From: Candidatus Helarchaeota ASGARD archaeon Hel_GB_B | GTDB lineage: Archaea; Asgardarchaeota; Lokiarchaeia; Helarchaeales; HEL-GB-B | Assembly (NCBI GenBank): GCA_005191425.1 | Contig: SUPR01000002.1 | Location: 2,453 to 66,452 of the forward strand | Length of the DNA: 64,000 bases | Direction: 5' to 3' | In this document: in pieces, positions 1-64,000 of the stretch | How the letters are laid out: each line of letters begins with the position of its first letter | Numbering within the stretch: position 1 is the first letter of the stretch | Notes under the pieces: model-generated | The model's input: only the letters and a program-made list of their open reading frames with translations | Databases searched by the model: none | What the model was told of the DNA's origin: nothing | Made by a program: the position numbers and the translations under genes

Positions 1-986
1 TGTACCACCCAATTTTACCACTCCTTCCACCAGAGGAAGTAGAGAGACAAATCCAATTAAATGAAGAATATAATAGTAGTGTTTTAGAGAATTTTGCTGG
101 TATCAAGGGTTTTTTCCCGCCAGAGATGTGCATTTCACAAAATACATTAAATGTGGTAAAGAAATTGGGGTTTAAATGGATAATTGCCGATGGAGTAGCA
201 TGTCCAGCAGAATGGCCGACTAATAAATATTATAAATACGATGATTTGGCAGTACTTTTCAGAGATTCTATTATAAGCAATGAAATTGCGTTTAAAGACA
301 TTTCTGCCATGGATTTAATAAGGAAATTGGAAGTGTTATTTGAACAAGATTATTATTTGATAATAGCATTAGACGGAGAAACATTTGGACACCATATTAA
401 GGACTATGAAACTTTATTTTTGGAGAAATTTATTAATTTAATAAATGAGAATGAAGATATTGAACTTGTATTTGTAGACGATATATTGAATTTATATCCA
501 TCAGCCAGTGTGATCCGTCCTATTGACAGTAGTTGGAGTACCACGCATGAAAATATAATTAATGAAGTCCCATATCCTTTATGGGCAAACCCTGTAAATA
601 GGTTACATATAATTCAAAACAAATTACAAGAAAAAGTCTATGAATTTATAGAGTTAATTAAAGATGAATCGAAAAAGGACAAAACAGACACAAAATTTCA
701 AGATTGCTACCAAACTGTAAGGAGATTACTGGATAAGGGAGAATTTTCTTGTAAATTGTGGTGGGCATGTCCAGAACATTTTGATTTTAATATAATTATT
801 GAAGGAAACCAGTATCTTATAAAATCAGCGATAAATGCTTTAAAGTGCATAATGAACATGAGTAACTCAAAAGAAATTAAATTTAAGGCAAGAAATCTAT
901 ATGAGAATATCTTATTGGAGTATCAACTCCTTTTAAGAGAAATTGGTACCCATTTTGAATATAAATATAAATTTGGACATTTTTAA
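1..986 (+). CDS. Glycoside hydrolase family 57-like / polysaccharide-processing enzyme, 5'-partial; the reading frame is open from the first base of the window
   Basis: ORF 126..986 extends in frame to the window edge with no stop. The ALDGETFGHH segment resembles the GH57/DUF1957 catalytic region. The family assignment is tentative. Confidence 0.35.
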   Translation, partial: YHPILPLLPPEEVERQIQLNEEYNSSVLENFAGIKGFFPPEMCISQNTLNVVKKLGFKWIIADGVACPAEWPTNKYYKYDDLAVLFRDSIISNEIAFKDISAMDLIRKLEVLFEQDYYLIIALDGETFGHHIKDYETLFLEKFINLINENEDIELVFVDDILNLYPSASVIRPIDSSWSTTHENIINEVPYPLWANPVNRLHIIQNKLQEKVYEFIELIKDESKKDKTDTKFQDCYQTVRRLLDKGEFSCKLWWACPEHFDFNIIIEGNQYLIKSAINALKCIMNMSNSKEIKFKARNLYENILLEYQLLLREIGTHFEYKYKFGHF

Positions 987-1003
987 ATCTTTGAAAATAG
1001 AAT

Positions 1004-2821
1004 GTGGTCGATATGGTAAATTTTACAGAAACTGCAATCAAAATTCTTGAAGCCAGATATTTAATTAGAGATAAAAATATGAATATCCTTGAAACTCCTG
1101 AAGATATGTTAAAAAGAGTTGCAAAAAATATTGCATCTGCCGATTTACAATATGGTTTTTCGGAAAAAGAGGTCAATAATACCGAAAAAAAATTTTTTGA
1201 AATAATGGACAATTTGGAATTTTTACCAAATTCACCAACTTTAATGAACGCAAACACGATTTTTCAGCAATTATCAGCGTGTTTTGTATTACCAATAAAT
1301 GACAATTTAGATAGTATATTTTCTACCTTGAAAAATGCCGCAATAATTCAGCAAACAGGTGGTGGAACCGGATTTAATTTTTCAAATCTTAGGCCATTTA
1401 ATGATTTGGTTAGAGGTCTGCCAGCTGCGGCTGGGCCAGTTGGTTTTATGAAAATATTCGATATTACTACAGACGTAATCAAACAAGGGGGAAGACGACG
1501 TGGTGCAAATATGGGAATATTAGACATTACGCACCCAGACATTATAAAATTTGTTAGCTCGAAGGTAGACCCCAATTTTTTAAAGAATTTTAATATTTCT
1601 GTTGCAATAACGGACGAATTTATGGAAGCAGTGCTTAATAAAAAAGAATTTAATTTGATAAATCCTAGGACAAATGAAGTAGTAAAAGTAGTAGATGCAA
1701 ATAAAATCTTAGATTTAATTAGTATGATGGCATGGATGAGTGGTGACCCAGGAGTAATATATTTAGATACAATAAATAAAAACAATCCGTTAAAAAATCT
1801 TGGTATTATAAGAAGCACTAATCCATGTGGAGAAGTCCCCTTATATCCATATGAAGCTTGTAATTTAGGTTCAATTAATTTGTCTAAATTAGTGAAAAAT
1901 AAGTCTATTAATTACCAAAGATTAAAGGATATTATACATATAGCAGTTCATTTTCTTGACAATGTCATTGATATGAGTAAATTTCCCATAAAAGAGATTT
2001 CAGAAATGGTTAAAAATACAAGAAAAATAGGTTTAGGAGTTATGGGTTTTGCGGATTTATTATTTCAATTAGAAATACCATATAATAGTCCTGAAGCACT
2101 AGAAGTAGCCGAAGAACTTATGAAATTCGTAAAAAAAGAGGCTGAATCATCTTCTAAACATCTAGCAGAAATAAAAGGTCCATTTCCATATATTGATAAA
2201 AGTATCTATTATAAAAAACAAGAGCTTAGAAATGCAACATTACTTTCCATTGCACCTACTGGAACAATTAGCTTGCTTGCTGATTGTTCAAGTGGTATAG
2301 AACCTGTTTATGGACTTGGTTATACTCGTGAAATGTTAGATGGCAAGATAATTACAATTTTGAATAAACATCTTGAAAAAAAATTGAAGGATTTAGGACT
2401 TTATTCGGAACAGGTAATTGAAAAGTTGCTGGCTACTGGCTCAATACAGGATACTGAACTACCTGACAACATTAAAAGAGTATTTATAACAGCGCTTGAG
2501 ATAGACCCTAAAGACCACTTAAAAATGCAAGCGAAATTTCAGAAATTTGTTGATAATTCGATCAGTAAAACAATCAACCTCCCTTTTGAAACCCCGCTAG
2601 AAAAAATCAAGGAAATTTATATTATGGGATGGAAGTTGGGTTGTAAAGGAGTGACAGTTTATAGGGATAAGTCTAGGAGCGAACAAGTTTTAACTTTCGG
2701 AAAAAAAGCAATTCAAGAAAAAAATAAGGAACATTGTCCAGATTGTGGGAGCATGAACATTATAAGAGAAGGAAAATGCTTAATTTGTAGAGATTGTGGA
2801 TATTCATTATGTAATTTATAA
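1004..2821 (+). CDS. nrdJ: Class II (adenosylcobalamin-dependent) ribonucleotide reductase with C-terminal zinc ribbon
   Basis: Motifs TGGGTGFNFSNLRP and NPCGEVPL (catalytic Cys-Glu) are present. The C-terminus carries CPDCGS...CLICRDCG (Cys4), typical of archaeal NrdJ. Confidence 0.85.
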   Translation: MVDMVNFTETAIKILEARYLIRDKNMNILETPEDMLKRVAKNIASADLQYGFSEKEVNNTEKKFFEIMDNLEFLPNSPTLMNANTIFQQLSACFVLPINDNLDSIFSTLKNAAIIQQTGGGTGFNFSNLRPFNDLVRGLPAAAGPVGFMKIFDITTDVIKQGGRRRGANMGILDITHPDIIKFVSSKVDPNFLKNFNISVAITDEFMEAVLNKKEFNLINPRTNEVVKVVDANKILDLISMMAWMSGDPGVIYLDTINKNNPLKNLGIIRSTNPCGEVPLYPYEACNLGSINLSKLVKNKSINYQRLKDIIHIAVHFLDNVIDMSKFPIKEISEMVKNTRKIGLGVMGFADLLFQLEIPYNSPEALEVAEELMKFVKKEAESSSKHLAEIKGPFPYIDKSIYYKKQELRNATLLSIAPTGTISLLADCSSGIEPVYGLGYTREMLDGKIITILNKHLEKKLKDLGLYSEQVIEKLLATGSIQDTELPDNIKRVFITALEIDPKDHLKMQAKFQKFVDNSISKTINLPFETPLEKIKEIYIMGWKLGCKGVTVYRDKSRSEQVLTFGKKAIQEKNKEHCPDCGSMNIIREGKCLICRDCGYSLCNL

Positions 2822-3170
2822 ATTAAAATACAAAATACGACTTGAATTAGGTATTAAAAATATGAATGCTAACAAAAAAGGAGAAAAAAAACTTTATATT
2901 TTTGGGGTATATTTTTGTTCTTGCAAAACACTAATAATTTGGTATCCAGATATAAAGAAATTCCCTGAAATGGATTATTTTCCAGATGTAATAGAATGTC
3001 CAATCTGTAAAAAATCAATTCCACCTAAAGAAAAATTGAGAATTGATCCAGAGCTTGATCTAGTTGATCAATTTTTAAGAATAAGCTCTTATTATGATTT
3101 TAAGAAGTTCTTAATAATTGATGAATCGCATGTTCATTTTTTTTGGAATAAACCAGATATAATTAATTAG
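2796..3170 (+). CDS. Hypothetical small protein with CxC...CPIC zinc-ribbon-like motif; the true start is probably the internal Met near 2862
   Basis: Supported by the ORF only. No recognisable family. Confidence 0.25.
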   Translation: MDIHYVIYKLKYKIRLELGIKNMNANKKGEKKLYIFGVYFCSCKTLIIWYPDIKKFPEMDYFPDVIECPICKKSIPPKEKLRIDPELDLVDQFLRISSYYDFKKFLIIDESHVHFFWNKPDIIN

Positions 3171-3216
3171 ATTGTAGTTAAAATGAAATTAAAAGTCAAT
3201 ATTATGATATACAATT

Positions 3217-3876
3217 TTATAAACAGATATTAATAAGTTCTCCTAATGAATCAATATGTATCTGGGAATATTCTCTTACTTTTTCGTTATGTATATTGAA
3301 ACTTATTCCAAAATATTCTTTAAAAACTTTTACATCAGTTATTCCGTCTCCAATGTGAGCAATTTCATCTTTTTTAATATTATAATTCTTTTGCATAAAT
3401 TTTATAGCTCCTATTTTGTCGACTTCGTAATTGTCAGTTTCAAATGGTAAAAATGTATCATAGAAATAACCTTTATAATCAAATAATGGGTGCATTGCAA
3501 AAATTTGTCGGATATATTCATGACCAATTTCTTTAACTTTTTGATGTATCATAATATTAGGTGCAGAAGAGTTTATAATTATAATTAACCCATTTTCATA
3601 TAATTCTTTTATTACTTCTTTAACAAGAGGTTGTAAAGTTAATAATTTTCCAGCTTCAATAAAATCTCGATAATGTAATTTTGCTTTTTTAAATAAAATA
3701 TGTTCTGTTTCTCTAAATTCTCGTGGATTTAATGAGACTTTATAATCATCAATTCTACCTTTTGGGATATTCATATAATCCCTTAAAAAGCCCCAAGAAT
3801 TGACTTGAACAGTAATTACTCCATCAAAATCGAAACTAATCAGTTTGAATTTATTATTCAAATTAATACACATCAC
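3217..3876 (-). CDS. HAD-superfamily phosphatase/hydrolase
   Basis: N-terminal FDFDGVIT matches HAD motif I (DxDGT/V). C-terminal GDGITDV matches HAD motif IV. Confidence 0.7.
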   Translation of the reverse strand: MMCINLNNKFKLISFDFDGVITVQVNSWGFLRDYMNIPKGRIDDYKVSLNPREFRETEHILFKKAKLHYRDFIEAGKLLTLQPLVKEVIKELYENGLIIIINSSAPNIMIHQKVKEIGHEYIRQIFAMHPLFDYKGYFYDTFLPFETDNYEVDKIGAIKFMQKNYNIKKDEIAHIGDGITDVKVFKEYFGISFNIHNEKVREYSQIHIDSLGELINICL

Positions 3877-3893
3877 TATTTACTTAAAATTAT

Positions 3894-5129
3894 TTAGACA
3901 GATTTTTCAAACTTGCGTATTACATTTTCATATGCATTTTTCTTTCGTAAATCAATAAATCTTTTTCCCTTTCTTCCAATAATAGGGATTAAATCTTTTT
4001 CAATAACTTTAACAGTAGTATTAATTGAAGTTGAAGCTGAAATTACACTTTTTATTTTTGTCATTAACTTTCGATCCATTTCACTGTACAGCTCAACATA
4101 AAGTCTTGTTTCGTCAAGCCCTCTATTTGAATCCACAACAAACAGATAATTTCTAATTTCATTTATTTTAAAAAGTTCGGATTCTATTGTAAAAGGTGAA
4201 ATAAGAGTTCCTTTAATTTTTGTTAAATCGTCTAACCGCTCTTCAATATAATCGATAAGTATAGAATCGCGTCCACAAGCACATTTTCCAATAATTCGGG
4301 AGTGGTCTCCAGATGCAAACCTGATGGCAAGGGTCCCCGTTTTAGAAATAGTTGTATAACAAAGTTCACCTTTACCAGAACTGTCTTCATTTATTATTTC
4401 AACTAAAATATGGTCTGTAGGCCAATGAATGCCCATTTTTTCTTCACATTCTGCTCCAGCTCCTACTTCACTTAGTCCATATCCAATTCGTACATCAATA
4501 TCCCACATTTCTTCTATTTTCTTCCGTTTTGATTCTGGTAATGGCTCACCTAATACATAGGCTTTTTTTAATGAATATTCTCTTGGGTCTTTATCGTTAT
4601 CTTGAAGATAATATCCAAGCTTCAATAAATATTGTGGTATCCCTATAAATACTGTGGCATTAAATAATTTCATCAAGTCTAGATGTTGTTTACCTGTAGA
4701 TAGCCTACCTGCCGGTATAATTTTTGCTCCTAATGCCTTAGCAGCATCATGGACAACAAAACCTGCAAAAAACATGCCGTATGGAGTAGAGTTATAAACA
4801 ATATCGTTTTTATCAATTCCAGCTAATTTTAAACACCTAACATTCTGTTCAACATAAACATCCCAGTCATTATAAGTAAAACCCACAACTGTTGGAGTCC
4901 CTGAAGTACCTGAAGTGGTATGAAATTTATACACATTTTTAGGGTCTCCAATAACAGCCCAAAAATCCTTAACAATGTCCTTTTTTGAAATAATTGGCAT
5001 TTTTTTTAAGTCATCGATCGATTTGAAGTCTTCTGGTTTTAAGTTTCGTTTCCTCATTTCAGCTCCGTAAAATTTGGTTTTATAAGCGAGTTTTATGGTG
5101 TTTTTAAATCGAGTTAATCTCTGTTCCAT
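3894..5129 (-). CDS. Phenylacetate-CoA ligase family (PaaK / coenzyme F390 synthetase-like adenylate-forming enzyme)
   Basis: AMP-binding motif TSGTSGTPT is present. The ~410 aa length and overall pattern are typical of the PaaK/F390 synthetase family. Confidence 0.7.
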   Translation of the reverse strand: MEQRLTRFKNTIKLAYKTKFYGAEMRKRNLKPEDFKSIDDLKKMPIISKKDIVKDFWAVIGDPKNVYKFHTTSGTSGTPTVVGFTYNDWDVYVEQNVRCLKLAGIDKNDIVYNSTPYGMFFAGFVVHDAAKALGAKIIPAGRLSTGKQHLDLMKLFNATVFIGIPQYLLKLGYYLQDNDKDPREYSLKKAYVLGEPLPESKRKKIEEMWDIDVRIGYGLSEVGAGAECEEKMGIHWPTDHILVEIINEDSSGKGELCYTTISKTGTLAIRFASGDHSRIIGKCACGRDSILIDYIEERLDDLTKIKGTLISPFTIESELFKINEIRNYLFVVDSNRGLDETRLYVELYSEMDRKLMTKIKSVISASTSINTTVKVIEKDLIPIIGRKGKRFIDLRKKNAYENVIRKFEKSV

Positions 5130-5410
5130 ATTTAATTTTGAATTGTTAATTGATTTAAAGATTTATCCTATTAATTTCTTTTAAAATATTAAAAGTAGAA
5201 AATCAAGGTATATGTAAAAATATACATTAAATACCAAATAAAGTTTAGAAAAACAAAATAAAAGCAAAAGTAATAATATGTTTACTAAACTTTTGAGAAT
5301 TTTAAAATGTTATTTGAAAATTTTTTACCCAATGTTTTTATTATTTAATGTTCATAATTTGATTAATATCGAGTAGATCACAAGTTTAAAAATTAAAAAA
5401 ATGAATTAAA

Positions 5411-7042
5411 ATGAAAGAAAATCCAATAATTTTAGATACTCAAATAAGTAAAGTTGTTTTGTATAGGGATGGCGCAAAAATAGAAAGGAATGGAAATGTA
5501 GCGTTAGAAGTGGGGACTAATGAAATAAAGTTACCTAAAATTTCAAGATTTTGCGATCCAAATAGTATAAGGGTTAGTGGACTAGGTAGCGGTACTCTTG
5601 TAGATATTAAAGTAAATAAAAAATTTCAAGAACAAACAGGATTTCAAAAGTTAGACGAATTAATCAAAAAAAGAAAGGATTTAGAGAAAGAAATTTTTTC
5701 AAACAAAGAAGAATTAGGGTTTATTACCCAACGAAAAAATGATCTTAATCAAATTTTTAAAAATTTTGTAGTAGAGTTTCCAAAATGGTTTTCCAGTGGA
5801 GAAAGCGAGATTAAACGTTTAGAAGATTTAAATTCGCTGACTATAAGTCAGAATAATGAGTTATCATCAAAAATCGGTGAATTAAAACTTAAAATAGAAG
5901 ATTTAGAAAAAAAGTTATCTGTAATTAATGCCGAAATAGATAAAATTAATCGATTACATGATAGAAAAGTCGATGAATATTATGAAATTATAGTGACAAT
6001 TGAATCCGAAAAAAATGAAGAATTTGACCTGAAAGTATCTTATCAAGTAATGAATGCCTTCTGGGAACCGATATATGATGTAAATTTAAGTGAATCCCAA
6101 TGTGAAATAAAATATATGGCATCAATTGTAAATAACACTTTTGAAGATTGGAAAGATGTTGGTTTAGAAGTTTCTACCGCTGTTTTTCAATCAGTAGAAC
6201 TAATTGAACCTGAACCATGGTATATTGATGTATATTATCCTCCACCACCATCACCGCCGCCTAGACGTAAATATGCAATGAAAAAAATGTTGACCAGCGC
6301 CGCAAAGCCTTTAAAAATGGAAGAAAAAGCGGTAGACGAAAGTATGGAAGACGATTTTGTTGAGGAACAACTTGATTATAGACCAGAAATTAAAGAAGAA
6401 ACAGCATCATTTTCAGAAAATGCTACAGGTATCCAAATATTTTCATTACCAAACAAAGTTAATATACCATCAGATGGTAATCCACATCCTATACTTTTAA
6501 CGAAATTTGAATTAGATTCAAGGACTGAATATTATTGGTCTTCAATGAACCCAATTGGAGTAATTGCTCAAAGCATTATAAAAAATGGTGAAACTGTCCT
6601 ATTACCGAGTGAAAAAGTCAAAGTTTTTCATGAAAAAGATTTTGTAGGAGAAACTGCAATTAAGACAATATCGCCATTTGAAGAATTTAAACTGGGTACA
6701 CGATTAAGTTATGATTTAAAAGTAGAAAAGAAACTCTTAAAACGAAAGGCAGAAAAAGCCGGGATTATTAAGGGAAAATTAGGAAAAGATTATACATATT
6801 CCATTATTATCAACAATTTTAAAAAAGATGAAAAGAAAATTACAGTTATTGATAGGATCCCAATGTCGCGCTCAGAACAAATTAAAGTTGCAATTAAAGA
6901 AATTAGTCTTGAACCGAAAAAAGATAATCTAAATATTTTAGTATGGGAATTAACACTAAAACCAGAGGAAACAATTAAAATAAATTATAGTTTTAGTGTA
7001 GAATATGGAAAAGATGTTACTATAGTCCCTCCATTACCATAA
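5411..7042 (+). CDS. DUF4139/MuiA-like protein with central coiled coil and a proline-rich PPPPSPPP linker
   Basis: The N-terminal beta-rich segment (VVLYRDGAKIERNGNVALEVGTNEIKLP) resembles the DUF4140/DUF4139 family. Long heptad-like K/E-rich stretches follow. The assignment is tentative. Confidence 0.35.
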   Translation: MKENPIILDTQISKVVLYRDGAKIERNGNVALEVGTNEIKLPKISRFCDPNSIRVSGLGSGTLVDIKVNKKFQEQTGFQKLDELIKKRKDLEKEIFSNKEELGFITQRKNDLNQIFKNFVVEFPKWFSSGESEIKRLEDLNSLTISQNNELSSKIGELKLKIEDLEKKLSVINAEIDKINRLHDRKVDEYYEIIVTIESEKNEEFDLKVSYQVMNAFWEPIYDVNLSESQCEIKYMASIVNNTFEDWKDVGLEVSTAVFQSVELIEPEPWYIDVYYPPPPSPPPRRKYAMKKMLTSAAKPLKMEEKAVDESMEDDFVEEQLDYRPEIKEETASFSENATGIQIFSLPNKVNIPSDGNPHPILLTKFELDSRTEYYWSSMNPIGVIAQSIIKNGETVLLPSEKVKVFHEKDFVGETAIKTISPFEEFKLGTRLSYDLKVEKKLLKRKAEKAGIIKGKLGKDYTYSIIINNFKKDEKKITVIDRIPMSRSEQIKVAIKEISLEPKKDNLNILVWELTLKPEETIKINYSFSVEYGKDVTIVPPLP

Positions 7043-7303
7043 ATTCTAACAAATACAAAATTCTATTTTTTAACTTTCAACCGACAATTTATATTATTTT
7101 TAATTGAATGTTTTTATTAGAAAATTAAAAGATTTATTTGCAATTTGTAGTAAAATTAACAAGTTATCCATAATTTAAAATGAGTATGTTTTCGGTATTA
7201 ACTAATTAAACTTTTTATAATGCATTTAGATATTTTGTGAAATAATGATTAAAGAAAGATTTAAGACAAATTTTATAAAGTATTTTCATATAATTCTTAA
7301 CAA

Positions 7304-7313
7304 TTTATAAATA
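7304..7313 (+). promoter_or_regulatory. Candidate archaeal TATA box (TTTATAAATA), about 26 nt upstream of the psmA ATG; this suggests a leaderless transcript
   Basis: The sequence matches the archaeal TATA consensus. The spacing fits TSS-at-ATG architecture. Confidence 0.3.
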
Positions 7314-7323
7314 AAGTAAAACG

Positions 7324-8064
7324 GTGTATATGATGTTTGGAACAGGCGGTGAAAGAGGTTACGATCTAGCAAGTACTACTTTTAGTCCCGAAGGTAGAAT
7401 TTTTCAAGTAGAATATGCCATTGAGGCGGTAAGACATGGTACAGGTGCAATAGGTATTAAGTCAAAAGAGGGTGTAGTATTAACTGTTGAAAAAAGGGTA
7501 GGAGTCCTCCAAAAGCCCGAGACAATAGAAAAAATTTTTGATATAGATACACATATTGGTGCAGCTATTGCGGGACTTACTGCTGATGCCCGTGTATTAA
7601 TAGATTATGCCCGAATTCAAACCCAAAATAACCAGATAATATACAATGAACCAATCTCGACTATTGGACTTGTCAGAAAAATATGCGATGTCAAACAATT
7701 ATATACTTCTAGAGGCGGAGCAAGACCTTTTGGTGTTTCATTCTTAATTGCAGGTGTAGATTCGGATGGAACTCCAAGATTATACATGACAGACCCATCT
7801 GGTGCATATTGGAGTTTTAAAGCGACGTCAATAGGACAAAATTCTGATAAAGTTAAGGATTTTTTAACCCAAAAATATAAGAGCGACTTGACTCTTGACG
7901 AAGCAATAATCCTTTCAATTCAAGCTCTGAAAGAATCTATGGTAGATGAAAGCGAATTAACCGCTAAAAATGTCGAGATTGCTGTAATTAAAACTGAAGA
8001 CCACAAATTTTACCGGTTAACTCATGAAGAAATAGATAACTATATTAAAAAAGGAATAAATTAA
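7324..8064 (+). CDS. psmA: Proteasome subunit alpha
   Basis: Contains the YDLASTTFSPEGRIFQVEYA signature. The track ORF starts on GTG; the true start is probably ATG at 7330 or 7333. Confidence 0.9.
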   Translation: MYMMFGTGGERGYDLASTTFSPEGRIFQVEYAIEAVRHGTGAIGIKSKEGVVLTVEKRVGVLQKPETIEKIFDIDTHIGAAIAGLTADARVLIDYARIQTQNNQIIYNEPISTIGLVRKICDVKQLYTSRGGARPFGVSFLIAGVDSDGTPRLYMTDPSGAYWSFKATSIGQNSDKVKDFLTQKYKSDLTLDEAIILSIQALKESMVDESELTAKNVEIAVIKTEDHKFYRLTHEEIDNYIKKGIN

Positions 8065-8104
8065 TAAAAATAATATTTTATTGAAAATTATTTCTCAATA
8101 TTTT

Positions 8105-8656
8105 TTATTTTAAATATTCAGATTGTATTTCAATAATTTCTTTACTAGTTTTAGCATTAGAATATCTATCCAATAATTCTTGATTTAATAACAAAAATTG
8201 AATACCCCAATTAAATTTATTTAAAATCTTTTTTGAATGTTCTTTATAGCCTAAAATAAATAATGATGCAGCAAATGCCTCAACACTACTTAACTTAAAC
8301 GGTTTTCCATAATTTACTGGATTCGCAGCAATTAAATATGGTAAACTGCGATTGACTGCTCTAATTTTTTTACCATTAAATAACTGTTCTAAAAGAGCCC
8401 ACGAACAGTCCATAACAACGATTCCATTTTTTTCAGCATAGATTCGGTCCTCGGCTGAGAGTGCTTTTATTGCCAATGGATTGAGTAATAAATGGCCCTT
8501 AGAAATTTTAGAAAAAGGAATAATTTTGACAAAACCAAACCGTTTTAATTTTAATAATGTACATTTCTTGGGATCACATTGATTAGCATTATATCCATAA
8601 AGTTTTACAGGAAAAATCTTCCAATTTATATCTATCGCGGACTTAATTTGCTTCAT
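8105..8656 (-). CDS. tsr3: Tsr3-like 18S/16S rRNA aminocarboxypropyltransferase (DUF367)
   Basis: ~180 aa with QCDPKKCT near the N-terminus and a DCSW motif, as in archaeal Tsr3. Confidence 0.55.
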   Translation of the reverse strand: MKQIKSAIDINWKIFPVKLYGYNANQCDPKKCTLLKLKRFGFVKIIPFSKISKGHLLLNPLAIKALSAEDRIYAEKNGIVVMDCSWALLEQLFNGKKIRAVNRSLPYLIAANPVNYGKPFKLSSVEAFAASLFILGYKEHSKKILNKFNWGIQFLLLNQELLDRYSNAKTSKEIIEIQSEYLK

Positions 8657-8746
8657 TCTAATGTCGAAACGATTTATTTGGTTTAAAATAGAATTAAAAT
8701 TAAAATTTAATAATTTTATTAATTATTTTACTATATTTTGTAATAT

Positions 8747-10555
8747 TTATTTTGGGATTATTTCGTTAAAAGGTTTTACAATGAACTCGCAAATAGGATC
8801 ACCTTTATTTATACATTTTACCTCTTTACAAATTACTTTTTCATTAGTTATACATTCAAATATCCCTGCAATAAGACCAGCAGTTAAGTGGTCAACTATT
8901 TCACCGGATTTGTTTTTAACCGAGCCTATGATTGTATTTTCTACAAATAGATGAGCTCTTTTTCTCTCAGGAGAAAAGTATTCCAGATGGAACGAGCCCC
9001 AGCCTTTAGAATTTGCTATTTTTGCCCAAAAATTAAAAATTGCCTCTCCTTCTAATTTTAACTTTTTAGACACATAATTTCCGAATTGAATTGCCATTTG
9101 TCTTCCTAAATTATATTGAATTTCACTGGACTGCTTTTTATCAGTTAATTTTTCTATACTATCAATTATTAGCCTTAAATTTTCATCAGAAATCAAAAAT
9201 GAACGGGACATTTCAATATTTATTATACCGTTTTTATCTATTCTTAAATTATTTTTTAATAAATTGGATTCATAAATTAATGGCTTTAATTTTTCTGCTG
9301 GAGTTGCTATAAAATCACAATATTTACTATAACCTATTGCATTACACTTGATTTCAATACAATCCCATTGATCTTTAGTAAACAGCTCGAGACATGATGT
9401 AATAAGTCCTGCCACTACGCTATGAATTGGTTTATTGGTTTCCCAACGCGCCAAATTATGGACTCTTACCTGTAATATGCCCCGTCGGAGCTCCATTTTC
9501 AATACTTCGACCTTTCCAATTCCAAATGAATTTAATATGTTAATCAGGTCAGCAGGAGTAAATTGAGTGCGAGTTCGTATTATATTTGAAAAAAATGGAT
9601 ATAATTGTTTTCCTGCAAGTTTACCAGCTTTATATAGAGTTTCATTATAAGTTAAATAATCTGTACTTTCAAATAATTTCTTTAATATTTTTGTATACAT
9701 TATTTTTGGAAGTACTAAAAACTCAGAACCAAACAATTTGATAATACCATCTTTAGAGATCGACATGTACTTTTTTATTGTTTCGAAATCTTCTAAAACT
9801 TCAGTTTTTAGTGATATACCTTTGTGAGTTAGGATATACGGGACTTCGGCAGAAATAATATCTGATCCGAACCCTCGGTTTTTAATTACCCTAAGATGAG
9901 GTATTAACGAATCGCCTATTTCTTTAACATTCAGGCTAATTATTGCGCCTGCCAAGTCTTCTAACGCAGTCATCAATTGTACAGAGTGGGCCCGGCGCTC
10001 GATATAAAATAATCCTAAATCACCTGTTTTTCTAAGAAAGTGGAAGATATCCCGAACAAATTTAAGTACCTTATTCTCATCTCCAACTGTAACGATCATA
10101 CTGGTGATGTCATCAAAAATCCATCTGGCATTAACACCTTCTGGAATATGTTCTCTTCGCAATCGTTCTATTTCATAACGCACTTTTGATAGGTCATGCG
10201 GACTACTCATCGTCTGAATTGATTCTTTGAACTTAAATTCTGGTGGAAATTCTACTTTACCATAACAATTTAAAATAATATACCTCTTTTTCTTTGTTAT
10301 CTCTTGGAAAAACGAAGGTGATGTCAAAAAGTCAGGTAATTGATAGAACTGATGAGGTGGATATAAATATTCAATAACAAAAACCTTTCCTCTATCTTTT
10401 AATAATTGTTCTAGAGCAAAATAACCCATAAATGCCGTTTTTCGCGTGCTAGGATGTTCCGAAATTATTAAAATTGCACAACCCGGAGATAACCCACCAC
10501 CTAAAAGTTTATCTAAACTCGCTAGCCCAAAAGGAATTACTGATCGTTTAATCAT
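8747..10555 (-). CDS. KaiC/RecA-superfamily ATPase-like domain (degenerate P-loop) fused to two C-terminal V4R (4-vinyl reductase/TRAPP-like) domains
   Basis: The N-terminus has RecA-like GLASLDKLLGGGL...AILIISEHPSTRKT with a degenerate Walker A. Two C-terminal modules each end in Cys-containing V4R-like motifs (CIEIKCNAIGYSKYCDF; KEVKCINKGDPICEF). Confidence 0.5.
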   Translation of the reverse strand: MIKRSVIPFGLASLDKLLGGGLSPGCAILIISEHPSTRKTAFMGYFALEQLLKDRGKVFVIEYLYPPHQFYQLPDFLTSPSFFQEITKKKRYIILNCYGKVEFPPEFKFKESIQTMSSPHDLSKVRYEIERLRREHIPEGVNARWIFDDITSMIVTVGDENKVLKFVRDIFHFLRKTGDLGLFYIERRAHSVQLMTALEDLAGAIISLNVKEIGDSLIPHLRVIKNRGFGSDIISAEVPYILTHKGISLKTEVLEDFETIKKYMSISKDGIIKLFGSEFLVLPKIMYTKILKKLFESTDYLTYNETLYKAGKLAGKQLYPFFSNIIRTRTQFTPADLINILNSFGIGKVEVLKMELRRGILQVRVHNLARWETNKPIHSVVAGLITSCLELFTKDQWDCIEIKCNAIGYSKYCDFIATPAEKLKPLIYESNLLKNNLRIDKNGIINIEMSRSFLISDENLRLIIDSIEKLTDKKQSSEIQYNLGRQMAIQFGNYVSKKLKLEGEAIFNFWAKIANSKGWGSFHLEYFSPERKRAHLFVENTIIGSVKNKSGEIVDHLTAGLIAGIFECITNEKVICKEVKCINKGDPICEFIVKPFNEIIPK

Positions 10556-10767
10556 TTTTAATACGTCATTGGAGAGTTGTTATAAAATAAAATAATATTT
10601 TATATTATTACAATTATAATATTGACCTTAATTTTTAATCATTATGAGAAAAAGGGAGAAATTTGAATTTTTAATTTGAGTAAAATTATTAAGTAAATAA
10701 GAGTTGGACTTATGATTTTTTGAAAGAATTTATTTGTTAATATTTGAAATTAACAAATTAAGTAATA

Positions 10768-10907
10768 TGGGCTCGCTGGGACTTGAACCCAGGAGCTCCC
10801 GCGTTCCGTACATTTAACCGATATAAAATACCCCGGGCGGGAATCATAATCCATTCTAGCTTATATAGAATTAATCTATATTATGAAAGGTGCTAGACCA
10901 CGAGCCC
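10768..10907 (-). tRNA. Intron-containing tRNA (~140 nt); it has a canonical acceptor stem and T-arm, and apparently two introns (D-loop and anticodon region); the isotype is unresolved
   Basis: On the minus strand the 5' end GGGCTCG pairs with the 3' CGAGCCC plus discriminator A. The T-arm is CTGGG-TTCAAGT-CCCAG. About 66 nt are extra relative to a 74-nt tRNA. The anticodon stem CCCGC/GCGGG encloses 33 nt. Confidence 0.55.
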
Positions 10908-11066
10908 AAGTTTAGATTTTATCGTAGACTAATTTATTTAATCTGGTGATAAAAATTAAATTACCAGTTTTTAAAAATTTAATGTTTATAAAATCATCAT
11001 AGAGATAAAAGATATATTTAAACTTGGTTTTTTTAACCGATTTAAAATATTTCCGGATGGTATAAA

Positions 11067-11750
11067 ATGAAAAAAAATCTCGTAATTTCAATGGGCGGGT
11101 CCCTAATTTTTGGCGCTAAAAAAGATACCAATTTCATTATGGGAGTTAGGGATATTTTGATTAAATATAAAGAGGACTATAATTTTGCAATTGTCTGTGG
11201 TGGAGGTAAAACAGCCAGAGAATATTCTTCTTTTGCAAAAGAGTTAGGACTCTCAGAGAAAGCCCAAGATTTGTTGGGCATTGATGCGACTAGGCTTAAC
11301 GCTAAATTATTGTTGTTTGTATTAAATAATTTGACAACAGGAAAAATATATACAAGTATTAGTGAATTGGTAAGAGATTTTGGAAGTAAAATAACTTTAT
11401 GTGGGGGAATGGTGCCTGGACAGAGGACAGATAAAGTAGCTGCTTTAATAGCCAAAGAATTGAAAATAAAGACCTTGATCAATTTAACAAATGTAGACGG
11501 CGTTTATGATAAAGATCCTAATAAATATCCAGATGCTAAATTAATTCCTATTTTAGATTATAAAAAGTTTTATCAAATTGCAAATTTAAAAAAACACGTC
11601 CCATCATATCATTTTGTATTTGACTTTGACGCAAGTGAAATTTGTCATAAAGAAAGTATTAAAGTCGTAATAATAAATGGACAGAATTTGATGAATTTAG
11701 ACAAATTTTTGAATAATGCAGAGTTTATTGGGTCAATAATAGAGTTTTAA
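11067..11750 (+). CDS. pyrH: Archaeal UMP kinase
   Basis: Amino-acid-kinase fold. ISMGGS, VCGGGKTAREY and TNVDGVYDKDPNKYPDAKLI parallel archaeal PyrH. Length ~227 aa. Confidence 0.75.
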   Translation: MKKNLVISMGGSLIFGAKKDTNFIMGVRDILIKYKEDYNFAIVCGGGKTAREYSSFAKELGLSEKAQDLLGIDATRLNAKLLLFVLNNLTTGKIYTSISELVRDFGSKITLCGGMVPGQRTDKVAALIAKELKIKTLINLTNVDGVYDKDPNKYPDAKLIPILDYKKFYQIANLKKHVPSYHFVFDFDASEICHKESIKVVIINGQNLMNLDKFLNNAEFIGSIIEF

Positions 11751-11829
11751 TTTTTATATAAATGGAAATTTTATTCTAATTTTTAATAATTGTATAAAAA
11801 TAAAAAATTAATAAAAGAAAATAAATATT

Positions 11830-12255
11830 TTATTCTATTTCCTTTAATTCTGACTCGCCCCATTCTTTTATTTTATCGCCTGAAATCAATTGGTCGAGTT
11901 CAGCCTTCAAGTCGCCAGTTGGCTTTAAAATGGCGACCCAGCCTTTTCCATATGGGTCTTCATTTAGAAATGCAGTATTTCTTTTATCAACATCGGGGTT
12001 TAATTCTATAATTTCACCAGTAATTGGAGCAGTGATTGGAATTACACCTTTTCCTGCTTCAGCAGTGCCCAAACTTTTACCAGCAGGAATTTCTCGACCT
12101 AATTTTTTTAGTTTTACAAAAACAATTTTTCCAGCTATCGCAAGTCCTATTTGATCAATTCCGACTTTTACATTATCACCTTCTAATTTAGCCCAAACAT
12201 GTTTTTTATGATAATATAAATCGTCAGGTAGTTCATAGTCTCCAACTTTTACCAT
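11830..12255 (-). CDS. gcvH: Glycine cleavage system H protein (lipoyl carrier)
   Basis: ~140 aa. The lipoyl-lysine context (AEAGKGV...PITGEI) aligns with GcvH ESVKA...PVSGEV. Confidence 0.65.
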   Translation of the reverse strand: MVKVGDYELPDDLYYHKKHVWAKLEGDNVKVGIDQIGLAIAGKIVFVKLKKLGREIPAGKSLGTAEAGKGVIPITAPITGEIIELNPDVDKRNTAFLNEDPYGKGWVAILKPTGDLKAELDQLISGDKIKEWGESELKEIE

Positions 12256-12410
12256 AATTATGCCTCATTGAACAATTAATATTAAATTAAGACAAACTAT
12301 AAGTAATAATTTTTAAATCAGTAATTAAATCTTTTTATTTTTAATACTCAAATGCTCTATAAATATAAATTAGAAAATCTTGAAGGAATTGTCTTGAAAA
12401 TTTATTGTAT

Positions 12411-13688
12411 TTACCTATATTTTCCATATTTTTTTACGGCTTTAAGCATTGCAAAAAGATTTTCAATTTTAACGCCGTCATGGATCATATTATCAGAGCC
12501 GGCAATATATCCACCATTAACTTTGCCAATAGAAACTTTGTATTTGGTCTCACTATAAATCTTATTTGCATTTGCTTGTTCAAGTCTTTTTGAAGATATT
12601 CCACCAATAAGACAAATTTTGTCGCCGAATTTTTCTTTAATTTCCTTGAAATTATTCACATCTGCTTGAATTGATTGAAGCCCATCAAATCCGAGAGAAA
12701 TGAGGTCATGGATAATTGAGTCTAATTTGCCGTCAGTGTGTAAAAATATTCGCATACCGCGTCTATGGGCATGGTCTATAACTTTTTTATAGTGCGGAAA
12801 CAAGAATTTTCTGTAATATTTTGGATTAACAAATGGCCCTTCATCGTATACTAAGTCATCTAACAGCCCAATTATTTTAGCTCCAATTTCTGAAAATCTA
12901 TCAATTACTTCAATGAAAAATTTCTCTAATTTGTTCCATAAATCTAGTATAGGCCCGGATTTTTTTCTAAATTCGGATGATATCTGGTAATAGAATTTTG
13001 AAAGGTAAGGCACTCCATACAAACTATCCCAAATTTCCCAAAATCCAAGGCATGTCAATGGTTTACATATATTTATCCATTTAATTTTTTGATATGATTT
13101 AATACTGAACTCCCAATCGAAATTATTGACATCGATTATATTTAAAATATTTTTTAATTGCTTATAACTAATACTTTCGTCTTTATTTGGGGGAAATGCA
13201 ATTGAACGCCATCTTATATTTGCCGTTTTTGGGTCAATATCTACAGACATTCCGGACTCTAAGACCATTAGTCCATCTTTTTTTCCAATTATTTTCGTAG
13301 AAGGAAACACAGGGAATCCAATACCATCATACTGAGTTAATAATTTAATTGGAAGATAATACATCAGCAATTTTTGATAATTTTGCTTCCAATTGACGGG
13401 AATAGAAAATAGGAACCTTGCAGCTGGTTTCATCATAAGTGGTTTTCTAAATAAAGACCTATAATTACTACCCATACCCAGGTTCTCGCGGACTACATCA
13501 ATGTATTCATAATAATAACCAGAATTCTTGATTATTTTTTTCAATTTTCTTGGAATATTTTTCCAAAAAATGAGTAATTTTAAAAGAGGGTGAGGATTAA
13601 TTCCTAACTCAAAAAGCGGGACTCTATCAGGTTCTTCCAAATCAAATGCCCTTAGCAAACGCTCTTCTGAGTCCATTTTTATTCTCAT
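12411..13688 (-). CDS. Uroporphyrinogen decarboxylase (URO-D)-like / MtaA-CmuA family methyltransferase-like protein
   Basis: ~425 aa with a DRVP N-terminal motif and a URO-D fold-like pattern. The function is not resolvable from sequence alone. Confidence 0.45.
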   Translation of the reverse strand: MRIKMDSEERLLRAFDLEEPDRVPLFELGINPHPLLKLLIFWKNIPRKLKKIIKNSGYYYEYIDVVRENLGMGSNYRSLFRKPLMMKPAARFLFSIPVNWKQNYQKLLMYYLPIKLLTQYDGIGFPVFPSTKIIGKKDGLMVLESGMSVDIDPKTANIRWRSIAFPPNKDESISYKQLKNILNIIDVNNFDWEFSIKSYQKIKWINICKPLTCLGFWEIWDSLYGVPYLSKFYYQISSEFRKKSGPILDLWNKLEKFFIEVIDRFSEIGAKIIGLLDDLVYDEGPFVNPKYYRKFLFPHYKKVIDHAHRRGMRIFLHTDGKLDSIIHDLISLGFDGLQSIQADVNNFKEIKEKFGDKICLIGGISSKRLEQANANKIYSETKYKVSIGKVNGGYIAGSDNMIHDGVKIENLFAMLKAVKKYGKYR

Positions 13689-13770
13689 TTTAGGTTTTTA
13701 AATGGTTTAGATGAATTTTAAATATTTTGTTTGTGAATCCTTTAATTAGTTAGTATAATGTGAATTTAAA

Positions 13771-14211
13771 TTGGTCGATTATTTATTAATAAATTGGCGG
13801 AAATATTTGAATTTGTGTAAAAAATTGAGTAATAAAATTACCGACAAATTTGATAACTTGTTAATAATAGGGACGGGAGGTTGGATAGTAGGAAAAATTA
13901 TAAATAAAAACTCGAATTTACCTATTTTTACAATGATTTGTAAATCTTATAGAAATAAAAAACAGGGAAAAATCGTAATAAGTAAGGTTATACCCGACCA
14001 AAAATTGTCAGGGATAATATTAATAGTCGACGACCTGATAGATTCGGGAAGTACATTGATAACGATAAAAAAACATTTAATAGAAAATTTTAGGGACATT
14101 ACTGATATAAAAATTGCGGTATTAATTAAAAAATCAAAAAGTAAAATTATCCCAGACTATTACGTATTAGAAACAGACAAATGGGTAGTTTTTCCTTATG
14201 AATCTAATTAA
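13771..14211 (+). CDS. Phosphoribosyltransferase-domain protein (purine PRTase-like)
   Basis: Contains the PRPP-binding motif IILIVDDLIDSGSTL. Confidence 0.55.
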   Translation: MVDYLLINWRKYLNLCKKLSNKITDKFDNLLIIGTGGWIVGKIINKNSNLPIFTMICKSYRNKKQGKIVISKVIPDQKLSGIILIVDDLIDSGSTLITIKKHLIENFRDITDIKIAVLIKKSKSKIIPDYYVLETDKWVVFPYESN

Positions 14212-14230
14212 TTTGGAATAAAGACCTTAG

Positions 14231-15184
14231 ATGATTGAATGTATAATAGATTGTGACCCGGGAATAGACGATGCACTAGCATTAATTTTTGCGTCAAAAT
14301 TACGTACTCTTAAAATTAAGGCTATAACAACCGTTTTTGGAAATTCAACGGTTGAAAATACCTCGTTAAATGCATTAAAAATTTTGGACTTGATACAACG
14401 CACGGATATAAGGGTATATAGGGGGTCAGCCAGTCCAATTATAAAGAATTATAGGTTTCCGGCTTATAACTATTTAGATGACGAGATTAATCCCCATGGT
14501 GCCAACGGACTTGCTAATATTGTTTTACCTCAGCCAACGCAAAAGCTATCTGAATCGAACGCAATAGATTTGATAATCAACACAATTTTAGAAAATCCAA
14601 AAAGAATTTCGATTATTGCAATAGGTCCGCTTACAAACATAGCAATTGCCCTTTTAAAAAGTCCAGAAATTGCTCAATCTATAAAAGAAATTATAATAAT
14701 GGGAGGCGCAATTAAAGTCCAAGGAAATATAAATAAATTTAGTGAATTTAATATATGGTCGGACGCTGAAGCTGCAAAAATAGTATTTAACATGATGAGT
14801 GATAAAATAATTCTAGTACCATTAGATGTTACGCGTCAAATAATATTTAAGAACGTAGAAATATTCAATAAAAATAACCTATATAACAAATTCTTATATA
14901 ATATTTTAAATTTCTATAGCACCTTTCATTTAAACAATTGTGGATTTTTTGGCTCCATTTTACACGACCCATTTGCCGTAGGAGTTGCAGAAAACCGTGA
15001 TTATTGTGATATAAGAGAAATACCATTAGATGTAGAAATAGAAGATCGGAACAAATATGGAAAAGTTTTTATTAATCTTGAAAAAGATAAAGAAAACAAA
15101 AAAATAAAGACTTGTCTAAACATTAGTTTAAAAAATATTGAAAAATTTTTGAATTATTTTGAAAAAAAACTATTAAATTTTTGA
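14231..15184 (+). CDS. Inosine-uridine preferring nucleoside hydrolase family
   Basis: N-terminal DCDPGIDDA aspartate-cluster signature. Length ~317 aa. Confidence 0.8.
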   Translation: MIECIIDCDPGIDDALALIFASKLRTLKIKAITTVFGNSTVENTSLNALKILDLIQRTDIRVYRGSASPIIKNYRFPAYNYLDDEINPHGANGLANIVLPQPTQKLSESNAIDLIINTILENPKRISIIAIGPLTNIAIALLKSPEIAQSIKEIIIMGGAIKVQGNINKFSEFNIWSDAEAAKIVFNMMSDKIILVPLDVTRQIIFKNVEIFNKNNLYNKFLYNILNFYSTFHLNNCGFFGSILHDPFAVGVAENRDYCDIREIPLDVEIEDRNKYGKVFINLEKDKENKKIKTCLNISLKNIEKFLNYFEKKLLNF

Positions 15185-15207
15185 ATCAATTAGAAAGTTA
15201 TTTGTTA

Positions 15208-16491
15208 TTATTTATCTATTAATTTGTTTATTTTATTAATGATATCTGAACCAGTTAAAACACCTTTAGGAGGTTCTAAAACCTTATCAATAATAGTTAT
15301 TACACCATCTAATCGTATAAATGTCCTTGAACACTCAACACCAGGCATACTCATTGGTAGAATAACTTGGGCTAAATCGGATGTAAGTGTCTTATGGTGG
15401 TCAATAACGACCATAGGGATTTTTGCCATCTTTTTTACTAATCTAAAGGGTAATCTAGACATTGGGTCAGCATTTACAATTAATGCAGCGTCGATACTAT
15501 TTTCTTTTAATAACTTAGCCAGACTGAATTCATTATCATTGAAACTGGTTTTGTTGTCCTTAAAACTTACTGCAAATGGATAACGGGTCATAGATCGCAT
15601 TATAAAATCGCAACCAAAAGTATTTGCATCACTTGTTGTGGGCATAAGTATTATTCCCATTTTTTTGGCTAATTGAGCTATTAAATCAAGTGATTCAAAT
15701 TCATCGCCACCTGCTGTGAATCCGGGGCCAATAAAGATTATTTTATGTTTGGAACCATTTAATAGTTCGTAAAAATCTTTAACACTTTTTAAAGGAAGGC
15801 CTGCAATTTTTTCATCTGTAAGACGCTCTCCGTCATGTAATTTTATTAGTGCTTTTAATAGTTCCTTGTCTTTTTGTGGCTCAACATAATACGAAATGTC
15901 AGAAATTTTTTCAGTAGGAGTTGGTCTTATGTCTATACAAACTACAGTTCGGGATTCTTTTCCACTTTGTATAATTCCAGACCTAGGGAAAACAACATAT
16001 TTACTTGCTAACCTTAAGTGTAAATCAGATACATTACTTCCCCAAAATACAATTAAATCGACATAATCCTTGACTTTTTCCAACTTCATCATTTTTAATT
16101 TGTATTCCTTCCGCTTTTTATTGAATATACCTAAACACACAGATTGTTGGGTGTCAATGTATGCATTCAGTTTTTTGGCTAAGATGACCCCTTCGAACAT
16201 TTCTTCACAACCACTATTGGTAAAACCGTAAATTATGGGGTTTTTCGCGTTTAAAAGAATTTCTGCAGATTTTTTTAGAGCATCATCTAAATTTGCTGGT
16301 TCTAAACTGCCATTTTTCTTAATAAATGGGGTTTTTATTCTATTTGGAGTGTCAGTATTTTTATAGTTAATATCAGCCCGTCCGCAGCAATTAAAGGTAT
16401 CAGTTATTTTATTGTTTTCGATATTGAATTCAACATCATTACAAAGTAAAGAACAACCACCACAAATAAACCTAACTTTTTTATCAACCAT
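15208..16491 (-). CDS. fwdB: Formylmethanofuran dehydrogenase subunit B (molybdopterin oxidoreductase fold)
   Basis: N-terminal CxxCxxxC (ICGGCSLLCND). Segments IVFWGSNV, VVCIDIRPT and IPMVVIDHHKT parallel FwdB/FmdB. Adjacent to fwdD. Confidence 0.65.
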   Translation of the reverse strand: MVDKKVRFICGGCSLLCNDVEFNIENNKITDTFNCCGRADINYKNTDTPNRIKTPFIKKNGSLEPANLDDALKKSAEILLNAKNPIIYGFTNSGCEEMFEGVILAKKLNAYIDTQQSVCLGIFNKKRKEYKLKMMKLEKVKDYVDLIVFWGSNVSDLHLRLASKYVVFPRSGIIQSGKESRTVVCIDIRPTPTEKISDISYYVEPQKDKELLKALIKLHDGERLTDEKIAGLPLKSVKDFYELLNGSKHKIIFIGPGFTAGGDEFESLDLIAQLAKKMGIILMPTTSDANTFGCDFIMRSMTRYPFAVSFKDNKTSFNDNEFSLAKLLKENSIDAALIVNADPMSRLPFRLVKKMAKIPMVVIDHHKTLTSDLAQVILPMSMPGVECSRTFIRLDGVITIIDKVLEPPKGVLTGSDIINKINKLIDK

Positions 16492-16505
16492 TTTTTTAAC
16501 TTCCC

Positions 16506-16997
16506 TTATTCACCTTTAACAAAACCAACAATTCTAATAGCATCTCCAAAACAATAAGTTTCACAGACCCTACATGCTAAGATAGGGGGTTCAAACCGCC
16601 TGCATTTTTGTTGATTTATTACTTCAGCTTTTCCATTCTTAATTTTGAAAACAAGGTCTGTAAATTCCTTGTGAGGACCATCGCCCACTTTACATTCATC
16701 ACACAAACGAGCATTAGGTGGACAAGCAACAAGGCAATTTCCACATCCTGTACATTTGTCTGGGTCAAGTAGAATACCACCTTCACCTTCAACTTCCTCA
16801 TCTGGAAAGAGCTCTTGTAATTTTTTTAAATTTGCAGCATATTTTGGTTCTTCAAATAAAGGCGTGCATTTATCAAGCTTGACTTTTGCTCCGACCAGTT
16901 TTATTGCAAAACCCATACAATTTGGCTCACCACATTTTTTACAATTAGTTTTTGGTAATAACTTATAAGCTTCCATAACCGAGGGTTTCTTGGACAT
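16506..16997 (-). CDS. Iron-sulfur protein: N-terminal CFeSP(AcsC)-type [4Fe-4S] domain plus a ferredoxin-type cluster; encoded between fwdD and fwdB
   Basis: LPKTNCKKCGEPNCMGFA resembles the AcsC/CdhE N-terminal cluster motif. CTGCGNCLVACP is a classic 4Fe-4S ferredoxin motif. Confidence 0.5.
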   Translation of the reverse strand: MSKKPSVMEAYKLLPKTNCKKCGEPNCMGFAIKLVGAKVKLDKCTPLFEEPKYAANLKKLQELFPDEEVEGEGGILLDPDKCTGCGNCLVACPPNARLCDECKVGDGPHKEFTDLVFKIKNGKAEVINQQKCRRFEPPILACRVCETYCFGDAIRIVGFVKGE

Positions 16998-17019
16998 TTT
17001 TAATCATAACCTCATTTTA

Positions 17020-17427
17020 TCATTTTAAAAAAAGTTCTTTTATTTCTTCATATGATTTTATTTTTTCGTCCGTACTTTCAATAAATCCTTTAAAATTTTT
17101 GAATTTAATATGGTCGTCGTTTTTAAACTCATCGGATAATATTTGAGATGCCCATATACCTATTGGGACGAATACTATTCCTTTTAAAGCATATGGTGTC
17201 TTTAAAGCCTTTAGGACTACACTCCCCCACTTGGTAGAGATTTTTACATTTGTTCCTTCTTTTATACCTAATTCATTGATGTCGTCCTCTGATAATAAAC
17301 ATATCGCAGCATTGTTGAAATATTCCTCTGAATTTTTTCCTATAAAGTCTGAGATTTCTTCCTCAAATGTCCGCACTACAGATACTATAATTTCTATCTT
17401 GGGGACTAAAAATTTGTAAAAACTCAT
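17020..17427 (-). CDS. fwdD: Formylmethanofuran dehydrogenase subunit D (molybdopterin dinucleotide-binding domain)
   Basis: ~135 aa MopB C-terminal-like domain. Operon context with fwdB. Confidence 0.55.
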   Translation of the reverse strand: MSFYKFLVPKIEIIVSVVRTFEEEISDFIGKNSEEYFNNAAICLLSEDDINELGIKEGTNVKISTKWGSVVLKALKTPYALKGIVFVPIGIWASQILSDEFKNDDHIKFKNFKGFIESTDEKIKSYEEIKELFLK

Positions 17428-17589
17428 ATTAAAAAAAAATTGAAGATATCAATAAGAATTTTTAGGCGAGAATATTACATTTTTTTTAAGTAATAATCAT
17501 AATTCTAATGTAAAAAAAATTATTGAAAATTATTATTCAAAACAATTTTAATTATTATCCAAAAAATAAAAAGGTAAATTATTACTAAA

Positions 17590-18201
17590 TTATTCTTTAA
17601 TAAATCGAAAACCGTTTTTATCGACAATAGCAATTTGCATGGCACCACCTGAAGCAGAATCACGTCTTCTTGCACTTTCTATTGCATTTTTAGCGAGTTT
17701 TATACCTTCTTCAGGGGTCAAGTCTTTTCTCCAATCGTTCTCTAATACACCAATTGCCATAACGCTACCCGAACCAACACTGATAAAATCCTTTTCTTTA
17801 ATTATAGAGCCAAAAAAGTCCATACTATAAATTTGAGGACCTTTTTCATCAAAACCACCAATAATTAACATTGAATAATAGGGGGAAGACCTATTTTGAA
17901 ACATTAATGTGGACAATAAAGAAACCGCACTATTCACGGAAACTCTTTTGTCAAACTCAAGTTCTTGCAACCTTAAGTGAGCTTGTAATAACCTGACTAG
18001 CGCTTGACAATCTGCAACTCCGCCAGAAATGGTGATGCCTATGTTGTCCATAAGTTTAAATAATTTATCAGCTTTCTTTGTTGCAACATAATATTCAGCA
18101 GTTGCTTGGGATTCAGTTGCTAATATTACTCCATCTTTAATAATGAAACCAATTGTTGTAGTTCCAGTCCGTAATGTTGGGATATTTAAATTATTGTTCA
18201 T
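17590..18201 (-). CDS. psmB: Proteasome subunit beta
   Basis: Propeptide followed by TTTIGFIIKDGVILATE (Thr1 N-terminal nucleophile hydrolase). Confidence 0.9.
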   Translation of the reverse strand: MNNNLNIPTLRTGTTTIGFIIKDGVILATESQATAEYYVATKKADKLFKLMDNIGITISGGVADCQALVRLLQAHLRLQELEFDKRVSVNSAVSLLSTLMFQNRSSPYYSMLIIGGFDEKGPQIYSMDFFGSIIKEKDFISVGSGSVMAIGVLENDWRKDLTPEEGIKLAKNAIESARRRDSASGGAMQIAIVDKNGFRFIKE

Positions 18202-18336
18202 TAGACCACCAAATTGTTTAAAGGGGCTGTTATAAAGTTAGTTAGAAAATACTATTTTTAAAGTTTGTTGAACTACTTTTATTAATATAAATTATCAAAT
18301 TAATTAAAGTCGACCTTATTAAAATTGGTGAAATAA

Positions 18337-18774
18337 ATGCTGAACAGAAGAAAATACCCAAGATATCCTATTTTAGGTGTTGGGACTATAATCTTAAGAA
18401 ATAATTCAGAAGTCTTAATAATTCAAAGGGCATCTGAACCTGATAAGGGAAAATGGTCAATTCCAGGAGGCTTGGTAGAATACAATGAAAAGCCTGAATA
18501 TGCAGCAAAACGTGAAGCACTTGAAGAAACTAATTTGGATGTTGAAATTGGATCCTTGATAGATGTTGTCAATAAGATCATCTTAGACGAAAATAAAAAG
18601 ATCAAATACCACTTTATAATTTTAGATTATTTAGCCAATTCATATAAAGGTACAGCACGAGCTTCAGATGATGCTAAACAACTTATATGGTGTAAATTTG
18701 AAGATTTACCGTCATATTCCTACCCAGATACAATAGTAGAATTATTTAAAAAGGTTAAAATTTGGCCGCTATAG
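18337..18774 (+). CDS. NUDIX hydrolase
   Basis: Contains the Nudix box GGLVEYNEKPEYAAKREALEETNL. Confidence 0.8.
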   Translation: MLNRRKYPRYPILGVGTIILRNNSEVLIIQRASEPDKGKWSIPGGLVEYNEKPEYAAKREALEETNLDVEIGSLIDVVNKIILDENKKIKYHFIILDYLANSYKGTARASDDAKQLIWCKFEDLPSYSYPDTIVELFKKVKIWPL

Positions 18775-18850
18775 GCATATAAAAATAAAAAAATTAACAA
18801 ATATGACAAAAAATTAAAACTATAATAGCTTAGCACCCTCGATAGAAATT

Positions 18851-18991
18851 CTATCGGGCTTTTATTTTCTTGACTACAGGCGGCCTTATTTTATAAAGAA
18901 TTCTATAACCACATTGGGGACATTTTATTCCTGGGAGTGAATTCATGTCCATTGCATTAATTTCTTTCTTACATTCACCGCACTCATACAT
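18851..18991 (-). CDS. rpoP: DNA-directed RNA polymerase subunit P (Rpb12/RpoP); not in the supplied ORF track because it is only 46 aa
   Basis: Minus-strand translation gives MYECGECKKEINAMDMNSLPGIKCPQCGYRILYKIRPPVVKKIKAR. The CxxC...CxxCGYRI zinc ribbon is typical of RpoP. Confidence 0.75.
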   Translation of the reverse strand: MYECGECKKEINAMDMNSLPGIKCPQCGYRILYKIRPPVVKKIKAR

Positions 18992-19091
18992 TTTAGTCTA
19001 ACCTCAAATAAGAAAGGTATAGCTTATGAAAATACTCCTTTCTTTTAAACTTTTAGGAATTATTAACAAGATTAACAAGATTTGTTGAAAT

Positions 19092-19388
19092 TTATTGAAC
19101 AATAATATTTTTTCTATCATAACCTATTTTCAAAAGAACAGACTTAGCTTTTGACCTTTGGTCACCCTGTAATTCAATTGCATCACCTTTAACGGTGCCA
19201 CCACATGCGCATTTAGATTTTAATTTATTTGTTAAATTATTTAAATCGGTATCTTGATCCAACCCTTCAATGATTGTGACTTTTTTACCATAACGCCGTT
19301 TTACCATCCGAATTTTGATTACAGAGTCTTCTTTGTATAATGTTTGACATATACAGATTTCTTTTGGTAATGAACACTTCGGACAAAT
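19092..19388 (-). CDS. sui1: Translation initiation factor aSUI1 (eIF1 homolog); the conserved N-terminal Zn-ribbon is encoded upstream of the track ORF but has no canonical start codon
   Basis: Residues RRYGKKVTIIEGLD...CACGGTVKGDAIELQGDQR are typical of SUI1. In frame upstream: DLEKSGICPKCSLPKEICICQ, matching archaeal SUI1 (M.EICP.CGLPKELC.CE). The only in-frame candidates are ATA (19407-19409) or ATT (19386-19388). Confidence 0.75.
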   Translation of the reverse strand: MCPKCSLPKEICICQTLYKEDSVIKIRMVKRRYGKKVTIIEGLDQDTDLNNLTNKLKSKCACGGTVKGDAIELQGDQRSKAKSVLLKIGYDRKNIIVQ

Positions 19389-19712
19389 TCCACTTTTTTC
19401 TAAATCTATACAATCACCATTTTAAATTAAGATTATTAAATTAAAAATTGTTTTGAGATTATTTTTTAATTACATATTAATTTATATTATTAATAATTTT
19501 AAATCTTTTTACTATTTTTATACATTCAGCTTCAATGTAAATATTGGAAATTTAGAACTTTATCGGTATAAAAGGGATTAATTATTAAAAAAAATATGTT
19601 TAACCCAACATATAGTAGAATTTGTTTTTTATTTTATTCAATTATTTTAATCTCAGTCAATTTAAGACTGTAAAATGATTAAAAGATATTATAAAGGATT
19701 AAACTATTAAAA

Positions 19713-20879
19713 TCATTTGAAAAATTTAGTCTTATGGCCCATTCCACTTGCAATTTTATGATCAGGGGTGATTTTAACGTCTAATGGTGTTTCATGGTCA
19801 ATATCTAATATATATCCTTCAAATGCCTCTTCTTCAGAGATGCCTAAATTCTCTAATGTACATTTTGACCCATTAGGCTCTTCTCTTATAATATTATCAT
19901 CCTTGTCGAGCAATTTTTTATAATGATCAGGAATTTTAGTATTTAAAGAAATTGCAGGTATTGGTATCCCTTCTTTCCACTGAGATAGATATATTAAATC
20001 ATAAATTTCAGGTAGGTCACTTTTTACCCATTCCAATGCCCTGTCTTCAATTGTAGATGTAATTAGTTTGTGAGAAGAAGTTAACCCTGCTAAGACCGTC
20101 TGAAATTTTGGTCGTGGCATATATACGATGCTACTAAATAATGGAGGAATAGGATAATATAGAAAATAATAGTCAGGTAATTTGTACTTGAACTTTGTGT
20201 TCAGACCATCATAGATATTTCCAAGCATTTCATAATTTGAAAGTTCTGAAAACATATTATACATTGCTGAAGACCAACAAACACAAACCCAATACCTTGA
20301 GTTTTTCCATTCAGGGCGCCTTTCATTACGGATGTCCATTAAGATGTCCATAAGGACATGAGCTGATTTTGATAAATCCTTGACTTTGGCTGGTATTTCT
20401 CTTATTTTCCATCCATATTTCATGTGTCTTCTGTCTAAAAGTTCATCGTCTAAACCAGCAAGATACCAATCAGAAGGGACTCCAGATTCCATATGACCAT
20501 TAAATACAAATAAAATTTCTGAACTAAAATCATCAATTATTGTGAAACTTACGTCTGTCGAGTCTCCATACATTAATTTATTCGTCCCAACTTGTAGGTC
20601 AGACCTAACTGAAATTATATGAGGAACGGTATATAAGACGCTTTTCTCAGCCTCTTCTTGGCTCATCTCTCCGGATAAGATCTTTTTTCCAGTAAATATC
20701 ATATTATTCCAACGATCTGCAGTAATATCATATTGTACTTGCCTAAATTTCCCCTGAAAACTCTTCATATATTCAAGCCCGAATTTTCTAAAGATTTTAT
20801 ATACATTTCTTGACAATGGCAAATAATATTTAGTCCGAGAATCATCAGGTATTTCTCCAAATGAATGTAAACCAGACAT
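19713..20879 (-). CDS. Hypothetical protein (388 aa), no recognisable family; it sits immediately beside an IS element
   Basis: Long intact ORF with host-like composition. No diagnostic motifs. Confidence 0.3.
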   Translation of the reverse strand: MSGLHSFGEIPDDSRTKYYLPLSRNVYKIFRKFGLEYMKSFQGKFRQVQYDITADRWNNMIFTGKKILSGEMSQEEAEKSVLYTVPHIISVRSDLQVGTNKLMYGDSTDVSFTIIDDFSSEILFVFNGHMESGVPSDWYLAGLDDELLDRRHMKYGWKIREIPAKVKDLSKSAHVLMDILMDIRNERRPEWKNSRYWVCVCWSSAMYNMFSELSNYEMLGNIYDGLNTKFKYKLPDYYFLYYPIPPLFSSIVYMPRPKFQTVLAGLTSSHKLITSTIEDRALEWVKSDLPEIYDLIYLSQWKEGIPIPAISLNTKIPDHYKKLLDKDDNIIREEPNGSKCTLENLGISEEEAFEGYILDIDHETPLDVKITPDHKIASGMGHKTKFFK

Positions 20880-21078
20880 GTTTTAATTACTCCTTGAATA
20901 TTTTAAACTAATTTATTTCAATTATCATCTCTAGGAGGTTCCTTAAATCACTAATACTTTTTATAAATAAAAAAATTTTTGATTAATTATATCATTATAA
21001 AATAATGTTATAACTGATTTAAAAAATTTATAGTCAATGATAATATTATTTTTAAGAACTTAATTTTAACTTAATTAA

Positions 21079-22520
21079 CTAAAGTTCGACACCTTAATAT
21101 TAAAAAAATAAGTTATAAAAATTGATAGGGGTCCCAGTGGAAATAGACCTCTATTTTAAACCTTATAAACTAATTATTTCTTTATAATTAAATGATGAAC
21201 GTCATAAGTGAAAACATGATAGTTAGAGACTTTAGTCAGCTCTTGGAAGGCGATTTAGGAGCAGACCAAATAAAAGTCTTAATGATATATCTTAATGGAC
21301 TTATAACAGAAGATGAAGCTTCTATTAACAAGTTAGCAAAAAATACAGTAGATTCTTTTAATGAGCGGACTATGAACAGAAAATTAAAAAAATTGGCTTC
21401 AAATTCAAAAGATATACTGAAAAAATGTTTAAAATCTTATCAGCAGATACCGGAGCTGTCCATTGATGAAAATGGACTTTATATATTAGACGAACACATA
21501 ATAAGAAAATGGGGCAAAAAAATAGAGGGCTTGGGCTATTTCTACAGTTCATCAGAGAATAAAAAGGTTAAAGGGTTATCAGAGATAAGTGTTCATTATT
21601 ATAGTAAGAAAATAGAGTATCCTGTAACATATGACATTTTTAGAAAGAAAGATGAATTAGAAAAATATAATAAAGAAGGGCAGTTTAGGAGTAAAAATGA
21701 AATAGCGAGGTCTTTGATAAAGGAAACTATAGAGATAAATAGTAAATGTAAAAACTGGTCATTTGACCCGTATTTTTTTACCAAGGATACCGCTAAATAT
21801 TTGATAGAGCTGGGACAGTACTACGTATCGAGGATCAAACGTAATTGGAAGTGTACATTTAAGAAAAAACATTATTCAATATCAGAATTGTACGATACTC
21901 TAAAAAAGGACGATTTTCAATTAGTAAAAGTGAGACATTATAGTACCAAAAAAGTAAGATATTTTATGGTCGCGGAAAGAAATGTGTTCATAGAAAGGTT
22001 GGGAAATCAGCTGGTATTATATGTAAAGGAATTAAAAAAGGACGAAAAAGGAAATTTAATAGAGAAATATGAAGGTAAATATATGACCCTGGTATCAAAT
22101 ATGCTGGACAAAAGTCATGGTGAAATTATCAAAATATATATGATGCGGTGGCGAATAGAGACTGGATATAGAGACCAAAATCAAAATTTAAGCCTGGACA
22201 AGTGCAGATGGCGGGATATTGAAGGGCAGTACTGCTTTATTGCACTTGTATTCTTAGCATATTTGCTACTGTGCTGGGCACGTTATAAAGGGTATTTAAA
22301 GCCATACTCAGATAATTTAAATACTATTGGGTCTATAAAAGAATCATATAAAAAATATAATAATGAGCTATTTGCTGATTGGATAACTGACCTAAAAAAA
22401 CAATGTAATAACTGTAGGTTATTAAAACTTGTGTACCATTTGATTTATAACAAAAAAATTAATATATACCAGTCTGATTTATATATAAATTCTCAGATAA
22501 CTTGATGTGTCGAACTTTAG
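21079..22520 (+). mobile_element. Complete insertion sequence (~1.44 kb) with 14-bp perfect terminal inverted repeats CTAAAGTTCGACAC / GTGTCGAACTTTAG; encodes one DDE transposase
   Basis: IRL lies at 21079-21092 and IRR at 22507-22520, directly after the transposase stop. The transposase ORF fills the interval. Confidence 0.6.
21192..22505 (+). CDS. DDE-type transposase (IS4/IS701-superfamily-like)
   Basis: The C-terminus has YMMRWRIETGYRDQNQNL...K, the W-x-IE..(K/R) catalytic E-region typical of DDE transposases. Flanked by inverted repeats. Confidence 0.7.
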   Translation: MMNVISENMIVRDFSQLLEGDLGADQIKVLMIYLNGLITEDEASINKLAKNTVDSFNERTMNRKLKKLASNSKDILKKCLKSYQQIPELSIDENGLYILDEHIIRKWGKKIEGLGYFYSSSENKKVKGLSEISVHYYSKKIEYPVTYDIFRKKDELEKYNKEGQFRSKNEIARSLIKETIEINSKCKNWSFDPYFFTKDTAKYLIELGQYYVSRIKRNWKCTFKKKHYSISELYDTLKKDDFQLVKVRHYSTKKVRYFMVAERNVFIERLGNQLVLYVKELKKDEKGNLIEKYEGKYMTLVSNMLDKSHGEIIKIYMMRWRIETGYRDQNQNLSLDKCRWRDIEGQYCFIALVFLAYLLLCWARYKGYLKPYSDNLNTIGSIKESYKKYNNELFADWITDLKKQCNNCRLLKLVYHLIYNKKINIYQSDLYINSQIT

Positions 22521-22629
22521 ATTATAAATATTTTTGAACTTATAGTGGGATATACAAAATTATTTAGACAATTCACCAGAAATTTATACCATTACAAGAG
22601 ATGTAATAATATTATCCAATACATGTGAT

Positions 22630-23025
22630 ATGGTATTAAATAATCAAAAATTAAGAAATGTTTTAATTTCTCCATTAATTACAATCTCTGAATTTGAGCA
22701 AAAGAATCAAATTCATCGCAGTTCTGATTTTAAAGAAGCGATAAGGAGGGGCTATATTAGAAATTTTTTTATGCTAGCCAGAATCGATTTTGATAATATT
22801 AAAAAAGAAACTTGTTTGATAAATTTTCGAGAAATTTTCTTTACACCAAGTGAGATAATTAGAAATCATGCTAAACAATTAGGCAAAAGAATTAGACTTA
22901 AAAGTCCTTATAGAGAGAGTTTATCTCAAGCATTTGGAAAATTTATTATGTATGTAGGTTATCCAGAAGAAATATCTTATTTTACCAAAAAATTGAAAAT
23001 TTCAAAATTTGAAAATAATTTTTAA
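22630..23025 (+). CDS. Hypothetical protein (131 aa)
   Basis: Supported by the ORF only. Confidence 0.2.
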   Translation: MVLNNQKLRNVLISPLITISEFEQKNQIHRSSDFKEAIRRGYIRNFFMLARIDFDNIKKETCLINFREIFFTPSEIIRNHAKQLGKRIRLKSPYRESLSQAFGKFIMYVGYPEEISYFTKKLKISKFENNF

Positions 23026-23220
23026 TTATTTGAATTGTAGCGATCAATTCAAAAGCACTAAGTCTTCTTTTATTATAAATATTTAAAATTAAATTATATA
23101 GATAAGAAATTATATTTAAATTTATTAAAAAGTGATCTAATCAATTAAAAATGAATAAATATCGGAATAATTTTAAGGTTATGATAAGTTATAAAGAAAA
23201 AAATAAAAAGAGGTCCGATT

Positions 23221-24732
23221 TTGATAGAAAATGACGTATATGATGTAATCGTAATTGGGTCTGGAGTTGGCGGGTCTGCATGTGCGGCTATTTTAAGTCA
23301 AGCTGGATTTAAAACTTTAATTTTGGAAAAAAATAACGAAATTGGAGGCGCATGTAGTTCTTATTTCAAGGAAGGCTTTATAATTGATAGGGCATGTCAT
23401 ATTATTCCAATTGGAATAAAAGGGGTCATTGGAAAAATTTTAAAGAAATGTGGTCTGAAAAATCTAGTTTTTTCAAAAAAAATAGGTACTGATTCAGCTG
23501 TTAGACTATTAAATAGTGATTATATACCATTGTCTTTTGCACCAAATGATTTAATTTCTCTTGATCAATTTAAAGGACTTTTTGATGCATTTGGCTTTAG
23601 TCCAGAGGAACAGACTGAATTGATAAATGTAGTATTTAAAATATTACAATATCCAAGGTCTAAAATTCGTCAAATGTTTGAAACAAAAATTATATTATCC
23701 GAATTTCTTGATAAGTTGACAAATTCTGAAAGAGTTAAATTCTTTTTAAGTTGGTTTAATGGACTTATGTTTGTTATACCACCCACTCAAACTAGTGCAG
23801 CTGAATTCTTACATTCATTCCAAGAAATGGTTTTTAAAAATGATGTTTCTTATCCAATGGGCGGTTGTATTGCAATCCCTCAAGCATTTATTGAAGGTGT
23901 TAAAAAATTTGGCGGAATTTATAAACCAAATATTGAAGTAAAAAAAATTCTAATCGAGGATAATAAAGTAATAGGAGTAGAATTGAATAATGGTAATATA
24001 ATCAATTCTAAAATTGTGATAAGTAACTTAAATATCAAACAAACAGTTAATAAATTAGTTGGTCCAAAATATTTTGATAAACAATATTTAGAGAAAGTTA
24101 ACTCTTTGAAAGGTTCTGGGAGCACAATTGTATTAAAAATAGCTGTAGATAAGGTTATAATTCCAAATTATTCATCTGTGCATTTAATACATACTGATAA
24201 TTTTTCTAAAATAATAGAAAGCTATAAAGATTGGGAAAAAATGGAAGCTGAAGAACGAATTCCAGATAACCCTGTATTTATGGTACCAATTCCAAGCAAT
24301 ATAGATAAAAGTCTAGCTCCTCCTGGTAAACAACTCCTAATTTTCGGAAGTGGCGGAATAGCTACAAGTGAAAAACGGAATTGGGATCCATGGATAGAAA
24401 GATATTATGAAGCTATTCTAGATTTCCACCCTGAAATTGATGACCATTTAATTTTCATGGATATTACTACTCCATCTCCTAATACCGGTAAAATTAAAGC
24501 GTCAACAGACCTTACATCATATAGAGGAAATTTTATGGTCGAAGGCACTTCATTAACACCAGACCAAGCAGGAAAATATAGAATAAGTTCACAACTACCA
24601 ATTGAAGGATTATTTGTTGTTGGAGACAGTGCAGGTACTGATACACATGGAGTAGGCACTCAAATAGCAGCAGACAGCGGCTTAAAATGTGCTCAATATA
24701 TCACTTCAAAATATAAAATGAAGACACATTAA
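23221..24732 (+). CDS. FAD-dependent oxidoreductase, phytoene desaturase (CrtI/CrtD)-like family
   Basis: N-terminal Rossmann dinucleotide motif DVIVIGSGVGGSACAAIL. ~500 aa amine-oxidase/CrtI-like length. Confidence 0.55.
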   Translation: MIENDVYDVIVIGSGVGGSACAAILSQAGFKTLILEKNNEIGGACSSYFKEGFIIDRACHIIPIGIKGVIGKILKKCGLKNLVFSKKIGTDSAVRLLNSDYIPLSFAPNDLISLDQFKGLFDAFGFSPEEQTELINVVFKILQYPRSKIRQMFETKIILSEFLDKLTNSERVKFFLSWFNGLMFVIPPTQTSAAEFLHSFQEMVFKNDVSYPMGGCIAIPQAFIEGVKKFGGIYKPNIEVKKILIEDNKVIGVELNNGNIINSKIVISNLNIKQTVNKLVGPKYFDKQYLEKVNSLKGSGSTIVLKIAVDKVIIPNYSSVHLIHTDNFSKIIESYKDWEKMEAEERIPDNPVFMVPIPSNIDKSLAPPGKQLLIFGSGGIATSEKRNWDPWIERYYEAILDFHPEIDDHLIFMDITTPSPNTGKIKASTDLTSYRGNFMVEGTSLTPDQAGKYRISSQLPIEGLFVVGDSAGTDTHGVGTQIAADSGLKCAQYITSKYKMKTH

Positions 24733-25282
24733 CTTTATATATATTAGAAGATATGAATTTTTTTCATTTATTCATCTGGGACATGATTCAATATAAAATA
24801 ATTTCTGTTTTTTTTTTTCAGTACATATAACGTATAAAAAATTAACATGATTATTTACTATATTGACCGTTTTTCATTTTTTTTAATTTTTCTTGTATTT
24901 TTTTATTGTGTCGTTAGAGTAAATTAATCTTGAAATATTATATTGTTAGATTCTCAACCATACCCCAGTCCTTATTACTCTTACTTTTCTATTTTAAATT
25001 AATATCTTGTTAATAATAAGTATTAATTACATTCGACCAAAAATTTCTTCTAAAGATTTAAAATCAATGAAATTTTATTATTATTTTTAAAATAGACAAA
25101 TAAAATTGTAAAATAAAAACAGAAAATGATTATGAAATAACTTAATAAATAATAAAAGAAATTAACTTCTAAAAATAACCATTATTATTCTTATAAATTT
25201 AATTAAATTTCCAATTCTTTATTATTTACCTCCAAAAAATTCTAATAGACAAACATAATTAATATTCTTGTGAAAATTTGAG

Positions 25283-26716
25283 ATGAACGAACGAATTCTA
25301 GAAAAAAAAAGAAGGACTTATGGCGAGCATTTAACACCTATAAAAATATTTAAACAATTTATTTTAGGCGAAATTAAAGATATATTATATGATTATAAAT
25401 GGGTTGACCTATACGCAGGAGAGGGAAATTTAATATTGCCCATTTTGGACATAATACCTAAAGAATCAAGAAATAAATTTTTTAAAAACCATATATTTCT
25501 ATTTGATGTTCAAAAAGAATTAGTAGAAAAAGCAATAATAAATGCTACTAATTATGGAATTTCAATAAATATTGCCCAAAAAAATATAATTGTCAAAGAT
25601 ACATTAAGTTCATTCCCCAAATTCATCCTTAACTCTACAATTCCTGTATACCATATCACGAACCCACCATATTTGTACATTGGATATATTATGAAGCATA
25701 AAGAAACTAATAAATATCTCAAATTATTCGAAGGAAAAAATGAAGGATATCAAGATTTATATCAGATAGCGATGATTAATGACTTAAGAAATAATGTTAA
25801 AAAAATGATATATATAATTCCATCAAATTTTTTATTTGGAGCCTCCGGGACTAATAAAATTCGTGATAATTTCTTGAAATATTATAAAATTAATAAAGCA
25901 TATATTCTTGAACAAGAAATATTTAAACATACTGGAGTAAATGTCGTTATTTTATTTTTTGAAAAAAAGTTAAATCCAAAAGATGAAATCTTATCATTTC
26001 AAGGAATAAAAATTAATAATTCAAATAAAGAAAAAACTTACCAACTTGACCCAAGATTTCATTACCGAGCTGGAAATTTATTTGAAGAATTTGTCATTAA
26101 AAATAAAGCTAAAAATCCATTGAAAATTTCTTATTATTTAACTAATGAAGAAGTTAAAAAAAATCCCGGTGATTATTCAATAGAAGTAATTGATTCTAAC
26201 TCCTATAATGGAAATCAATATGCAAAAAAAGTAATTAATGTAAATAAAACCTTATATAATAAGATTAAATCAAATATTTTGTTTGTTAGAACAGTAGATA
26301 CCGGTTCTATGAACGGAAGAGCCGGTCTATATCTAGTAAGAGAATGGTTTGGTGTAGATGGTATTTTAGTTACAAAAGCAAAATATCGGACTCATCCTAT
26401 CCAAATATTTCTTACTCCTCAAATCTCTTTACATGACCAAATTTTATTAAAAAAATATTTTAATTTATTACTTGAATATTTCAGGAAAAATACAGACAGT
26501 GAATTTATGACTACATATAAATATTCTGATAGCATATATACCCGAAAATATTTAGGACTTTCTCAAGCAAGAAAATTAATCGAAACATTTCCGATAAATC
26601 TATCTCAATCTAAGAAAAAATTAATGAGTGACCTCATTAAAAATAATAAAAATGAAAATTTAAAAAGTTTTATTGAACATTTATTTAATACCAATGATTT
26701 AACTGCTTATTTTTAA
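25283..26716 (+). CDS. N6-adenine DNA methyltransferase (NPPY-type), apparently an orphan
   Basis: GEHLTP (motif X/I-like), DLYAGEGNL (AdoMet-binding motif I) and HITNPPYLY (motif IV NPPY). No adjacent restriction endonuclease is recognisable. Confidence 0.65.
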   Translation: MNERILEKKRRTYGEHLTPIKIFKQFILGEIKDILYDYKWVDLYAGEGNLILPILDIIPKESRNKFFKNHIFLFDVQKELVEKAIINATNYGISINIAQKNIIVKDTLSSFPKFILNSTIPVYHITNPPYLYIGYIMKHKETNKYLKLFEGKNEGYQDLYQIAMINDLRNNVKKMIYIIPSNFLFGASGTNKIRDNFLKYYKINKAYILEQEIFKHTGVNVVILFFEKKLNPKDEILSFQGIKINNSNKEKTYQLDPRFHYRAGNLFEEFVIKNKAKNPLKISYYLTNEEVKKNPGDYSIEVIDSNSYNGNQYAKKVINVNKTLYNKIKSNILFVRTVDTGSMNGRAGLYLVREWFGVDGILVTKAKYRTHPIQIFLTPQISLHDQILLKKYFNLLLEYFRKNTDSEFMTTYKYSDSIYTRKYLGLSQARKLIETFPINLSQSKKKLMSDLIKNNKNENLKSFIEHLFNTNDLTAYF

Positions 26717-26961
26717 AAAAGTGTAATATTTAATAATAGATACATTAATTTTCCAGAAGAGTTTATAGATAATATAAAACAAGATGAAAATTAACGACTT
26801 ATAGTTTATTTGTTTCTTCCATTAGAAGATGATTAAATGACTTCTAATTTTTTTTGTATATAAAGTTAATTCAATCCTTCATAACTTAAAAAAATGTTTT
26901 TAATATTATAATCTTTAATTAATATCATTTTTCGCAATGACAAATAAACAAGGAATTTAAA

Positions 26962-27645
26962 ATGAAGCAGATAAAATTACAATATAAAATTTCAATTATT
27001 TTGATTAGTACCGGATTAATTATATCAATTATTTTATTTAATACTTTTTGGTCGTTGCTTGGCTTAATGTTTATTGGGGGCGGATTAATTTTAGCGATAA
27101 TTTATTATGAGCAGAAATGGATTAAGCGGAAATATTTAAAATGGGGGTTGACTGGGACATTAATTTTTTCGATAGTATATGGTATTTTGGAGTATACTCT
27201 TTTCGATTCTCCATGGAATAACTACTTTAAAATCTCAGATTGGTTTCCTGATATGTATTATTATTGGGCTTTTATGACCATACTAAATTTCTCAATAACA
27301 ATAATAGCCTCACGAGGCTCAATTGCGATGTCTTTAAGTTCTATCCCATTATTTGCAACAAATGAAGATTTATGGTATTGGTTATCGCAAAGTATCCATG
27401 AATTAAATTATGTATTTCCAGTAAGTAATTGGTTTGATAAAAGATTCCCATTTTTAAGAGGCTTAGGTGAGCCACTACCATTTTTCCCTTATTTCCCACG
27501 CTTCTATCTTGTAGGTTGGATATTAATTTCCATATTATTAATTATCCAATTCAAGAATTTACAAGGTAAAAAATTTATAATTTCTATACTTTGCTTTATT
27601 ACTGCTTGTTTTGGGTGTTTATTATTAATACCAGTTTTTTTTTAA
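26962..27645 (+). CDS. Hypothetical integral membrane protein
   Basis: Multiple hydrophobic helices. No family recognised. Confidence 0.3.
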   Translation: MKQIKLQYKISIILISTGLIISIILFNTFWSLLGLMFIGGGLILAIIYYEQKWIKRKYLKWGLTGTLIFSIVYGILEYTLFDSPWNNYFKISDWFPDMYYYWAFMTILNFSITIIASRGSIAMSLSSIPLFATNEDLWYWLSQSIHELNYVFPVSNWFDKRFPFLRGLGEPLPFFPYFPRFYLVGWILISILLIIQFKNLQGKKFIISILCFITACFGCLLLIPVFF

Positions 27646-27938
27646 AAATTAAATTAAATTTCTTATCAAAATTAATTTTTCTAGATATAATTCTCAATAA
27701 ATGTATTTTTTAAATAAAATACAATAAATATTGGTCTAATAAAAAATATCCAAGTAATAAATCCAAAACATAATAAAACTAAATCCTAAAACATACTTTT
27801 TATGTTGAAAATCTTTATATCTTGGTCTCAAAAATTTATATATTTTTATAACAAATAATAATCTCAATAATAAATAATAATCTTAATAACTCTATAATTT
27901 TATAGGAAATTTGATTTCCGCATTTAGAAGATGGTTTT

Positions 27939-28598
27939 ATGGTAGATGATAAAGAGCAGAGAACAAAAACCGAAAATAAAAATCCATATGACATCTGTAC
28001 ATGGCGTGATAGTTCAAATTGCAAAGGTTGTAATTTAAATGAGAATTTGAATTGTAGATTTAATGGATTAAATAAGTCTAGTTTGATTTTTGGTCTGTCA
28101 TTTTTTTTGTATTTAGTACCTGTTTTAATAGGGATGATATGGTCCAATTTGGTTATATATATTATTTTCTGGGTAATATATACAATATTCTTTTTTCAAT
28201 TCTGGGAAATCCGCGTTTTATGTAGACATTGCCCTTTTTGGTCTGAAGGTGGAAAAATACTTCATTGTTTTGCTAATTATGGTTTTTACAAAGTTTGGAA
28301 ATATAATCCAGGTCCAATGACTAAATGGGAGAAGGCCCAATTTTTAGTTGGAATAGCTATATTAATGGGTTATTTTATTCCATTTCTGGTTGTATATAAT
28401 CAACTTTTAATGTTAATAATAACGATAATTGGAATTATCTTTTTCTTTGTGAATGTTTTTATTAACCATTGTCCTAAATGTGTAAATTTTTCATGTCCAT
28501 TCAACAGAGTTCCAAAGAAAATAGTAGATGGATATTTGAAATTAAATCCAGTTATAAAAGACGCTTGGGAAAAAAAAGGATATAAAATAGGGAATTAA
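27939..28598 (+). CDS. Hypothetical Cys-rich integral membrane protein
   Basis: Cys clusters (CKGCNLNENLNC; CRHCPFW; CPKCVNFSCPF) flank three to four TM helices. Confidence 0.35.
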   Translation: MVDDKEQRTKTENKNPYDICTWRDSSNCKGCNLNENLNCRFNGLNKSSLIFGLSFFLYLVPVLIGMIWSNLVIYIIFWVIYTIFFFQFWEIRVLCRHCPFWSEGGKILHCFANYGFYKVWKYNPGPMTKWEKAQFLVGIAILMGYFIPFLVVYNQLLMLIITIIGIIFFFVNVFINHCPKCVNFSCPFNRVPKKIVDGYLKLNPVIKDAWEKKGYKIGN

Positions 28599-28699
28599 TA
28601 GGTTCTCTTAAGAACTTTTTAAAAATAATTCCAATATAATCCACCAATTATTATTGAACGATATAGATAATCTAAATTACTAATTCAATGAATTGAAAA

Positions 28700-29611
28700 A
28701 TGGGCTCAATTAGTTCTAAATCCGAAATAAAGCAACGTGCAACCTCTTATTTCGAAAAAAATTTAGATTTTAATCAAATTGATAAATTTCAAGTGAAGTC
28801 AATAAATGAACTATTAAAAGAAGAATATGAATTAATTCCTGACAAGGAACGGATCGGAAAAGGAAGGGTATATCTAATTAAAATTATAGCTAAAACATTA
28901 TACCAATTAATTAAAAGCAAATTTCCGAAAATGAATTCAGATGAAACTCAGGGGCATGAATTTTTAATAAATATTTTAAAACTTATTAAAAACTGTAATA
29001 ATATTAATGATAAGAATATTTCGATATTTGCAATTCATTTAACTTCAAATTTAGTTTTAGATTATTTTGACGATGCTATTTCTTTGGTCGAAAATTGGAT
29101 AGATAACGAAGATTGGGAAATTAGAGAAAATAGTGTTTATCCAATATTATCTGGATTGAAAACTAACCGAGAAAAGACAATAGAATTTTTAAGAAAATGG
29201 ATAAAAAGTGAGAACCCAAATTTTCGAAGATTTGTTGCAGAATCATTACGACCTAGAGCAGAAATAAAATGGTTGAGAGACCCGACCCAAAATGATGAAA
29301 TTTTAAAAATATTAACCGAATTAAACCATGATAATTCAATCTATGTGAGAAAATCTGTAGGTAATAATTTAAAAGACCTTTCCAAATATATGCCCGAAAA
29401 AATTCTAACTCTGATAGAAGAATGGTTAAACGAAAAAGAAAAATTGAACGAAAAAGAACAAAAAAATTTAATATGGACTATTTATCAAGCTTTAAGATGG
29501 CTTAAAGATAAAAATCCAAAATATCACAAATGGATCGAAAAATTAGTGGGAAAAAATTATCTGCTATATTTTGATGAAAAAAGAAATAGAAATGCTATTC
29601 CAAGAAAATAA
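28700..29611 (+). CDS. HEAT/ARM-repeat protein, DNA alkylation repair enzyme (AlkC/AlkD)-like
   Basis: Helical-repeat composition. The segment YVRKSVGNNLKDLSKYMPEKI resembles the conserved W/Y-V-R-R...L-R-D region of the DNA_alkylation family. Confidence 0.4.
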   Translation: MGSISSKSEIKQRATSYFEKNLDFNQIDKFQVKSINELLKEEYELIPDKERIGKGRVYLIKIIAKTLYQLIKSKFPKMNSDETQGHEFLINILKLIKNCNNINDKNISIFAIHLTSNLVLDYFDDAISLVENWIDNEDWEIRENSVYPILSGLKTNREKTIEFLRKWIKSENPNFRRFVAESLRPRAEIKWLRDPTQNDEILKILTELNHDNSIYVRKSVGNNLKDLSKYMPEKILTLIEEWLNEKEKLNEKEQKNLIWTIYQALRWLKDKNPKYHKWIEKLVGKNYLLYFDEKRNRNAIPRK

Positions 29612-30085
29612 ATTTAGCCTTCTATTATTTTAGTCATTAAAATTTCAGCCATTTTTTTCTCTAAAATTTTAATTTGGATAATATTTTTATTTTAATTTTT
29701 TAATTCACATCTTTATTATTCTAAATAATTGGAAAATATTGTAAACTTAAGCCAATTAATTAATAAATCGGATATTATTAACCCAAATGATGATTGGAAA
29801 TCCAATAAATCAACTTAAAATGAAATTCTAAATTCTTGTTTCAACGACTGGATTTGCGCATTTTTTAATTTATAAATAAAAATTTCTATTAATAAATAAT
29901 TTTTATAAATGATGTAATAAAATGGAAGTTTGACATAAAACATACTTTATTATTAATTAATTTTTCACATATTATCATTTAATATTACTGTATTTTCATC
30001 TTAAATCTTATCTTATAATTTGCGACTAACCAAGTAGGGTAGTTTAAAAGGAATTTTGAAATAATAGTAGTATAAATTTTTTAGG

Positions 30086-30397
30086 ATGAAAAAAATGAAT
30101 GTCAAGAACGTTCTAGGAATTTATAAAATAGATAATAGAGGATTATGTGAAGAATATAGAAAATTTAAAAAAGCAAAAAAACAATTTGACCCTCAATTGA
30201 TTGCAGGATTTTTTTATGCGATAAATAATTTCACGAATGATTATTTTGGAGAAAAATTGATGACGTTAAATACTAGAAACTATAAAATAATTTTTAAAAA
30301 AGACGGACATTCTTTGATTGTTTATATTGTAGATAATAAACTCGACAATTATGAGTTGTTAGAATCCGAACTTTCTTGTGAATGCCAAATTTTTTAA
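30086..30397 (+). CDS. Hypothetical small protein (103 aa), possibly roadblock/longin-like fold
   Basis: Alternating hydrophobic pattern LIAGFFYAINNF...YKIIFKKDGHSLIVYIVD. The fold assignment is weak. Confidence 0.2.
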   Translation: MKKMNVKNVLGIYKIDNRGLCEEYRKFKKAKKQFDPQLIAGFFYAINNFTNDYFGEKLMTLNTRNYKIIFKKDGHSLIVYIVDNKLDNYELLESELSCECQIF

Positions 30398-30620
30398 TAT
30401 TTATTTAAATATAAATCAAAAAATTACTTTTTAGCCGTTTTTTTTAGTATTTTAATACTTTAAGATGATTTCTTTTAAATTTGAATTTTTATTAATCACA
30501 TTTATTAAAAGAAAATACAAATTAAAAATTGCTAAATAATAATCTCTTTAACAAATTTAAGCGGAACATTGTGAAATCAGTCAAAAAATCTAGAAAATAA
30601 ATATTATAAAGTGAATAACT

Positions 30621-30863
30621 TTGAATATTGATAATAAATTATTAATTATTCATGAAAATAACTGTACAAATTGTAGGACATGCCAATTAAGATGTTCTTT
30701 TTTACATTTTCAAGAATTCAATCCTTCTAAAGCATATATATTAATCGATAGTACTGGATTATTTCCTAAAATTTCGTTTCACAAGGATTGTAAAAAATGT
30801 GGAATTTGTATTGACTATTGTTTATATGATGTATTTGAATTAGTTGAGGTGGACAATCAATGA
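30621..30863 (+). CDS. Small ferredoxin-like Cys-rich protein; its stop overlaps the AOR start by 4 nt
   Basis: CTNCRTCQLRC and CKKCGICIDYC motifs. Overlapping stop/start indicates translational coupling to AOR. Confidence 0.45.
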   Translation: MNIDNKLLIIHENNCTNCRTCQLRCSFLHFQEFNPSKAYILIDSTGLFPKISFHKDCKKCGICIDYCLYDVFELVEVDNQ

Positions 30864-32761
30864 AATTCTTTGGATATACTGGCAAAATACTTAAAATAGA
30901 CTTGACAGATAATGAGTTTCAAATAATATCTTTAGACGAAAATGATGTTAACGAATATATTGGTGGTATTGGGATAAATACGAAACTATTAGCAGATAAT
31001 TTAAATCCAAACATAGACCCACTTTCTCTTGATAATGTTATAATAATTGGTACAGGCCCATTAGTAGGTACCATAGTACCGGGCGCATCAAGGACAGTAG
31101 GTACTACAAAATTTCCTGCATCAAATGCTATTACATCTGTTTGTGGAAGTTCTGCTTTTGGGATGAATTTAAAATTAGCTGGCTATGACCATATAATAAT
31201 TACAGGGGGTTCCGAGAACCTTATATATATTGAAATTTCTGATAAAAAAATCAAATTACATGATGCATCTAAATTACAAGGTAAGGACATTGTTGAAACA
31301 ACAGACTATTTAAAATCAAAAAATGGAGATTGTAGCGTAATTACTAATGGAACTGCCGGTGAAAACTTAGTAAAATTTGCAATGGCTTCAATTGATAAAG
31401 TTTCTACATTTGGGCGGGCCGGATTAGGTGCTATTATGGGCTCAAAAAAATTAAAAGCAATTGTTGCAAAAGGGAAATCTGGGGTTAAAATTGCCAAGCC
31501 AAAACAATTTTGGGAATTATATAATAAGTTAATAAACCGGATCAAAAATTATTCGCATTTAAAGGAGTGGCAAAAATTAGGACAACTTAAAACTGCACCA
31601 TTAGGAATGCTTTTTGCTGCTGTAGGCTGGAAACAGAAAATAAAGCAAAGTTCAAATAGAACTTATTTAAAAAAATTAAAAAAACGGAGAATAGCTTGTC
31701 CATCTTGTCCAATTGGTGACAAAGATGTTTTGGAAATAAAAGAAGGTAAATTTAAAGGATTAATAAATTATACATCATCAGCCTTAAACGATTTTTTATT
31801 GTTTTTCCTAGAAGACATATCTTCTTATGAAGAAGCTGTAAAGGCATTTGATGTTATTGATAGGACTGGCCTCGATGCATTAACAATGACTCAATATCTG
31901 GAATTTTGTACTGATTTATATAGAAAAGGCGTTATTTCAGAAAAAGAAACAGGAATTCAATGGAAAAAAGATTTCGAAACTCTTATGAAAGTTTGTAAAA
32001 TGGTTATAAAAAGAGAAGGGTTTGGTAAAATCTTGGCAGATGGTTGGAAAAAATTATCTGAGGTTTATAATGATTATGAGAAAGACATGTTAATAGTAAA
32101 AGGAGTCGAACAAGTTTTTGATCCTAGGATAATGCGCCTTGGGACAATGGAATTTGAGCAAGTAGTGAACCCAAAAGGAGCTCATGTCGCAAGTGGTGGT
32201 TCTCCTACTTACTTTTCTCCAGGAAGACCTTTAGAATCTTTTAAAACGCATTTTTATCGTATGGGCATACCTGAAAATGCAATGTCGAGACTTTTTTCTC
32301 CTCCACTCCCAAATATGGGAATTAATATTGGTAGACTGACCCGGTATTCCGAAGATTGGTATACAGTCTTGACTTCTCTTGGTATATGCGCTAGGGCTCA
32401 AATTAACCGCTTTTACAGTTTAAAATTAGCGACTGAATTTTATCAAACAGTAACTGGCTTAGAAAAAAATGAAGAGGACCTAAGAAAATCCGCTGAAAGA
32501 ACTTGGAATCTTATGAAATTATTAAATGTCAAAGTAGGTTTTGATCGGTCTCAAGATAAATTTCCTCCCGCGTGGTTTAAACCACTTTTAATGGGTAACG
32601 CAGAATTAAAATTAATGGATTTCTATGCAGGAATTGAGATTACTCCAGAAATTGCAGAAAAACTAATTGATGATTATTATGATGAAAGAGGATGGGATAT
32701 TAAAAGAGGAATTCCTAGGAAAGAAAAAATCGAAGAATTAAACTTATCAAAATATATTTAA
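30860..32761 (+). CDS. aor: Tungsten-containing aldehyde:ferredoxin oxidoreductase (AOR family)
   Basis: N-terminal GKILKIDLTDNEF...YIGGIGINTKLL is typical of the AOR N-terminal domain. ~630 aa. Confidence 0.85.
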   Translation: MKFFGYTGKILKIDLTDNEFQIISLDENDVNEYIGGIGINTKLLADNLNPNIDPLSLDNVIIIGTGPLVGTIVPGASRTVGTTKFPASNAITSVCGSSAFGMNLKLAGYDHIIITGGSENLIYIEISDKKIKLHDASKLQGKDIVETTDYLKSKNGDCSVITNGTAGENLVKFAMASIDKVSTFGRAGLGAIMGSKKLKAIVAKGKSGVKIAKPKQFWELYNKLINRIKNYSHLKEWQKLGQLKTAPLGMLFAAVGWKQKIKQSSNRTYLKKLKKRRIACPSCPIGDKDVLEIKEGKFKGLINYTSSALNDFLLFFLEDISSYEEAVKAFDVIDRTGLDALTMTQYLEFCTDLYRKGVISEKETGIQWKKDFETLMKVCKMVIKREGFGKILADGWKKLSEVYNDYEKDMLIVKGVEQVFDPRIMRLGTMEFEQVVNPKGAHVASGGSPTYFSPGRPLESFKTHFYRMGIPENAMSRLFSPPLPNMGINIGRLTRYSEDWYTVLTSLGICARAQINRFYSLKLATEFYQTVTGLEKNEEDLRKSAERTWNLMKLLNVKVGFDRSQDKFPPAWFKPLLMGNAELKLMDFYAGIEITPEIAEKLIDDYYDERGWDIKRGIPRKEKIEELNLSKYI

Positions 32762-32986
32762 TTACTTTTTTAATTAAATTTGAAAGAATTAATGCTTATT
32801 GAACTTTTTTAATATAATTTATCAAACAATAAAATAAAATTTATTTGAAAATAATAGATAGGAATTCCAACTTTATAAATAAGCGTCCACTTTACCAATT
32901 TATTCTGATACTATACCTATTCGACATTCTATTGGTTTAAAATTCGAGTTAAATTTTTAATTTTTAATCTTTAACCTTTTTTGTGT

Positions 32987-33823
32987 TTAATAGATTAGAA
33001 TTTGTTGCACAATTAATACAAGTGTAAAAACAATCAGAATAATCCCTACTAATAAATTCAATATTCGTTCAGACACTTTATGAACAATAAAAGAGCTAAT
33101 TAATGTTCCACAAATAGCCGCAATCCCAAATATAAAAATGCCAAAATAAACTACATCTACAGGTGAATAGGAAATATATGGGATATTTGCCATTAAAGAA
33201 ACGATAAACATATAAAAAACCCCAGTCCCAGTAGCTCTTCTTGTCTTCATTTGATATATAATTATTAATCCAGTTGTAATGACCATTCCACCACCTACAC
33301 CAAGCAACCCTGCGAGAAATCCATATATTATAGACAGGCCAAAAATAATCGCAATCTTTAATTTTCCAGAAGAAAAGAACTCTGATAATGATTTAAATTG
33401 ATTAATGTAGATGTCTTCCTTTAAATCTTTCTTCGTTTTAAATCCTTTATTAATAAAAAAGATTGCAATTCCTATTAAAATTAATATATATATAATTTTC
33501 ATTGTCCCCCCAAGTGTGACTAAATAATTAAATGTGATAAATGACCCCAAGTATGAAGCTAATCCTCCTGTTATACCCAAAACAATTGACAATTTATATT
33601 CTATAATTTTTCGTTTTCCATAAATAATTGACAAAATCATTGTATCGATAAAATCAATTAATAAAGAGGAACCAATTGCAATTAAAAGATTTACTCCAAA
33701 CATGATAAATAATAAAGGTACAATTATCGCATTTGCTGTCTGACCGACTACTCCAGTGGATATTCCTATTAATATTCCAATTGGAATAGCTATTCCTATC
33801 AATATTAAACTATTTATTTCCAT
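32987..33823 (-). CDS. TauE/SafE (DUF81) family membrane transporter
   Basis: Two repeated four-TM halves with Gly-rich helices (GISTGVVGQ..., GLLGVGGGMV). Confidence 0.6.
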   Translation of the reverse strand: MEINSLILIGIAIPIGILIGISTGVVGQTANAIIVPLLFIMFGVNLLIAIGSSLLIDFIDTMILSIIYGKRKIIEYKLSIVLGITGGLASYLGSFITFNYLVTLGGTMKIIYILILIGIAIFFINKGFKTKKDLKEDIYINQFKSLSEFFSSGKLKIAIIFGLSIIYGFLAGLLGVGGGMVITTGLIIIYQMKTRRATGTGVFYMFIVSLMANIPYISYSPVDVVYFGIFIFGIAAICGTLISSFIVHKVSERILNLLVGIILIVFTLVLIVQQILIY

Positions 33824-34199
33824 AATAATCTATCGAAAAAATAATTATATTCAAAACCGATCTTATTATTAATTAATTTTCTGGTTTTGAAACCATTTTT
33901 TAAAAAAGGGTATTTTACTCTAAAATTTAATTTTTATTTTAATATTAGAGATTTAATGTTAATCTCATAATTTGATAAATTTTTTCAAGTAAAAAACATA
34001 TTGCTAGAATATATCATTTATCTTGTATATCTAATAGTAAAGTATTTTTATAATAATAAATAAATTAAAGAATTATTATGGAAATTAATCACATTTTAAA
34101 CTAATACTTATTTATAAACTGGATTTTAAAGATATTGTTAAGAAAATATTTTAATTATTATAATAATAAAGGAAATAAATGGAAAAAAATAAGATAATA

Positions 34200-34330
34200 T
34201 GGACCGGCCGGGAATTTCGTCTAAGTCCACAAAGAAATCCAAACGAATTTCATTTTTTTAGAGGACTAAATTTCGAACCCGGGGCCTCCAGATTGCAAGT
34301 CTGACGATCTACCAACTGATCTACCGGCCC
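34200..34330 (-). tRNA. tRNA-Ala (anticodon UGC) interrupted by a ~58-nt intron inside the T-loop (between positions 59/60)
   Basis: Minus strand reads GGGCCGG-TA-GATC-AGTTGGTA-GATC-G-TCAGA-CTTGCAA-TCTGG-AGGCC-CCGGG-TTCGAA[58 nt]T-CCCGG-CCGGTCC-A. The G3:U70 pair is the alanine identity element. The intron contains a 5-bp internal helix (AGTCC/GGACT). Confidence 0.75.
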
Positions 34331-34570
34331 TTTTTCTATTTTTCAATTAAAATGTTAAAACATTAATCTAATTCATTTATATTACTAAAAGTTTTTAAGT
34401 TTTTACATTATAAAAATTTTTTGTTATTATTTTAGATGATAATTACTATAATTTACAAAAAATGAAATTAAATAAATAAAAAAAGATTTTGATATATTGA
34501 AAACCAAATCTGAAATAATTTCCACAAAAATTTTTAGATATAGCTCATTATTAAAATTGGTGCCTATCAA

Positions 34571-36913
34571 ATGAAAATCGGTGTTTTTATTTGTCATTGC
34601 GGTACTAATATCGCTGGAGTAGTTGATATAGATAGAGTTAAAGAAGAATTAATGGGTTATCCCGATATAGTTATTTTTGATAATCCATATATTTGTTCCA
34701 AAACAGGTCTTTTAGATTTAAAAGAGAAAATTAAACAACATCAATTAGACCGTATTGTAATAGCTGCATGTTCTCCTAAAATGCATGGTAATTTATTTCA
34801 AGACTTATTAAATGAAATTGGAATTAATCGGTTTCTTCTAGAAATAGCAAATATCCGCGAACAAGATTCGTGGGTTCATCATAGTCATCCTGAAGCTGCT
34901 ACAATTAAAGCAATTGATATTATTAAAATGGCTGTTGAAAAAGTTAAAAAATTAGAGCCATTAAAAAGAATCAAAATACAAACAGAGAACCAAGCTCTTG
35001 TAATTGGTGGAGGAATAGCTGGGATAACTGCATCCTTAAAATTAGCAAATTTGGGAATTAAAGTATATTTAGTTGAGAAGAGTCCAAGTATCGGCGGACA
35101 TATGGCAGAATATGATAAAACTTTCCCAACAATGGACTGCGCCATTTGTATATTAGCTCCCCTTATGAGTGAAGTCTCTACAAACCCAAGAATTGAAGTC
35201 CTCGATTATTCTGAAGTTGTCGAGGTAAAAGGTCAAGTGGGTAATTTTGAAGTTACTGTTGAAAAAAAGCCTAGATTTATCGACCCGACCAAATGTATAT
35301 CTGGTTGTATAGAAGACTGTAGTTCTAATTGTCCTATAGAAATTCCTAATGTCTTTAATAGATTTGGTACAAACAAGGCTATTTATATTTCATTTCCGCA
35401 AGCAGTACCATTAATGGCAGCTATTGATAACAATTATTGTATTGGTTGTAGGAGCTGTCAGACATTTTGTAAAAGAGAAGCTATTAATTTTTATCAAGAA
35501 CCCGAGCAAATTAAAATAAAAGTGGGAGTAATTATTGCTGCCATTGGGTTTGAGCCATACGACCCAACTCCACTCGAAGAATATGGATATTCAAGGTACA
35601 AAAATGTTATCACTTCTATTGAATTAGAGCGAATCCTATCACCTTTTGGCCCAACTAAAGGTAAATTATTGAGGCCTTCGGATGGGAAACCTATTAAGAG
35701 AGTTGCATTTATACAGTGTGTAGGAAGCAGAAATGAACAAATTGGACGATTACATTGTTCTGGCGTGTGTTGTATGTCTACTATTAAAGAATCTATTCAA
35801 ATAAAAACAAGAATTCCTGATGCAAATATATCTGTTTTTTATATTGATATCCGGACATATGGAAAAGGTTTTGAAGAATTTTACGAAAATTCACAAGTCA
35901 AATATAATATAAATTATATAAGAGGTAGAGTTGCTGAAATTTACGAAGACCCAACCACTCAAAATTTAATCCTTAGAGCAGAAGACACAAATTTATGCTC
36001 TTTAGTTGAGCTTGAATTTGACTTGGTCGTCCTAGCTATTGGAATAGACCCTCCAAAAGATATTGATAAATTGACTAACATACTAAATATTTCAAAATCA
36101 TCAGATGGTTTTTTTCAAGCAAGACACCCAAAACTAAGGCCGGAAGAGTCGACTCTTCAAGGTGTATATTTAGCAGGATGTGCACATGGACCTAAAAATA
36201 TTCATGAAACTGTTATTCATGCAAAAGCAGCGGCGGTTGAATCTGCGTCCATTATTCAAAAAGGAGAAATAATGATCGATCCAATTGCCTCTAAAATTGA
36301 CTATGAAAAATGTATTAATTGTAAATTATGCATGAAAGTCTGTGATTCTAAAGCTATTCGGGAAATAGATAAGAAAATTGTTATTAATGAAGCCAATTGC
36401 CTTGGTTGTGGTGCATGTGCAGCTGCATGTCCAACTGGTGCATTAAACATCCCCAATTTTACTAATGAACAAATAATATCCCAAATTTCTGCATTAAAAA
36501 AGAGTGATTATCCCTATATTGTAGGTTTTTTCTGCAACTGGTGTGCCTATAATGCAGCCGATTTAGCAGGGGTTATGAGAGTAGAATATCCACCAAACCT
36601 TAGAATTGTTCGCGTGATGTGCGCCAGTATGGTAAGTCCTAAATATATAATTGAAGCATTTCAGAATGGTGCAGACGGTGTTTTGGTCGTTGGTTGTTAT
36701 GAAAATGATTGTCATTATCGTACTGGATTTACAAAAGCATTACATCGAATAAAAATTATGAAAGAAATGTTGAACCAATTTGGTATTAATAATAAAAGAC
36801 TAAAGATCGACAGTGCCAGCGCAAGTGAAGGAATAAAAATTAAGGAGATAGTAGAGAATTTTATTAATGAAATAAAAGATTTAGGGCCGATAGGCACTGA
36901 AATTATAAAATGA
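34571..36913 (+). CDS. hdrA: Heterodisulfide reductase subunit A fused to a C-terminal MvhD domain (HdrA2-type)
   Basis: N-terminal IGVFICHCGTNI, plus RIVIAACSPKMHG, EIANIREQDSWVHH and KSPSIGGHMAEYDKTFPTMDCAICILAP, all typical of HdrA. C-terminal FFCNWCAYNAADLAGV...VVGCYENDCHY is the MvhD/FlpD domain. Confidence 0.85.
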   Translation: MKIGVFICHCGTNIAGVVDIDRVKEELMGYPDIVIFDNPYICSKTGLLDLKEKIKQHQLDRIVIAACSPKMHGNLFQDLLNEIGINRFLLEIANIREQDSWVHHSHPEAATIKAIDIIKMAVEKVKKLEPLKRIKIQTENQALVIGGGIAGITASLKLANLGIKVYLVEKSPSIGGHMAEYDKTFPTMDCAICILAPLMSEVSTNPRIEVLDYSEVVEVKGQVGNFEVTVEKKPRFIDPTKCISGCIEDCSSNCPIEIPNVFNRFGTNKAIYISFPQAVPLMAAIDNNYCIGCRSCQTFCKREAINFYQEPEQIKIKVGVIIAAIGFEPYDPTPLEEYGYSRYKNVITSIELERILSPFGPTKGKLLRPSDGKPIKRVAFIQCVGSRNEQIGRLHCSGVCCMSTIKESIQIKTRIPDANISVFYIDIRTYGKGFEEFYENSQVKYNINYIRGRVAEIYEDPTTQNLILRAEDTNLCSLVELEFDLVVLAIGIDPPKDIDKLTNILNISKSSDGFFQARHPKLRPEESTLQGVYLAGCAHGPKNIHETVIHAKAAAVESASIIQKGEIMIDPIASKIDYEKCINCKLCMKVCDSKAIREIDKKIVINEANCLGCGACAAACPTGALNIPNFTNEQIISQISALKKSDYPYIVGFFCNWCAYNAADLAGVMRVEYPPNLRIVRVMCASMVSPKYIIEAFQNGADGVLVVGCYENDCHYRTGFTKALHRIKIMKEMLNQFGINNKRLKIDSASASEGIKIKEIVENFINEIKDLGPIGTEIIK

Positions 36914-36923
36914 GGTATTAAAA

Positions 36924-38264
36924 ATGGCTGAACCAGAAATAACTGAAGAAACAATTTCCAAAAGTATGGAAGTTACAGATAAAATGGAATTCATCTATAA
37001 ATATAAAACTGAAGGACTTGAAAAAACATTAAAATATATACCAAATTTATGTACTGGATGCGGAATTTGTGTGGATATATGTCCTGTTGAAGCAATTGAA
37101 TTAGGGCCTATAACTGAAATAGCGACTGGTGAAATTGATGCTCCTTATATTCTAATTGACCAAAATAAATGTGAATATTGTGGAATTTGTACTCTCTGCC
37201 CATTAAATGCAATAGAATTTTCTTTTGACGAATTAAATATTAAAGACAGTGACGATTACCCAAAATTTGCGAGGTCTCACTTTCTTGATGAAGATAAATG
37301 TGTTAAATGTTTTTTATGCGAAGAAACTTGTCCACGAGAGGCAATCGAAGCGCAAATTACTGTAAAGAAAAAAGATGAACTTGTAATATATCCAGAAGGT
37401 GTATCTTTTAAAGATTTGAAAATAGAAGGGGATATTAAAATTGACTATGAAAAATGTACATATTGCAAATTGTGTGATAAATTATGTGATGCTTTAGAAA
37501 TTGTTCCTGGAAACCAATCACCATTAAATATCTACGCTGGAAAACGAATTGAAATTTATTTAAGTGAATGCGACTATTGCGGATTATGTGAAAAAATTTG
37601 TCCGGTAGATGCAATAAAAGTAAATTGCAATACACAAGTTGAACGAGAAATAAAAGATATTTCAGTTGAAGGTAAAATTATAGTCGATGAAGAAAAATGT
37701 ATTTATTGTAATTGGTGTGGAAATGTCTGTTTTGTAGATGCAATAAAAGTCGAAAAAGAATTTGAGGGAGAAATTACTTTACAGCGACTAGAATTTTGTG
37801 ACCCATTAGGGTGTCAGGCATGTATCAAAATTTGCCCAACAAAATCTTGGTATATACCTCAAGAAAAATCCGAAAAGATAGCGGTAGATGAAAAATTCTG
37901 TATTTATTGTGGTTCATGTGAATTGGCATGCCCTGAAAATTGTATAATCGTGGACAGAAATGTTGTAAAATACAAAGAATTTAATCAGAATACACCTTGG
38001 GCTAATTCTTGGCTTAAAGCATTAAAAATAATCGAAGAATCAAAAAAAGTTGAGATGGAATTAAAGTCAATCCCTATTGAACAAAAAGAAGAGGTTAAAA
38101 AGACCACAAAAAAGATTGAAAAAATACCTCAAGTAGCACCAGAAATCTGGGAAAAATTCCAGGCGAAATTAAATAATTTAAATGAAATTTTAGGTAAAGC
38201 CCCTGTGAGATATTATATGGAAGGTAAAAAAGAAAAAAAGCCCAAAATTTTGACCCAGAATTAA
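36924..38264 (+). CDS. Polyferredoxin (about eight CxxCxxCxxxCP [4Fe-4S] motifs), MvhB-like
   Basis: Repeated CTGCGICVDICP, CEYCGICTLCP, CVKCFLCEETCP, CIYCNWCGNVC and further CxxC motifs. Lies immediately downstream of hdrA. Confidence 0.75.
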   Translation: MAEPEITEETISKSMEVTDKMEFIYKYKTEGLEKTLKYIPNLCTGCGICVDICPVEAIELGPITEIATGEIDAPYILIDQNKCEYCGICTLCPLNAIEFSFDELNIKDSDDYPKFARSHFLDEDKCVKCFLCEETCPREAIEAQITVKKKDELVIYPEGVSFKDLKIEGDIKIDYEKCTYCKLCDKLCDALEIVPGNQSPLNIYAGKRIEIYLSECDYCGLCEKICPVDAIKVNCNTQVEREIKDISVEGKIIVDEEKCIYCNWCGNVCFVDAIKVEKEFEGEITLQRLEFCDPLGCQACIKICPTKSWYIPQEKSEKIAVDEKFCIYCGSCELACPENCIIVDRNVVKYKEFNQNTPWANSWLKALKIIEESKKVEMELKSIPIEQKEEVKKTTKKIEKIPQVAPEIWEKFQAKLNNLNEILGKAPVRYYMEGKKEKKPKILTQN

Positions 38265-38278
38265 TTTGTTGATCTCTT

Positions 38279-38797
38279 ATGGCAAATGATGGTGAATATT
38301 GTTTTAACCACTGCAATGGATATTGTTGTACAAAATACACCGTATTAATCACTACTGAAGATATTAAAAGAATATTGGAAAATACACCCTTAAAACCCAC
38401 ACAATTTTTAACATTATATTATGTAAACGAAGAAATTTTAAAGTTATTCCCTAAAATTACCTTGGCATCTGAAGATATTGTATTGGGCTTACGGCAAAGA
38501 CCAGATGGGTCTTGTATTTTTTATTTAAAAGAGCTGGGTTTATGTGGAATTCACCTCTATAAACCAATGGTCTGTCGAACATATCCATTTACATTGAATG
38601 ATAAGGGTCAATTAATAAGACTTGAAAATATTTGCCCTGGAGAATGGTACCCAAAAAATATTGAGGACTTAAAAGACCAAATTCGGCAAGCATGGTATGA
38701 AATGGAAATAAATAAAAAGAAAATAGAAATGTGGAATAAAAAAAATTCTGACCTAGGTTTTAATGATCTAATTAAATTTATTTTAAAAGATATCTGA
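38279..38797 (+). CDS. Putative Fe-S/zinc-binding protein with N-terminal Cx3Cx3CC cluster (YkgJ/UPF0153-like)
   Basis: CFNHCNGYCC near the N-terminus and additional Cys (CGIHLYKPMVC). Confidence 0.35.
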   Translation: MANDGEYCFNHCNGYCCTKYTVLITTEDIKRILENTPLKPTQFLTLYYVNEEILKLFPKITLASEDIVLGLRQRPDGSCIFYLKELGLCGIHLYKPMVCRTYPFTLNDKGQLIRLENICPGEWYPKNIEDLKDQIRQAWYEMEINKKKIEMWNKKNSDLGFNDLIKFILKDI

Positions 38798-38846
38798 AAA
38801 AAATTAGTATACACAATTGTATAAATATTTTAATCTTTAAGATTTG

Positions 38847-39101
38847 TTATACTAATAATTCTCGTTTATATTTTTCAGTTAATTCAATTCTGTTTTTATT
38901 TTTTACAATTCTACTTACATAAATTATTCCTAGAATTTCTAATTTAAAAAGAATTTGTTGTAGATCTTTCATTGTCATAAATTTATATTCATTTTTTAGT
39001 AAATTCAATAATTCTTGGTCTGTTATAACTCCTTTATTTTTTAATAAAGCAAAAATTATCGAATCTTTGATTGGTGTTGGGTTCCATAATCCATTATTCA
39101 T
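38847..39101 (-). CDS. Hypothetical small protein (84 aa), possibly winged-helix-like
   Basis: Supported by the ORF only. Confidence 0.2.
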   Translation of the reverse strand: MNNGLWNPTPIKDSIIFALLKNKGVITDQELLNLLKNEYKFMTMKDLQQILFKLEILGIIYVSRIVKNKNRIELTEKYKRELLV

Positions 39102-39137
39102 AATTGGGCCTCCTTTTAATGTTTATATTTGAATAAA

Positions 39138-41336
39138 TTATGTATATGGCATGTGTTTTTGAGGTCCGACTATCTGTCTAAACTGACTTTCCATATTGTC
39201 ATAAAACCTCTTCATTTCTGGAGTAATAGTCGGGTGTATTTTTTTCATTGCCTTTTTAAAATGTTTTAATGAAACTTTTTTAGCTTTTATGTCCTCTCTT
39301 AATGCAATTAGCCCAGCCTCATCACAGCAACCTTCGATATCACTTCCTGCAAACCCTTCCATTTCATGGGCTAAATCTTCAAGATTTACATCGTCATCAA
39401 GTGGCATTTCTTTTGTATATATTTTTAGTATTTCTAATCTTGCTTTTTCATCAGGTGCATCGACTTTAATTAATCTATCAATTCTTCCAGGTCTAATTAA
39501 TGCTGGATCTATAATGTCCAATCTATTAGTTGCTGCAACAATAACTACATCTCTTGATAAAGTTTCTAATCCATCTAATTCAGTTAAAAGTTGAGAAATT
39601 ACTCTGGTCGTGACATTTGAATCTCCAAACATCATTCCGCGTTTAGGCGTAATTGCATCAATTTCATCAAAAAATATTATTGCAGGTGATGCCATTCTAG
39701 CTTTTCTAAAAATTTCTCGAATAGCTTTTTCTGACTCTCCTACCCATTTACTTAATACTTCTGGGCCTTTAACACTAATAAAATTAGCTTCACTTTCGCT
39801 TGCTATTGCGCGGGCAAGTAACGTTTTTCCACACCCTGGTGGGCCAAATAGAAGTATTCCGCGAGGCGGTTTAATACCCATTCTCCCAAATACTTCAGGT
39901 TGTTGTAAGGGCCATTGGACTGCTTCGATTAATTCTTGTTTAACCTCTTCAAGTCCTCCTATATCTCTCCAATGAACATTTGGGACTTCAATTAAAACTT
40001 CTCGAATTGCGGATGGTGCAATTTCTTTTAGAGCACTTCTAAAATCTTCCATATTTACAAAAATTTTTTCTAAAATATCTGGAGGTATTTCCTCCTCATC
40101 AAGGTCTATTTCAGGTAAAAACCGTCGGAGCGCTTTCATAGCTGCTTCTCTACATAATGACATTAAATCTGCGCCAACAAAACCATGAGTCAGGTCAGCC
40201 ATTTCGTTTAAATCGACATCTTCTCTTAAAGGCATACCTCTAGTATGAATTTGTAATATTTCTAATCTACCATTTCTGTCTGGAACTCCAATTTCTATTT
40301 CTCTATCAAACCGTCCGGGCCGTCTTAAAGCTGGGTCAAGAGCATTTGGTCTATTTGTAGCTCCAATAACGACAACTTTACCTCTGGTACGTAGCCCGTC
40401 CATTAGCGCCAACAACTGAGCGACGACTCGTCTCTCGACTTCTCCTGTCACTTCTTCACGCTTAGGGGCTATAGCATCAAGTTCGTCAACAAAAATTATA
40501 CTAGGCGCATTTTTTTCAGCCTCATCAAATATACTTCTCAATCGTTTTTCAGACTCACCATAAAATTTACTCATTATTTCGGGCCCATTAATGGGAATAA
40601 AATGAGCTTCTGATTCATTTGCAACAGCTCTTACGAGTAAGGTTTTACCACAGCCTGGCGGGCCACGGAGTAAAACTCCTTTTGGTGGATCTATACCTAA
40701 TCTCTTAAATAATTCTGGATGTTTGAGCGGCAATTCGACCATTTCACGAATTCTCTGAATTTTATCGTCTAACCCGCCAATATCCTCATATGTAATAATT
40801 GGTATTCCTGTAGTCATTTCATCCATAGGTCGATCACTTACATGTAAGATAGTTGTGTTTTTTACAACTACAATTCCTCTAGGCCTAGTTGATACAATCT
40901 GAAATGGTACTTCACGGCTAATACCAATTGAAATTAAAATAGTATCTCCTTTTGTAAGTGGATAATTAAGTAATTTACGTTTAACAAAGCTTTCGACATA
41001 AGGATCAGCTCTAATTCTCACAGAAGTTGGGGCAAGGATCACGGATCTAGCAGTTTTTTCATTGGCTTTTTCTATTATTATTTTTTCCCCCAAACTGACA
41101 CCTGCATTTTTTCTCAATCGCCCGTCCATCCTTATTATTCCTCTTCCTTTATCTTCAGGAAATGCTGGCCATGATATCGCAGCTGTTGTTCTTTTACCTG
41201 TTATTGCTACAATATCACCTGTCCTTATATTTAATTGCTTCATTGTATCTCCATCAATCCTAACAATTGATCTTCCAACATCTCTCTGTTTAGCTTCTGC
41301 TACTCGAAGTTCAAATTTCTCCATTTTTATTCCCAA
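39138..41336 (-). CDS. cdc48: CDC48/VCP-like AAA+ ATPase (two AAA domains)
   Basis: Two Walker A motifs (GPPGCGKT twice) and two SRH regions. The N-terminal double-psi barrel is typical of CDC48. Confidence 0.9.
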
Positions 41337-41409
41337 TATTGTTATTAATATTTAAATTTTTAATTAATTTAAAAAATTGGCTCTTTTTTATTGAAATTAA
41401 GGAGTTCAT

Positions 41410-41730
41410 TTAAATTTTATTAGTCCTAAACCTAATATTATTATCTTTTTCAATTTCATGTATAATTGGTTCTAACTCATCAGATGGAAAATTTTTATCA
41501 CATCTCACTAAATCTTCTTTAATTAATTCAATTAAATTTCTTATATTTACCACATCAAATTTTACATCTGTAATAATAAGACTAACTATATGCCCATTTT
41601 TATCAAGGTGGACTTCCACGTTATGTTCGTTTCTGTCCTCAATTTTTGAAAATAACATTTTAGTTATAGGATTATCATTTAAAATTATATGCAAAATTTC
41701 TCCGCGGATGATAATATTCATTTTTTTCAT
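41410..41730 (-). CDS. Hypothetical protein (106 aa)
   Basis: Supported by the ORF only. Confidence 0.2.
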   Translation of the reverse strand: MKKMNIIIRGEILHIILNDNPITKMLFSKIEDRNEHNVEVHLDKNGHIVSLIITDVKFDVVNIRNLIELIKEDLVRCDKNFPSDELEPIIHEIEKDNNIRFRTNKI

Positions 41731-41886
41731 TGGACTCCTTAACCATCATTTGTCTTAAATAAATTCAAGTATAATTATGTTTTATATTATAAAAATCTAA
41801 ACATTTTATAAATATTATATTTGTTTAGATTATTGGTAATAATTCGTATATAAAAAGTTTATAGAAAAAGTGAGAAAGACATAAAA

Positions 41887-43113
41887 TTGAATAAAAATTC
41901 ATGTGATATTATTATAATTGGAGCTGGACCTTCAGGTTGTATAGCTGCTAGAGAAATTAAAAAGTATAACAAAAAAATAAGTGTCCTAATATTAGAGGAA
42001 CATTCTAATATAGGAGAGCCAATGCAGTGTGCCGGTCTAATAAGTATTGATGGCTTCAAAAAATTAGGTATTAACCCCCCAAAAGAATGTATTTTAAATA
42101 TTATTTATGGTGCACGGTTCTATTCTCCAAGTAATAAGTCTTTTAGTATTAAAGTAGATAAACCAATGGCTTATGTTATCGATAGAAGAATTTTTGACAA
42201 ATATTTAGCAGAACAGGCTATTAAAAGTGGTGTTAAGCTAAAATTGGGCCATAAGGTGTCAAAAATAATTGTCCCGCATGAAAATGAATATGTAAAAATT
42301 CATGGAACAAAAAACAACGAAAAATTTGAAATATCGTCAAAAATTGTCCTCGATGCCGAAGGAATAAAAGGTAATATTCTTCGTCAATGTGGGTTTCAAC
42401 CACCTTCTAAAATAATTCCAGCCATTCAAATTGAGATGGAAAATATCAAAATTAATGATAAGGAAATAGTAGAATTGTATTTTGGCCGAAACATTTCTCC
42501 AGGGTTCTTTGCTTATCTTATACCTACATCTAAAAATTCTGCTCGTATTGAAGCGGCATCAAATAATGGAAATCCATATAATTATCTTGTAAAATTTTTA
42601 AAAACACACCGCGGGATAAATGAGCGCATTAAAAACGCAAATATAGTCGAAGTAATTGGCGGTGGAATAATAACTAGTGGACCAGTTAAAAAAACACATT
42701 CTAATAACATGATGTTAATTGGTGATTCTGCTGGTCATGTAAAAGCAACTACCGGTGGCGGAGTTATAATGGGTGGATTATGCTCAAAAATAGCAGCTAA
42801 AATTGCAGCCCAGTCCATATTGCAAGACAATTTTTCTTCTAAAATGATGCATCAATATGAAAAATTATGGCGGAAAAAATATGGAAACGAATTTTTTACT
42901 ATGAACATGGTCAGAACGTTAATTGATTCAATACCTGACCCAATTATTGATGAACTTTTTGATACTATTGATAAATATAAAATAACCAAAATCATCGAAT
43001 CCTATGGTGATATGGATTTCCAATCAGAGGTAATTAAAAGAGTAATATTTTCAAAAAAAATGCCTCTTCTTCTTGTTTCATTAATTTTTGGTCTGTTTAA
43101 ACACATTTTTTAG
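41887..43113 (+). CDS. Geranylgeranyl reductase family FAD-dependent oxidoreductase (digeranylgeranylglycerophospholipid reductase-like)
   Basis: N-terminal DIIIIGAGPSGCIAAREI dinucleotide motif. ~400 aa GGR-like architecture with the GD motif (LIGDSAG). Confidence 0.75.
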   Translation: MNKNSCDIIIIGAGPSGCIAAREIKKYNKKISVLILEEHSNIGEPMQCAGLISIDGFKKLGINPPKECILNIIYGARFYSPSNKSFSIKVDKPMAYVIDRRIFDKYLAEQAIKSGVKLKLGHKVSKIIVPHENEYVKIHGTKNNEKFEISSKIVLDAEGIKGNILRQCGFQPPSKIIPAIQIEMENIKINDKEIVELYFGRNISPGFFAYLIPTSKNSARIEAASNNGNPYNYLVKFLKTHRGINERIKNANIVEVIGGGIITSGPVKKTHSNNMMLIGDSAGHVKATTGGGVIMGGLCSKIAAKIAAQSILQDNFSSKMMHQYEKLWRKKYGNEFFTMNMVRTLIDSIPDPIIDELFDTIDKYKITKIIESYGDMDFQSEVIKRVIFSKKMPLLLVSLIFGLFKHIF

Positions 43114-43184
43114 CATCTATAAAAACATTAAAATTTATAAATTATAATGTGATTTATCAAAACAAAAATTGAGGTATTAATGTA

Positions 43185-43370
43185 ATGGCTGAATCAGAAC
43201 TAATCAAAACACCTATTTGCACTTGTTGTAATAGAATAATAAGCCCTAATGAAGATGCTATTAAATTTGTGTGCCCAGAATGTGGCGATATAATAATCTG
43301 GCGTTGTGAAATGTGTAGAAAATTTTCCAGACCATATAGATGCGCAAAATGTGATTTTATAGGGCCTTAA
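43185..43370 (+). CDS. Zn-ribbon protein (COG2888-type predicted translation-associated Zn-ribbon RNA-binding protein) upstream of aEF-1beta
   Basis: Four CxxC pairs (CTCC...CPEC...CEMC...CAKC). The conserved gene order with EF-1beta in archaea supports the call. Confidence 0.5.
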   Translation: MAESELIKTPICTCCNRIISPNEDAIKFVCPECGDIIIWRCEMCRKFSRPYRCAKCDFIGP

Positions 43371-43414
43371 ATCTTGTTTTAAAATTAAATACAAATTTGT
43401 AGGTGGATCTTTAG

Positions 43415-43687
43415 ATGAGTAAAAAAGTAATGGTACAATTAAAAGTCCTTCCCGAAGATATAGACACTGATTTAGAGGAATTATTGAAAAAGATTGGGAC
43501 AATCCTTCCCGAAGATATTGGTATCTACAAATATGATATTCAACCAGTTGCATTTGGGCTAAAAGTCCTAAAACTTACTGTATTTATGCCAGAGAATAAA
43601 GAGGGTGGACCTGACTCTGCAGTAGAATTAATTGAAAAATTAGAGGACGTCCAGAGAGTAGAAATAGGACTTGTAAGCTTAATTTAA
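43415..43687 (+). CDS. ef1b: Elongation factor 1-beta (aEF-1B)
   Basis: ~90 aa. The pattern MSKKVMVQLKVLPEDIDTDLEEL...VAFGLKVLKLTVFMPE is typical of aEF-1beta. Confidence 0.8.
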   Translation: MSKKVMVQLKVLPEDIDTDLEELLKKIGTILPEDIGIYKYDIQPVAFGLKVLKLTVFMPENKEGGPDSAVELIEKLEDVQRVEIGLVSLI

Positions 43688-43716
43688 CCTATGTATTTAT
43701 TTTAATAATTTGAAAA

Positions 43717-44973
43717 TTAAATTATATTTTTAATAAAAGTTATCTCTCTTCTATCTAATTCATAAAATTTTTTTAAATATTCGCTTTGGGGAGATCTCTT
43801 CTTAAGAATTAAGGCAATAAATGGAAGATGTTTTGTGATAATTTCCTCAGGACTACTCTTTAACTTCTTTCTAATTTTATTTACAATGTTCATTAATTCC
43901 CCTGATCTTGATGCATACATTTTATTTAAGAAATTACTGGGCGAATACCTAAAATATTGAACAAAATGGGACTTATTCTCGTTTTTAATTGGTAGTGAAA
44001 CGCCTGAAGAAATTATATCTATAAAATATGGTAGCATTGACCATGATATTTTCTCTGGATTGCTTGCAATTGCGTTATAAATTAAATCAGCTTTTGATAA
44101 TGCTTTATATGACTTAAATAGCGTTCGCGAGGAAACTTTATGATATGGGAGAATTTCATTTACCCAATGTAAAAGTAGTCCCCAATCAATGTCTAGCATT
44201 GAAACTGCTCTATTACATGTTTGAATATCTTTATTTTTAAATATTATATTTAAAACTTCAAATATATTTTTCTCAGTATCTCTTACTTGCTGAATCTTTC
44301 TTACATCTGACAATGTTAATTTTTTCTTACCTTCACAAACTGCTTGGAGGTCATTTATTGCAGACCGCAAATCATTATTTACATTAATTGCAATTTCAGT
44401 AAGCGCTTTTGGATCGGCTTGTATTTTTTCGGCAATGCAAATTTTCTGAAGTACCTTTACTATAGTTGGATTTTTTATTTTTTGAAATTTTACGATTTTT
44501 ATCCCGCTTCTTTTATCTCTTAATGACCTGAACTTTTTGTCATGTACATTGTTAGCTGTAAAAATAATTGGAAATTTCGATAATTTAACCATCTTTAACA
44601 TGGCTGATAATCCCCCCCTATCTTGATTCCCACTTAATCCATCAACCTCATCTATTAAATATAATTTATTTACTCCCTTTTTAATAGTCCGTGTAGCCAG
44701 ACTTGGAATAAGTTTTTCTTCAATGCTTTTTTTATTTCTAACATCACTAGCATTTATTTCAATAACATCAAACCTATTAAGCTTAGCTAATACATTAGTA
44801 GATGAGGTCTTTCCACATCCCGGAGGTCCTAATAATAATAGTGCTTTAATTTCGTTTTTACTTGACCATTTTGTTAAAAATTCTTTTATAACCTTAACAG
44901 CATTAGGATTTCCTACTATATCTGATTCTTTTTTGGGTGCATATTTTATTGTCCATAATTCCTTTTCAAGCAT
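43717..44973 (-). CDS. rfcL: Replication factor C large subunit
   Basis: AAA+ Walker [13 protein letters not shown], Walker B YLIDEVDG. ~418 aa. Immediately downstream of the RFC small subunit gene. Confidence 0.85.
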   Translation of the reverse strand: MLEKELWTIKYAPKKESDIVGNPNAVKVIKEFLTKWSSKNEIKALLLLGPPGCGKTSSTNVLAKLNRFDVIEINASDVRNKKSIEEKLIPSLATRTIKKGVNKLYLIDEVDGLSGNQDRGGLSAMLKMVKLSKFPIIFTANNVHDKKFRSLRDKRSGIKIVKFQKIKNPTIVKVLQKICIAEKIQADPKALTEIAINVNNDLRSAINDLQAVCEGKKKLTLSDVRKIQQVRDTEKNIFEVLNIIFKNKDIQTCNRAVSMLDIDWGLLLHWVNEILPYHKVSSRTLFKSYKALSKADLIYNAIASNPEKISWSMLPYFIDIISSGVSLPIKNENKSHFVQYFRYSPSNFLNKMYASRSGELMNIVNKIRKKLKSSPEEIITKHLPFIALILKKRSPQSEYLKKFYELDRREITFIKNII

Positions 44974-44988
44974 TATAATTATCGCCTT

Positions 44989-46050
44989 TTAATCTTTAAT
45001 TCCAAGAGTAGCAAGATATGTTAAGAAAAATGAAAGTTGTAATTCATTATTAGATGGAACGCTAATATATGAATCGAATTTTGATATTTCTATAGAAATT
45101 TTCTTCTTTAATTCTTCTGTAATAGTTGATTCCATTAAAAATTTATTAAAAGCTTTTAATATCATTTTTCCTGATAAACTTTTTTTAATAAATAGATTTC
45201 TTAAAAAATTCCGCGCATCAACTATATTACCACTTATAGCTAATTTTAGACATTCCCCAATTTCTTTAATTTCTAGTTTCTTTATCATTTCATATATAAA
45301 ATTTTCTGTAATTTTTTTCTTATAACAACTTGCTGCTTCTAATATATTAATTGCAATATTCATATCATTATTAGAATAATAATAAATCAATTTTAAAGCA
45401 TTTTCAGTGATATTAATTTCCTCTGATTCGCATATATATTTAATTTTACTTAAAAATTGTTTTTGACTTAATGGAAATAATTTTAAATTTACACATCTCG
45501 ACCTAATTGGGTCTATTATATTTGAAACTGAATTTGCCACCAATATAAATCTACATATCCTACTATATTTTTCCATAGTCCTCCTTAATGCCTGCTGTAT
45601 TATTCTTTCTAATTTATCCGCTTCATAGATGATCAAGATTTTGTGGTCAGCAGAATCTAACGTTTTAGTTTTTGGATAGTTTCTGATAATTGTAAATAAT
45701 ATATCTATTCTACTTGGACTTTTAGACTTGCCGTGTCTTTTTAGACTTATTTTGCTAGCCTCTACCCAATATGGCATGTATTCATAGTAGAAATTCTTAC
45801 TATCTGAAGCAAAAATCTCTTCAATATTCGCTTTATATGTTGTTCCATATAAGTCATGCACCAAACTTGATACTATTGAGGTCTTTCCTTTAGGATGAAA
45901 ATAACCTACATTTCAAATTCCCGGAGGACCATATAACAACAAGTTCGGTAAATTTCCGCTTTTTACATATTTTTTAATCTGATTTATTATATGTTCTTGT
46001 CCTATAATATTTTCTAATGTATCTGGACGGTATTTTTCTATCCATGACAT
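44989..46050 (-). CDS. rfcS: Replication factor C small subunit; the reading frame is interrupted by an in-frame TGA within a 27-nt insertion in the Walker-A codons
   Basis: Minus-strand translation from ATG at 46048-46050 gives [68 protein letters not shown]... and continues into the 291-aa track ORF (DEAD-like IIYEAD Walker B, SRC motif). Confidence 0.8.
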
Positions 46051-46457
46051 TTTTTTTACCAAATATATTTATACCTATTTCATTATAAAAAATTATTAAA
46101 TTATAAAATTTAAATTATCTCCAGTTAAAATAATTTATTTTAAGATTCCTTTACTTACTAAATTTGATTTGATTATTTATTCGTATAAAAATATTTTTTC
46201 TTGGTTAAATATGTCCTTTAAATAAATTTTTTCTTGAATTATCAATCTTAAATTTTAGCGATCATTATAATTTATGTGTTTAAAAGTTCTTTTTCTTTTA
46301 CTCCATTAAATTTGTAGTTATAATTAAATTTAAAAATGATAAAAAGAGAAATTTATAAATATTTTATTGTCAATTATGATACGAAATAATAAGGACATTT
46401 TTCACATCATTTTAATTTATAATGATTTAATTAGTAATCTGAGAGGCGAAAAAAAAT

Positions 46458-47504
46458 ATGAGCGAAGCCTTGAAAAATTTTAGAGAATTTCGCGGAGTAT
46501 GGATTGCGAGAATAGCTTCAATTCCGACTTTATGCTTTTCATTTTTAGTTTTAATTTTAGGTCCCGCAGGAATAGCAAATGGCTATGTTGGTGGGATCGA
46601 ATGGGCTACCCAGTACTCTCACAACTTTGTTCTTGGTGATAATATTGTCCATAATTTATCTTTTGCATATTTAATTTCAGTTGGTATTATAATCTGTGGT
46701 CTGATTGCATTTATTGTTCCATGGTTCAGAGGAAAAACTGGTCTAAGAATTAGCGGATTTATTACTGGATTTATTTCTATCATATTAATTATTTTATACA
46801 TTTTATATTTATCTTTTATAAATCAAGTAAATTTTGCGGTTCGAAATGACCCTGACGCAGGGGCTACAATTATTAATGCATATAGCATTAGTGGTTTGAT
46901 ATGGAATATTGTTTATGGATTATGGATTACTGGCTTAACTTTTTCGTTTTTATTTTTTATTAGCGCAGGATATTTAATAAATGCCAGTCCTATTCCATTT
47001 GCAAAATTTAGAGCCAAAAGAATGAAAATATTGACAAGAGCAGATGCAGCGGAACGAGCTGGAAAACCAAAAGAAGCTATTACTCTTTATAAAATTGCAG
47101 GGGATTTATCTATGAAACTCAGGGAAGAAGATAAAGCGACAGAATATTATCAGAAATCTAGGGAGATCGAAGAAACTGAAATTATCGCAGTTTTAGAACG
47201 TGAAGAAGAGATAAAAAGAAAAGAACTTGCAGAACGAAGAGCAAAATTAGAAGAAGAAAGAAAAGAAATTCTGGTTAGAGCAGATCAAGCAGAAGAAAAA
47301 AAGCAGTATTTGCGAGCGTCCACACTTTATCGTGATGCTGCCGAAAAAAGTGTTGATTTAGGTGAAAAAAAGTTAGCAGCTCAATTTACAGCTAAAGCAA
47401 AAGAACTAAAAAGAAAAGCAATGAAAATTAAGAAAGAAAAAGAAAAAGCAGAAAAGGAAGAAAAAGCAGAAAAAGAAGAAAAAGCAGAAAAAGAATCAGA
47501 ATAA
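46458..47504 (+). CDS. Hypothetical membrane protein with a C-terminal highly charged coiled-coil tail ending in EKAEKEEK repeats
   Basis: The N-terminal half has ~4 TM helices. The C-terminal half is K/E/R-rich helical with an 18-bp x3 tandem repeat. Confidence 0.3.
   Translation: MSEALKNFREFRGVWIARIASIPTLCFSFLVLILGPAGIANGYVGGIEWATQYSHNFVLGDNIVHNLSFAYLISVGIIICGLIAFIVPWFRGKTGLRISGFITGFISIILIILYILYLSFINQVNFAVRNDPDAGATIINAYSISGLIWNIVYGLWITGLTFSFLFFISAGYLINASPIPFAKFRAKRMKILTRADAAERAGKPKEAITLYKIAGDLSMKLREEDKATEYYQKSREIEETEIIAVLEREEEIKRKELAERRAKLEEERKEILVRADQAEEKKQYLRASTLYRDAAEKSVDLGEKKLAAQFTAKAKELKRKAMKIKKEKEKAEKEEKAEKEEKAEKESE
47448..47501 (+). repeat. 18-bp tandem repeat x3 (GCAGAAAAAGAAGAAAAA-like) encoding EKAEKEEK units at the end of the CDS
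   Basis: Direct visual repeat in the sequence. Confidence 0.6.
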
Positions 47505-47582
47505 AAAGTAAATTGGTAATTCAATTTTCTTTAATTCACATCTTTTATTTTATTTGGATTTTATGTAAAATTTCTATTTTTG

Positions 47583-48944
47583 TTAATAATTTAGTGGATC
47601 TGTTTTCATAAATTCTCGTAATAAAATAGTTGCATATGTTCCTTTTTGAATTGAAAAACTTGTTAAGATATTAATCAGATCATTTTTGTTATCTGAATTA
47701 TTTAACAATTTAAATTTCAATGCTTTTGGAAATACCAAAAATGGCCTATATACCCCCTTAATTATTATTTCATAGTTACTCCATGATAAAAGCTCATCAA
47801 TCTTAACTTTCTCTCTTAGTATAATTTTTTTAACATATTTATTATTCATTATTATATTGAGAAATGGTAAGTTCTTTCCCAGTAATGGAATTCCTAATAC
47901 GGCTTTTTTCTTTTTAATTAAATTATTCAATATGTCAAGATTTCTATTATCAACTATTACGATTTTATTGCTTGGAAGTTTTAAGTTATCCAATATGATA
48001 ACACTATCTCCAATTTCTATTTTTTTACCAATATCCTTAACCCTAGAACTTAACATTTTATTAAATAAATATCCTTGATAAGCATGGACAAACAATTCAA
48101 TTAAATTTCTGCCAAATACGGACAACATTATATTTTCATAATCAAGGTTTGTCTCTATTATTTTTTTAATAATTTCTTTTTCATAATCAAATTTTTGAGG
48201 CAAATAATTTAATATTTTTATATCTATATTCGGCCAGTCTTTATTAATCGATTTTCTAATTTTCTCTGTCTGAATATCTTCATATTTTGATCTTATTGTC
48301 AAATATTTTTTTAAGGCTGTTTCATAATTGTTCATGATTATTTCTTTACCAATTAAATGTGAAATTTGTCTTATTGTGCCAAAACGTTGATATCCAAAAT
48401 AATTTAATAGACCATCTTTATTGACCTGCCCTTGAATTGAGAAAATCACTTTTTTGCATTTATTCCATGGTAAATGAACATTTCTTATAATTATTTCAAA
48501 ATGATTCCCCCAGTGTTCATTCTCCCAAAAATCTTTTTCTTTTTTAAAATTAAATAAAATTAAATTATCGTCTTGAAAATCTGTCAATAAATGTAAAGAA
48601 TTGCATTTAACACAAATTTTTTGGACTGAAATTCCCCGTTTATCTTTCAACCCATTATAATAAAAATTATTTATATCTATACCCGTTTTTAACGAAATTC
48701 TTTTAATGGCTTCAAATGTTGACAACCCACATTTTTGTAAATTAAAGCTAATAAATTCTAATTTCTTATCGAATAAATATGAATAATCCTTATGACCTCT
48801 AAAAAATTCTAACCTTTTATTATTAATTTCGATTTCAGAAACCTTGAAATCAGAATTTTTTATTCTTAAATTTCCACCAATTCCTTTTCCCTTTGTAGAA
48901 TATACTTCTAATCCAATCTGTTTGTCAATTTTGAAAATTTTCAT
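47583..48944 (-). CDS. truD: tRNA pseudouridine synthase TruD/Pus7 family
   Basis: NGLKDKRGISVQKI matches the TruD G-x-KDK-x-A/G-x-T/S-x-Q catalytic motif region. Archaeal Pus7-like length. Confidence 0.7.
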   Translation of the reverse strand: MKIFKIDKQIGLEVYSTKGKGIGGNLRIKNSDFKVSEIEINNKRLEFFRGHKDYSYLFDKKLEFISFNLQKCGLSTFEAIKRISLKTGIDINNFYYNGLKDKRGISVQKICVKCNSLHLLTDFQDDNLILFNFKKEKDFWENEHWGNHFEIIIRNVHLPWNKCKKVIFSIQGQVNKDGLLNYFGYQRFGTIRQISHLIGKEIIMNNYETALKKYLTIRSKYEDIQTEKIRKSINKDWPNIDIKILNYLPQKFDYEKEIIKKIIETNLDYENIMLSVFGRNLIELFVHAYQGYLFNKMLSSRVKDIGKKIEIGDSVIILDNLKLPSNKIVIVDNRNLDILNNLIKKKKAVLGIPLLGKNLPFLNIIMNNKYVKKIILREKVKIDELLSWSNYEIIIKGVYRPFLVFPKALKFKLLNNSDNKNDLINILTSFSIQKGTYATILLREFMKTDPLNY

Positions 48945-49002
48945 TGATATCCGTTATACCTTTCTTATTTTTTAGTGTTCAAAAAAATTAATAACATACA
49001 AT

Positions 49003-49431
49003 TTGAATTTTATATTCCTTATTAATGATTATACTCATATAAAAAAAGTCATAATGAACAAAATGGTTAATGAAATTTTTAAATTTAAACAAGTAATAAT
49101 CGTTAGGACTGACTTGCCAATGAAAAAGGGAAAAATTGCAGCTCAAGTCGCACATGCTGCAGTTTCTGCTATGCTACAAACTAAAAAAATCAAAAATAAA
49201 TGGGTAAAGCGATGGCTAGATGAGGGGCAAAAAAAAGTAATTTTAAAAGTCAAATCTGAAGAGGAAATTCTTGAAATAAAAAATTTGATTAATGACAAAA
49301 ATTTACCTTTTGCATTAATTCGCGATAAAGGTCTTACACAAATCCCTCCAGGAAGTATTACGGCTTTAGGAATTGGTCCTTGTCCAAATGAATTAATTGA
49401 CCCAATAACTAGAAAATTGCCATTATTATAG
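49003..49431 (+). CDS. pth2: Peptidyl-tRNA hydrolase, archaeal type (Pth2); the true start is probably an internal Met (~49066)
   Basis: QVIIVRTDLPMKKGKIAAQVAHAAV is the Pth2 signature. Confidence 0.8.
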   Translation: MNFIFLINDYTHIKKVIMNKMVNEIFKFKQVIIVRTDLPMKKGKIAAQVAHAAVSAMLQTKKIKNKWVKRWLDEGQKKVILKVKSEEEILEIKNLINDKNLPFALIRDKGLTQIPPGSITALGIGPCPNELIDPITRKLPLL

Positions 49432-49446
49432 TGAAGTGAAACAAAA

Positions 49447-49929
49447 TTGAGCAATAAAAAGATATTAATAATGGGAGTTGGAAATCACATCCTTACTGAT
49501 GATGGATTTGGAGTTCATGTAGCTAATCAACTACTAAAACTACAAGATAACGGCAAAATTGATAGTTCAATTGAAATTATTGATGGTGGTGCAGCGGGTA
49601 TTGACATCTTATATTACCTGGAAAATCAAGATATTGCTATCTTCATTGATTCAATAATTGGTGGAAAAGAACCAGGATATGTTTATAACATAACATTAGA
49701 TGATTTGAAAATTTTCAAGGAAGTAAAAGTAACCAGTTTGCATGATTTAGAATTAACTTCTGTTCTAAAAATAGCAAAAGAAGTTAATAAATTACCAAAA
49801 AAAATCTATTTAATTGGCATTGAACCATTAGACTATACAAAAATTTCAATGGAATTAACTCCAAAAATTAAAGAGAAAATACCTAAAGTAATTGAAATTA
49901 TATTGGATATTATTCAGAAACAATCCTAA
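49447..49929 (+). CDS. Hydrogenase maturation protease (HycI/HyaD family)
   Basis: ILIMGVGNHILTDDGFGVHV and IIDGGAAG motifs. ~160 aa. Confidence 0.75.
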   Translation: MSNKKILIMGVGNHILTDDGFGVHVANQLLKLQDNGKIDSSIEIIDGGAAGIDILYYLENQDIAIFIDSIIGGKEPGYVYNITLDDLKIFKEVKVTSLHDLELTSVLKIAKEVNKLPKKIYLIGIEPLDYTKISMELTPKIKEKIPKVIEIILDIIQKQS

Positions 49930-50419
49930 TATGTGTTCCAGTTAATGAATATATAATGTCCTCTAAGATATTAATATCAATAGGGATTCTATTAATATCT
50001 TTTTCCGATACTCTTGCTTTATTTTCAATTTCTCCGGTAGGTAAATATATTTGATTAATTCCTAAAACAGGGATCGGGGCTATTAAATCTTCAAGAATCT
50101 TTTTAGGACTTTTTGATTTTTCTATTACTCTAAAATTTTTATTAAATTTCTCTTGTAAAATTTTTTTTGTCTTTCCATAATTACCTATAATGTGATTTAT
50201 TTCTCCTTTTCCTACTATCAAGATTACGAGGTCTTCCTTTTCAATAGCTTTATAAAAGCTGACCCTCTTCAAAGCAGGAAATTGCTTTTCAAGGTCTAGT
50301 AATGTCCGGGATAAATCAATTTCTAATTGTGTTACTTCTCCATTTCTTAATTTAGTTTCACACGATGAACATAGTACGCCTGTCTTAGCACATACCTTAC
50401 AAATCGGTATTTTTCGCAT
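49910..50419 (-). CDS. Predicted RNA-binding protein: N-terminal Zn-ribbon plus KH-like domain(s)
   Basis: CKVC...CSSC zinc ribbon. GKGEINHIIGNYGKTKKI resembles a KH GxxG loop. Confidence 0.35.
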   Translation of the reverse strand: MRKIPICKVCAKTGVLCSSCETKLRNGEVTQLEIDLSRTLLDLEKQFPALKRVSFYKAIEKEDLVILIVGKGEINHIIGNYGKTKKILQEKFNKNFRVIEKSKSPKKILEDLIAPIPVLGINQIYLPTGEIENKARVSEKDINRIPIDINILEDIIYSLTGTHIRIVSE

Positions 50420-50957
50420 TATTTATTTTCTCCATATTACTTGAAGCTATTTTTAATTTCATTATTAATTAAATTAAATTTGAATTATAATAACTATTTA
50501 TTAAAATTAAATTCTTATTATTATTTCAAAATAAAGTATTTCAATTTTTTTCATTATAATATCTTTTAATAATTTTAATGTCAATTAAATTTTCAGATTA
50601 ATTAAAATAAAAGGTACCAAATTATAACTAAATTGAAATAATTAAAGGGAAATTACCAAACATTCTAAAGAAATTTAAGATTATTTTTATTATTAAATAG
50701 ATATATTTTTTAAATTATAAAGTATTCCATTTAATAAATATTTTAAATAATTATTTCATTATGAAATTTCGAGATTAATTATAAAAAATAAAAAATTTCA
50801 TTTAATTTCTTTATGTTTTTCCTTAATTTCAACTTAAATTAAAATATCTATTGATATCTTTACAAATTTTCATTTTTTCGATAAACTTTATTAATTTATT
50901 TAATCTTATTCCGAATTGAATGAAAAAAATTTCATTAAATAAAAATGGTATTTTATA

Positions 50958-51482
50958 ATGCGCTCAAGAAAAAGTATTAAATTGGAAAGAGATATTTCAA
51001 ATTGGCTTAAGGATATTCAAGAGATAAAAGAAATTTTTCAAAAAAAATCAAAAACGATCATTGAATATATTGAGCGAATAGTTGATTTAAATAAAAATAA
51101 AGATGAAAAGATTTTTCTAATGACTGGTCTAGAAGATGCGATCTACGTTCTCGAAAATAAAACATTTGAAAAGTTAAATAACATTTTAGAAGATATACTT
51201 GGAAATGAACTTGATGAAAATAAAGAAATTATAAAAATGTTCAATTATTTAAAAAATTTCAAGAATGAATTAGCATCTATTCAGATATCGACAAAAAACT
51301 TCCTAAAAATCTATAATTTAAACAATGATAATACTGAAATCTTATCCAATTTCATTTCAAGTATTAAAAAATCAAAGGATAGTTATGAAACAATTTTATC
51401 ACAAATGAATGAATCATTTTCTAATGTAATAAATTATCTAAACAAACAATATCAATTTTCTCGTCAAGTTGACATAATTTAA
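50958..51482 (+). CDS. Hypothetical protein (174 aa), helical
   Basis: Supported by the ORF only. Confidence 0.2.
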   Translation: MRSRKSIKLERDISNWLKDIQEIKEIFQKKSKTIIEYIERIVDLNKNKDEKIFLMTGLEDAIYVLENKTFEKLNNILEDILGNELDENKEIIKMFNYLKNFKNELASIQISTKNFLKIYNLNNDNTEILSNFISSIKKSKDSYETILSQMNESFSNVINYLNKQYQFSRQVDII

Positions 51483-51570
51483 TCTTTTAATTTTTTATTT
51501 CATTTAGTAATTAAATTCAATTTTTAATTATAAAATTATTTTAAATATTTACTATTATAAATAATAGATA

Positions 51571-53871
51571 ATGGAAAATAGAACAAAAAAATATTTTAAT
51601 CATAAATTACTTAAGAAGGACAAAATAGAATATAGAGCATATCAAGAAGCTATAATGGGGGCATGTGCAAACAAAAATAGTCTTGTAGTCCTACCTACTG
51701 GACTGGGAAAAACTATTATTGCAATTTTAATATGTATTGTTAGGTTACATAAATATCCTGGTTCTCAAATAATTTTTCTTGCCCCTACTAAACCATTGAT
51801 TCAACAACATTATCAAACTTTTAAAGAGTTATCAAATTTTAATGAAGACCAAATGGTATTGATAACTGGAGCAATTTCACCTGAAAAAAGAGTTAATTTA
51901 TATAAAACAGGTCAGTTTTTTTTTATTACACCTCAAACTTTACAAAATGATATTATTAATTCGAGAATTGACCTTTCCAATGTTTCTCTTATTGTTTTCG
52001 ATGAAGCGCACCGAGCTATTGGTAATTATGCTTATGTTTTAATAGCCGAAAAATACATAACAAATGCTAAATTTCCCCAAATTTTAGCAATAACCGCATC
52101 TCCTGGCTCAATTAAAGAAAAAATACTTGAAATAATTGAAAATTTACATATTAAAAAAATTGAAGTTAGAACTGAAGATAGTCCTGATGTTAAACCTTTT
52201 ATTCAACCAATTGAATTAAAATGGCTAAGAATTGATCTGCCTAAGGAATTTAACGAAATTAAGAACATTCTAGAAACTAAATTAAAAGAATGTTTATTAA
52301 TTCTAAAGAAAAATGCATTGATAAATAGTATAAATATTTCCTCTATAAATAGAACTGATTTAATTAAATTACAAAAATCATTACCTCGTAAAATTCAAGA
52401 GGCTAATGAAAATAAACAAGAACTTTTTGAAAGTTTAAGAACAGTAGCAATAGCTATTAGATTTTCATATATGCTTGAATTACTTGAAACCCAAGGAATT
52501 TCATCTCTCTCCAGATATTTAGATAAACTTTATGAAGACTCTTCAAAAAAAGATTCATCAAGAACAATTAGGGATTTAATGTCACAACCATTTATGAATA
52601 AAATTAATCAAATTTCTAAAAATCTAATAAAAAAAGGAGTTGAACATCCTAAAATCCCTATACTTCAAGATTTACTTGAAAAACAATTTAGAAAAAAGCC
52701 TGAATCCCGCGTGATTATCTTTTGCCATTTCAGAGTTACCACTAAAACATTAGAAAAAATATTTCAAGATAATCCTATAATTAAAGCTGCGAGATTTGTA
52801 GGCCAACAAACTAAAACTGGTGATAAAGGGCTCTCTCAAAAAGACCAAATTATAATCTTGGACAACTTTAAATCTGGAATATATAATACCTTAATAGCTA
52901 CATCTGTAGCTGAGGAAGGATTAGATATTGCTGAATGTGATATGATCATATTTTATGACACCGTTCCTAGCGCTATTAGAGATATTCAGCGCCGCGGTAG
53001 AACAGGAAGAAAAAAACCAGGTAAAGTAATCATTTTAACTGCAAAAAATACTCGTGATGAAAGTTATTATTGGGTCTCTTATAGTAAAAAGAAAAAAATG
53101 AAATCATTACTTGATGATTTGATCGAAATTTCTCAAAAATTAGATGCACAAGCAAAAAGTCATACTCAAACCTCAATCTCTGATTTTATTATAAAAAATA
53201 AGAAAAAAAATAATGAAAAACAAGATATTAAAATTCAGATAATTGTTGATTCACGCGAATCTTCTTCCTCTATCTTGAAGCATCTTTCAAAAATGGGCGC
53301 TGATATAAAAATTGAAAAATTAGATATTGGCGATTATATTCTATCTGACAAAGTTGCTATTGAAAGAAAAACGGTAAATGACCTCATCAATTCAATCATA
53401 GATTCACGATTATTCAAAGAATTAAAATCTTTAAAAAGCGTATATTTAAAGACATTCCTAGTTATTGAAGGCGAAATTATTTATGAATTTTCTAGAATCC
53501 GAAAAGAAGCGTTACAAGGCGCTATTGTTTCTGTTATGCTTGATTTCTATGTACCAGTTATTTTTACAAAATCTCCCGAAGAAACAGCTGAATGGTTATA
53601 TAAATTAGCTAAAAAAGAACAGATTAAAGGTAAAAAACCGCTCATTAGACCTGATAAAACCCCTCTCTCATATAATATAAAAAGAATACAAGAATTTATT
53701 CTCGCAGGATTCCCCGATATTGACAGTAAACGCGCCCAAGATTTATTAAATTATTTTGGTAGTCTAGAAGAAATTTTTAATGCTCCTATTGAAGCATTAA
53801 TGAATGTAAAAGGAATTGGTAAAAAAATTGCCAAACAAATAAAGGAAATCTTAAAAGCCAAATATTTTTAA
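51571..53871 (+). CDS. hef: Hef: SF2 helicase fused to ERCC4/XPF-type nuclease and HhH2 domains
   Basis: Helicase motif I LPTGLGKT and DEAH-like FDEAH. The C-terminus has the ERCC4 nuclease motif (VAIERKTVNDL, GD...) and a terminal HhH pair (NVKGIGKKIAKQI). Confidence 0.85.
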   Translation: MENRTKKYFNHKLLKKDKIEYRAYQEAIMGACANKNSLVVLPTGLGKTIIAILICIVRLHKYPGSQIIFLAPTKPLIQQHYQTFKELSNFNEDQMVLITGAISPEKRVNLYKTGQFFFITPQTLQNDIINSRIDLSNVSLIVFDEAHRAIGNYAYVLIAEKYITNAKFPQILAITASPGSIKEKILEIIENLHIKKIEVRTEDSPDVKPFIQPIELKWLRIDLPKEFNEIKNILETKLKECLLILKKNALINSINISSINRTDLIKLQKSLPRKIQEANENKQELFESLRTVAIAIRFSYMLELLETQGISSLSRYLDKLYEDSSKKDSSRTIRDLMSQPFMNKINQISKNLIKKGVEHPKIPILQDLLEKQFRKKPESRVIIFCHFRVTTKTLEKIFQDNPIIKAARFVGQQTKTGDKGLSQKDQIIILDNFKSGIYNTLIATSVAEEGLDIAECDMIIFYDTVPSAIRDIQRRGRTGRKKPGKVIILTAKNTRDESYYWVSYSKKKKMKSLLDDLIEISQKLDAQAKSHTQTSISDFIIKNKKKNNEKQDIKIQIIVDSRESSSSILKHLSKMGADIKIEKLDIGDYILSDKVAIERKTVNDLINSIIDSRLFKELKSLKSVYLKTFLVIEGEIIYEFSRIRKEALQGAIVSVMLDFYVPVIFTKSPEETAEWLYKLAKKEQIKGKKPLIRPDKTPLSYNIKRIQEFILAGFPDIDSKRAQDLLNYFGSLEEIFNAPIEALMNVKGIGKKIAKQIKEILKAKYF

Positions 53872-54025
53872 TCTATAATTAAAATGTTTAGAATTGATAC
53901 ATTTTCAAATTATATTAAAAATTATTAATTGGTTTAAAGTAATAAAATTTAAATAACTTTATTTAATAGATTCAACCTCAATAATTAATTTTAATTTAAT
54001 AAAAACTTAAATCGTGTGGACAATT

Positions 54026-54187
54026 ATGCCAATTTCAGATCCTATTAAAAAGCAAATAGCAGTTAAAAGCCTTCTATTTGTAAAAATTTGTCGAAAATGC
54101 TATGCAAGAAATCCAGTTAGTGCTAAAAAATGTAGAAGATGTAAATCTAAACAACTAAGATACAAAAAGAGGGAAAAATCGAAATAA
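54026..54187 (+). CDS. rpl40e: 50S ribosomal protein L40e; below the ORF-track length cut-off
   Basis: Translation MPISDPIKKQIAVKSLLFVKICRKCYARNPVSAKKCRRCKSKQLRYKKREKSK. The C..C...C..C zinc ribbon and basic tail are typical of L40e. Confidence 0.75.
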   Translation: MPISDPIKKQIAVKSLLFVKICRKCYARNPVSAKKCRRCKSKQLRYKKREKSK

Positions 54188-54256
54188 TTTTTTAGTCAAG
54201 GACTTTTTATTATTAATTTTAAAAGAGTTATTATCTGCTTCTTAAATCTTAAAAAA

Positions 54257-56002
54257 TTATAAAATTGAGCCACATTCCGGACAAATTCGTGCAAATAAGG
54301 TTATAGGCGCCTTACAATGTGGACAAACTTTTAAAGGCTTTTTACATTCAGGACAAATTTTCTCCATCATAAAAACCACACTTTTACAATGTGGACAAAT
54401 AGCCTTAGCACCAATTATAGTTGGTTTAGTTGGCTTTTCTTCCAATTCAGTTTTTTCAATTTCTTTAATTTTTAAATAATCATCTAGGCTAGATTCTTCA
54501 ATTGTTTTTTGCTCGTCAATAGATTTTAACTCTTCTTGCTCTTTTTGCGAATCTGTTGACACAGCTTGTTGTTTTTCTTCAGTTTTAGCTAGAACATCTG
54601 TTAATTTTGATAGTGTTTCATCTAATGGCTTTATTGTTTCATTTACTTGTTCTTGTACTTCTGCTTTTGGAATTTCTTTTTCTTCAGTAATTGGCATGGC
54701 TATTGGCATTTCTGGCGATTTTGTAACAATTGGCTCGGCTTTTTCTTGTGTTTCAATACCCATTAAATCACTTGCTTTTGCAGCTTCAAATTTCTCCGGC
54801 TGCTCTACTACTTCTGATTGTTCAATCGGTTCAGTCTCATTCATAATATTCATTAAATCATTAAATAATTCTTCATTTACTTCTTCAGCTACCATCACTT
54901 CAACATCTGATCCACTCGCTGGTTTCATCGGTATATCCAAGACTTCTTGCTTAGAAATTTCTTCGGGGATAGGGGCTGCTTTTGGTGCGCTTGGAATTTC
55001 TTCGGGGATAGGGGCTGCTTTTGGTGCGCTTGGAATTTCTTCAAGAATTGATGTAATATTTGATTTATGTGATTGTTCTGTTTCTGGTGTAATTGATGTG
55101 GTAGGTTGCACTAAAGGTGGGGGATTAGACAAAGGAACTTGATTTGTAGCAGATGGCGGAATAAAAGGCGAAATTGGATCTGTATTTTTTAATAAATTGT
55201 TTATATCATCATATATTTCATCCATTGTAGGCTGTTTTATAGTTATTGGTGGTACAACAGGGCTTGGGGCTTCAGGTGTCTTTGGTATCTCTTTTTCTGA
55301 AACTTTTAATTCAGCATGAGTAATTTTAGGAGCTTCTTTTTTAACAACCTCCTCTTTTTTTGGTTCTTTTTTAGCTTGTTCTCCCTCCATTACAATAATT
55401 CTTTTTAATTTTATCCAACCTTTTTTCTGATATTTTTTAATTATTTCATCGACTTTTAATCTTGGAAGATTTGTTTTTTCACAAATATCTTCTATTGTAT
55501 TTTTACCATCAATTAAATGAATTACTTTTGCTTCAATCATAGAAAATTTCTTTCTTTCAATTCCATCCAATTTAATAGGTACTCTATATGCTGTCTTCTC
55601 AACTTGTTTAGATTTTCCTTTTTCTAATTTCATATCAATAAATTTGTCAATATAATCTGAATATTTGTGCATGCGGCCTTTAAATGCCAGTAATTGACCT
55701 ACTGGGCCACTTTCTGAATAAAGGACTATCATAGCTTTTTCTGAAAGTTTAAAAAATCCGATATTTACACCTGAAAGAGGTAAGCTATGTTCTCCAACAT
55801 CTAGGACGCTAAAATTTCCTGCGGCAAATGATTTTATAAAATCAGCATATTTTTCTTCAAGAACTGGATCAATATACTTCAAATTATTATTATTATCAAT
55901 AATCCCGATTTGTATTGGGTTTGATAATAATTTTCTCATATCATTTGCGATTTTTTTTACAATATCTTCGAGTGAATTAATATTTTCGATTTCCTCGCTC
56001 AT
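54257..56002 (-). CDS. Multidomain protein: N-terminal Roadblock/LC7-like domain, winged-helix segment, long Pro/Glu-rich low-complexity linker with tandem repeats, C-terminal double Zn-ribbon
   Basis: N-terminal IQIGIIDNNNNLKYID...NIGFFKLSEKAMIVLYSESGPVGQLL fits the Roadblock/LC7 alternating pattern. The C-terminus has CPHCKS...CPECKKPLKVCPHCKAP...CPECGS. Confidence 0.45.
   Translation of the reverse strand: MSEEIENINSLEDIVKKIANDMRKLLSNPIQIGIIDNNNNLKYIDPVLEEKYADFIKSFAAGNFSVLDVGEHSLPLSGVNIGFFKLSEKAMIVLYSESGPVGQLLAFKGRMHKYSDYIDKFIDMKLEKGKSKQVEKTAYRVPIKLDGIERKKFSMIEAKVIHLIDGKNTIEDICEKTNLPRLKVDEIIKKYQKKGWIKLKRIIVMEGEQAKKEPKKEEVVKKEAPKITHAELKVSEKEIPKTPEAPSPVVPPITIKQPTMDEIYDDINNLLKNTDPISPFIPPSATNQVPLSNPPPLVQPTTSITPETEQSHKSNITSILEEIPSAPKAAPIPEEIPSAPKAAPIPEEISKQEVLDIPMKPASGSDVEVMVAEEVNEELFNDLMNIMNETEPIEQSEVVEQPEKFEAAKASDLMGIETQEKAEPIVTKSPEMPIAMPITEEKEIPKAEVQEQVNETIKPLDETLSKLTDVLAKTEEKQQAVSTDSQKEQEELKSIDEQKTIEESSLDDYLKIKEIEKTELEEKPTKPTIIGAKAICPHCKSVVFMMEKICPECKKPLKVCPHCKAPITLFARICPECGSIL
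54953..55043 (-). repeat. 39-bp tandem repeat (about 2.3 copies) inside the CDS, encoding EEIPSAPKAAPIP units
   Basis: Direct repeat CTTCGGGGATAGGGGCTGCTTTTGGTGCGCTTGGAATTT visible on the plus strand. Confidence 0.6.
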
Positions 56003-56783
56003 GTGATCACTGCCACCCTTTATTTTAATTTTTTTTGATCTATAATATGTTTAAAATTTTAATAATTTTAATATTTACTTTTTTATACATTTAAAACTTT
56101 TTTAAAGACATAATGTTGTCTAAATAATTTAAATTAAATTTATTTCACGATTTTTCAAATTTTTATAAATAAAAATTCATTAAGTCCATTCAAAATAAAA
56201 CCAAAAAAACTCCTTTTTAATATTATTTTAGAATAGATTACTATTTGTTATATTTTAATATTGGAATTGATTTTTTAAATTCATTTTGAGATTTTCAATC
56301 AATAATAGCTATACTCATTCTCATTTTTAAAGTTTTTTTCCATTTATGTTTTTCATTGTTATTTCAAAACCAATTAATTTTAATAAATACAATTAGAAAT
56401 ATAATCAATTTGGTCAATAATAACATATAAAATAATCTATTACAAATCAAAAAAGTTCTTTTTTAGATAATCTTGGAATTAAAATGATATATTGTAAAAA
56501 AGTTTGTTCTAAAATATGATATTTTTTGAAAAATAAATTTTAAAATATAAAAATCTATTAAATATATTAAAACTATTATGTATCTGCTACATTTTTAAGG
56601 ATCTATGATCAAATGTTTTTAATTTTAATTGAATAAATTATAAAATCTATAAAAATAGGTAATTTTTAGTAATGATTTTCTAGAATTTAATAGTTTGAAA
56701 TAAAAAAATTTAAGAATTTGTTTTTTAAAATAAAATATACTATTAAAATTGATTGATACGTCAAAATTATAAAAAGTTTTATA

Positions 56784-56885
56784 GGGCCGGTGATCTAGAA
56801 GCAATATATCGGCAATATTATTGGAAATCGGTATGATATCGCCCTCACGCGGCGAAAATCGTGGGTTCAATTCCCACCCGGCCCA
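56784..56885 (+). tRNA. tRNA-Val (anticodon CAC) interrupted by a ~29-nt intron in the D-loop
   Basis: GGGCCGG-TG-ATCT-AG[~29 nt]TC-GGTA-TGAT-A-TCGCC-CTCACGC-GGCGA-AAATC-GTGGG-TTCAATT-CCCAC-CCGGCCC-A. All stems pair. 102 nt total against a 73-nt mature length. Confidence 0.75.
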
Positions 56886-56909
56886 TAATACTCCAAGAGG
56901 TGAATAACA

Positions 56910-57104
56910 ATTCCAGTAGAAATAAAAGATGAAAATAAATTATTAAAAATTGCAAAAGATTCGACAGAATGCAAAGTTATTAGAGTTGGCGATAAGGTAA
57001 AAATAAAAGTTAGAGGTACAAAATATTTATATACTTATATTACGAATCCTAAATCTTCTGAAGAACTTTTAAAAAAGATCCCTTGTAAAATTATCGAATT
57101 ATAA
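56910..57104 (+). CDS. rpl38e: Ribosomal protein L38e; not in the ORF track because it has no ATG, and the probable start is AUU
   Basis: Translation (I/M)PVEIKDENKLLKIAKDSTECKVIRVGDKVKIKVRGTKYLYTYITNPKSSEELLKKIPCKIIEL matches L38e (MPKQIEEIKDF...VKFKVRCSRYLYTL...). AGGTGA Shine-Dalgarno at 56898-56903 lies 6 nt before ATT. An in-frame TGA sits directly upstream. Confidence 0.65.
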   Translation: MPVEIKDENKLLKIAKDSTECKVIRVGDKVKIKVRGTKYLYTYITNPKSSEELLKKIPCKIIEL

Positions 57105-58016
57105 TAACCAAAATATTAGAAATACTATACCAAAAAAGCCTATGCCAATCCCAATTGAAAGTGGTAGTCCTGGTAATATCTCTCTTTTTTCTAATAATTT
57201 GAATGTAATGATTGCTCCTATTAAAATTCCTATTACGCTTGCAATACATGGTAAAAAAATTGCTATAATTCCATATTGACTAATAAAGGGTGTTTCAAAC
57301 CCAATTTTTAGTGCAGAACAAGTTAACATAGAATAAAAAGTTAAATCACCAAGTCCTATTTCATAATCTTGCATAGAATAACTCATTTCAAATGCAAAAC
57401 TATTCTTTTTTTCATTAAGCTCAATAATTTTCTTGATAGGACCTTTAAAAACAGCAATAATATCGTAAATTGCAAGTCCTATTAATAGTAAAAAACTGGT
57501 CCAGTTTGGTAAAATGAGGCCTAAAAAAGAACCTATTAACCCCCCATAAATTAATAGACTTGCATTTTTAATTTTAACATTTTTAGAAAATTTATCATGA
57601 AAAATCGCTAAAGTCAAGGCAACTCCTGATAAAAAACTTACAATAATGACTATAAAAAATGATAATAAATCTGAAATTGAAAAGATATACAATATACTTA
57701 ATCCAAAAAGAAATAATATCAGTCCACTAATGAAAACAAAACTTATGAAGAAAAAATGTTTTAAAAATTTCTCCTTTTTATATTTCAAAAGTAAATAAAT
57801 TATAAACCCACCAAAACTAGCAATTATTATCAAAATCATTGCATTAATCACCCCTATTAAAGGGTTCAAGTTTCCTTGGTTCTCAGGGATGAACGCTGCA
57901 TTAAAATCGAAAAAACCTGAAATTAAGCCAACAATAGAAAAACCAATTGCTATAAACATTGTTATAATTAACGGAACTAACCTTTTTCGAGTTTTTACTA
58001 CGATTTCAGAAATCAA
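57099..58016 (-). CDS. Presenilin/signal-peptide-peptidase-like intramembrane aspartyl protease (A22 family homolog)
   Basis: Polytopic membrane protein with YD (LAIYDIIAVF) and GxGD (EIGLGDLTFYS) motifs, plus a PAL-like PGLP motif near the C-terminus. Confidence 0.5.
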   Translation of the reverse strand: MISEIVVKTRKRLVPLIITMFIAIGFSIVGLISGFFDFNAAFIPENQGNLNPLIGVINAMILIIIASFGGFIIYLLLKYKKEKFLKHFFFISFVFISGLILFLFGLSILYIFSISDLLSFFIVIIVSFLSGVALTLAIFHDKFSKNVKIKNASLLIYGGLIGSFLGLILPNWTSFLLLIGLAIYDIIAVFKGPIKKIIELNEKKNSFAFEMSYSMQDYEIGLGDLTFYSMLTCSALKIGFETPFISQYGIIAIFLPCIASVIGILIGAIITFKLLEKREILPGLPLSIGIGIGFFGIVFLIFWLL

Positions 58017-58205
58017 AAGTGGTCTCCTTATTATATTTATTGATAAATATGCTAATTTTTATCTTTTTTAAATTTAATGTTGAATTGAATTAATTTCTAT
58101 TTGATAAAAAAATTTCCTTTTATCATTATTTAGTATAATTTAATAAATATGATTTTTTATTTTGATATAAAAATGGTGAAATATTTTTAAATTACAATAA
58201 ATTAT

Positions 58206-59495
58206 TCACAAAATTTGAAATTCTTCGCCTAAATTAGGTACAAAAGTCGATATACCTTTCTCTTCCATAGCTGAATAAAGACCATCTGTATTATCTTCAT
58301 CGCCATGCACTATAAAAAACGTAGTATTTCCATTGGATTTATTATGTATATAATCTACAAATGAGAGTAATTCCGATTTTCCACTATGGGACGAAAGCGG
58401 AAAATGTTTTATTTCTGCTTTAATTTTGGTTTTTCCGTCCTTCCAAATTTGTGTTTCTAAAATCTGTCGCCCAAGAGTATCTGGTAATTGAAATGAAACC
58501 AAATAGATTGCATTATCTGGATTGTTTATAAGCTCTTCAGAATAAAAAATTGCGGTCCCGCCTTTTAACATTCCCGAAGGTGCTATTATAACCCCTGGAT
58601 TTGAAACTGCATTTTGGCGCTCTAAATGCTTGTTTTTTCCAACAGAAATAAAATATGAATTTTCAACAGCATTTCTATATAATTCTTCGTCTCTCAATAT
58701 TTCTAGATGATTTAATAATGCTCTACTTACACTCCGAGCCATCCCATCTACATATACTGGAAATTTCACATTATAATGGTGCAAAATACACATTATTTCC
58801 TGCGACCTACCTACTCCAAAAGCGGGTACAAGAACAGTGCCGTTTTTTGATACAACTATATTCTCAATTGCGCTAACAAAATCCTTTTCTACTTCTACTC
58901 TAGGTGGATGGTCTGAATTTCCATATGTCGACTCCATAATTACATAATCTATTTTAGGAAAATTGTTGCTCATCCCATTTAGTAATCGAGTGGTCCTATG
59001 ATTAACATCGCCTGTATATAATATTCTTTTACCATTTATTTTACATATAAATGATGCACTCCCTGGAATATGACCTGCATCTATAATTAAAAATTCAATT
59101 CCCTTCAAATGGTGCCATAAAGTTTGATTATAGGAAAATAAAGATGTTTTATTTATCATGTCCATTAATTCATTGCGCATAAATGGTAGATAATATTCTG
59201 ATAATCTTAACATATCATCAATTAAGATTTTCGATAGAACTCTTGTCGTAGGTGTCATTATTAGAATTGGGCTTTTTGACCCACTAAAAAATAATGGCAA
59301 TCCTCCAGAATGATCTAAATGAGCATGACTCAAAAATATTATGTCTAAATTTTTTACATCAAAATCTAATGGCGGTAAAGTTGGCTTTTTGTCCATTAAT
59401 ATCCCATAATCGAACAAATATACCCTATTTTTACTTTCTAATTCTATTGCTTGTCCGCCTATTTGTTTACATCCACCTATAAATTTCAGTTTCAA
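58206..59495 (-). CDS. Metallo-beta-lactamase / beta-CASP family ribonuclease (aCPSF2-like)
   Basis: LSHAHLDHSGGLP (HxHxDH motif 2), further Asp/His motifs, and a beta-CASP-length C-terminal half. Confidence 0.7.
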   Translation of the reverse strand: MKLKFIGGCKQIGGQAIELESKNRVYLFDYGILMDKKPTLPPLDFDVKNLDIIFLSHAHLDHSGGLPLFFSGSKSPILIMTPTTRVLSKILIDDMLRLSEYYLPFMRNELMDMINKTSLFSYNQTLWHHLKGIEFLIIDAGHIPGSASFICKINGKRILYTGDVNHRTTRLLNGMSNNFPKIDYVIMESTYGNSDHPPRVEVEKDFVSAIENIVVSKNGTVLVPAFGVGRSQEIMCILHHYNVKFPVYVDGMARSVSRALLNHLEILRDEELYRNAVENSYFISVGKNKHLERQNAVSNPGVIIAPSGMLKGGTAIFYSEELINNPDNAIYLVSFQLPDTLGRQILETQIWKDGKTKIKAEIKHFPLSSHSGKSELLSFVDYIHNKSNGNTTFFIVHGDEDNTDGLYSAMEEKGISTFVPNLGEEFQIL

Positions 59496-59694
59496 ATAAT
59501 CTCATTCCATCTATTTTATTTTTTGATTTAAAATTTGAATTTTTATGAATTAATAAATCATAAAACTTAGTCATTAAATTTTAAAATTATTTAAATTTTT
59601 ATATCTATAACAAAACTATTTAATGATAAAATTTATGGTTAATGAATATTGATTGTTTATTACATAATCAAATAAATTAAATGAAGGAACAACG

Positions 59695-60441
59695 ATGGAT
59701 GAACCAGTAGATTTAGAACTAAATATAATTTTAAAAAGAGAATATGATTTTTCTGGTTTTAATTTAATTACAGGGTTCCATGGAATAGGTGCATGTGGAT
59801 TTATAACGGTCAGACACATAGTAGAGTCATTAAAATGCGAAAGAATCGGATTTATAGAAACTGAAATGCTCCCTGCGTTAGTTTCGCTTGAAAATAATCG
59901 CTTAATACTACCATTTGAATTATATATGTACGAAAAAAACGTAATTTTTTTACCACGATTTCAACCCTATCGAGCTGAACAACGAATTATCGCCAGAAAT
60001 ATTTCCAATTGGGCAATTGAAAATAATTTTAAACAAGCATTTTTAATTGGAGGACTTGACTCTAAATTTAAAAAAGATGGCGATAATAATTGCAGGATCG
60101 TGCCAACTTCAGCTGCTACTGATTTAATAAAAGACCATGATAATATTACCTTGCTAGAAAAAGGTCTGTTTGTTACTGGACCTCTTGCGTTATTTCTGTC
60201 ATATTTTGAAATTCAGAACTTTGCTGCAATTGCTATACTTCCATATTCAAATCGTGAGCGTCCAGATCCAAGAGCAAGTGCTGAAGCTATAAAAACATTG
60301 GGAAGTTTTATTGATGGACTACAGATAGATATTGAGTCATTGTTAAAAGATGCAGAAAGAATTGAAGCAGAAATCGAGGAAATATTCTTACAAGGAGAAA
60401 ATGATGAAGGTTCAAGTGAAAAACATAGAATGTATATTTAA
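59695..60441 (+). CDS. PAC2-family proteasome assembly chaperone
   Basis: The N-terminal NLITGFHGIGACGFITVRHIVESL pattern is typical of archaeal PAC2 (PF09754). ~250 aa. Confidence 0.6.
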   Translation: MDEPVDLELNIILKREYDFSGFNLITGFHGIGACGFITVRHIVESLKCERIGFIETEMLPALVSLENNRLILPFELYMYEKNVIFLPRFQPYRAEQRIIARNISNWAIENNFKQAFLIGGLDSKFKKDGDNNCRIVPTSAATDLIKDHDNITLLEKGLFVTGPLALFLSYFEIQNFAAIAILPYSNRERPDPRASAEAIKTLGSFIDGLQIDIESLLKDAERIEAEIEEIFLQGENDEGSSEKHRMYI

Positions 60442-60819
60442 ATTAAAATAAATCAATTATACCTTCATTTATCTCAAACATAAATTAAATAATCTAAACT
60501 TATTGTTTTAGCGTTTATATTATTTTCAATCTTTTAATTTCTTGGTTCCATTGAATTAAAAAAATAGATTAATAACTTTTATTAAAAATAGAATTTGAAT
60601 TCGAAATTATTAAACAAAAAGTTAATTTCTAATAGCTGATTCCAAATATTTTTATTCTCAAAGTTTAAAAATACAAATAGTAATTATTTAATATCATTTA
60701 AAAAAATATAAATATTTAAATATATAAAATCAAAGTTAGATATTAATTTTAACTCATCATATTGAGTTAAATTAGAATTCTAAATTTATATGATACCTAA
60801 AATAATAGTTTAATGTTTT

Positions 60820-61425
60820 ATGGAGAATGTGAACGATATGGGATTTCTTAGAGGTTTTCTGGCTATTCTGTTCGGAATTTTAATAATTCCCATTCTAGGG
60901 GTTCTTATGTTGATAATTAGTGGTGGACTTCCCTATATAACAGCTTGGGAATCCGCGATCTTTACCTATGATTTTAACCAAATATTTCAATTGATTGGCC
61001 AAGTTATTAATTTCGATATGACTGGAACACTTTTACTTTCAAATGAAGGGCTTGGTATACCACTTATGTCTGCATGGGCTGTCAATCCACCCGGATTGAT
61101 TGAAGCATTAACACCTGGAGTAGGTATAGCATCGTTTATCCTTATCAATACGTGGAAAGCAGTTGTTTGGATGTGTGCTGGGTTTTTCGTTGGCGCTATT
61201 ATGTCTAAAGCTACAAAAGGTTTACTCATAGCATTGGGCTTATGGATTGCATGGTTTGTTTATAATCTTTTATTTGCTTGGATTATTATACCAATAATTG
61301 GCGGCGCAACGATTTTAATAAGTATAAATCTTGTTCCATTTTTGATGAATGCAATCCTTCCATTAGTTATTGTAATTGTAGCTGGCGCAATTGGCGGTGC
61401 TGTGGTTCGACACGAAGAATTTTAA
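60820..61425 (+). CDS. Hypothetical integral membrane protein
   Basis: Five to six hydrophobic helices. No family recognised. Confidence 0.3.
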   Translation: MENVNDMGFLRGFLAILFGILIIPILGVLMLIISGGLPYITAWESAIFTYDFNQIFQLIGQVINFDMTGTLLLSNEGLGIPLMSAWAVNPPGLIEALTPGVGIASFILINTWKAVVWMCAGFFVGAIMSKATKGLLIALGLWIAWFVYNLLFAWIIIPIIGGATILISINLVPFLMNAILPLVIVIVAGAIGGAVVRHEEF

Positions 61426-61680
61426 AAGTAGTTTTTTTAATTAATACTATTTTTTTTTAATTTTAAAAAATTAAAATAAATTATTTGTTTTCAAGTCAAA
61501 TTTTTATAGCTTTAGTGAAATAACCTTCTAAATTCTAAGGGAACAAGTTAATGTATTATAAAAAAGACTATAATTTTAAATTCTGTTTAATTTTCTTTTT
61601 GTAATTAATTACATGTTTTATTTTAAATTAATATCCCTTTCTCTGAATTGTTTTTAAAAAACAGTTTTTTAGCGCAATCA

Positions 61681-62031
61681 TCATCTAATTTTAGCACCAA
61701 TTTCGATATCATCCTCAGGTACTAAAATCTTTACATTATCTTTGTATTGAGCTGCCAAAATCATTCCTTCTGATACCACACCCCGTAATTTAGCCGGTTT
61801 CAAATTTACCACTACTGGTACTAAACGACCTTTTAATTGTTCCATTGTATAATAATCTTTTAGACCAGCAACGCATTGAATTTTTTTATCTTTAATATCT
61901 ATAATTAATTTATACAATTTATCTGAATTTTGTATTTGCTCAACTTCAATAATTTTACCTATTCTCATTTTAATCTTTGCAAAATCTTCAATAGTAATTA
62001 GTTCATCCTTATTTTTTGACATTTGTATCAC
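61681..62031 (-). CDS. tRNA-binding domain protein (Trbp111/CsaA/EMAP-like OB fold)
   Basis: IRIGKIIEVE...KLYKLIIDIGD...IQCVAG...LKGRLVPVVVNLKPAKLRGVVSEGMIL is the canonical tRNA_bind domain. Confidence 0.7.
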   Translation of the reverse strand: MIQMSKNKDELITIEDFAKIKMRIGKIIEVEQIQNSDKLYKLIIDIKDKKIQCVAGLKDYYTMEQLKGRLVPVVVNLKPAKLRGVVSEGMILAAQYKDNVKILVPEDDIEIGAKIR

Positions 62032-62585
62032 TTCTTGTTTTTAATAATTTAAGCAATAATTTTGAATTAACCGATAAAATTTCAGCCAATTAAATCTTTT
62101 TATTTTTTATGGTTTTTCTCCTATTTTACTATTTATATAATTTTTCGAGTCCATTGATTCTATGGGCCTTAAACTTTACTTATTATAATTTAATTGATTA
62201 TTTTTTGATAATAAAAATAAAATTCAATATAAAAAAATCTATTTTACTATCAAAAAATCCAAAATCTATAAATATTACTTCAAAAAGTATTTAATAATTC
62301 AATGAAGTTAAAAAATAAATAAATAAATTACTCCACATCTTAATTTTATAATTTAACAATATGTCGTTATAGATTACAGATTAACTCAATTAAATTTTAA
62401 TAAAAAGAACATCCATTTATAACATCCATTTATAATAGTCATTCAAGAAATTAATGTTCTATTTCCCAAAATCGGATTTAATTAATGAATAAAATAAAAA
62501 TTATAAATGCACATCATTAAATTTAATTCAAGAACATTTAAGAAATAATCTCTACAAATATCCAATAAAAATTTAGTGTATTAAA

Positions 62586-63842
62586 ATGGTAAAATTTAAA
62601 ATAAAAGATGAAAGTTTGGCAGAAGAAGGGTTCGATGCATTATATATTGCCGAAAGGAAGATGCCTGTTACAGGTAAAATTATTCGAGAGCGGTTTGAGA
62701 AAGAAAAGCCATTGAAAAATATTCTAATAGCCGGGTGTTTACATATTACGAAAGAAACCGGGGTATTAGCTAGAACTTTAAAAGCGGCGGGCGCCGAAGT
62801 AGCATTATGTGGTTCAAACCCCTTATCAACTCAAGATGATGTGGCTGCTGCATTAGTAAAAGAAGGAATAAATGTCTTTGCATGGCATGGAAATACTAAT
62901 GAAGAGTTCTATGAAAATATTAGGAGTTGTTTAGATCTAAAACCCAATATATTAATCGATGATGGTGCTGACTTAATAGTAACTGCCCATAAAGAATATC
63001 CTGACTTAATTCAATCAATTTATGGTGCCCAAGAAGAAACAACAACTGGAGTTAAACGTTTTATTGCTATGGAGGAACGTGGGCTTTTAAAAGTTCCATT
63101 AATTCCAGTAAATAATGCTAAATGTAAAAATCAATTTGATAATGAATTAGGGACTGGACAAGGAATTATATCTGCAATTTATGGGATGCATGTTTTATTT
63201 GCAGGTAAAAATGTCGTAGTTGCGGGGTATGGGCATTGTTCAAGCGGAATGGCTTTAAGAGCAAGAGGTTTAGGGTCTAATGTAACAATAACAGAAGTCG
63301 ACCCGATAAAAGCTTTAAAGGCTAAATTTGCTGGCTATAATGTAGCTCCTATTTCTGAAGCAATTAAAAACGCTGATATGATATTCACAGCAACTGGATG
63401 TAAAAATGTCATTAAAAAATCGGATTTTGAGAATTTAAAAGATGGAGTAATTTTAGCAAATTTAGGTCATTTTGATGTCGAAATTCCGACAAATGAATTA
63501 AAAGAATATGCTGTGAGTATAAAAACTGTCAGAAAAGATGTCGAAGAATTGACATTTCCCTCTGGAAAAAAGATATACTTATTAGCACAAGGTCGTTTAG
63601 CAAATTTAGTTCTGGCTGAGGGGCATCCCAGTGAAATTATGGACATGTCATTCGCTTTACAATCATTGATATCTGAATACATCATAAAAAATAAAGGGCA
63701 ATTAAAACCAGGGATAATCCCCGTTCCTGAAGAGATAGACAACGAAGTTGGTTTTTTAAAATTAAAATCAATGAATATTGAGATCGATAAATTAACTGAC
63801 GAACAATATAATTATATACATGGTTTTGAAGAGGGTACTTGA
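62586..63842 (+). CDS. ahcY: Adenosylhomocysteinase
   Basis: NAD-binding GYGHCSSG, plus ETTTG and DDGADL segments. ~418 aa archaeal-type AhcY. Confidence 0.9.
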   Translation: MVKFKIKDESLAEEGFDALYIAERKMPVTGKIIRERFEKEKPLKNILIAGCLHITKETGVLARTLKAAGAEVALCGSNPLSTQDDVAAALVKEGINVFAWHGNTNEEFYENIRSCLDLKPNILIDDGADLIVTAHKEYPDLIQSIYGAQEETTTGVKRFIAMEERGLLKVPLIPVNNAKCKNQFDNELGTGQGIISAIYGMHVLFAGKNVVVAGYGHCSSGMALRARGLGSNVTITEVDPIKALKAKFAGYNVAPISEAIKNADMIFTATGCKNVIKKSDFENLKDGVILANLGHFDVEIPTNELKEYAVSIKTVRKDVEELTFPSGKKIYLLAQGRLANLVLAEGHPSEIMDMSFALQSLISEYIIKNKGQLKPGIIPVPEEIDNEVGFLKLKSMNIEIDKLTDEQYNYIHGFEEGT

Positions 63843-63887
63843 ATTTAAATTTACTATAGACCAAGATTTTTATCAATAAATCTAATT

Positions 63888-64000
63888 TTAATGTGCAACT
63901 GCCATATTTTCCAAAATCTTTTTACCTTCTAGCGGTCCTATAGCAATTAGAATATCATTTTTCTCAATTTTTAAATTCTTATTCGGTGAATAAATCCAAT
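63888..64000 (-). CDS. 3' end of a gene running off the window (C-terminus ...NDILIAIGPLEGKKILENMAVAH)
   Basis: The minus-strand frame is open from the window edge to TAA at 63888-63890. Confidence 0.2.
   Translation of the reverse strand, partial: WIYSPNKNLKIEKNDILIAIGPLEGKKILENMAVAH

Follow-up and report, generated by a model that had tools for sequence, protein, structure and literature searches.

A predicted inactive KaiC-like domain joined to two V4R sensor units in a helarchaeal protein: a candidate sensing scaffold

KaiC-like proteins have been proposed as central hubs of archaeal signalling. In the window (the whole stretch of helarchaeal DNA that was analysed, 64 kb), one gene encodes a KaiC-like RecA-fold domain with a degenerate P-loop, followed by two V4R units, and raises the question of what such a domain does when it is joined to a V4R pair. 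The initial annotation read these domains from the sequence. The Pfam searches that it proposed recovered both KaiC and V4R above the curated cut-offs, and a Foldseek search with a predicted structure also recovered the RecA/KaiC fold. The gene and its three parts are as follows (positions in the window).

8747..10555, (-) strand: complete gene for a 602-aa soluble protein, KaiC-like domain plus two V4R units (ORF list)
9791..10555, (-) strand: RecA-fold domain of KaiC type, predicted to be inactivated ("iKaiC"), residues 1-255 (Pfam, profile, Foldseek)
9281..9790, (-) strand: V4R unit 1, residues 256-425, a complete sensor fold of XylR_N+V4R type (Pfam, profile, Foldseek)
8750..9280, (-) strand: V4R unit 2, residues 426-602 (Pfam, NCBIfam, alignment)

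The stop codon occupies positions 8747-8749. The protein was 100% identical to one protein of a Ca. Helarchaeota MAG, and seven other clusters from independent MAGs showed 38-71% identity to it, indicating that the gene is real. No transmembrane segment was found in the 602 residues, suggesting that the protein is soluble. Two antisense ORFs on the (+) strand (8661-8954 and 9091-9312) were taken as spurious; they are low-complexity frames inside or overlapping the conserved gene. The AF2 model of the whole protein had a pTM of 0.56.

The N-terminal domain was identified as KaiC-like by sequence as well as by structure, as the initial annotation had claimed. Pfam matched PF06745 (KaiC/ATPase) to residues 8-250 with 39.1 bits (cut-off 26.6), and the family profile matched KaiC (E 1e-56), PH0284 (6e-38), PH0186 (3e-35) and FlaH (4e-19) in the PDB. 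Foldseek matched KaiC-CI, FlaH and PH0186 at E ~1e-11 and TM ~0.8 (normalised to the target; targets 4TLx, 2ZTS, 4YDS and 2DR3), and pLDDT in this domain was mostly >90. Pfam matches to Elp4/PAXNEB, DUF7090 and DUF7504 overlapped the KaiC match, all fell below their cut-offs and were rejected; they reflect the RecA fold that these families have in common. Four motifs of the domain bear on its activity.

10436..10462, (-) strand: degenerate Walker A, SEHPSTRKT, residues 32-40 (aligned to KaiC SGTSGTGKT)
10352..10372, (-) strand: EYLYPPH, residues 62-68, with Y63/L64 where KaiC has catalytic Glu77/Glu78 (hhalign)
10103..10123, (-) strand: Walker-B-like strand WIFDDIT, residues 145-151, with D148 and D149 kept (KaiC "RVAIDSVT")
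9875..9883, (-) strand: K225-N-R227, aligned to Lys224/Arg226 (LKLRG) of KaiC CI (hhalign)

hhalign placed SEHPSTRKT column for column on the KaiC P-loop. The three glycines are replaced by E, S and R and Lys39 is kept, so that the pattern GxxGxGK[ST] is lost. S32, H34, T37 and K39 were invariant in eight homologues down to 38% identity; the degenerate Walker A is therefore a family trait and not a sequencing error. The replacement of Walker A by EHPSTRKT had been pointed out before, together with the proposal that the domain is probably non-catalytic. The first point is confirmed by this alignment and conservation. The second was strengthened by the alignment of EYLYPPH to "...VFVTFEESPQ" of KaiC CI, in which both catalytic glutamates are lost; Y63, Y65, P66 and H68 were invariant and E62 was unconserved in the eight homologues. 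Because the P-loop glycines and the catalytic glutamates are gone, the domain probably does not turn over ATP. D148 aligned to the Walker B Asp of KaiC and was invariant in the family, as were K225, N226 and R227; the corresponding Lys224/Arg226 of KaiC CI form an interface/arginine-finger motif. A pure scaffold would need neither K39 nor the Walker B Asp nor the Arg finger, and their retention hints at phosphate or nucleotide binding. With K39/T40, D148 and K225/R227 kept, the domain may still show residual binding of a nucleotide or of phosphate.

A degenerate P-loop was found in 45 of the 49 V4R-fused KaiC-like domains collected, and canonical KaiC domains from the same searches all had GxxGxGK[ST]. 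The count of 45 in 49 indicates that inactivation goes with V4R fusion. Among the V4R-fused groups, the two-V4R family alone has retained the P-loop Lys; most members of the wider fusion family lack it, together with the Walker B Asp. In the sister cluster P0020, the domain joined to V4R carries a canonical GPPGTGKT. One alternative is that the RecA-like domain is not dead. Its unusual S-[ED]-H-x-x-T-x-K loop, which is strictly conserved, would bind a nucleotide or phospho-ligand, and the protein would be either a ligand-regulated NTP-binding switch or a slow NTPase/autokinase in the manner of KaiC or ArlH; the regulatory input would come from the V4R pair. The lone retention of the P-loop Lys speaks for such a switch, as does the invariance or near-invariance, down to 38% identity, of K39, D148/D149, E186, K225/R227 and mostly T40, which align with the Walker A Lys, the Walker B Asp and the Lys/Arg finger of KaiC; P0020 shows that an active form of this architecture exists. 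However, the three substitutions to E/S/R are normally incompatible with a phosphate-wrapping loop, the residue after the Lys varies (T/G/Q), neither catalytic Glu is present, and in most of the wider fusions the Lys and Asp are also missing. We consider an active switch unlikely.

The two-V4R form is rare, with eight protein clusters, all from Hel-/Lokiarchaeota. A broader one-V4R class of ~420 aa with the same N-to-C architecture and degenerate P-loop theme occurs in Jord-/Freyarchaeota, Thermococcaceae, other archaea and "Euryarchaeota" MAGs, and stand-alone tandem-V4R proteins of ~350 aa also occur. The Freyarchaeota one-V4R relatives form conserved four-paralogue arrays, whereas the gene in the window is a singleton. 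Members of the one-V4R class are labelled "V4R domain-containing protein"; on one of them, the JGI automatic label reads [quoted passage not shown]. No description of a KaiC-V4R fusion was found in the literature searched (the domain tables of Makarova et al. 2017 lie outside this scope). This agrees with the earlier statement that the fusion is not commonly described; the architecture is, however, not unique, since the one-V4R class exists.

Among known systems, the protein resembles the iKaiC signal-transduction proteins, in which a single KaiC-family RecA fold likewise has a degenerate ATPase site and is joined to signalling domains. Such fusions are an archaeal theme, and iKaiC domains are proposed to act in KaiC-centred signalling networks (PMC5847659, citing Makarova, Galperin & Koonin 2017). 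The fusions named in the text considered here are with REC, PAS and HalOD1 in haloarchaea and methanogens; it mentions no V4R, tandem V4R or Asgard host. The archaeal single-domain proteins PH0186 (2ZTS), PH0284 (2DR3), SSO2452 (2W0M) and ArlH/FlaH (4YDS) share fold and size with the KaiC-like domain (TM ~0.75-0.8, profile E 1e-19 to 1e-38), and a G-x-x-LD-x-LLGGG N-terminal motif is common to this domain and archaeal single-domain proteins. They differ in that the P-loop glycines and catalytic Glu are gone from the helarchaeal protein. ArlH/FlaH itself was rejected: NCBIfam scores were 13.3 and 25.9 bits (cut-offs 215 and 194) and the neighbours are Tsr3, proteasome alpha and an AA kinase; no archaellum genes were found near the gene. 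Circadian KaiC, which has two tandem domains, was also rejected, as only one is present here and PRK09302 scored 27.6 bits (NCBIfam; cut-off 408).

Pfam matched PF02830 (V4R) in two stretches with 76.4 bits (cut-off 31), the better one at residues 549-595 within unit 2. The profile of unit 1 matched MJ1460 (2OSD; 4e-9) and MopR (4e-6) over ~170 aa. The two units are homologous to each other, with 23% identity and reciprocal phmmer matches. The model of unit 2 had a pLDDT of 82.7, and the tandem-V4R model reached a pTM of 0.73, compared with the value of 0.56 for the whole protein. In Foldseek searches, the A domains of the sigma-54 activators MopR, PoxR, DmpR and XylR were the best structural match of each unit, and MopR, PoxR and DmpR gave E 2e-10 to 5e-8 and TM ~0.7 over ~180 columns. 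TRAPPC3/Bet3 (7YH3, 6AQ3 and 2J3W), which shares the fold superfamily, was recovered more weakly (E 3e-6 to 3e-4). On the predicted models, the units are thus about four orders of magnitude closer to MopR/PoxR/DmpR than to TRAPPC3/Bet3. The kinship with the TRAPP/Bet3 fold that the initial annotation had named is real, but the TRAPP label is valid at fold level only because the bacterial effector sensors are structurally nearer; with these at 2e-10 ranking above it, TRAPPC3/Bet3 was rejected as the closest relative. MJ1460 shares the fold superfamily as well, and its "PIH...E-x2-C-x7-C" motif matches unit 1. In contrast to MJ1460 and TRAPPC3, the units carry an extra N-terminal three-stranded sheet plus helices of XylR_N type. 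The MopR-type proteins also set a precedent for the overall logic, which is the same: sensing by V4R is tied to an NTPase-fold domain that oligomerises. They have an active AAA+ domain and a C-terminal DNA-binding domain, whereas here a predicted inactive RecA/KaiC domain lies at the N terminus and each chain has two sensors.

In MopR, His106 and Trp134 anchor phenol (PMC10598577). hmmalign placed L341/V365 of unit 1 and A514/V538 of unit 2 at these positions, and a phenol sensor of MopR/DmpR/PoxR type was ruled out because the anchoring residues are aliphatic in both units. The same residues would suit apolar cargo, and palmitate is among the lipids known to bind to V4R and TRAPPC3 domains (PMC10933270). 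The V4R pair might accordingly serve metabolism, as a carrier or enzyme-accessory module of BchJ type for a hydrophobic cofactor or lipid intermediate, a view in keeping with the URO-D-family gene and other metabolic genes in the syntenic block. That role is highly improbable. The syntenic neighbours form a mixed set (AA kinase, GCV-H, Tsr3, proteasome alpha) that does not persist in more distant relatives, and fusion to a KaiC-like domain is an architecture of signalling type (PMC5847659).

Each V4R unit contains a putative zinc site.

9317..9355, (-) strand: zinc-site motif of unit 1, E401-x2-C404-x8-C413 (MopR E178/C181/C189 mapped by hmmalign)
9422-9424, (-) strand: H378, probable fourth ligand of unit 1 (helix register)
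8789..8824, (-) strand: zinc-site motif of unit 2, E578-x2-C581-x7-C589 (hmmalign to MopR)
8891-8893, (-) strand: D555, at the first-ligand position of unit 2 (invariant)

[quoted passage not shown] Of the motif Cys-x23-Glu-x2-Cys-x7-Cys, the Glu/Cys/Cys part shared with these sensors was correctly spaced in both units, and the spacing in unit 2 equals that of MopR 178/181/189. The first ligand is His378 or Asp555 and not Cys; the zinc sites are therefore only putative. H378 has the helix register (G minus 5) of MopR C155 and matches the "PIH" of MJ1460, and from this register and match it is probably the fourth ligand. C404 and C413 of unit 1 and C576, C581 and C589 of unit 2 were invariant, together with E578 and D555 in unit 2. 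The description of two C-terminal V4R domains with conserved Cys was thus upheld by Pfam and by the alignment.

These cysteines bear on the nature of the signal. If it were redox state, oxidative stress would lead to oxidation of the V4R Cys/Zn sites or to loss of their zinc, as has been suggested for the V4R cysteines of MsvR, and the conformation or oligomeric state of the protein would change in this strict anaerobe. MsvR, a V4R regulator of methanogens, has a C-terminal V4R with conserved Cys at homologous positions; its V4R part was the best NCBIfam match of unit 2 (residues 535-593), and the invariant C404/C413 and C576/C581/C589 fit the proposal. The redox-relevant C206/C232/C240 of MaMsvR share the 26/8 spacing with the MopR Zn ligands and the motif in the window, and it was mutation of C206 that most clearly affected how DNA binding depended on redox state (PMC3729527). 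However, it is C206 whose equivalent is His in unit 1 and Asp in unit 2, and the corresponding site in MopR/PoxR/DmpR is a structural zinc (bioRxiv 10.1101/2021.01.17.427014). MsvR combines an HTH with one V4R, whereas the helarchaeal protein has no HTH output and its first Cys is replaced; identity with MsvR was rejected, as the match of 32.7 bits (NCBIfam; cut-off 220) covers the V4R part only. We regard redox state as a doubtful candidate for the signal.

We also compared the surroundings of the gene. A block of AA-kinase, the gene, Tsr3 and proteasome-alpha genes was common to the window and three other loci (L001, L004 and L005); the URO-D-family and other metabolic genes belong to this block, and GCV-H is also a neighbour. 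Synteny was limited to relatives with 67-71% identity, and the block was missing in those with 42% and 38%. We attribute the block to inherited gene order and not to function; a conserved operon partner was rejected because the sharing is confined to close relatives. The look at neighbours in related genomes that the initial annotation had proposed thus gave no conserved partner, the context being different at 38-42% identity. The 64-kb window contained no KaiC-like or V4R paralogue and no other partner. The long upstream intergenic stretch was considered for a regulatory RNA or a small ORF, and both were rejected; it contains a two-intron tRNA-Pro gene, which is evidently unrelated to the gene since it does not lie upstream of the relatives. 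PADLOC found 0 defence families at E <= 0.01.

The relation to TRAPP raised the possibility of a TRAPP-like or GTPase-regulating assembly subunit, with Bet3-like V4R units on a ring-forming RecA-like scaffold acting on Asgard small GTPases. The fold search recovered TRAPPC3/Bet3 and also Thor-TRAPPC3, a Zn-binding dimer with cavities (PMC10933270). At locus L013 (the 38% relative), the gene is directly followed, in the same orientation, by a Ras/Roc-family gene, and ~4 kb upstream there is an Arf/RagA-like gene; the Freyarchaeota four-paralogue array lies downstream of an Arf/Ras/RagA-type gene. At L006 and L008, the small-GTPase link was loose. Small GTPases are very abundant in Asgard genomes, and such adjacency is therefore expected by chance. 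Moreover, the 64-kb window and six other loci (L001, L002, L004, L005, L011 and L012) yielded no GTPase gene, no TRAPP partner (longin) gene was detected in the window and no longin or roadblock partner was seen, and the V4R units are much closer to bacterial sensors. A subunit of this kind is most unlikely. We put very little weight, too, on the wider proposal that Asgard KaiC-like/V4R proteins are subunits of a hitherto unrecognised ring- or TRAPP-like assembly, in which a homo- or hetero-oligomeric platform of dead RecA-fold domains would present Bet3-like V4R pockets for lipids or ligands and work with small GTPases, for which the four Freyarchaeota paralogues and a Ras/Roc-type gene directly downstream in Helarchaeota LW55_61 may be cited. 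If true, the assembly would be an archaeal forerunner or analogue of the tethering complexes that regulate GTPases in eukaryotes.

The reading that we favour, to which we give about an even chance, is that the 602-aa protein is a cytoplasmic scaffold of the "inactivated KaiC" kind that senses a ligand or redox state. Each V4R unit would be a complete, zinc-stabilised ligand-binding fold of MopR/PoxR/MJ1460 type, and its buried hydrophobic pocket would take up some small apolar molecule other than phenol. V4R and TRAPPC3 domains form dimers that bind Zn and have cavities for ligands (PMC10933270); going by the pTM of the tandem-V4R model, the two units probably pack as an intramolecular pseudo-dimer, a single-chain counterpart of this homodimer. 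The KaiC-like domain would not turn over ATP. Because its RecA fold is intact and K39, D148 and K225/R227 are kept as interface residues, it would be the output, a module for protein-protein interaction or oligomerisation whose state depends on whether the V4R pair has ligand bound. It may attach to rings of active KaiC-like ATPases from other parts of the genome, or be built into them. The domain identities, the lost and kept motifs, the zinc motif, the missing phenol anchors, the family distribution and the absence of a conserved neighbour are observed; the pseudo-dimer, the binding of a ligand, the loss of ATPase activity and the partner are inferred from sequences and models.

The two-V4R KaiC-like family is rare and uncharacterised, of a kind that is not fundamentally new, and a two-domain description could replace the annotation "V4R domain-containing protein". 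Since the TRAPP core subunit has its prokaryotic relative in V4R and the hosts are Asgard archaea, a GTPase link would bear on eukaryogenesis; the evidence for this link is weak. To our knowledge, inputs have been described for hardly any KaiC-like proteins apart from those of the cyanobacterial clock and the archaellum. One such input could be approached through this family, in which a disabled KaiC domain is joined to a module that is recognisable as ligand-binding.

The open reading frame at 8747-10555 (minus strand), located as in the initial annotation, starts with ATG and encodes 602 aa. A Candidatus Helarchaeota MAG protein was 100% identical to it, and 7 more protein clusters, with members in Hel-/Lokiarchaeota MAGs and in metagenomes, matched over the full length with 38-71% identity. 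The frame is thus a real, conserved gene. Pfam detected PF06745 (KaiC/ATPase) at residues 8-250 (39.1 bits; cut-off 26.6) and PF02830 (V4R) in two stretches (76.4 bits; cut-off 31), and the protein belongs by homology to the KaiC/RecA superfamily and the V4R family. It has no hydrophobic segment of membrane-spanning length. G+C content of the window is ~29%; values of 0.22-0.25 were seen at 24000-30000, 50000-52000 and 56000-58000, vs ~0.29-0.31 elsewhere.

A profile built from this family together with its relatives matched both halves of cyanobacterial KaiC (E ~1e-56) and the archaeal single-domain proteins PH0284, PH0186, SSO2452 and FlaH. The AlphaFold2 model of the protein had a mean pLDDT of 82 (mostly >90 in the KaiC-like domain), and Foldseek matched this domain to KaiC-CI, FlaH, PH0186 and PH0284 (E ~1e-11, TM ~0.8). 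The proposed KaiC/RecA-like fold was thus recovered by both approaches. Residue equivalences to KaiC CI were taken from a profile-sequence alignment. S32-E-H-P-S-T-R-K39-T40 aligned with S-G-T-S-G-T-G-K-T; none of the three P-loop glycines is left, as the earlier reading of the Walker A motif (EHPSTRKT) held, and the lysine is kept. Y63/L64 occupy the positions of the catalytic Glu77/Glu78, and D148 that of the Walker B aspartate. K225/R227 of 'IKNRG' aligned with 'LKLRG', the lysine/arginine-finger motif of KaiC. In all eight aligned members S32, H34, T37, K39, Y63, Y65, P66, H68, D148, D149, K225, N226 and R227 are invariant; the position after the P-loop lysine is variable (T/G/Q). Loss of the glycines and catalytic Glu, with K39, D148, K225 and R227 kept, indicates on sequence grounds that the domain is a KaiC homologue failing two defining catalytic features and retaining some residues predicted to contact phosphate or the interface. 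The suggestion of a non-catalytic domain is supported, with these retained residues as a refinement. The same residues favour the main rival reading, in which the odd conserved P-loop still binds nucleotide or phosphate and the protein is a slow switch; we consider this rather unlikely.

The C-terminal V4R units (unit 1, residues 256-425; unit 2, 426-602) are homologous and 23% identical to each other, each being ~170 aa long vs 62 residues in the Pfam V4R core. A profile built on these units matched MJ1460 (2OSD), a stand-alone archaeal V4R protein, at 4e-9, and the entire MopR aromatic-sensor domain at 4e-6. A dedicated tandem-V4R model, whose alignment took in stand-alone tandem-V4R proteins of ~350 aa, had pLDDT 82.7 and pTM 0.73, vs pTM 0.56 for the whole protein, suggesting that the two units may hold a defined mutual arrangement. 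The top Foldseek matches of the units were MopR, PoxR and DmpR (E 2e-10 to 5e-8, TM ~0.7, ~180 columns), followed by TRAPPC3/Bet3 (3e-6 to 3e-4), MJ1460 (3e-5) and thorarchaeal TRAPPC3 (5e-5). Because the bacterial sensors outrank TRAPPC3/Bet3, the units are of the sensor type; the label 'Bet3-like' holds at the level of fold and not for the type of unit. A TRAPP-like, GTPase-linked assembly, the reading on which these TRAPPC3/Bet3 matches bear, is very improbable.

PoxR, MopR and DmpR contain a structural zinc whose ligands, Cys(alpha6), Glu, Cys and Cys, are spaced 23, 3 and 8 residues apart (bioRxiv 10.1101/2021.01.17.427014). By hmmalign, MopR E178/C181/C189 correspond to E401/C404/C413 in unit 1 and E578/C581/C589 in unit 2; the conserved Cys initially reported for the tandem V4R domains thus fall at MopR zinc positions. 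The first-ligand position, five residues before a conserved helix glycine, is an invariant H378 in unit 1, corresponding to 'PIH' of MJ1460, and an invariant D555 in unit 2. MsvR has its redox-relevant cysteines, C206/C232/C240, at the same positions as this putative zinc site (PMC3729527). A sensor of redox state only is a decidedly unlikely reading of the protein. The MopR phenol anchors His106 and Trp134 (PMC10598577) are replaced by L341/V365 in unit 1 and A514/V538 in unit 2, which makes a phenolic ligand unlikely and an apolar ligand plausible. A metabolic carrier role seems hardly probable.

The most economical reading, to which we give roughly even chances, is that the protein serves as a cytoplasmic sensor-scaffold, in which two zinc-stabilised V4R pockets would sense redox state or a small, apolar ligand. 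The units are probably packed as an intramolecular counterpart of the usual V4R/TRAPPC3 dimer (PMC10933270). The pair would signal to the catalytically disabled KaiC-like domain, whose output may be protein-protein interaction or oligomerisation. This runs parallel to the V4R plus AAA+ logic of MopR/DmpR, and inactivated KaiC domains are a described theme in archaeal signalling proteins (PMC5847659).

Of 1.84 billion cluster representatives searched exhaustively, 484 matched, only 4 of them at E < 1e-30. The two-V4R form (~600 aa) was restricted to protein clusters P0001-P0011. Scanning of ~185,000 species genomes, with a reach restricted by the peptide patterns used, confirmed 3 loci, all in uncultured archaea or Helarchaeota. 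A wider class of ~400-430 aa, with the same KaiC-like domain and one V4R unit, occurs in Jord- and Freyarchaeota (Asgard), Thermococcaceae and unclassified Euryarchaeota MAGs. Its best labels are 'V4R domain-containing protein' and, in JGI, 'KaiC/GvpD/RAD55 family RecA-like ATPase/predicted hydrocarbon binding protein'. The view that the fusion is rarely described therefore stands in part: no mention was found in the literature searched (Makarova et al. 2017 may list one), but the one-V4R class exists and JGI already names both parts. Walker A is degenerate in 45 of the 49 V4R-fused KaiC-like domains collected and canonical only in cluster P0020; among the 45, the P-loop lysine is retained only in the window protein's family. 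Stand-alone tandem-V4R proteins (~350-365 aa) are present in metagenomes (P0045, P0060, P0073, P0076 and others), with 'KPVC' at the first zinc ligand in both units, and could be the origin, or a sister, of the C-terminal module. Two Freyarchaeota-type contigs carry arrays of four one-V4R genes (~420 aa):

L006, 1953-7272, same-strand tandem paralogues, KaiC-like domain plus one V4R
L007, 3-5213, same-strand tandem paralogues, KaiC-like domain plus one V4R

Identity is 32-41% among the paralogues of an array and 76-90% for 1:1 orthologues between the contigs, and all P-loops are degenerate ('ADSxTLxD'). In L006 an Arf/Ras/RagA-type gene stands upstream of the array, and a convergent FrhB/FdhB-like gene comes after it. 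Conservation of four paralogues suggests a hetero-oligomeric complex.

The neighbours of the window gene are as follows:

Downstream, same strand, 90-nt gap: Tsr3
Downstream, after Tsr3: proteasome alpha and a DUF4140/DUF4139 protein
Upstream: amino-acid-kinase-family gene, GCV-H, URO-D family gene and phosphoribosyltransferase

A conserved genomic partner, which the initial annotation proposed to seek, did not emerge: the block is kept only in relatives of 67-71% identity. In the 42% relative it is absent, with DUF362, HcyBio and a convergent CHAT protease instead; in the 38% relative it is also absent, and enolase is the upstream neighbour there and a Ras/Roc-type gene the downstream one. 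Within the 64-kb window no KaiC-like or V4R paralogue was found, and no defence-system match for the window gene. At loci of the 42% relative (L002, 9815-13141; L003, 3757-7038, minus strand), the gene of the ~1100-aa CHAT-domain (caspase-like) protease overlaps the homologue's 3' end by 4 nt. The Ras/Roc-family protein of the 38% relative (L013, Helarchaeota LW55_61, 7969-8874, plus strand; 301 aa), encoded directly downstream of the homologue, has a P-loop that itself seems degenerate (GENEEYKS). Next comes a weak TackOD1-like gene; an Arf/Gtr1-RagA-like gene is located ~4 kb upstream of the homologue. The DUF4140/DUF4139 protein (window 5411-7042, plus strand; 543 aa) has a proline-rich insert, PPPPSPPPRR; its gene adjoins proteasome alpha in close relatives L001 and L004 and is absent in L005.

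Two disrupted tRNA genes were found in the window, both with non-canonical introns or insertions:

10768-10907, minus strand, tRNA-Pro(GGG), 140 nt, two introns
34200-34330, minus strand, tRNA-Ala(UGC), ~55-58-nt insertion in the T-arm

The tRNA-Pro gene lies in the 511-bp gap upstream of the window gene and is unrelated to the KaiC-like/V4R finding. It is interrupted twice: by 38 nt in the D-loop, following position 16 (10854-10891), and by a 27-nt intron of the anticodon loop at 37/38 (10804-10830). The spliced form (75 nt) folds into a clean cloverleaf, with C33 replacing the usual U33; on the unspliced sequence neither ARAGORN nor Rfam detected it. For tRNA-Ala, which carries the G3.U70 identity pair, Rfam caught only the 5' 57 nt, and ARAGORN nothing until the insertion was taken out. 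Standard finders therefore under-call tRNAs in this Helarchaeota genome.

The window protein was rejected as a full catalytic KaiC/RecA member because the P-loop glycines and catalytic Glu are replaced, and it lacks the defining features of circadian KaiC, ArlH/FlaH, MsvR, phenol sensors and TRAPPC3. Fusion of an inactivated KaiC domain to a sensor domain is an already known theme; what sets this protein apart is a V4R tandem, an active site that is retained in part and a narrow distribution in Helarchaeota. Known parts are joined here in a manner common among archaeal signalling proteins, and the window protein represents a signalling architecture of Asgard archaea that is uncharacterised and can be tested.

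Follow-up and report, generated by a model that had tools for sequence, protein, structure and literature searches.

A tRNA-Pro(GGG) gene with two introns and a clade-conserved cytidine at position 33 in Asgard archaea

The stretch of DNA analysed here, referred to as the window throughout, comprises 64,000 nucleotides with a GC content of about 29% and harbours an interrupted gene for tRNA-Pro(GGG) (Table 1). The genes that surround it are archaeal and encode a proteasome alpha subunit, a KaiC-like ATPase with a V4R domain, UMP kinase, GcvH and URO-D. The UMP kinase, whose gene lies 160 nt from the tRNA, shares 64–70% identity with proteins that bear a Helarchaeota or Lokiarchaeota label and no more than 47% with any other protein, and the host is therefore an Asgard archaeon. 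The 140 nt of the tRNA gene recur without change in nine contigs of independent assemblies; this identity shows that the gene is not an assembly error, and no comparative signal comes from those copies.

The plus-strand text contains GGGACTTGAACCC, which is the reverse complement of the T-arm, and the gene is therefore located on the minus strand. Read in that direction the precursor is GGGCUCG UG GUCU AGCA(37 nt)UGGAUUA UGAU U CCCGC CCGGGG(27 nt)C GCGGG AGCUC CUGGG UUCAAGU CCCAG CGAGCCC A, and CCA is not encoded. The acceptor stem (GGGCUCG/CGAGCCC), the T-arm (CUGGG-UUCAAGU-CCCAG) and the anticodon stem (CCCGC/GCGGG), all three of them named in a first-pass annotation made from the letters alone, are plainly seen. 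That annotation had delimited the 140-nt gene exactly, with no strand stated, and had placed two introns in it, one in the D-loop and one in the anticodon loop. Both are borne out by bulge-helix-bulge (BHB) motifs at the two sites and by a spliced tRNA that ARAGORN accepts; their sizes required correction, from about 37 and about 26 of some 66 extra nucleotides to 64, made up of a 37-nt D-loop intron and a 27-nt intron at 37/38. The spliced tRNA is 76 nt long.

Table 1. Parts of the tRNA-Pro(GGG) gene and their positions in the window
Feature	Position in window	Strand	Basis
Whole pre-tRNA-Pro(GGG) gene, 140 nt	10768..10907	-	sequence; ARAGORN on the spliced form; orthologues
G1	10907	-	
Exon 1: acceptor 5' strand, U8 G9, D-stem 5' strand, D-loop to A17 (GGGCUCGUGGUCUAGCA)	10891..10907	-	junction fixed by the intron-less alleles L036/L037, reading GTCTAGCA joined to TGGATT
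Intron 1, D-loop, between A17 and U17a (our own numbering), 37 nt	10854..10890	-	BHB scans; covariation; missing in L036/L037
Exon 2: D-loop remainder UGGAUUA, D-stem 3' strand, U26, CCCGC, C32 C33 G34 G35 G36 G37	10831..10853	-	sequence; alignment of mature orthologues
C33	10835	-	exon 2
Anticodon GGG	10834..10832	-	exon 2
Intron 2, canonical 37/38 site, 27 nt	10804..10830	-	BHB; fold of the isolated arm; ARAGORN -i
Exon 3: C38, GCGGG, variable region AGCUC, CUGGG-UUCAAGU-CCCAG, CGAGCCC, A73	10768..10803	-	sequence; cloverleaf pair counts
Discriminator A73	10768	-	

The motif ATAAAAT is found 10–23 nt upstream of the mature 5' end (window about 10917–10923, minus strand) and is common to six of the eight orthologues examined, namely the window, L011, L032, L034, L035 and L036. 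It is too near to be the TATA box of a start site upstream of the tRNA and may represent a chance occurrence in AT-rich DNA, part of a leader or a promoter element.

The gene escapes the standard finders in its unspliced form. On the raw window neither ARAGORN nor Rfam at the gathering threshold reports anything at the locus, and a permissive Rfam search of the locus gave sub-threshold matches only, none of them to the tRNA model. When unspliced forms were scored, the threshold of that model (RF00005, gathering score 29 bits) was reached neither by the gene of the window nor by the intron-bearing orthologues nor by the single-intron alleles L036 and L037. The weak plus-strand matches at the locus (HPnc0260, snR75 and others) are all below threshold and were rejected. 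That to HPnc0260, a bacterial antisense RNA, covers window positions 10677–10801 on the plus strand and scores 36 bits, the gathering score being 59; since it is mainly the antisense T-arm that supports the alignment, the match is regarded as an artefact. Removal of the introns gives a different outcome: ARAGORN calls the spliced 76-nt product tRNA-Pro(ggg), and with the option -i, after removal of the D-loop intron alone, it calls Pro(ggg) with a 27-nt intron.

The spliced anticodon loop is C32-C33-G34-G35-G36-G37-C38 (CCGGGGC), the same loop that the first-pass annotation had derived from a canonical 37/38 splice, with C33 where elongator tRNAs canonically have U33. The anticodon GGG and the proline identity proposed there are upheld both by the ARAGORN call and by G34 G35 G36 G37, which are invariant in 10 of 10 orthologues. 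The acceptor-end features used by archaeal ProRS are A73 and G1-C72; these are present in the window and in eight orthologues, L039 having G73. The likeness of the D-arm to that of tRNA-Val, which had also been pointed out, has no bearing on identity, the D-arm being identical across all close tRNA-Pro(GGG) orthologues. In the 36 long ORFs of the window CCU and CCC together account for 243 of 583 proline codons (42%), and a tRNA-Pro with G34 is thus in demand.

Counting that of the window, ten distinct versions of the gene were available for comparison, the nine others from Asgard contigs labelled Helarchaeota or Lokiarchaeota. For most of these orthologues the contig was retrieved by way of the UMP kinase gene, and the tRNA was located upstream of that gene; relatives keep the order ATPase, gap, UMP kinase, GcvH. 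A scan of a genome collection with a T-arm/acceptor pattern yielded L016, identical to L011, as its sole relevant locus, the other matches being unrelated Arg and Phe tRNAs of Bathyarchaeia and Woesearchaeota. L032 was likewise the sole relevant locus from a metagenome scan with an exon-2 pattern. The contig of L040 stops before the tRNA position, and an outgroup contig reached via P0013 had neither the synteny nor the tRNA. Spliced in silico, the orthologues are all called tRNA-Pro(GGG) by ARAGORN.

The number of introns varies among these relatives, with one in L036 and L037, two in most and three in L039, yet the mature sequence of the window is that of L036 and L037 even though the introns differ. 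Mean pairwise identity is 0.91 for exons, 0.57–0.59 for introns and 0.64–0.66 for flanks. Over the seven distinct mature sequences 95% of the cloverleaf is paired; five double changes are compensatory, and the sole unpaired position is an invariant U13.U22. In L010 the acceptor, anticodon and T stems all contain compensated changes, and L039 has different stems throughout in addition to its third intron and G73. To judge from these comparisons of sequence, mature tRNA-Pro(GGG) is under strong purifying selection. The additional intron of L039 (1-345, minus strand) is 34 nt long, is located in the T-loop at about 58/59 and has a perfect BHB.

This level of conservation bears on the suspicion, raised at first pass, that the tRNA is defective. 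A decaying or redundant pseudogene, inactivated by a change from U33 to C and with another tRNA-Pro decoding in its place, would not be expected to keep all its cloverleaf helices through five compensatory changes, to have the same mature sequence as alleles with different introns, or to be so much better conserved in its exons than in its introns. Both BHB motifs are moreover kept by covariation, as described below, and C33 itself is shared by 8 of 10 orthologues whose neighbouring kinase is just 59–70% identical. We consider such decay highly improbable, even when it is granted that C33 departs from a near-universal nucleotide, that the anticodon BHB of the window is imperfect, that the gene is missed by standard tRNA finders and that the survey of tRNA genes covered the 64-kb window.

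BHB motifs were sought by scanning all combinations of 5' and 3' sites. The geometry required a helix of 4 bp, each strand of which is followed on its 3' side by a bulge of 3 nt, with the cut after the second nucleotide of the bulge. For the D-loop of the window precursor the scan gave x=17/y=54, where the central helix is fully paired (C12-G, U13-A, A14-U and G15-C), the bulges are CA/C and AA/U (a slash marks the cut), the inner helix has 3 bp and the outer helix consists of a single U11.G pair. The motif is a relaxed form of the BHB. All intron-bearing orthologues use this site, with inner helices that differ in sequence. In the hand-built, fixed-length alignments on which all BHB pair counts given here rest, with coordinates anchored on exon boundaries, 83% of cells are paired in seven orthologues as against 16–49% in slid controls, and 4 of 4 inner-helix pairs have changes on both sides. 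L036 and L037 are without the D-loop intron and read GUCUAGCA followed directly by UGGAUU, which is the predicted spliced product of the window. The D-loop junction is therefore fixed by intron-less alleles whose mature sequence is identical to that of the window, and the boundaries suggested at first pass (AG/CACC...CTAG/AATGG) prove to be 2 nt off by the BHB as well as by these alleles.

At the second site the partners of nucleotides 32–35 are the four nucleotides located just before the last two of the intron. This agrees with the published definition of the BHB, by which the first two anticodon nucleotides belong to the central helix and pair with the intron (PMC4090602). The central helix of the window has C32-G102, C33-G101 (window 10807) and G34-C100, with a G35.A99 mismatch, so that three of four positions are paired, and the bulges, GG/U and AA/C, are of 3 nt each. 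The anticodon stem serves as outer helix, its 5 bp becoming 7 bp when the pairs 26:44 and 25:45 are added, and the inner helix is weak (A-U, U.G, a mismatch, U-A, U-A). Across nine orthologues the anticodon stem, central helix and inner helix together have 94% of cells paired versus 19–49% in slid controls; six pairs are changed on both sides, and the covariation score was reached by none of 500 shuffles. When the anticodon arm of the window is folded alone, the minimum free energy fold is the proposed BHB architecture, with a stability no greater than that of shuffled sequence (z = -0.11). The minimum free energy fold of the whole precursor, which is without the anticodon stem, was set aside for the model. 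The orthologues with U33 fold into a textbook hBHBh', and the C33 forms adopt the same architecture with a G.A mismatch. G35 is opposite A in seven of eight C33 forms, and both U33 forms have four full central pairs.

The first-pass annotation had also allowed that the splice position in the anticodon loop might be non-canonical. Excision elsewhere could leave a loop such as CCGGAAC, whose anticodon would be GGA (Ser), or one that has U33. A stem of 5 bp and a loop of 7 nt do result from several registers, and ARAGORN -i gives Ser(gga) for some orthologues after removal of the D-loop intron. We enumerated the 18 possible 27-nt excisions that leave a 17-nt arm, among which 14 keep at least four of five stem pairs and all 14 give C33. 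U33 is given by no register, and a shifted splice site therefore cannot restore it. In the GGA registers the would-be nucleotide 37 is the last intron base, which is A, G, U or C depending on the orthologue, where tRNAs have a purine, and the long variable arm of tRNA-Ser is absent. BHB geometry and covariation place the cuts at 37/38, and to excision elsewhere in the loop we attach almost no credence. Two excisions within the anticodon region (for example with UUAAA as a mini-exon and a Leu anticodon) were judged by eye and rejected for want of a long variable arm and of BHB support.

With the cuts at 37/38, eight of the ten distinct orthologues have C33 (the window, L014, L035, L036, L037, L034, L010 and L039), a set that includes L010 and L039, the most divergent tRNA bodies, and L011/L016 and L032 have U33. 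The window and seven other distinct orthologues thus depart from the U33 of the canonical elongator loop in a tRNA that is otherwise intact, and, as in natural C33 elongators, this C33 is a genome-encoded state conserved between species. The pair between nucleotide 33 and the intron is C-G in seven and U-A in two of the nine orthologues counted, and L039, the eighth C33 form, also has G as intron partner. Given C33 in 8 of 10 and an intron partner that covaries with it (G with C33, A with U33), we conclude that C33 is encoded and selected and that position 33 evolves within a BHB helix; of the possibilities raised at first pass, an atypical tRNA is the one upheld. In a neighbour-joining tree of the UMP kinases, which is too poorly resolved for counting switches between U and C, the two lineages with U33 do not appear to be sisters. 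Our literature search found no paper on C33 in tRNA-Pro or in Asgard archaea, and a clade-conserved C33 that covaries with an intron in tRNA-Pro(GGG) is apparently both uncommon and unreported. Nucleotides 32 and 38 are C/C in all orthologues except L034, which has U/U.

C-to-U editing of archaeal tRNA exists at position 8 in Methanopyrus; to our knowledge, no editing at position 33 is known. C33 could be a genomic state only, from which a cytidine deaminase makes U33 in the precursor or in the mature tRNA, and U33 is indeed nearly universal in elongator tRNAs (PMC5041475). L014 and L032, whose mature sequences differ solely at position 33, indicate that U33 is compatible with this tRNA body. 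The covariation of the C33-G intron pair as a Watson-Crick pair is, however, simply explained without editing, and a natural C33 elongator works without editing in yeast (PMC13492127), so that a deaminase acting on this tRNA seems to us very unlikely. A wider proposition is that the main CCU/CCC tRNA of the clade has lost U33, and that this goes together either with efficient decoding by a heavily used C33 elongator, C33 being fixed because nucleotide 33 is also a BHB pair, or with an undescribed C-to-U editing that restores U33 after splicing. We hold this proposition to be unlikely; if fixation by BHB pairing were true, intron architecture would shape a position that is universally conserved in mature tRNA.

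The reading we favour, and regard as probable, is that of a functional two-intron tRNA-Pro(GGG) gene with BHB splicing at A17/U17a and G37/C38, in which C33 is tolerated and not edited. Transcription of the minus strand would yield the 140-nt precursor, where each intron would form a bulge-helix-bulge motif with the adjoining exon sequence. The archaeal splicing endonuclease would cut in both 3-nt bulges and an RNA ligase would join the exons, giving the mature 76-nt tRNA, to which CCA would then be added and which would presumably be aminoacylated with proline. The GGG anticodon would be expected to read CCC and CCU, and C33, genome-encoded and kept in most of the clade, would be tolerated in the mature tRNA, unmodified and unedited, in the manner of the few other natural C33 elongators. 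The neighbouring nucleotide may be affected as well: TrmJ of S. acidocaldarius fails on a U33C substrate (PMC4105751), and Cm32 may therefore be missing from C33 tRNA-Pro(GGG) if a similar enzyme is used.

As a BHB-type archaeal tRNA gene the locus has a canonical spliced cloverleaf, a D-loop site of the relaxed form and a 37/38 site with three of four pairs and a G.A mismatch. Multi-intron tRNA genes and non-canonical introns are well documented in the Thermoproteales, among them a three-intron tRNA-Pro(UGG) in Pyrobaculum islandicum (PMC4090602). In some Asgard genomes introns are found in 92–95% of tRNA genes, often several per gene (PMC11291895; the supplementary tables of that paper hold no tRNA sequences), and Asgard archaea are reported to have an (alpha-beta)2 EndA with an L1 loop and broad substrate specificity (PMC5829648). 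Like the multi-intron genes of Thermoproteales and of Atabeyarchaeia/Freyarchaeia, the gene described here has one intron at 37/38 and an extra one elsewhere in the body, its introns are set in a 4-bp helix with two 3-nt bulges or a relaxed version of it, and a broad-specificity (alpha-beta)2 endonuclease is reported for the lineage. It differs from them in belonging to a Helarchaeota/Lokiarchaeota-like lineage, in being the GGG isoacceptor, in having its extra intron in the D-loop after nucleotide 17, and in the presence of one, two or three introns among close orthologues. The gene is thus an ordinary representative of the disrupted tRNA genes of Asgard archaea, with C33 in addition.

For C33 the closest likeness is to tRNA-Cys(GCA) of the Sulfolobales, also an archaeal elongator with G34 and a clade-conserved C33, which could not be isolated in the study that describes it (PMC7668247). 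That tRNA carries another amino acid in another phylum, and the G27.U43 that accompanies its C33 is not seen here. In Saccharomyces cerevisiae tRNA-Leu(GAG) is a natural elongator with G34 and C33, and the exchange of C33 for U33 has minimal effect (PMC13492127); the yeast tRNA is non-essential, since tRNA-Leu(UAG) can read the same codon. Unlike the archaeal tRNA-Pro, it is eukaryotic, and its position 33 has no covarying partner in a BHB. C33 is also seen in many eukaryotic initiator tRNAs, so that conservation across a whole tRNA class is a shared trait (PMC5041475), but the initiator tRNA-Met has the anticodon CAU and, in contrast to an elongator, enters the P site directly.

The clade-conserved C33 tRNA-Pro(GGG) is a well-supported natural addition to the very few elongator tRNAs that lack U33 and probably serves about 40% of proline codons. 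That position 33 is at the same time a BHB pair covarying with the intron provides a concrete coupling between the processing structure of a pre-tRNA and its mature anticodon loop.

The other two tRNA genes of the window are also interrupted at non-canonical sites, and both have U33. The gene for tRNA-Ala(UGC) (window 34200–34330, minus strand) has G3.U70 and the loop CUUGCAA; its 58-nt intron (34214–34271) lies in the T-loop at 59/60 within a perfect BHB (central helix 4 bp, outer 5 bp, inner 5 bp). Rfam scores this gene at 31.7 bits only by skipping the T-arm, and ARAGORN misses it. The gene for tRNA-Val(CAC) (window 56784–56885, plus strand; loop CUCACGC) has an insertion of about 26–30 nt in the D-loop, for which several BHB registers give a product acceptable to ARAGORN, and the raw gene is missed by ARAGORN and Rfam alike. 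With three of three tRNA genes of a 64-kb window missed or partly detected by these programs, the tRNA sets of such Asgard genomes will be badly under-called unless the prediction is BHB-aware. Between the two loci, at window positions 54956–55042, is a perfect tandem duplication with a 39-nt unit (AATTTCTTCGGGGATAGGGGCTGCTTTTGGTGCGCTTGG) in 2.2 copies that are 100% identical, and this duplication is GC-rich relative to its surroundings.

Follow-up and report, generated by a model that had tools for sequence, protein, structure and literature searches.

A candidate AUA start codon behind a Shine-Dalgarno motif on the aIF1 gene of a Helarchaeota clade

The gene for the initiation factor aIF1 in a Helarchaeota genome very probably starts at an AUA codon (19409-19407), as a comparison of seven diverged lineages of its clade suggests. 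The gene was found in a window, by which we mean the whole 64-kb stretch of DNA that was analysed, and its host belongs to the Asgard archaea (Promethearchaeati). A Shine-Dalgarno (SD) motif stands shortly before the AUA, and the two are kept together throughout the clade. Our main reading is a joint explanation, in which an SD-placed AUA start on an intact aIF1 gene would be coupled to a feedback by which the factor limits its own synthesis; we give it a probability of roughly 0.55. The coordinates of the ATA start are already known, since they are in the automatic annotation of NCBI. What is new is the comparative evidence and the functional interpretation. The features under discussion are listed in Table 1.

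Table 1. Position of the aIF1 gene, of the elements at its 5' end and of the L38e ORF in the window
Feature	Position	Strand	Remark
aIF1 (SUI1) CDS, AUA to TAA stop	19092..19409	(-)	105 codons; profile and PDB matches
In-frame TAA closing the aIF1 frame upstream, 1 codon before the SD	19422..19424	(-)	
GGTGAT (GGUGAU), Shine-Dalgarno	19413..19418	(-)	3 nt upstream of ATA
ATA, proposed AUA initiation codon	19407..19409	(-)	invariant in 7/7 diverged lineages
Mini-ORF ATG-GTG-ATT-GTA-TAG (MVIV, then stop)	19406..19420	(-)	one base downstream of the aIF1 frame; overlaps SD and ATA
Zinc-knuckle segment CPKCSLPKEICIC (CX2C-S-LP-X3-C-I-C)	19347..19385	(-)	motif match
First in-frame ATG, Met35 of the AUA-initiated protein	19305..19307	(-)	picked as start by most gene callers; yields 71-aa truncated product
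Ribosomal protein L38e ORF, AGAGGTGA-ATA-ACA-ATT-CCA-GTA-GAA	56904..57104	(+)	Pfam L38e 7e-9

The aIF1 gene and its relatives

Read from the AUA, the window gene encodes a protein of 105 aa, which compares with 102 positions in the NCBIfam profile PRK00939 (NF002096). The profile is matched with 131.3 bits against a cutoff of 98, and residues 6-104 of the ATA-initiated protein correspond to profile positions 2-101. Pfam SUI1 (PF01253) is matched at 3.5e-21, with 75.9 bits against a cutoff of 25.5. Residues 4-100 of M. jannaschii aIF1 (PDB 4mo0) align with the window protein at E=4e-31, and the part encoded upstream of the ATG, IDLEKSGICPKCSLPKEICIC, aligns with the N-domain of that structure. 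The zinc knuckle of archaeal aIF1 has the motif CX2CGLPX3C(phi)C, which is found in 64% of the archaeal sequences (PMC6237735), and the window protein has Ser at the place of its Gly. Both the SUI1 core and the zinc knuckle of the archaeal N-domain, by which an aIF1 is recognised, are thus present in the window gene. The layout is the same as in known archaeal aIF1, with an N-terminal zinc knuckle CX2C-x-LP-X3-C-phi-C, the SUI1 alpha/beta core and a basic KRRYGK loop. Judged from these matches, the aIF1 of the window is an intact gene of ordinary length.

At its 5' end the aIF1 frame reads TAA(19424-19422) AAT GGT GAT TGT ATA(19409-19407) GAT TTA GAA AAA AGT GGA; it continues with ATT(19388-19386) TGT CCG AAG TGT TCA TTA CCA AAA GAA ATC TGT ATA TGT, and its 3' part runs from ATG(19307-19305) to TAA(19094-19092). 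A mechanical ORF list gives a 71-aa ORF from the ATG at this place and nothing longer. The first-pass annotation had placed a zinc-ribbon N-terminus in frame upstream of the first ATG, and the alignment to PDB 4mo0 and the knuckle motif bear this out. It had also stated that no ATG, GTG or TTG lies between the in-frame TAA and that ATG, which is correct: among the 38 codons from the stop to the ATG there is none.

The closest database protein, P0001 (98% identity), belongs to NCBI Candidatus Helarchaeota MAGs and has there the annotated sequence MDLEKSGICPKC..., with the N-terminus MDLEKSG, i.e. the NCBI start is the ATA. Three near-identical NCBI MAGs of the same species (L009-L011) have an aIF1 5' region identical to that of the window. 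For relatives at 72-80% identity, automatic gene finders called truncated aIF1 proteins, either of 71 aa, or of 82 or 92 aa from an internal TTG inside or after the zinc knuckle. A second group of truncated aIF1 calls (P0077/P0078) was set aside; the ANME-2 loci L001-L006 have a normal GGAGG-ATG, and the calls are artefacts.

Close relatives were obtained through the protein database and contig DNA and not through a scan of GTDB genomes, which gave no close aIF1 relatives, its best matches being 54-55% identical. With an alignment of Helarchaeota aIF1, 80 loci were collected in a metagenome scan and 8 loci in a genome scan. Seven lineages were compared, namely the window (equal to L009-L011), L012/13/16/17/23, L014, L015, L018/19/24, L020/21 and L022, whose aIF1 proteins share 70-80% identity. 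Alignment with the SUI1 genes of close relatives, which the first-pass annotation had proposed as a check, shows that all seven share the frame, the SD and the ATA, with no canonical start before the knuckle.

What start codons are used outside the clade? At about 85 other archaeal aIF1 loci, in a count that leaves out L095, an ATG stands 1-8 codons before the first Cys, mostly 4-5, in contrast to the AUA of the window gene. Among the sister Helarchaeota, locus L025 has a TTG start, and the literal translations by JGI of the sister-clade proteins P0008, P0009 and P0019 begin with L or V. To judge from these starts, weak initiation codons on aIF1 may be a tendency of Helarchaeota more widely. 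Relative to the sister clade, aIF1 of the window clade has an N-terminal tail that is four residues longer and variable, Met for Ile/Val before KRRYGK, and GDQR for GDHR.

The conserved block before the AUA

Which part of the 5' end is conserved? Common to the seven lineages is an in-frame stop, then 1-4 codons, then GGTGAT-NNT-ATA-G. Written as codons, all of them have GGT GAT (TGT/TAT/AAT) ATA (GAT/GAC/GGT), followed by 4-6 variable codons and (ATT/ATA/ATC) TGT CCN. The codon after ATA is one for Asp in six of the lineages and for Gly in L014, and in the sister clade an Asp codon likewise follows the ATG, TTG or GTG start of aIF1. GGTGAT-NNT-ATA-G is the sole conserved block upstream of the Cys codons in the seven lineages. 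In the DNA alignment GGTGAT..TATAG is invariant, the AT-rich sequence 5' of it is unconserved, and the codons 3' of it vary until the Cys codons are reached. An exact search for GGTGATNNTATAG gives one hit in the 64-kb window and one per locus, at this position, in the 16 clade loci, against none in the 92 other loci.

Is the block conserved as protein or as RNA? Among the seven lineages synonymous sites are saturated (pS ~0.8), and in aIF1 of the clade only 3 of the 54 codons whose amino acid is degenerate and invariant are also invariant in nucleotides. If GGT, GAT and ATA were ordinary codons, their joint invariance would be expected at about (0.056)^3, i.e. about 2e-4, and this leaves aside that the residues next to them are not kept even at the amino-acid level. 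Because synonymous sites elsewhere in aIF1 are saturated, the conservation of the block is one of RNA and not of protein. In most lineages the in-frame stop lies just one codon before GGT, and the codon between them (AAT, AAC, TAT or AAA) could not serve as a near-cognate start, so the Gly-Asp pair cannot belong to the aIF1 protein.

The motif GGUGAU is a perfect complement of what we take to be the conserved archaeal 16S 3' end, a general archaeal consensus, with the 16S of the host lying outside the window. Its 3-nt spacer is comparable with that of other genes of the clade and with the 4-nt spacer of the P. abyssi aEF1A model mRNA, GGAGGUGAU-UUAA-AUG (PMC6237735). No conserved RNA structure was found at the start, where RNAalifold leaves both SD and ATA unpaired; the one helix that the program gives is weak (-3.7 kcal/mol) and falls within the coding sequence. 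No Rfam family was found in 19000-19760. A reading of TATAG as an archaeal TATA box was dismissed by inspection: the window has TGTATAG, and GGTGAT would be left unexplained.

AUA and AUU had both been put forward as possible starts, together with a GGTGA-like motif before the ATA. The motif is GGTGAT, it stands 3 nt upstream of ATA, and motif and codon are invariant in 7/7 diverged lineages, which argues for the AUA option. The AUU option has to be given up. The codon in question, ATT (19388-19386), specifies the Ile of ICPxC, a residue conserved universally; across lineages the codon varies as ATT/ATA/ATC, and it is 21-27 nt away from the SD.

Is the segment between the AUA and the first ATG translated? 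The stretch of 27 codons that opens with the Ile in front of the first Cys and ends just before the internal ATG (19388-19308) has a pN of 0.10 and a pS of 0.83; in the 71-codon core, or C-terminal domain, pN is 0.16, so that the core is less constrained than the segment upstream of it. The four Cys and the LP motif of the zinc knuckle are invariant in the alignment (A1). The variable tail from ATA to the Ile measures 18, 21 or 24 nt in the seven lineages, always a multiple of three and free of stops, and ATA-GAT aligns with the start of the sister clade, ATG/TTG/GTG GAT AAT ATC TGC (M-D-N-I-C). By these substitution patterns, translation takes in the aIF1 zinc knuckle that precedes the first ATG. 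Because of the purifying selection, the invariant Cys and LP, the in-frame tail and the alignment of ATA-GAT, we place the start at ATA and exclude the 71-aa form as the main product.

The rival view would be that the real product is the 71-aa protein beginning with MVKRR at the first ATG, with the zinc knuckle as an untranslated relic, or, in a variant, that long and short isoforms are both made. Gene callers of the Prodigal type do give 71-aa proteins in four lineages (P0023, P0026, P0041 and P0043, which begin with MVKRR or MVRRR), the Pfam SUI1 core begins near Met35, and Met at this column is nearly clade-specific, being present at 16/16 clade loci and at 1/79 others. In a relic, however, stop codons and frameshifts should build up, and the seven lineages show neither. 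Constraint on the 27 upstream codons is instead stronger than on the core at a pS of about 0.8, the four Cys and the LP motif are all kept, and the internal ATG has no conserved SD before it, the preceding Arg codon varying among CGG, AGA, AGG and CGC. We consider the short product improbable as the real one; a minor short aIF1 isoform from Met35 may exist.

There is a further candidate at this place. A four-codon ATG mini-ORF in another frame, which the first-pass annotation had described, is indeed present over the SD and the ATA, and one may ask whether an indel, a programmed frameshift or termination-reinitiation joins it to the aIF1 frame. Its TAG shares two bases with the ATA, GTG-ATN-RTA-TAG is found in all seven lineages, and for S. 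solfataricus P2 an aIF1 interrupted by a 'frameshift' had at one time been annotated, which proved to be an error of sequencing (PMC8211752). The ATG of the mini-ORF, however, is present in only three lineages (window, L014 and L022), in which the codon before GGT is AAT or TAT, and absent in four, namely L012 (AAC), L015 (GAC), L018 (AAA) and L020 (TTC). Its other letters have their own explanation: the GTG is there because it is part, and in fact the core, of the SD GGTGAT, and the TAG because it is forced by ATA together with the conserved first base, G, of codon 2 (Asp in 6/7 lineages, Gly in L014, Asp in the sister clade). An SD that would serve the GTG is absent, and the sequence upstream of GGTGAT is unconserved in the seven lineages. 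A -1 shift would be needed to enter the aIF1 frame, and no slippery site was found at (A/G)TA-TAG, which allows no slippery re-pairing. Neither the conserved upstream start and slippery site of a programmed frameshift nor the uORF with its own initiation signals that termination-reinitiation calls for was found. An indel or assembly error was rejected too, with the same sequence in three MAGs of the species and the same architecture in six other lineages; the frame relationship recurs in at least 11 independent assemblies. The mini-ORF is judged incidental on this comparison, and its link to aIF1, which we hold to be highly improbable, is effectively refuted by the comparative data. Of the options that had been offered beside the AUA and AUU starts, the frameshift or 1-nt indel is therefore abandoned, the independent assemblies of the seven lineages keeping the frame without a slippery site; the reinitiation coupling finds no support, since the mini-ORF consists of an unconserved ATG and of by-products of the SD, the ATA and the Asp-2 codon.

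L38e and the tolerance of weak starts

Is aIF1 the only gene of the window that lacks a canonical start? The first-pass annotation had named ribosomal protein L38e beside it, and the L38e ORF has indeed no ATG, GTG or TTG anywhere; the NCBI protein P0079 starts at ATA. The presenilin gene next to L38e, which is conserved, served as the anchor through which four relatives were found. The start reads GAGGTGATTAAT-ATG-CCC in L103, GGAGGTGT-ATG-ACA-ATA-CCA in L106, and GGTGAAGAGAG-ATT-CCC in L104/L105, with no other option after the in-frame TGA; L108 of the sister clade has ATG. Among four close lineages there are thus two with ATG, in one of them displaced by two codons, one with ATT and one with ATA, and L38e flips between ATG and ATA/ATT within the clade where the ATA of aIF1 is fixed. 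Judged from the gene sequences, these organisms tolerate AUH starts on mRNAs led by an SD. The link between the two genes that had been drawn is real; it speaks for a tolerance of AUA/AUU starts in some lineages more than for a mechanism common to both. L38e is probably missed by gene callers in some lineages: a search of the protein database gave one called homologue, the NCBI entry of the same species, and L38e relatives with a canonical ATG are called on their own contigs.

In the whole window two of about 55 genes, aIF1 and L38e, have no suitably placed canonical start. A search for further non-canonical starts among the long-extension ORFs and intergenic gaps of the window found only L38e. 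Seven other ORFs of the window whose frame extends upstream of the first canonical start were compared with NCBIfam; six of them match a profile, and all six canonical starts fit the N-termini of the profiles, so that within the window non-canonical starts are not general. TTG starts are common and conserved in the clade, e.g. in beta-CASP and presenilin. As a side observation, the RFC insert was folded as well and showed no significant structure (z=-0.9).

One explanation of these facts is a relaxed start stringency across the lineage, under which AUA and AUU are ordinary weak starts and the ATA of aIF1 is a fixed ancestral ATG-to-ATA change with no regulatory role. The L38e of the window is its main argument, and it is joined by the lability of the L38e start in close lineages (ATG, shifted ATG, ATT, ATA), by the common and conserved TTG starts and by the sister-clade aIF1 genes, which use TTG or GTG besides ATG. 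Yet the ATA of aIF1 is fixed 7/7 despite saturation, although a single A-to-G transition restores ATG and L38e does flip. Relaxation across the lineage also has to face just 2 affected genes among about 55, one of which is the very factor that sets stringency. Low aIF1 resulting from the AUA could itself cause the tolerance of AUH starts, and the two readings are not exclusive. We regard relaxed stringency without regulation as unlikely, but as an alternative of some weight. It should also be noticed that a conserved weak start alone is no proof of autoregulation, because TTG is stably conserved in the unrelated beta-CASP and presenilin genes.

A possible feedback on aIF1 and its counterparts

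Then why would a weak start be kept on aIF1? In the mechanism that we propose, the GGUGAU SD, lying 3 nt upstream, would place the AUA in the P site, the initiator Met-tRNA would read it with a third-position mismatch, and initiation would be inefficient. Because aIF1 destabilises initiation complexes on non-AUG codons, it would limit its own synthesis: at high aIF1, initiation on its own mRNA would be suppressed, and at low aIF1 the suppression would be relieved. The result would be a negative-feedback homeostasis of start-codon stringency. A low steady-state level of aIF1 could also explain the drift of other AUH starts such as that of L38e.

The properties of the factor are taken from other archaea. 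The aIF1 of S. solfataricus destabilises non-AUG initiation complexes (PMC4705826; PMC6237735) and keeps 30S-aIF1A-aIF2-Met-tRNAi complexes off AUU mRNA (PMC4705826), and binding of aIF1 to the 30S near the P site is known from S. solfataricus and P. abyssi only (PMC4705826, PMC6237735). The evidence for discrimination thus concerns AUU and non-AUG mRNAs in Sulfolobus, not AUA and not Asgard archaea. In the clade itself a suboptimal start is kept by selection on the factor's own gene, with ATA and SD invariant in 7/7 lineages and unseen in ~85 other aIF1 loci. As for specificity, which refers to the window only, the lack of a canonical start is shared among about 55 genes by aIF1 and L38e, the latter being labile.

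We would give about even odds to the claim that the AUA start serves aIF1 autoregulation. A wider version is more tentative and somewhat doubtful: aIF1 might act as a thermostat of stringency, by feedback on its own AUA together with control of a few SD-led AUA/AUU genes such as L38e. It is also a possibility that the clade-specific internal AUG (Met35) gives a core-only aIF1 isoform when the AUA is rejected.

Fidelity factors that limit themselves through a poor start site are textbook cases in bacteria (IF3, through the AUU of infC) and in eukaryotes (eIF1, through start context). Like infC, the aIF1 gene of this clade encodes a start-fidelity factor and has a conserved AUH start behind a good SD. 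Both aIF1 and IF3 bind at similar small-subunit sites and reject AUU (PMC4705826), and IF3 autoregulates infC via its AUU start, as cited in PMC4705826 and PMC6237735. However, the two proteins are unrelated, the codon is AUA here and AUU there, and the aIF1 trait is limited to one Helarchaeota clade and not domain-wide, with a feedback that we propose from comparison. The eukaryotic homologue of aIF1, eIF1, is likewise a stringency factor translated from a suboptimal start site, and it autoregulates via a poor AUG context (Ivanov et al. 2010, as cited by both PMC6237735 and PMC4705826). Eukaryotes, in contrast, keep the AUG, weaken the Kozak context and use scanning, whereas aIF1 would have a near-cognate codon positioned by an SD. 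A shared ancestry of this regulatory feature in eIF1 and aIF1 is unlikely, because aIF1 starts at ATG, TTG or GTG in the sister Helarchaeota and in other archaea.

In PMC and bioRxiv, including the main reviews on archaeal initiation, we found no non-canonical start or autoregulation of an archaeal aIF1, and AUA starts in Asgard archaea were not found described there. The AUA of aIF1 is a rare documented AUA start in archaea. It has consequences for annotation as well, since standard gene callers shorten the essential aIF1 to 71-92 aa, and such start miscalls affect the annotation of Asgard MAGs and inventories of informational genes. No closer relatives of eukaryotes are known than the Asgard archaea, and an SD with an AUA on aIF1 in this group makes a testable candidate for the missing third-domain case. 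If the thermostat is true, it would be the archaeal counterpart of the eIF1/eIF5 circuit and of the IF3/infC loop, and each of the three domains of life would have evolved the same regulatory design.

Initiation of L38e and the candidate tRNA gene upstream

The ORF for ribosomal protein L38e holds no ATG, GTG or TTG in the window. Translation probably starts at ATA (56904) or ATT (56910), directly 3' of AGAGGTGA. The close relatives start with ATG, except that ATT is used in loci L104/105, as annotated by NCBI. Only one called L38e homologue was found in the protein database, an NCBI entry from the same species; even so, L38e has been called on the contigs of those relatives that have a canonical ATG start.

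What precedes L38e looks like a tRNA-Val(CAC) gene whose D-loop intron is in a non-canonical position, and its 3' end is 9 nt from the Shine-Dalgarno sequence of L38e. ARAGORN made no call at this candidate, even with the anticodon-loop intron option, and the Rfam match covers its 3' part only (56823-56879, scoring 28.7 bits where the gathering score is 29). A candidate tRNA upstream of L38e is also visible in L103, L104 and L106, and this shared arrangement suggests that the tRNA and L38e are co-transcribed. The sole gathering-level Rfam result within the window is a second, minus-strand tRNA match, where ARAGORN likewise called no tRNA; it may be a further intron-containing or otherwise atypical tRNA gene.

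Coordinates of the features discussed (window positions unless a relative's locus is named)
Feature	Position	Strand	Remark
Candidate tRNA-Val(CAC) gene	56783-56890	+	intron ~27-30 nt in D-loop
Rfam tRNA match	34274-34330	-	57 nt, 31.7 bits
L38e ORF	56904-57104	+	no ATG, GTG or TTG
L38e in relatives	L103:3419-3688; L104:3419-3613; L106:3432-3632; L108:3421-3615
Replication factor C small subunit	44989-46050	-	insert at about 45889-45915
Internal aIF1 Met codon	19305-19307	-	directly before KRRYGK; gene callers' start choice
Presenilin-family, beta-CASP RNase and DDE transposase entries (given together)	57099-58016; 58206-59495; 21192-22505	-; -; +

Other genes of the window

G+C of the window is only 28.5%. 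TTG starts are conserved clade-wide in the presenilin-family intramembrane protease homologue and the beta-CASP RNase, and aIF1 is preceded, 1.8 kb upstream, by a DDE (IS4-like) transposase. In the replication factor C small subunit the Walker A motif is interrupted (...LLYGPPGI*NVGYFHPKGKTS...): the reading frame contains a TGA at 45915-45913, and removal of 27 nt would restore GPPGIGKT. The insert could be a mini-intron or an insertion, or the gene could be a pseudogene; a simple RNA fold of the insert gave no significant structure (z=-0.9).

The aIF1 start and the internal methionine

Sister-clade Helarchaeota often have TTG or GTG at the aIF1 start: the JGI translations of P0008, P0009 and P0019 carry a literal L or V there, and locus L025 has TTG. 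Essentially all other archaeal aIF1 loci sampled start with ATG. In the protein alignment, the ATA clade has GDQR versus GDHR in most archaea; Q is also found at this position in eukaryotic eIF1.

The residue before KRRYGK is M in 16/16 ATA-start loci (L009-L024) versus 1/79 of the other aIF1 loci, which otherwise carry V, I or L. Judged from these sequences, the internal Met is nearly specific to the ATA clade, and its occurrence thus coincides with the canonical start having been lost. A core-only aIF1 isoform initiated from this Met is conceivable.

Follow-up and report, generated by a model that had tools for sequence, protein, structure and literature searches.

The window, the whole 64-kb stretch of DNA that was analysed, has a GC content of about 29% and contains archaeal genes that include those for CDC48, Hef, RFC, TruD, proteasome subunits, AOR and HdrA. 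The HdrA-like protein encoded next to the feature described here is 100% identical to a protein from a Candidatus Helarchaeota MAG, and the RFC large subunit shares 66–70% identity with proteins of Helarchaeota and Lokiarchaeota. The locus recurs in identical form in several MAGs and metagenomes. Beside hdrA, on the minus strand, lies an interrupted gene for tRNA-Ala(UGC) of 131 nt, in which G1 is the complement of position 34330 and A73 the complement of position 34200. The features of the gene and its flanks are collected in Table 1.

Table 1. Features of the interrupted tRNA-Ala(UGC) gene and its flanks, with positions numbered along the window
Feature	Position	Strand	Basis
Complete tRNA-Ala(UGC) gene; pre-tRNA body of 131 nt, CCA not encoded	34200..34330	-	Sequence read, in silico splice, ARAGORN; identical in four same-species contigs
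5′ exon, tRNA nt 1–59: acceptor 5′ strand, D-arm, anticodon arm, variable loop, T-stem 5′ strand, T-loop U54–A59	34272..34330	-	Sequence parse; partial Rfam tRNA match 34274–34330
Anticodon UGC, nt 34–36	34295..34297	-	Sequence parse
58-nt BHB intron between tRNA nt 59 and 60	34214..34271	-	Parse, BHB layout; orthologous introns of L026 and L041 share the site
3′ exon: U60, T-stem 3′ strand C61–G65, acceptor 3′ strand 66–72 (U70), discriminator A73	34200..34213	-	Sequence parse
Central BHB helix H, 5′ strand, U54 U55 C56 G57	34274..34277	-	MFE fold without constraints, paired with 34219..34216
Central BHB helix H, 3′ strand, intron CGAA	34216..34219	-	MFE fold, register layout, covariation
5′ bulge, A58 A59 and A (intron nt 1); predicted cut after the second nucleotide (59/60, 5′ splice site)	34271..34273	-	Register layout; canonical 37/38 geometry (PMC4090602)
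3′ bulge, A U and U60; predicted cut after the second nucleotide (3′ splice site)	34213..34215	-	MFE fold; AUU or ACU in orthologues
Helix h′, 5′ strand, intron nt 2–6 UUUAG; alternative register AGUCC at 34267..34263	34266..34270	-	Five contiguous pairs (two G:U) with 34224..34220
Helix h′, 3′ strand, intron nt 48–52 UUAGA	34220..34224	-	BHB register layout
T7 run 11–17 nt after A73, likely archaeal oligo-T terminator	34183..34189	-	Sequence; L026 and L041 have T5 to T7 runs at the equivalent place
TTTTTATA preceded by AAAAAA, 79–86 nt upstream of G1, candidate BRE/TATA	34409..34416	-	AAAAAATTTTTATA conserved at the same distance

Anatomy and identity of the gene

Read from G1, the 5′ part of the gene is GGGCCGG UA GAUC AGUUGGUA GAUC G UCAGA CUUGCAA UCUGG AGGCC CCGGG UUCGAA, and after an insert of 58 nt it resumes with U CCCGG CCGGUCC A. 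All of the stems are paired: the acceptor stem at 7/7 positions, including G3:U70; the D-stem at 4/4; the anticodon stem at 5/5, with one U:G pair; and the T-stem at 5/5. The elements that identify an alanine tRNA—the G3:U70 wobble pair, discriminator A73 and the anticodon UGC—are all present, and the gene of the window does not encode CCA. In silico excision of the 58 nt (34271..34214) yields the T-loop UUCGAAU, with a predicted exon junction at which ...GGGUUCGAA is followed directly by UCCCGG..., and a 73-nt product that ARAGORN calls as tRNA-Ala(tgc).

The joined exons are recognized by ARAGORN; the gene as it stands is not. ARAGORN called no tRNA in the 64-kb window either with or without its intron mode, and with intron options and lowered thresholds it returned only implausible calls elsewhere, never this gene. 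The Rfam tRNA model matches only the 5′ 57 nt (34274–34330; 31.7 bits) and places a false acceptor stem on them. The exons form a canonical alanine tRNA, which ARAGORN recognizes only once the 58 nt have been excised. An earlier note on this DNA had stated, leaving the minus strand unmentioned, that all stems pair with G3:U70 present, that the T-loop TTCGAAT is restored by excising 58 nt, that the insert carries a 5-bp helix of its own and that standard scanners often miss or mis-call such genes. The stem count, the ARAGORN call on the spliced product, the intron helix described below and the behaviour of the two search tools agree with these statements.

A strict BHB motif at 59/60

When the junctions between the exons and the intron are laid out in BHB register, helix h has 5/5 pairs, the central helix H has 4/4 pairs, both bulges are 3 nt long and helix h′ has 5 bp. 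Folded without constraints, the 131-nt precursor has as its MFE structure a cloverleaf in which the T-stem is extended by the 4-bp helix UUCG:CGAA and a 3-nt AUU bulge; the intron CGAA that pairs with U54–G57 sits 3–6 nt before the end of the intron. Beyond a small internal loop, the same fold contains the intron helix AGUCC:GGACU and an inner hairpin. The three weak h′ pairs beside the 5′ bulge are open in the MFE fold, giving a 6 × 4 internal loop, and the fold prefers AGUCC:GGACU, one step further in than the h′ of the register layout. The alternatives for h′ are 5 bp in register, or 3 bp, a bulge and 5 bp.

The frequency with which such a motif arises was estimated from shuffled inserts and from real 58-mers of the window. 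A 4/4 central helix appears in about 2% of these, and only about 0.15% combine such a helix with an in-register h′ of 3 bp or more. The motif is thus unlikely to be a product of chance, and it occurs again in two further species. In a strict-BHB scan of the precursor, 59/60 ranks best among the candidates that leave a valid tRNA.

[quoted passage not shown] This geometry puts the cut after the second bulge nucleotide. In the present case, the rule leads to precisely 59/60 and to the correct mature T-loop. What 37/38 is in the anticodon arm, 59/60 is in the T-arm: the site that follows the sixth nucleotide of a 7-nt loop carried on a 5-bp stem. Relaxed splice motifs are defined by a disrupted bulge (PMC5829648); the motif of the tRNA-Ala intron is a strict 3-4-3 hBHBh′ and does not belong with the relaxed forms hBH, HBh′ or BHL. 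Folding of the junctions had been proposed in the earlier note, which took the failure of any BHB-like structure there as a sign of a pseudogene; a strict BHB is present.

Conservation and covariation among orthologues

Orthologues were located by synteny walking from the RFC and HdrA homologues. Locus L026 carries the tRNA-Ala gene at 20513–20643, divergent from hdrA and with a 58-nt intron at the same 59/60 site. One further species (L040, L041 and L042), in which the gene is likewise divergent from hdrA, has a 56-nt intron at 59/60 and encodes CCA. The mature tRNA-Ala of these orthologues is identical to that of the window at 65–71 of 73 positions (exons 89–97%), whereas the introns of the three species, although inserted at the same site, are only 48–52% identical. 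G3:U70 is invariant in the three orthologues (window, L026 and L041). Five copies from the species of the window (the window itself, L001–L003 and L029) have an identical gene, with SNPs in the flanks.

In an alignment of the three sequences, pairing is complete (100% of cells) in the cloverleaf and in helix H. Pairs that have changed on both sides are 7:66, 31:39, 49:65 and, in the central helix, G57:C to A57:U, where a G57-to-A change in the exon of L026 is compensated by a C-to-U change in its intron. When the partner columns are slid by one, pairing falls from 98% to 48–56%. A shuffle control for covariation, run on this alignment of three distinct sequences, gave 66/500 and was not significant. 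The intron helix is kept with differing letters in the three species, as AGUCC/GGACU, UGGUGUCAG/CUGAUAUCA and GGUACC/GGUACC. The MFE fold of L026 lacks the UUCA:UGAA helix, and the BHB-constrained fold of this precursor costs 7.4 kcal/mol more.

A different arrangement is found in L044, a MAG labelled as Lokiarchaeota (GCA_014729825.1), in which an intronless tRNA-Ala(UGC) with the T-loop UUCGAGA lies at 220–292 on the minus strand, upstream of the orthologous hdrA. Since the intron is present in three species and absent from L044, it has been gained or lost within the group, and the 59/60 intron is polymorphic among related genera. No tRNA stands beside hdrA in L034, L035, L036–39, L043, L045 or L046, several of which represent a different hdrA locus; the informative loci of the hdrA synteny walk were only L026, L040–42 and L044. 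A scan of metagenomes with the pattern of the 5′ exon returned a same-species contig and unrelated tRNAs only, and a scan of viral contigs gave no match.

Interpretation and alternatives

These observations make it very probable that the locus is a functional Helarchaeota tRNA-Ala(UGC) gene, the transcript of which contains a 58-nt BHB intron between nt 59 and 60 that copies the 37/38 geometry in the T-arm. The earlier note had read the sequence in the same way, as a tRNA-Ala(UGC) with a 58-nt intron of archaeal type at 59/60, and its reading gains support from the BHB structure, the conservation and the covariation.

It is very unlikely that the gene is instead a pseudogene, an alanine tRNA inactivated by a 58-nt insertion into the T-loop. 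Standard tools make no call at the locus, and the syntenic gene of L044 does without the insert, which is therefore not essential to the locus. However, in three species the insert occupies the same exact site and no stem is broken, and identity is only about 50% in the introns compared with 89–97% in the exons; the G57-to-A change in the exon is compensated inside the intron, and the strict BHB at the junctions predicts a perfect T-loop. The oligo-T run and the upstream TATA-like element have also been retained. The 3′ halves of tRNA genes are common targets of integration, and a scan described below did recover one such case (L012), which raises the question of whether the insert is a scar left by a mobile element or by integration at an att site rather than a spliced intron. 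We give this reading almost no weight, because no part of the tRNA is duplicated, no direct repeat of an exon flanks the insert and the single 3′ exon completes the T-loop precisely; the 58 nt encode nothing, and a BHB with covariation is not expected of an att scar.

A function of the excised intron as a small RNA, either a box C/D guide or a stable circular RNA, could in principle maintain the insert, as euryarchaeal tRNA-Trp introns carry a box C/D guide and the introns here have a near-constant length (58, 58 and 56 nt) and a stem-loop kept in all three orthologues. The introns themselves make such a function improbable, although marginally less so than inactivation of the gene: none of the three contains a C box (RUGAUGA with at most one mismatch), CUGA occurs in two of them at differing places, and no Rfam family matches. 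Outside the ends that form the BHB, they have diverged about as far as unconstrained AT-rich DNA, and the conserved helix is accounted for by the requirement for h′.

The earlier note had also regarded introns at non-canonical positions as characteristic of particular archaeal lineages and as requiring a splicing endonuclease of relaxed specificity. The first part is borne out, as the host belongs to the Helarchaeota and non-canonical tRNA introns are abundant in Asgard archaea (PMC11291895). The second part is plausible for the lineage, but a strict 3-4-3 BHB makes no such demand. That a relaxed enzyme is obligatory because the splice motif itself is non-canonical (hBH or HBh′) is a more serious proposition than the alternatives above, and one that we nevertheless consider unlikely. 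The abstract of PMC5829648 ties non-canonical introns in general to (alpha-beta)2 and epsilon2 enzymes, the opening of three h′ pairs beside the 5′ bulge in the MFE fold can be read as hBH, and a D-loop intron in a tRNA-Val gene of the same window fits no strict BHB. Against this, both 3-nt bulges and the 4-bp helix of the tRNA-Ala motif are intact, the 5-bp h and the h′ can form, and the definition in PMC5829648 needs a disrupted bulge, of which the tRNA-Ala intron has none. A need for relaxed specificity is plausible and better supported by the tRNA-Val intron; the (alpha-beta)2 EndA with an L1 specificity loop that has been reported throughout the Asgard archaea (PMC5829648) points in the same direction.

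Proposed splicing pathway

If the gene is expressed, as we infer, U54–G57 of the precursor would pair with CGAA near the 3′ end of the intron to form a 4-bp central helix stacked on the T-stem (h). This helix would be flanked by the two 3-nt bulges, beyond which the intron helix h′ would follow. As in established archaeal tRNA splicing, EndA would then cut each bulge behind its second nucleotide, and a ligase of the RtcB type would join the 2′,3′-cyclic phosphate and 5′-OH ends to give the T-loop UUCGAAU, with CCA added after the exons have been joined. Because U54–G57 are held in helix H until splicing, the contacts between the T-loop and the D-loop cannot form in the precursor, and with the T-loop blocked in this way splicing would be expected to precede the modifications of the T-loop. 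No gene for EndA or for an RtcB-type ligase lies within the 64-kb window.

Comparison with known introns

The intron resembles the BHB introns of Thermoproteales, other Crenarchaeota and Nanoarchaeota, in which a 3-4-3 BHB can be transplanted to other positions of the tRNA, 59/60 among them, and in which the intron is short and non-coding. The present host, by contrast, is an Asgard archaeon (Helarchaeota) with about 29% GC rather than a hyperthermophilic crenarchaeon, and the present motif is strict rather than relaxed. Non-canonical introns in Thermoproteales are usually shorter than 58 nt. Self-splicing introns of groups I and II have a ribozyme core of hundreds of nucleotides; an insert of 58 nt fits neither group, and no Rfam intron model matches the window at its gathering threshold or at E ≤ 1.

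The canonical 37/38 intron of archaea and eukaryotes has an identical geometry, in that a 5-bp stem with a 7-nt loop supplies h, the first four loop nucleotides supply H and the cut falls after loop nucleotide 6. It differs in that the present intron lies in the T-arm, so that the tertiary contacts between the T-loop and the D-loop are impossible until splicing has taken place. A ruler of the eukaryal type, which measures from the mature domain, would be unable to set the cuts at 59/60.

Within the same superphylum, non-canonical or multiple introns are common in Atabeyarchaeia and Freyarchaeia, in which they affect 92–95% of tRNA genes, and two endonuclease genes of the K01170 type are tabulated for the Atabeya-1 genome, in line with an (alpha-beta)2 enzyme (PMC11291895). 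However, tRNA-Ala(TGC) is tabulated as intronless in both of the Atabeyarchaeia genomes (PMC11291895), and the T-loop intron of Helarchaeota is therefore a separate, lineage-specific case. Position 59/60 is listed among the known intron sites of archaeal tRNAs (Yoshihisa 2014, PMC4090602), and T-arm introns have been noted in recent structural work. The position and the occurrence of non-canonical introns in Asgard archaea are therefore already described, and what is new is a well-supported further example. It provides a clean Asgard case of a T-arm intron that is backed by covariation and accompanied by an intron-free syntenic orthologue, and the pair of intron-bearing and intronless genes is useful for studying the gain or loss of BHB introns among the archaea most closely related to eukaryotes. 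Considered by itself, the tRNA-Ala(UGC) call chiefly corrects the annotation, as a MAG in which default scanners miss the gene would appear to be without a decoder for GCA and GCG.

Distribution elsewhere in Archaea

One genome per GTDB species was scanned with a pattern for tRNA-Ala(UGC) in which a T-loop insert of 38–68 nt was required. The 59/60 arrangement was returned from nine DPANN genomes (L008, L011, L013, L014, L015, L017, L018, L020 and L024), and this T-loop-insert scan returned no Asgard genome, that of the window's own species included. The DPANN loci, from Aenigmatarchaeota, Woesearchaeota and Nanoarchaeota (MAGs and a SAG), share with the window the isoacceptor, the site, a UUCR:YGAA central helix, 3-nt bulges and a hairpin that serves as h′; as the central helix was built into the search pattern, only the h′ hairpins are independent evidence among these loci. 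They differ in the body of the tRNA (anticodon stem and T-stem) and have introns of 38–64 nt with unrelated sequence, some of them with an intron in the D-arm too. In L008, L013 and L020 (Aenigmatarchaeota), there seems to be a second insert in the region of the D-arm, and the sequence 5′ of the anticodon stem is unlike a normal D-arm.

The same pattern was matched by L012, a DHVE2 MAG, at 6199–6308. At this locus, the tRNA-Ala(UGC) is intact, and its last 14 nt (TCCCGCCCGGTCCA) recur as a direct repeat about 55 nt downstream. The repeat looks like the duplication of an att site by integration, which mimicked a T-loop intron in the scan.

Further interrupted genes in the window

A second disrupted tRNA gene, for tRNA-Val(CAC), lies at 56784–56885 on the plus strand. 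It scores 28.7 bits with Rfam, against a threshold of 29 bits, and is missed by ARAGORN with default settings. About 27–29 extra nucleotides are located in its D-loop, between nt 15 and G18 (around 56799–56829), and when these are removed ARAGORN calls a tRNA-Val(cac) of 73–75 nt. A search for a strict 3-4-3 BHB at this intron found none that fits, and the motif is thus relaxed.

The gene for the RFC small subunit, on the minus strand, is also interrupted, with exon 1 at 46050..45917 and exon 2 at 45889..44989. The insert between them (45916..45890, minus strand) is 27 nt long, contains an in-frame stop and splits the codons of the Walker-A motif (P-loop) between GPPGI and GKTS. Its unconstrained MFE fold is an exact hBHBh′, with h as UCC:GGA, H as GGGA:UCCU, bulges AUU and AAA, and h′ as UGAAA:UUUCA. 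With each bulge cut behind its second nucleotide, as predicted, GPPGIGKTS is restored in frame, at a spliced junction where ...CCGGGAAU is followed by AGGAAAGACC... (positions 45917 and 45889 of the window). Inserts with the same motif occur at the same site in L026 (28 nt, at ~8700–8990, where the reading frame would otherwise be shifted) and in L027 and L028 (24 nt; L027 at ~8880–9200). All six close relatives of this RFC small subunit in the databases have been called as N-terminally truncated 'hypothetical proteins' at the site of the insert.

A known case of a BHB intron in an archaeal pre-mRNA is that of cbf5 in Crenarchaeota. Our literature search found no report of a BHB intron in RFC or in an Asgard mRNA, and if the RFC intron is spliced, Asgard archaea would have a BHB intron within the protein-coding sequence of a gene essential for replication. 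Judged from their sequences, the introns of tRNA-Ala, RFC and tRNA-Val suggest an endonuclease with broad substrates that include an mRNA. We tentatively suggest that the T-loop intron may be one sign of unusually wide BHB splicing in the Helarchaeales clade, alongside the tRNA-Val and RFC introns, although somewhat less than an even chance is all that we would give it.

The spacer between hdrA and the tRNA gene

Upstream of the tRNA-Ala gene, AAAAAATTTTTATA is conserved 79–92 nt away in the window, L026 and L041. The 240-bp spacer between hdrA and the tRNA gene (34331–34570 in the window, 20273–20512 in L026) has the same length in the two loci and is ~80–90% identical, compared with ~60% for hdrA DNA, 53% for the HdrA proteins and ~50% for the intron; the 3′ flanks cannot be aligned. 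L026 is closer to L041 in hdrA, but closer to the window in the spacer and the tRNA exons. The similarity of the spacer could reflect constraint, from promoters, a leader or an unknown RNA, or recombination that ended within the conserved 5′ exon. A reading of the conserved upstream spacer as a C/D-box RNA was rejected by eye, as L026 does not preserve the candidate boxes. Elsewhere in the window, an ORF with DDE transposase domains (PF01609 and PF13546) at 21192–22505 on the plus strand indicates the presence of an insertion sequence.
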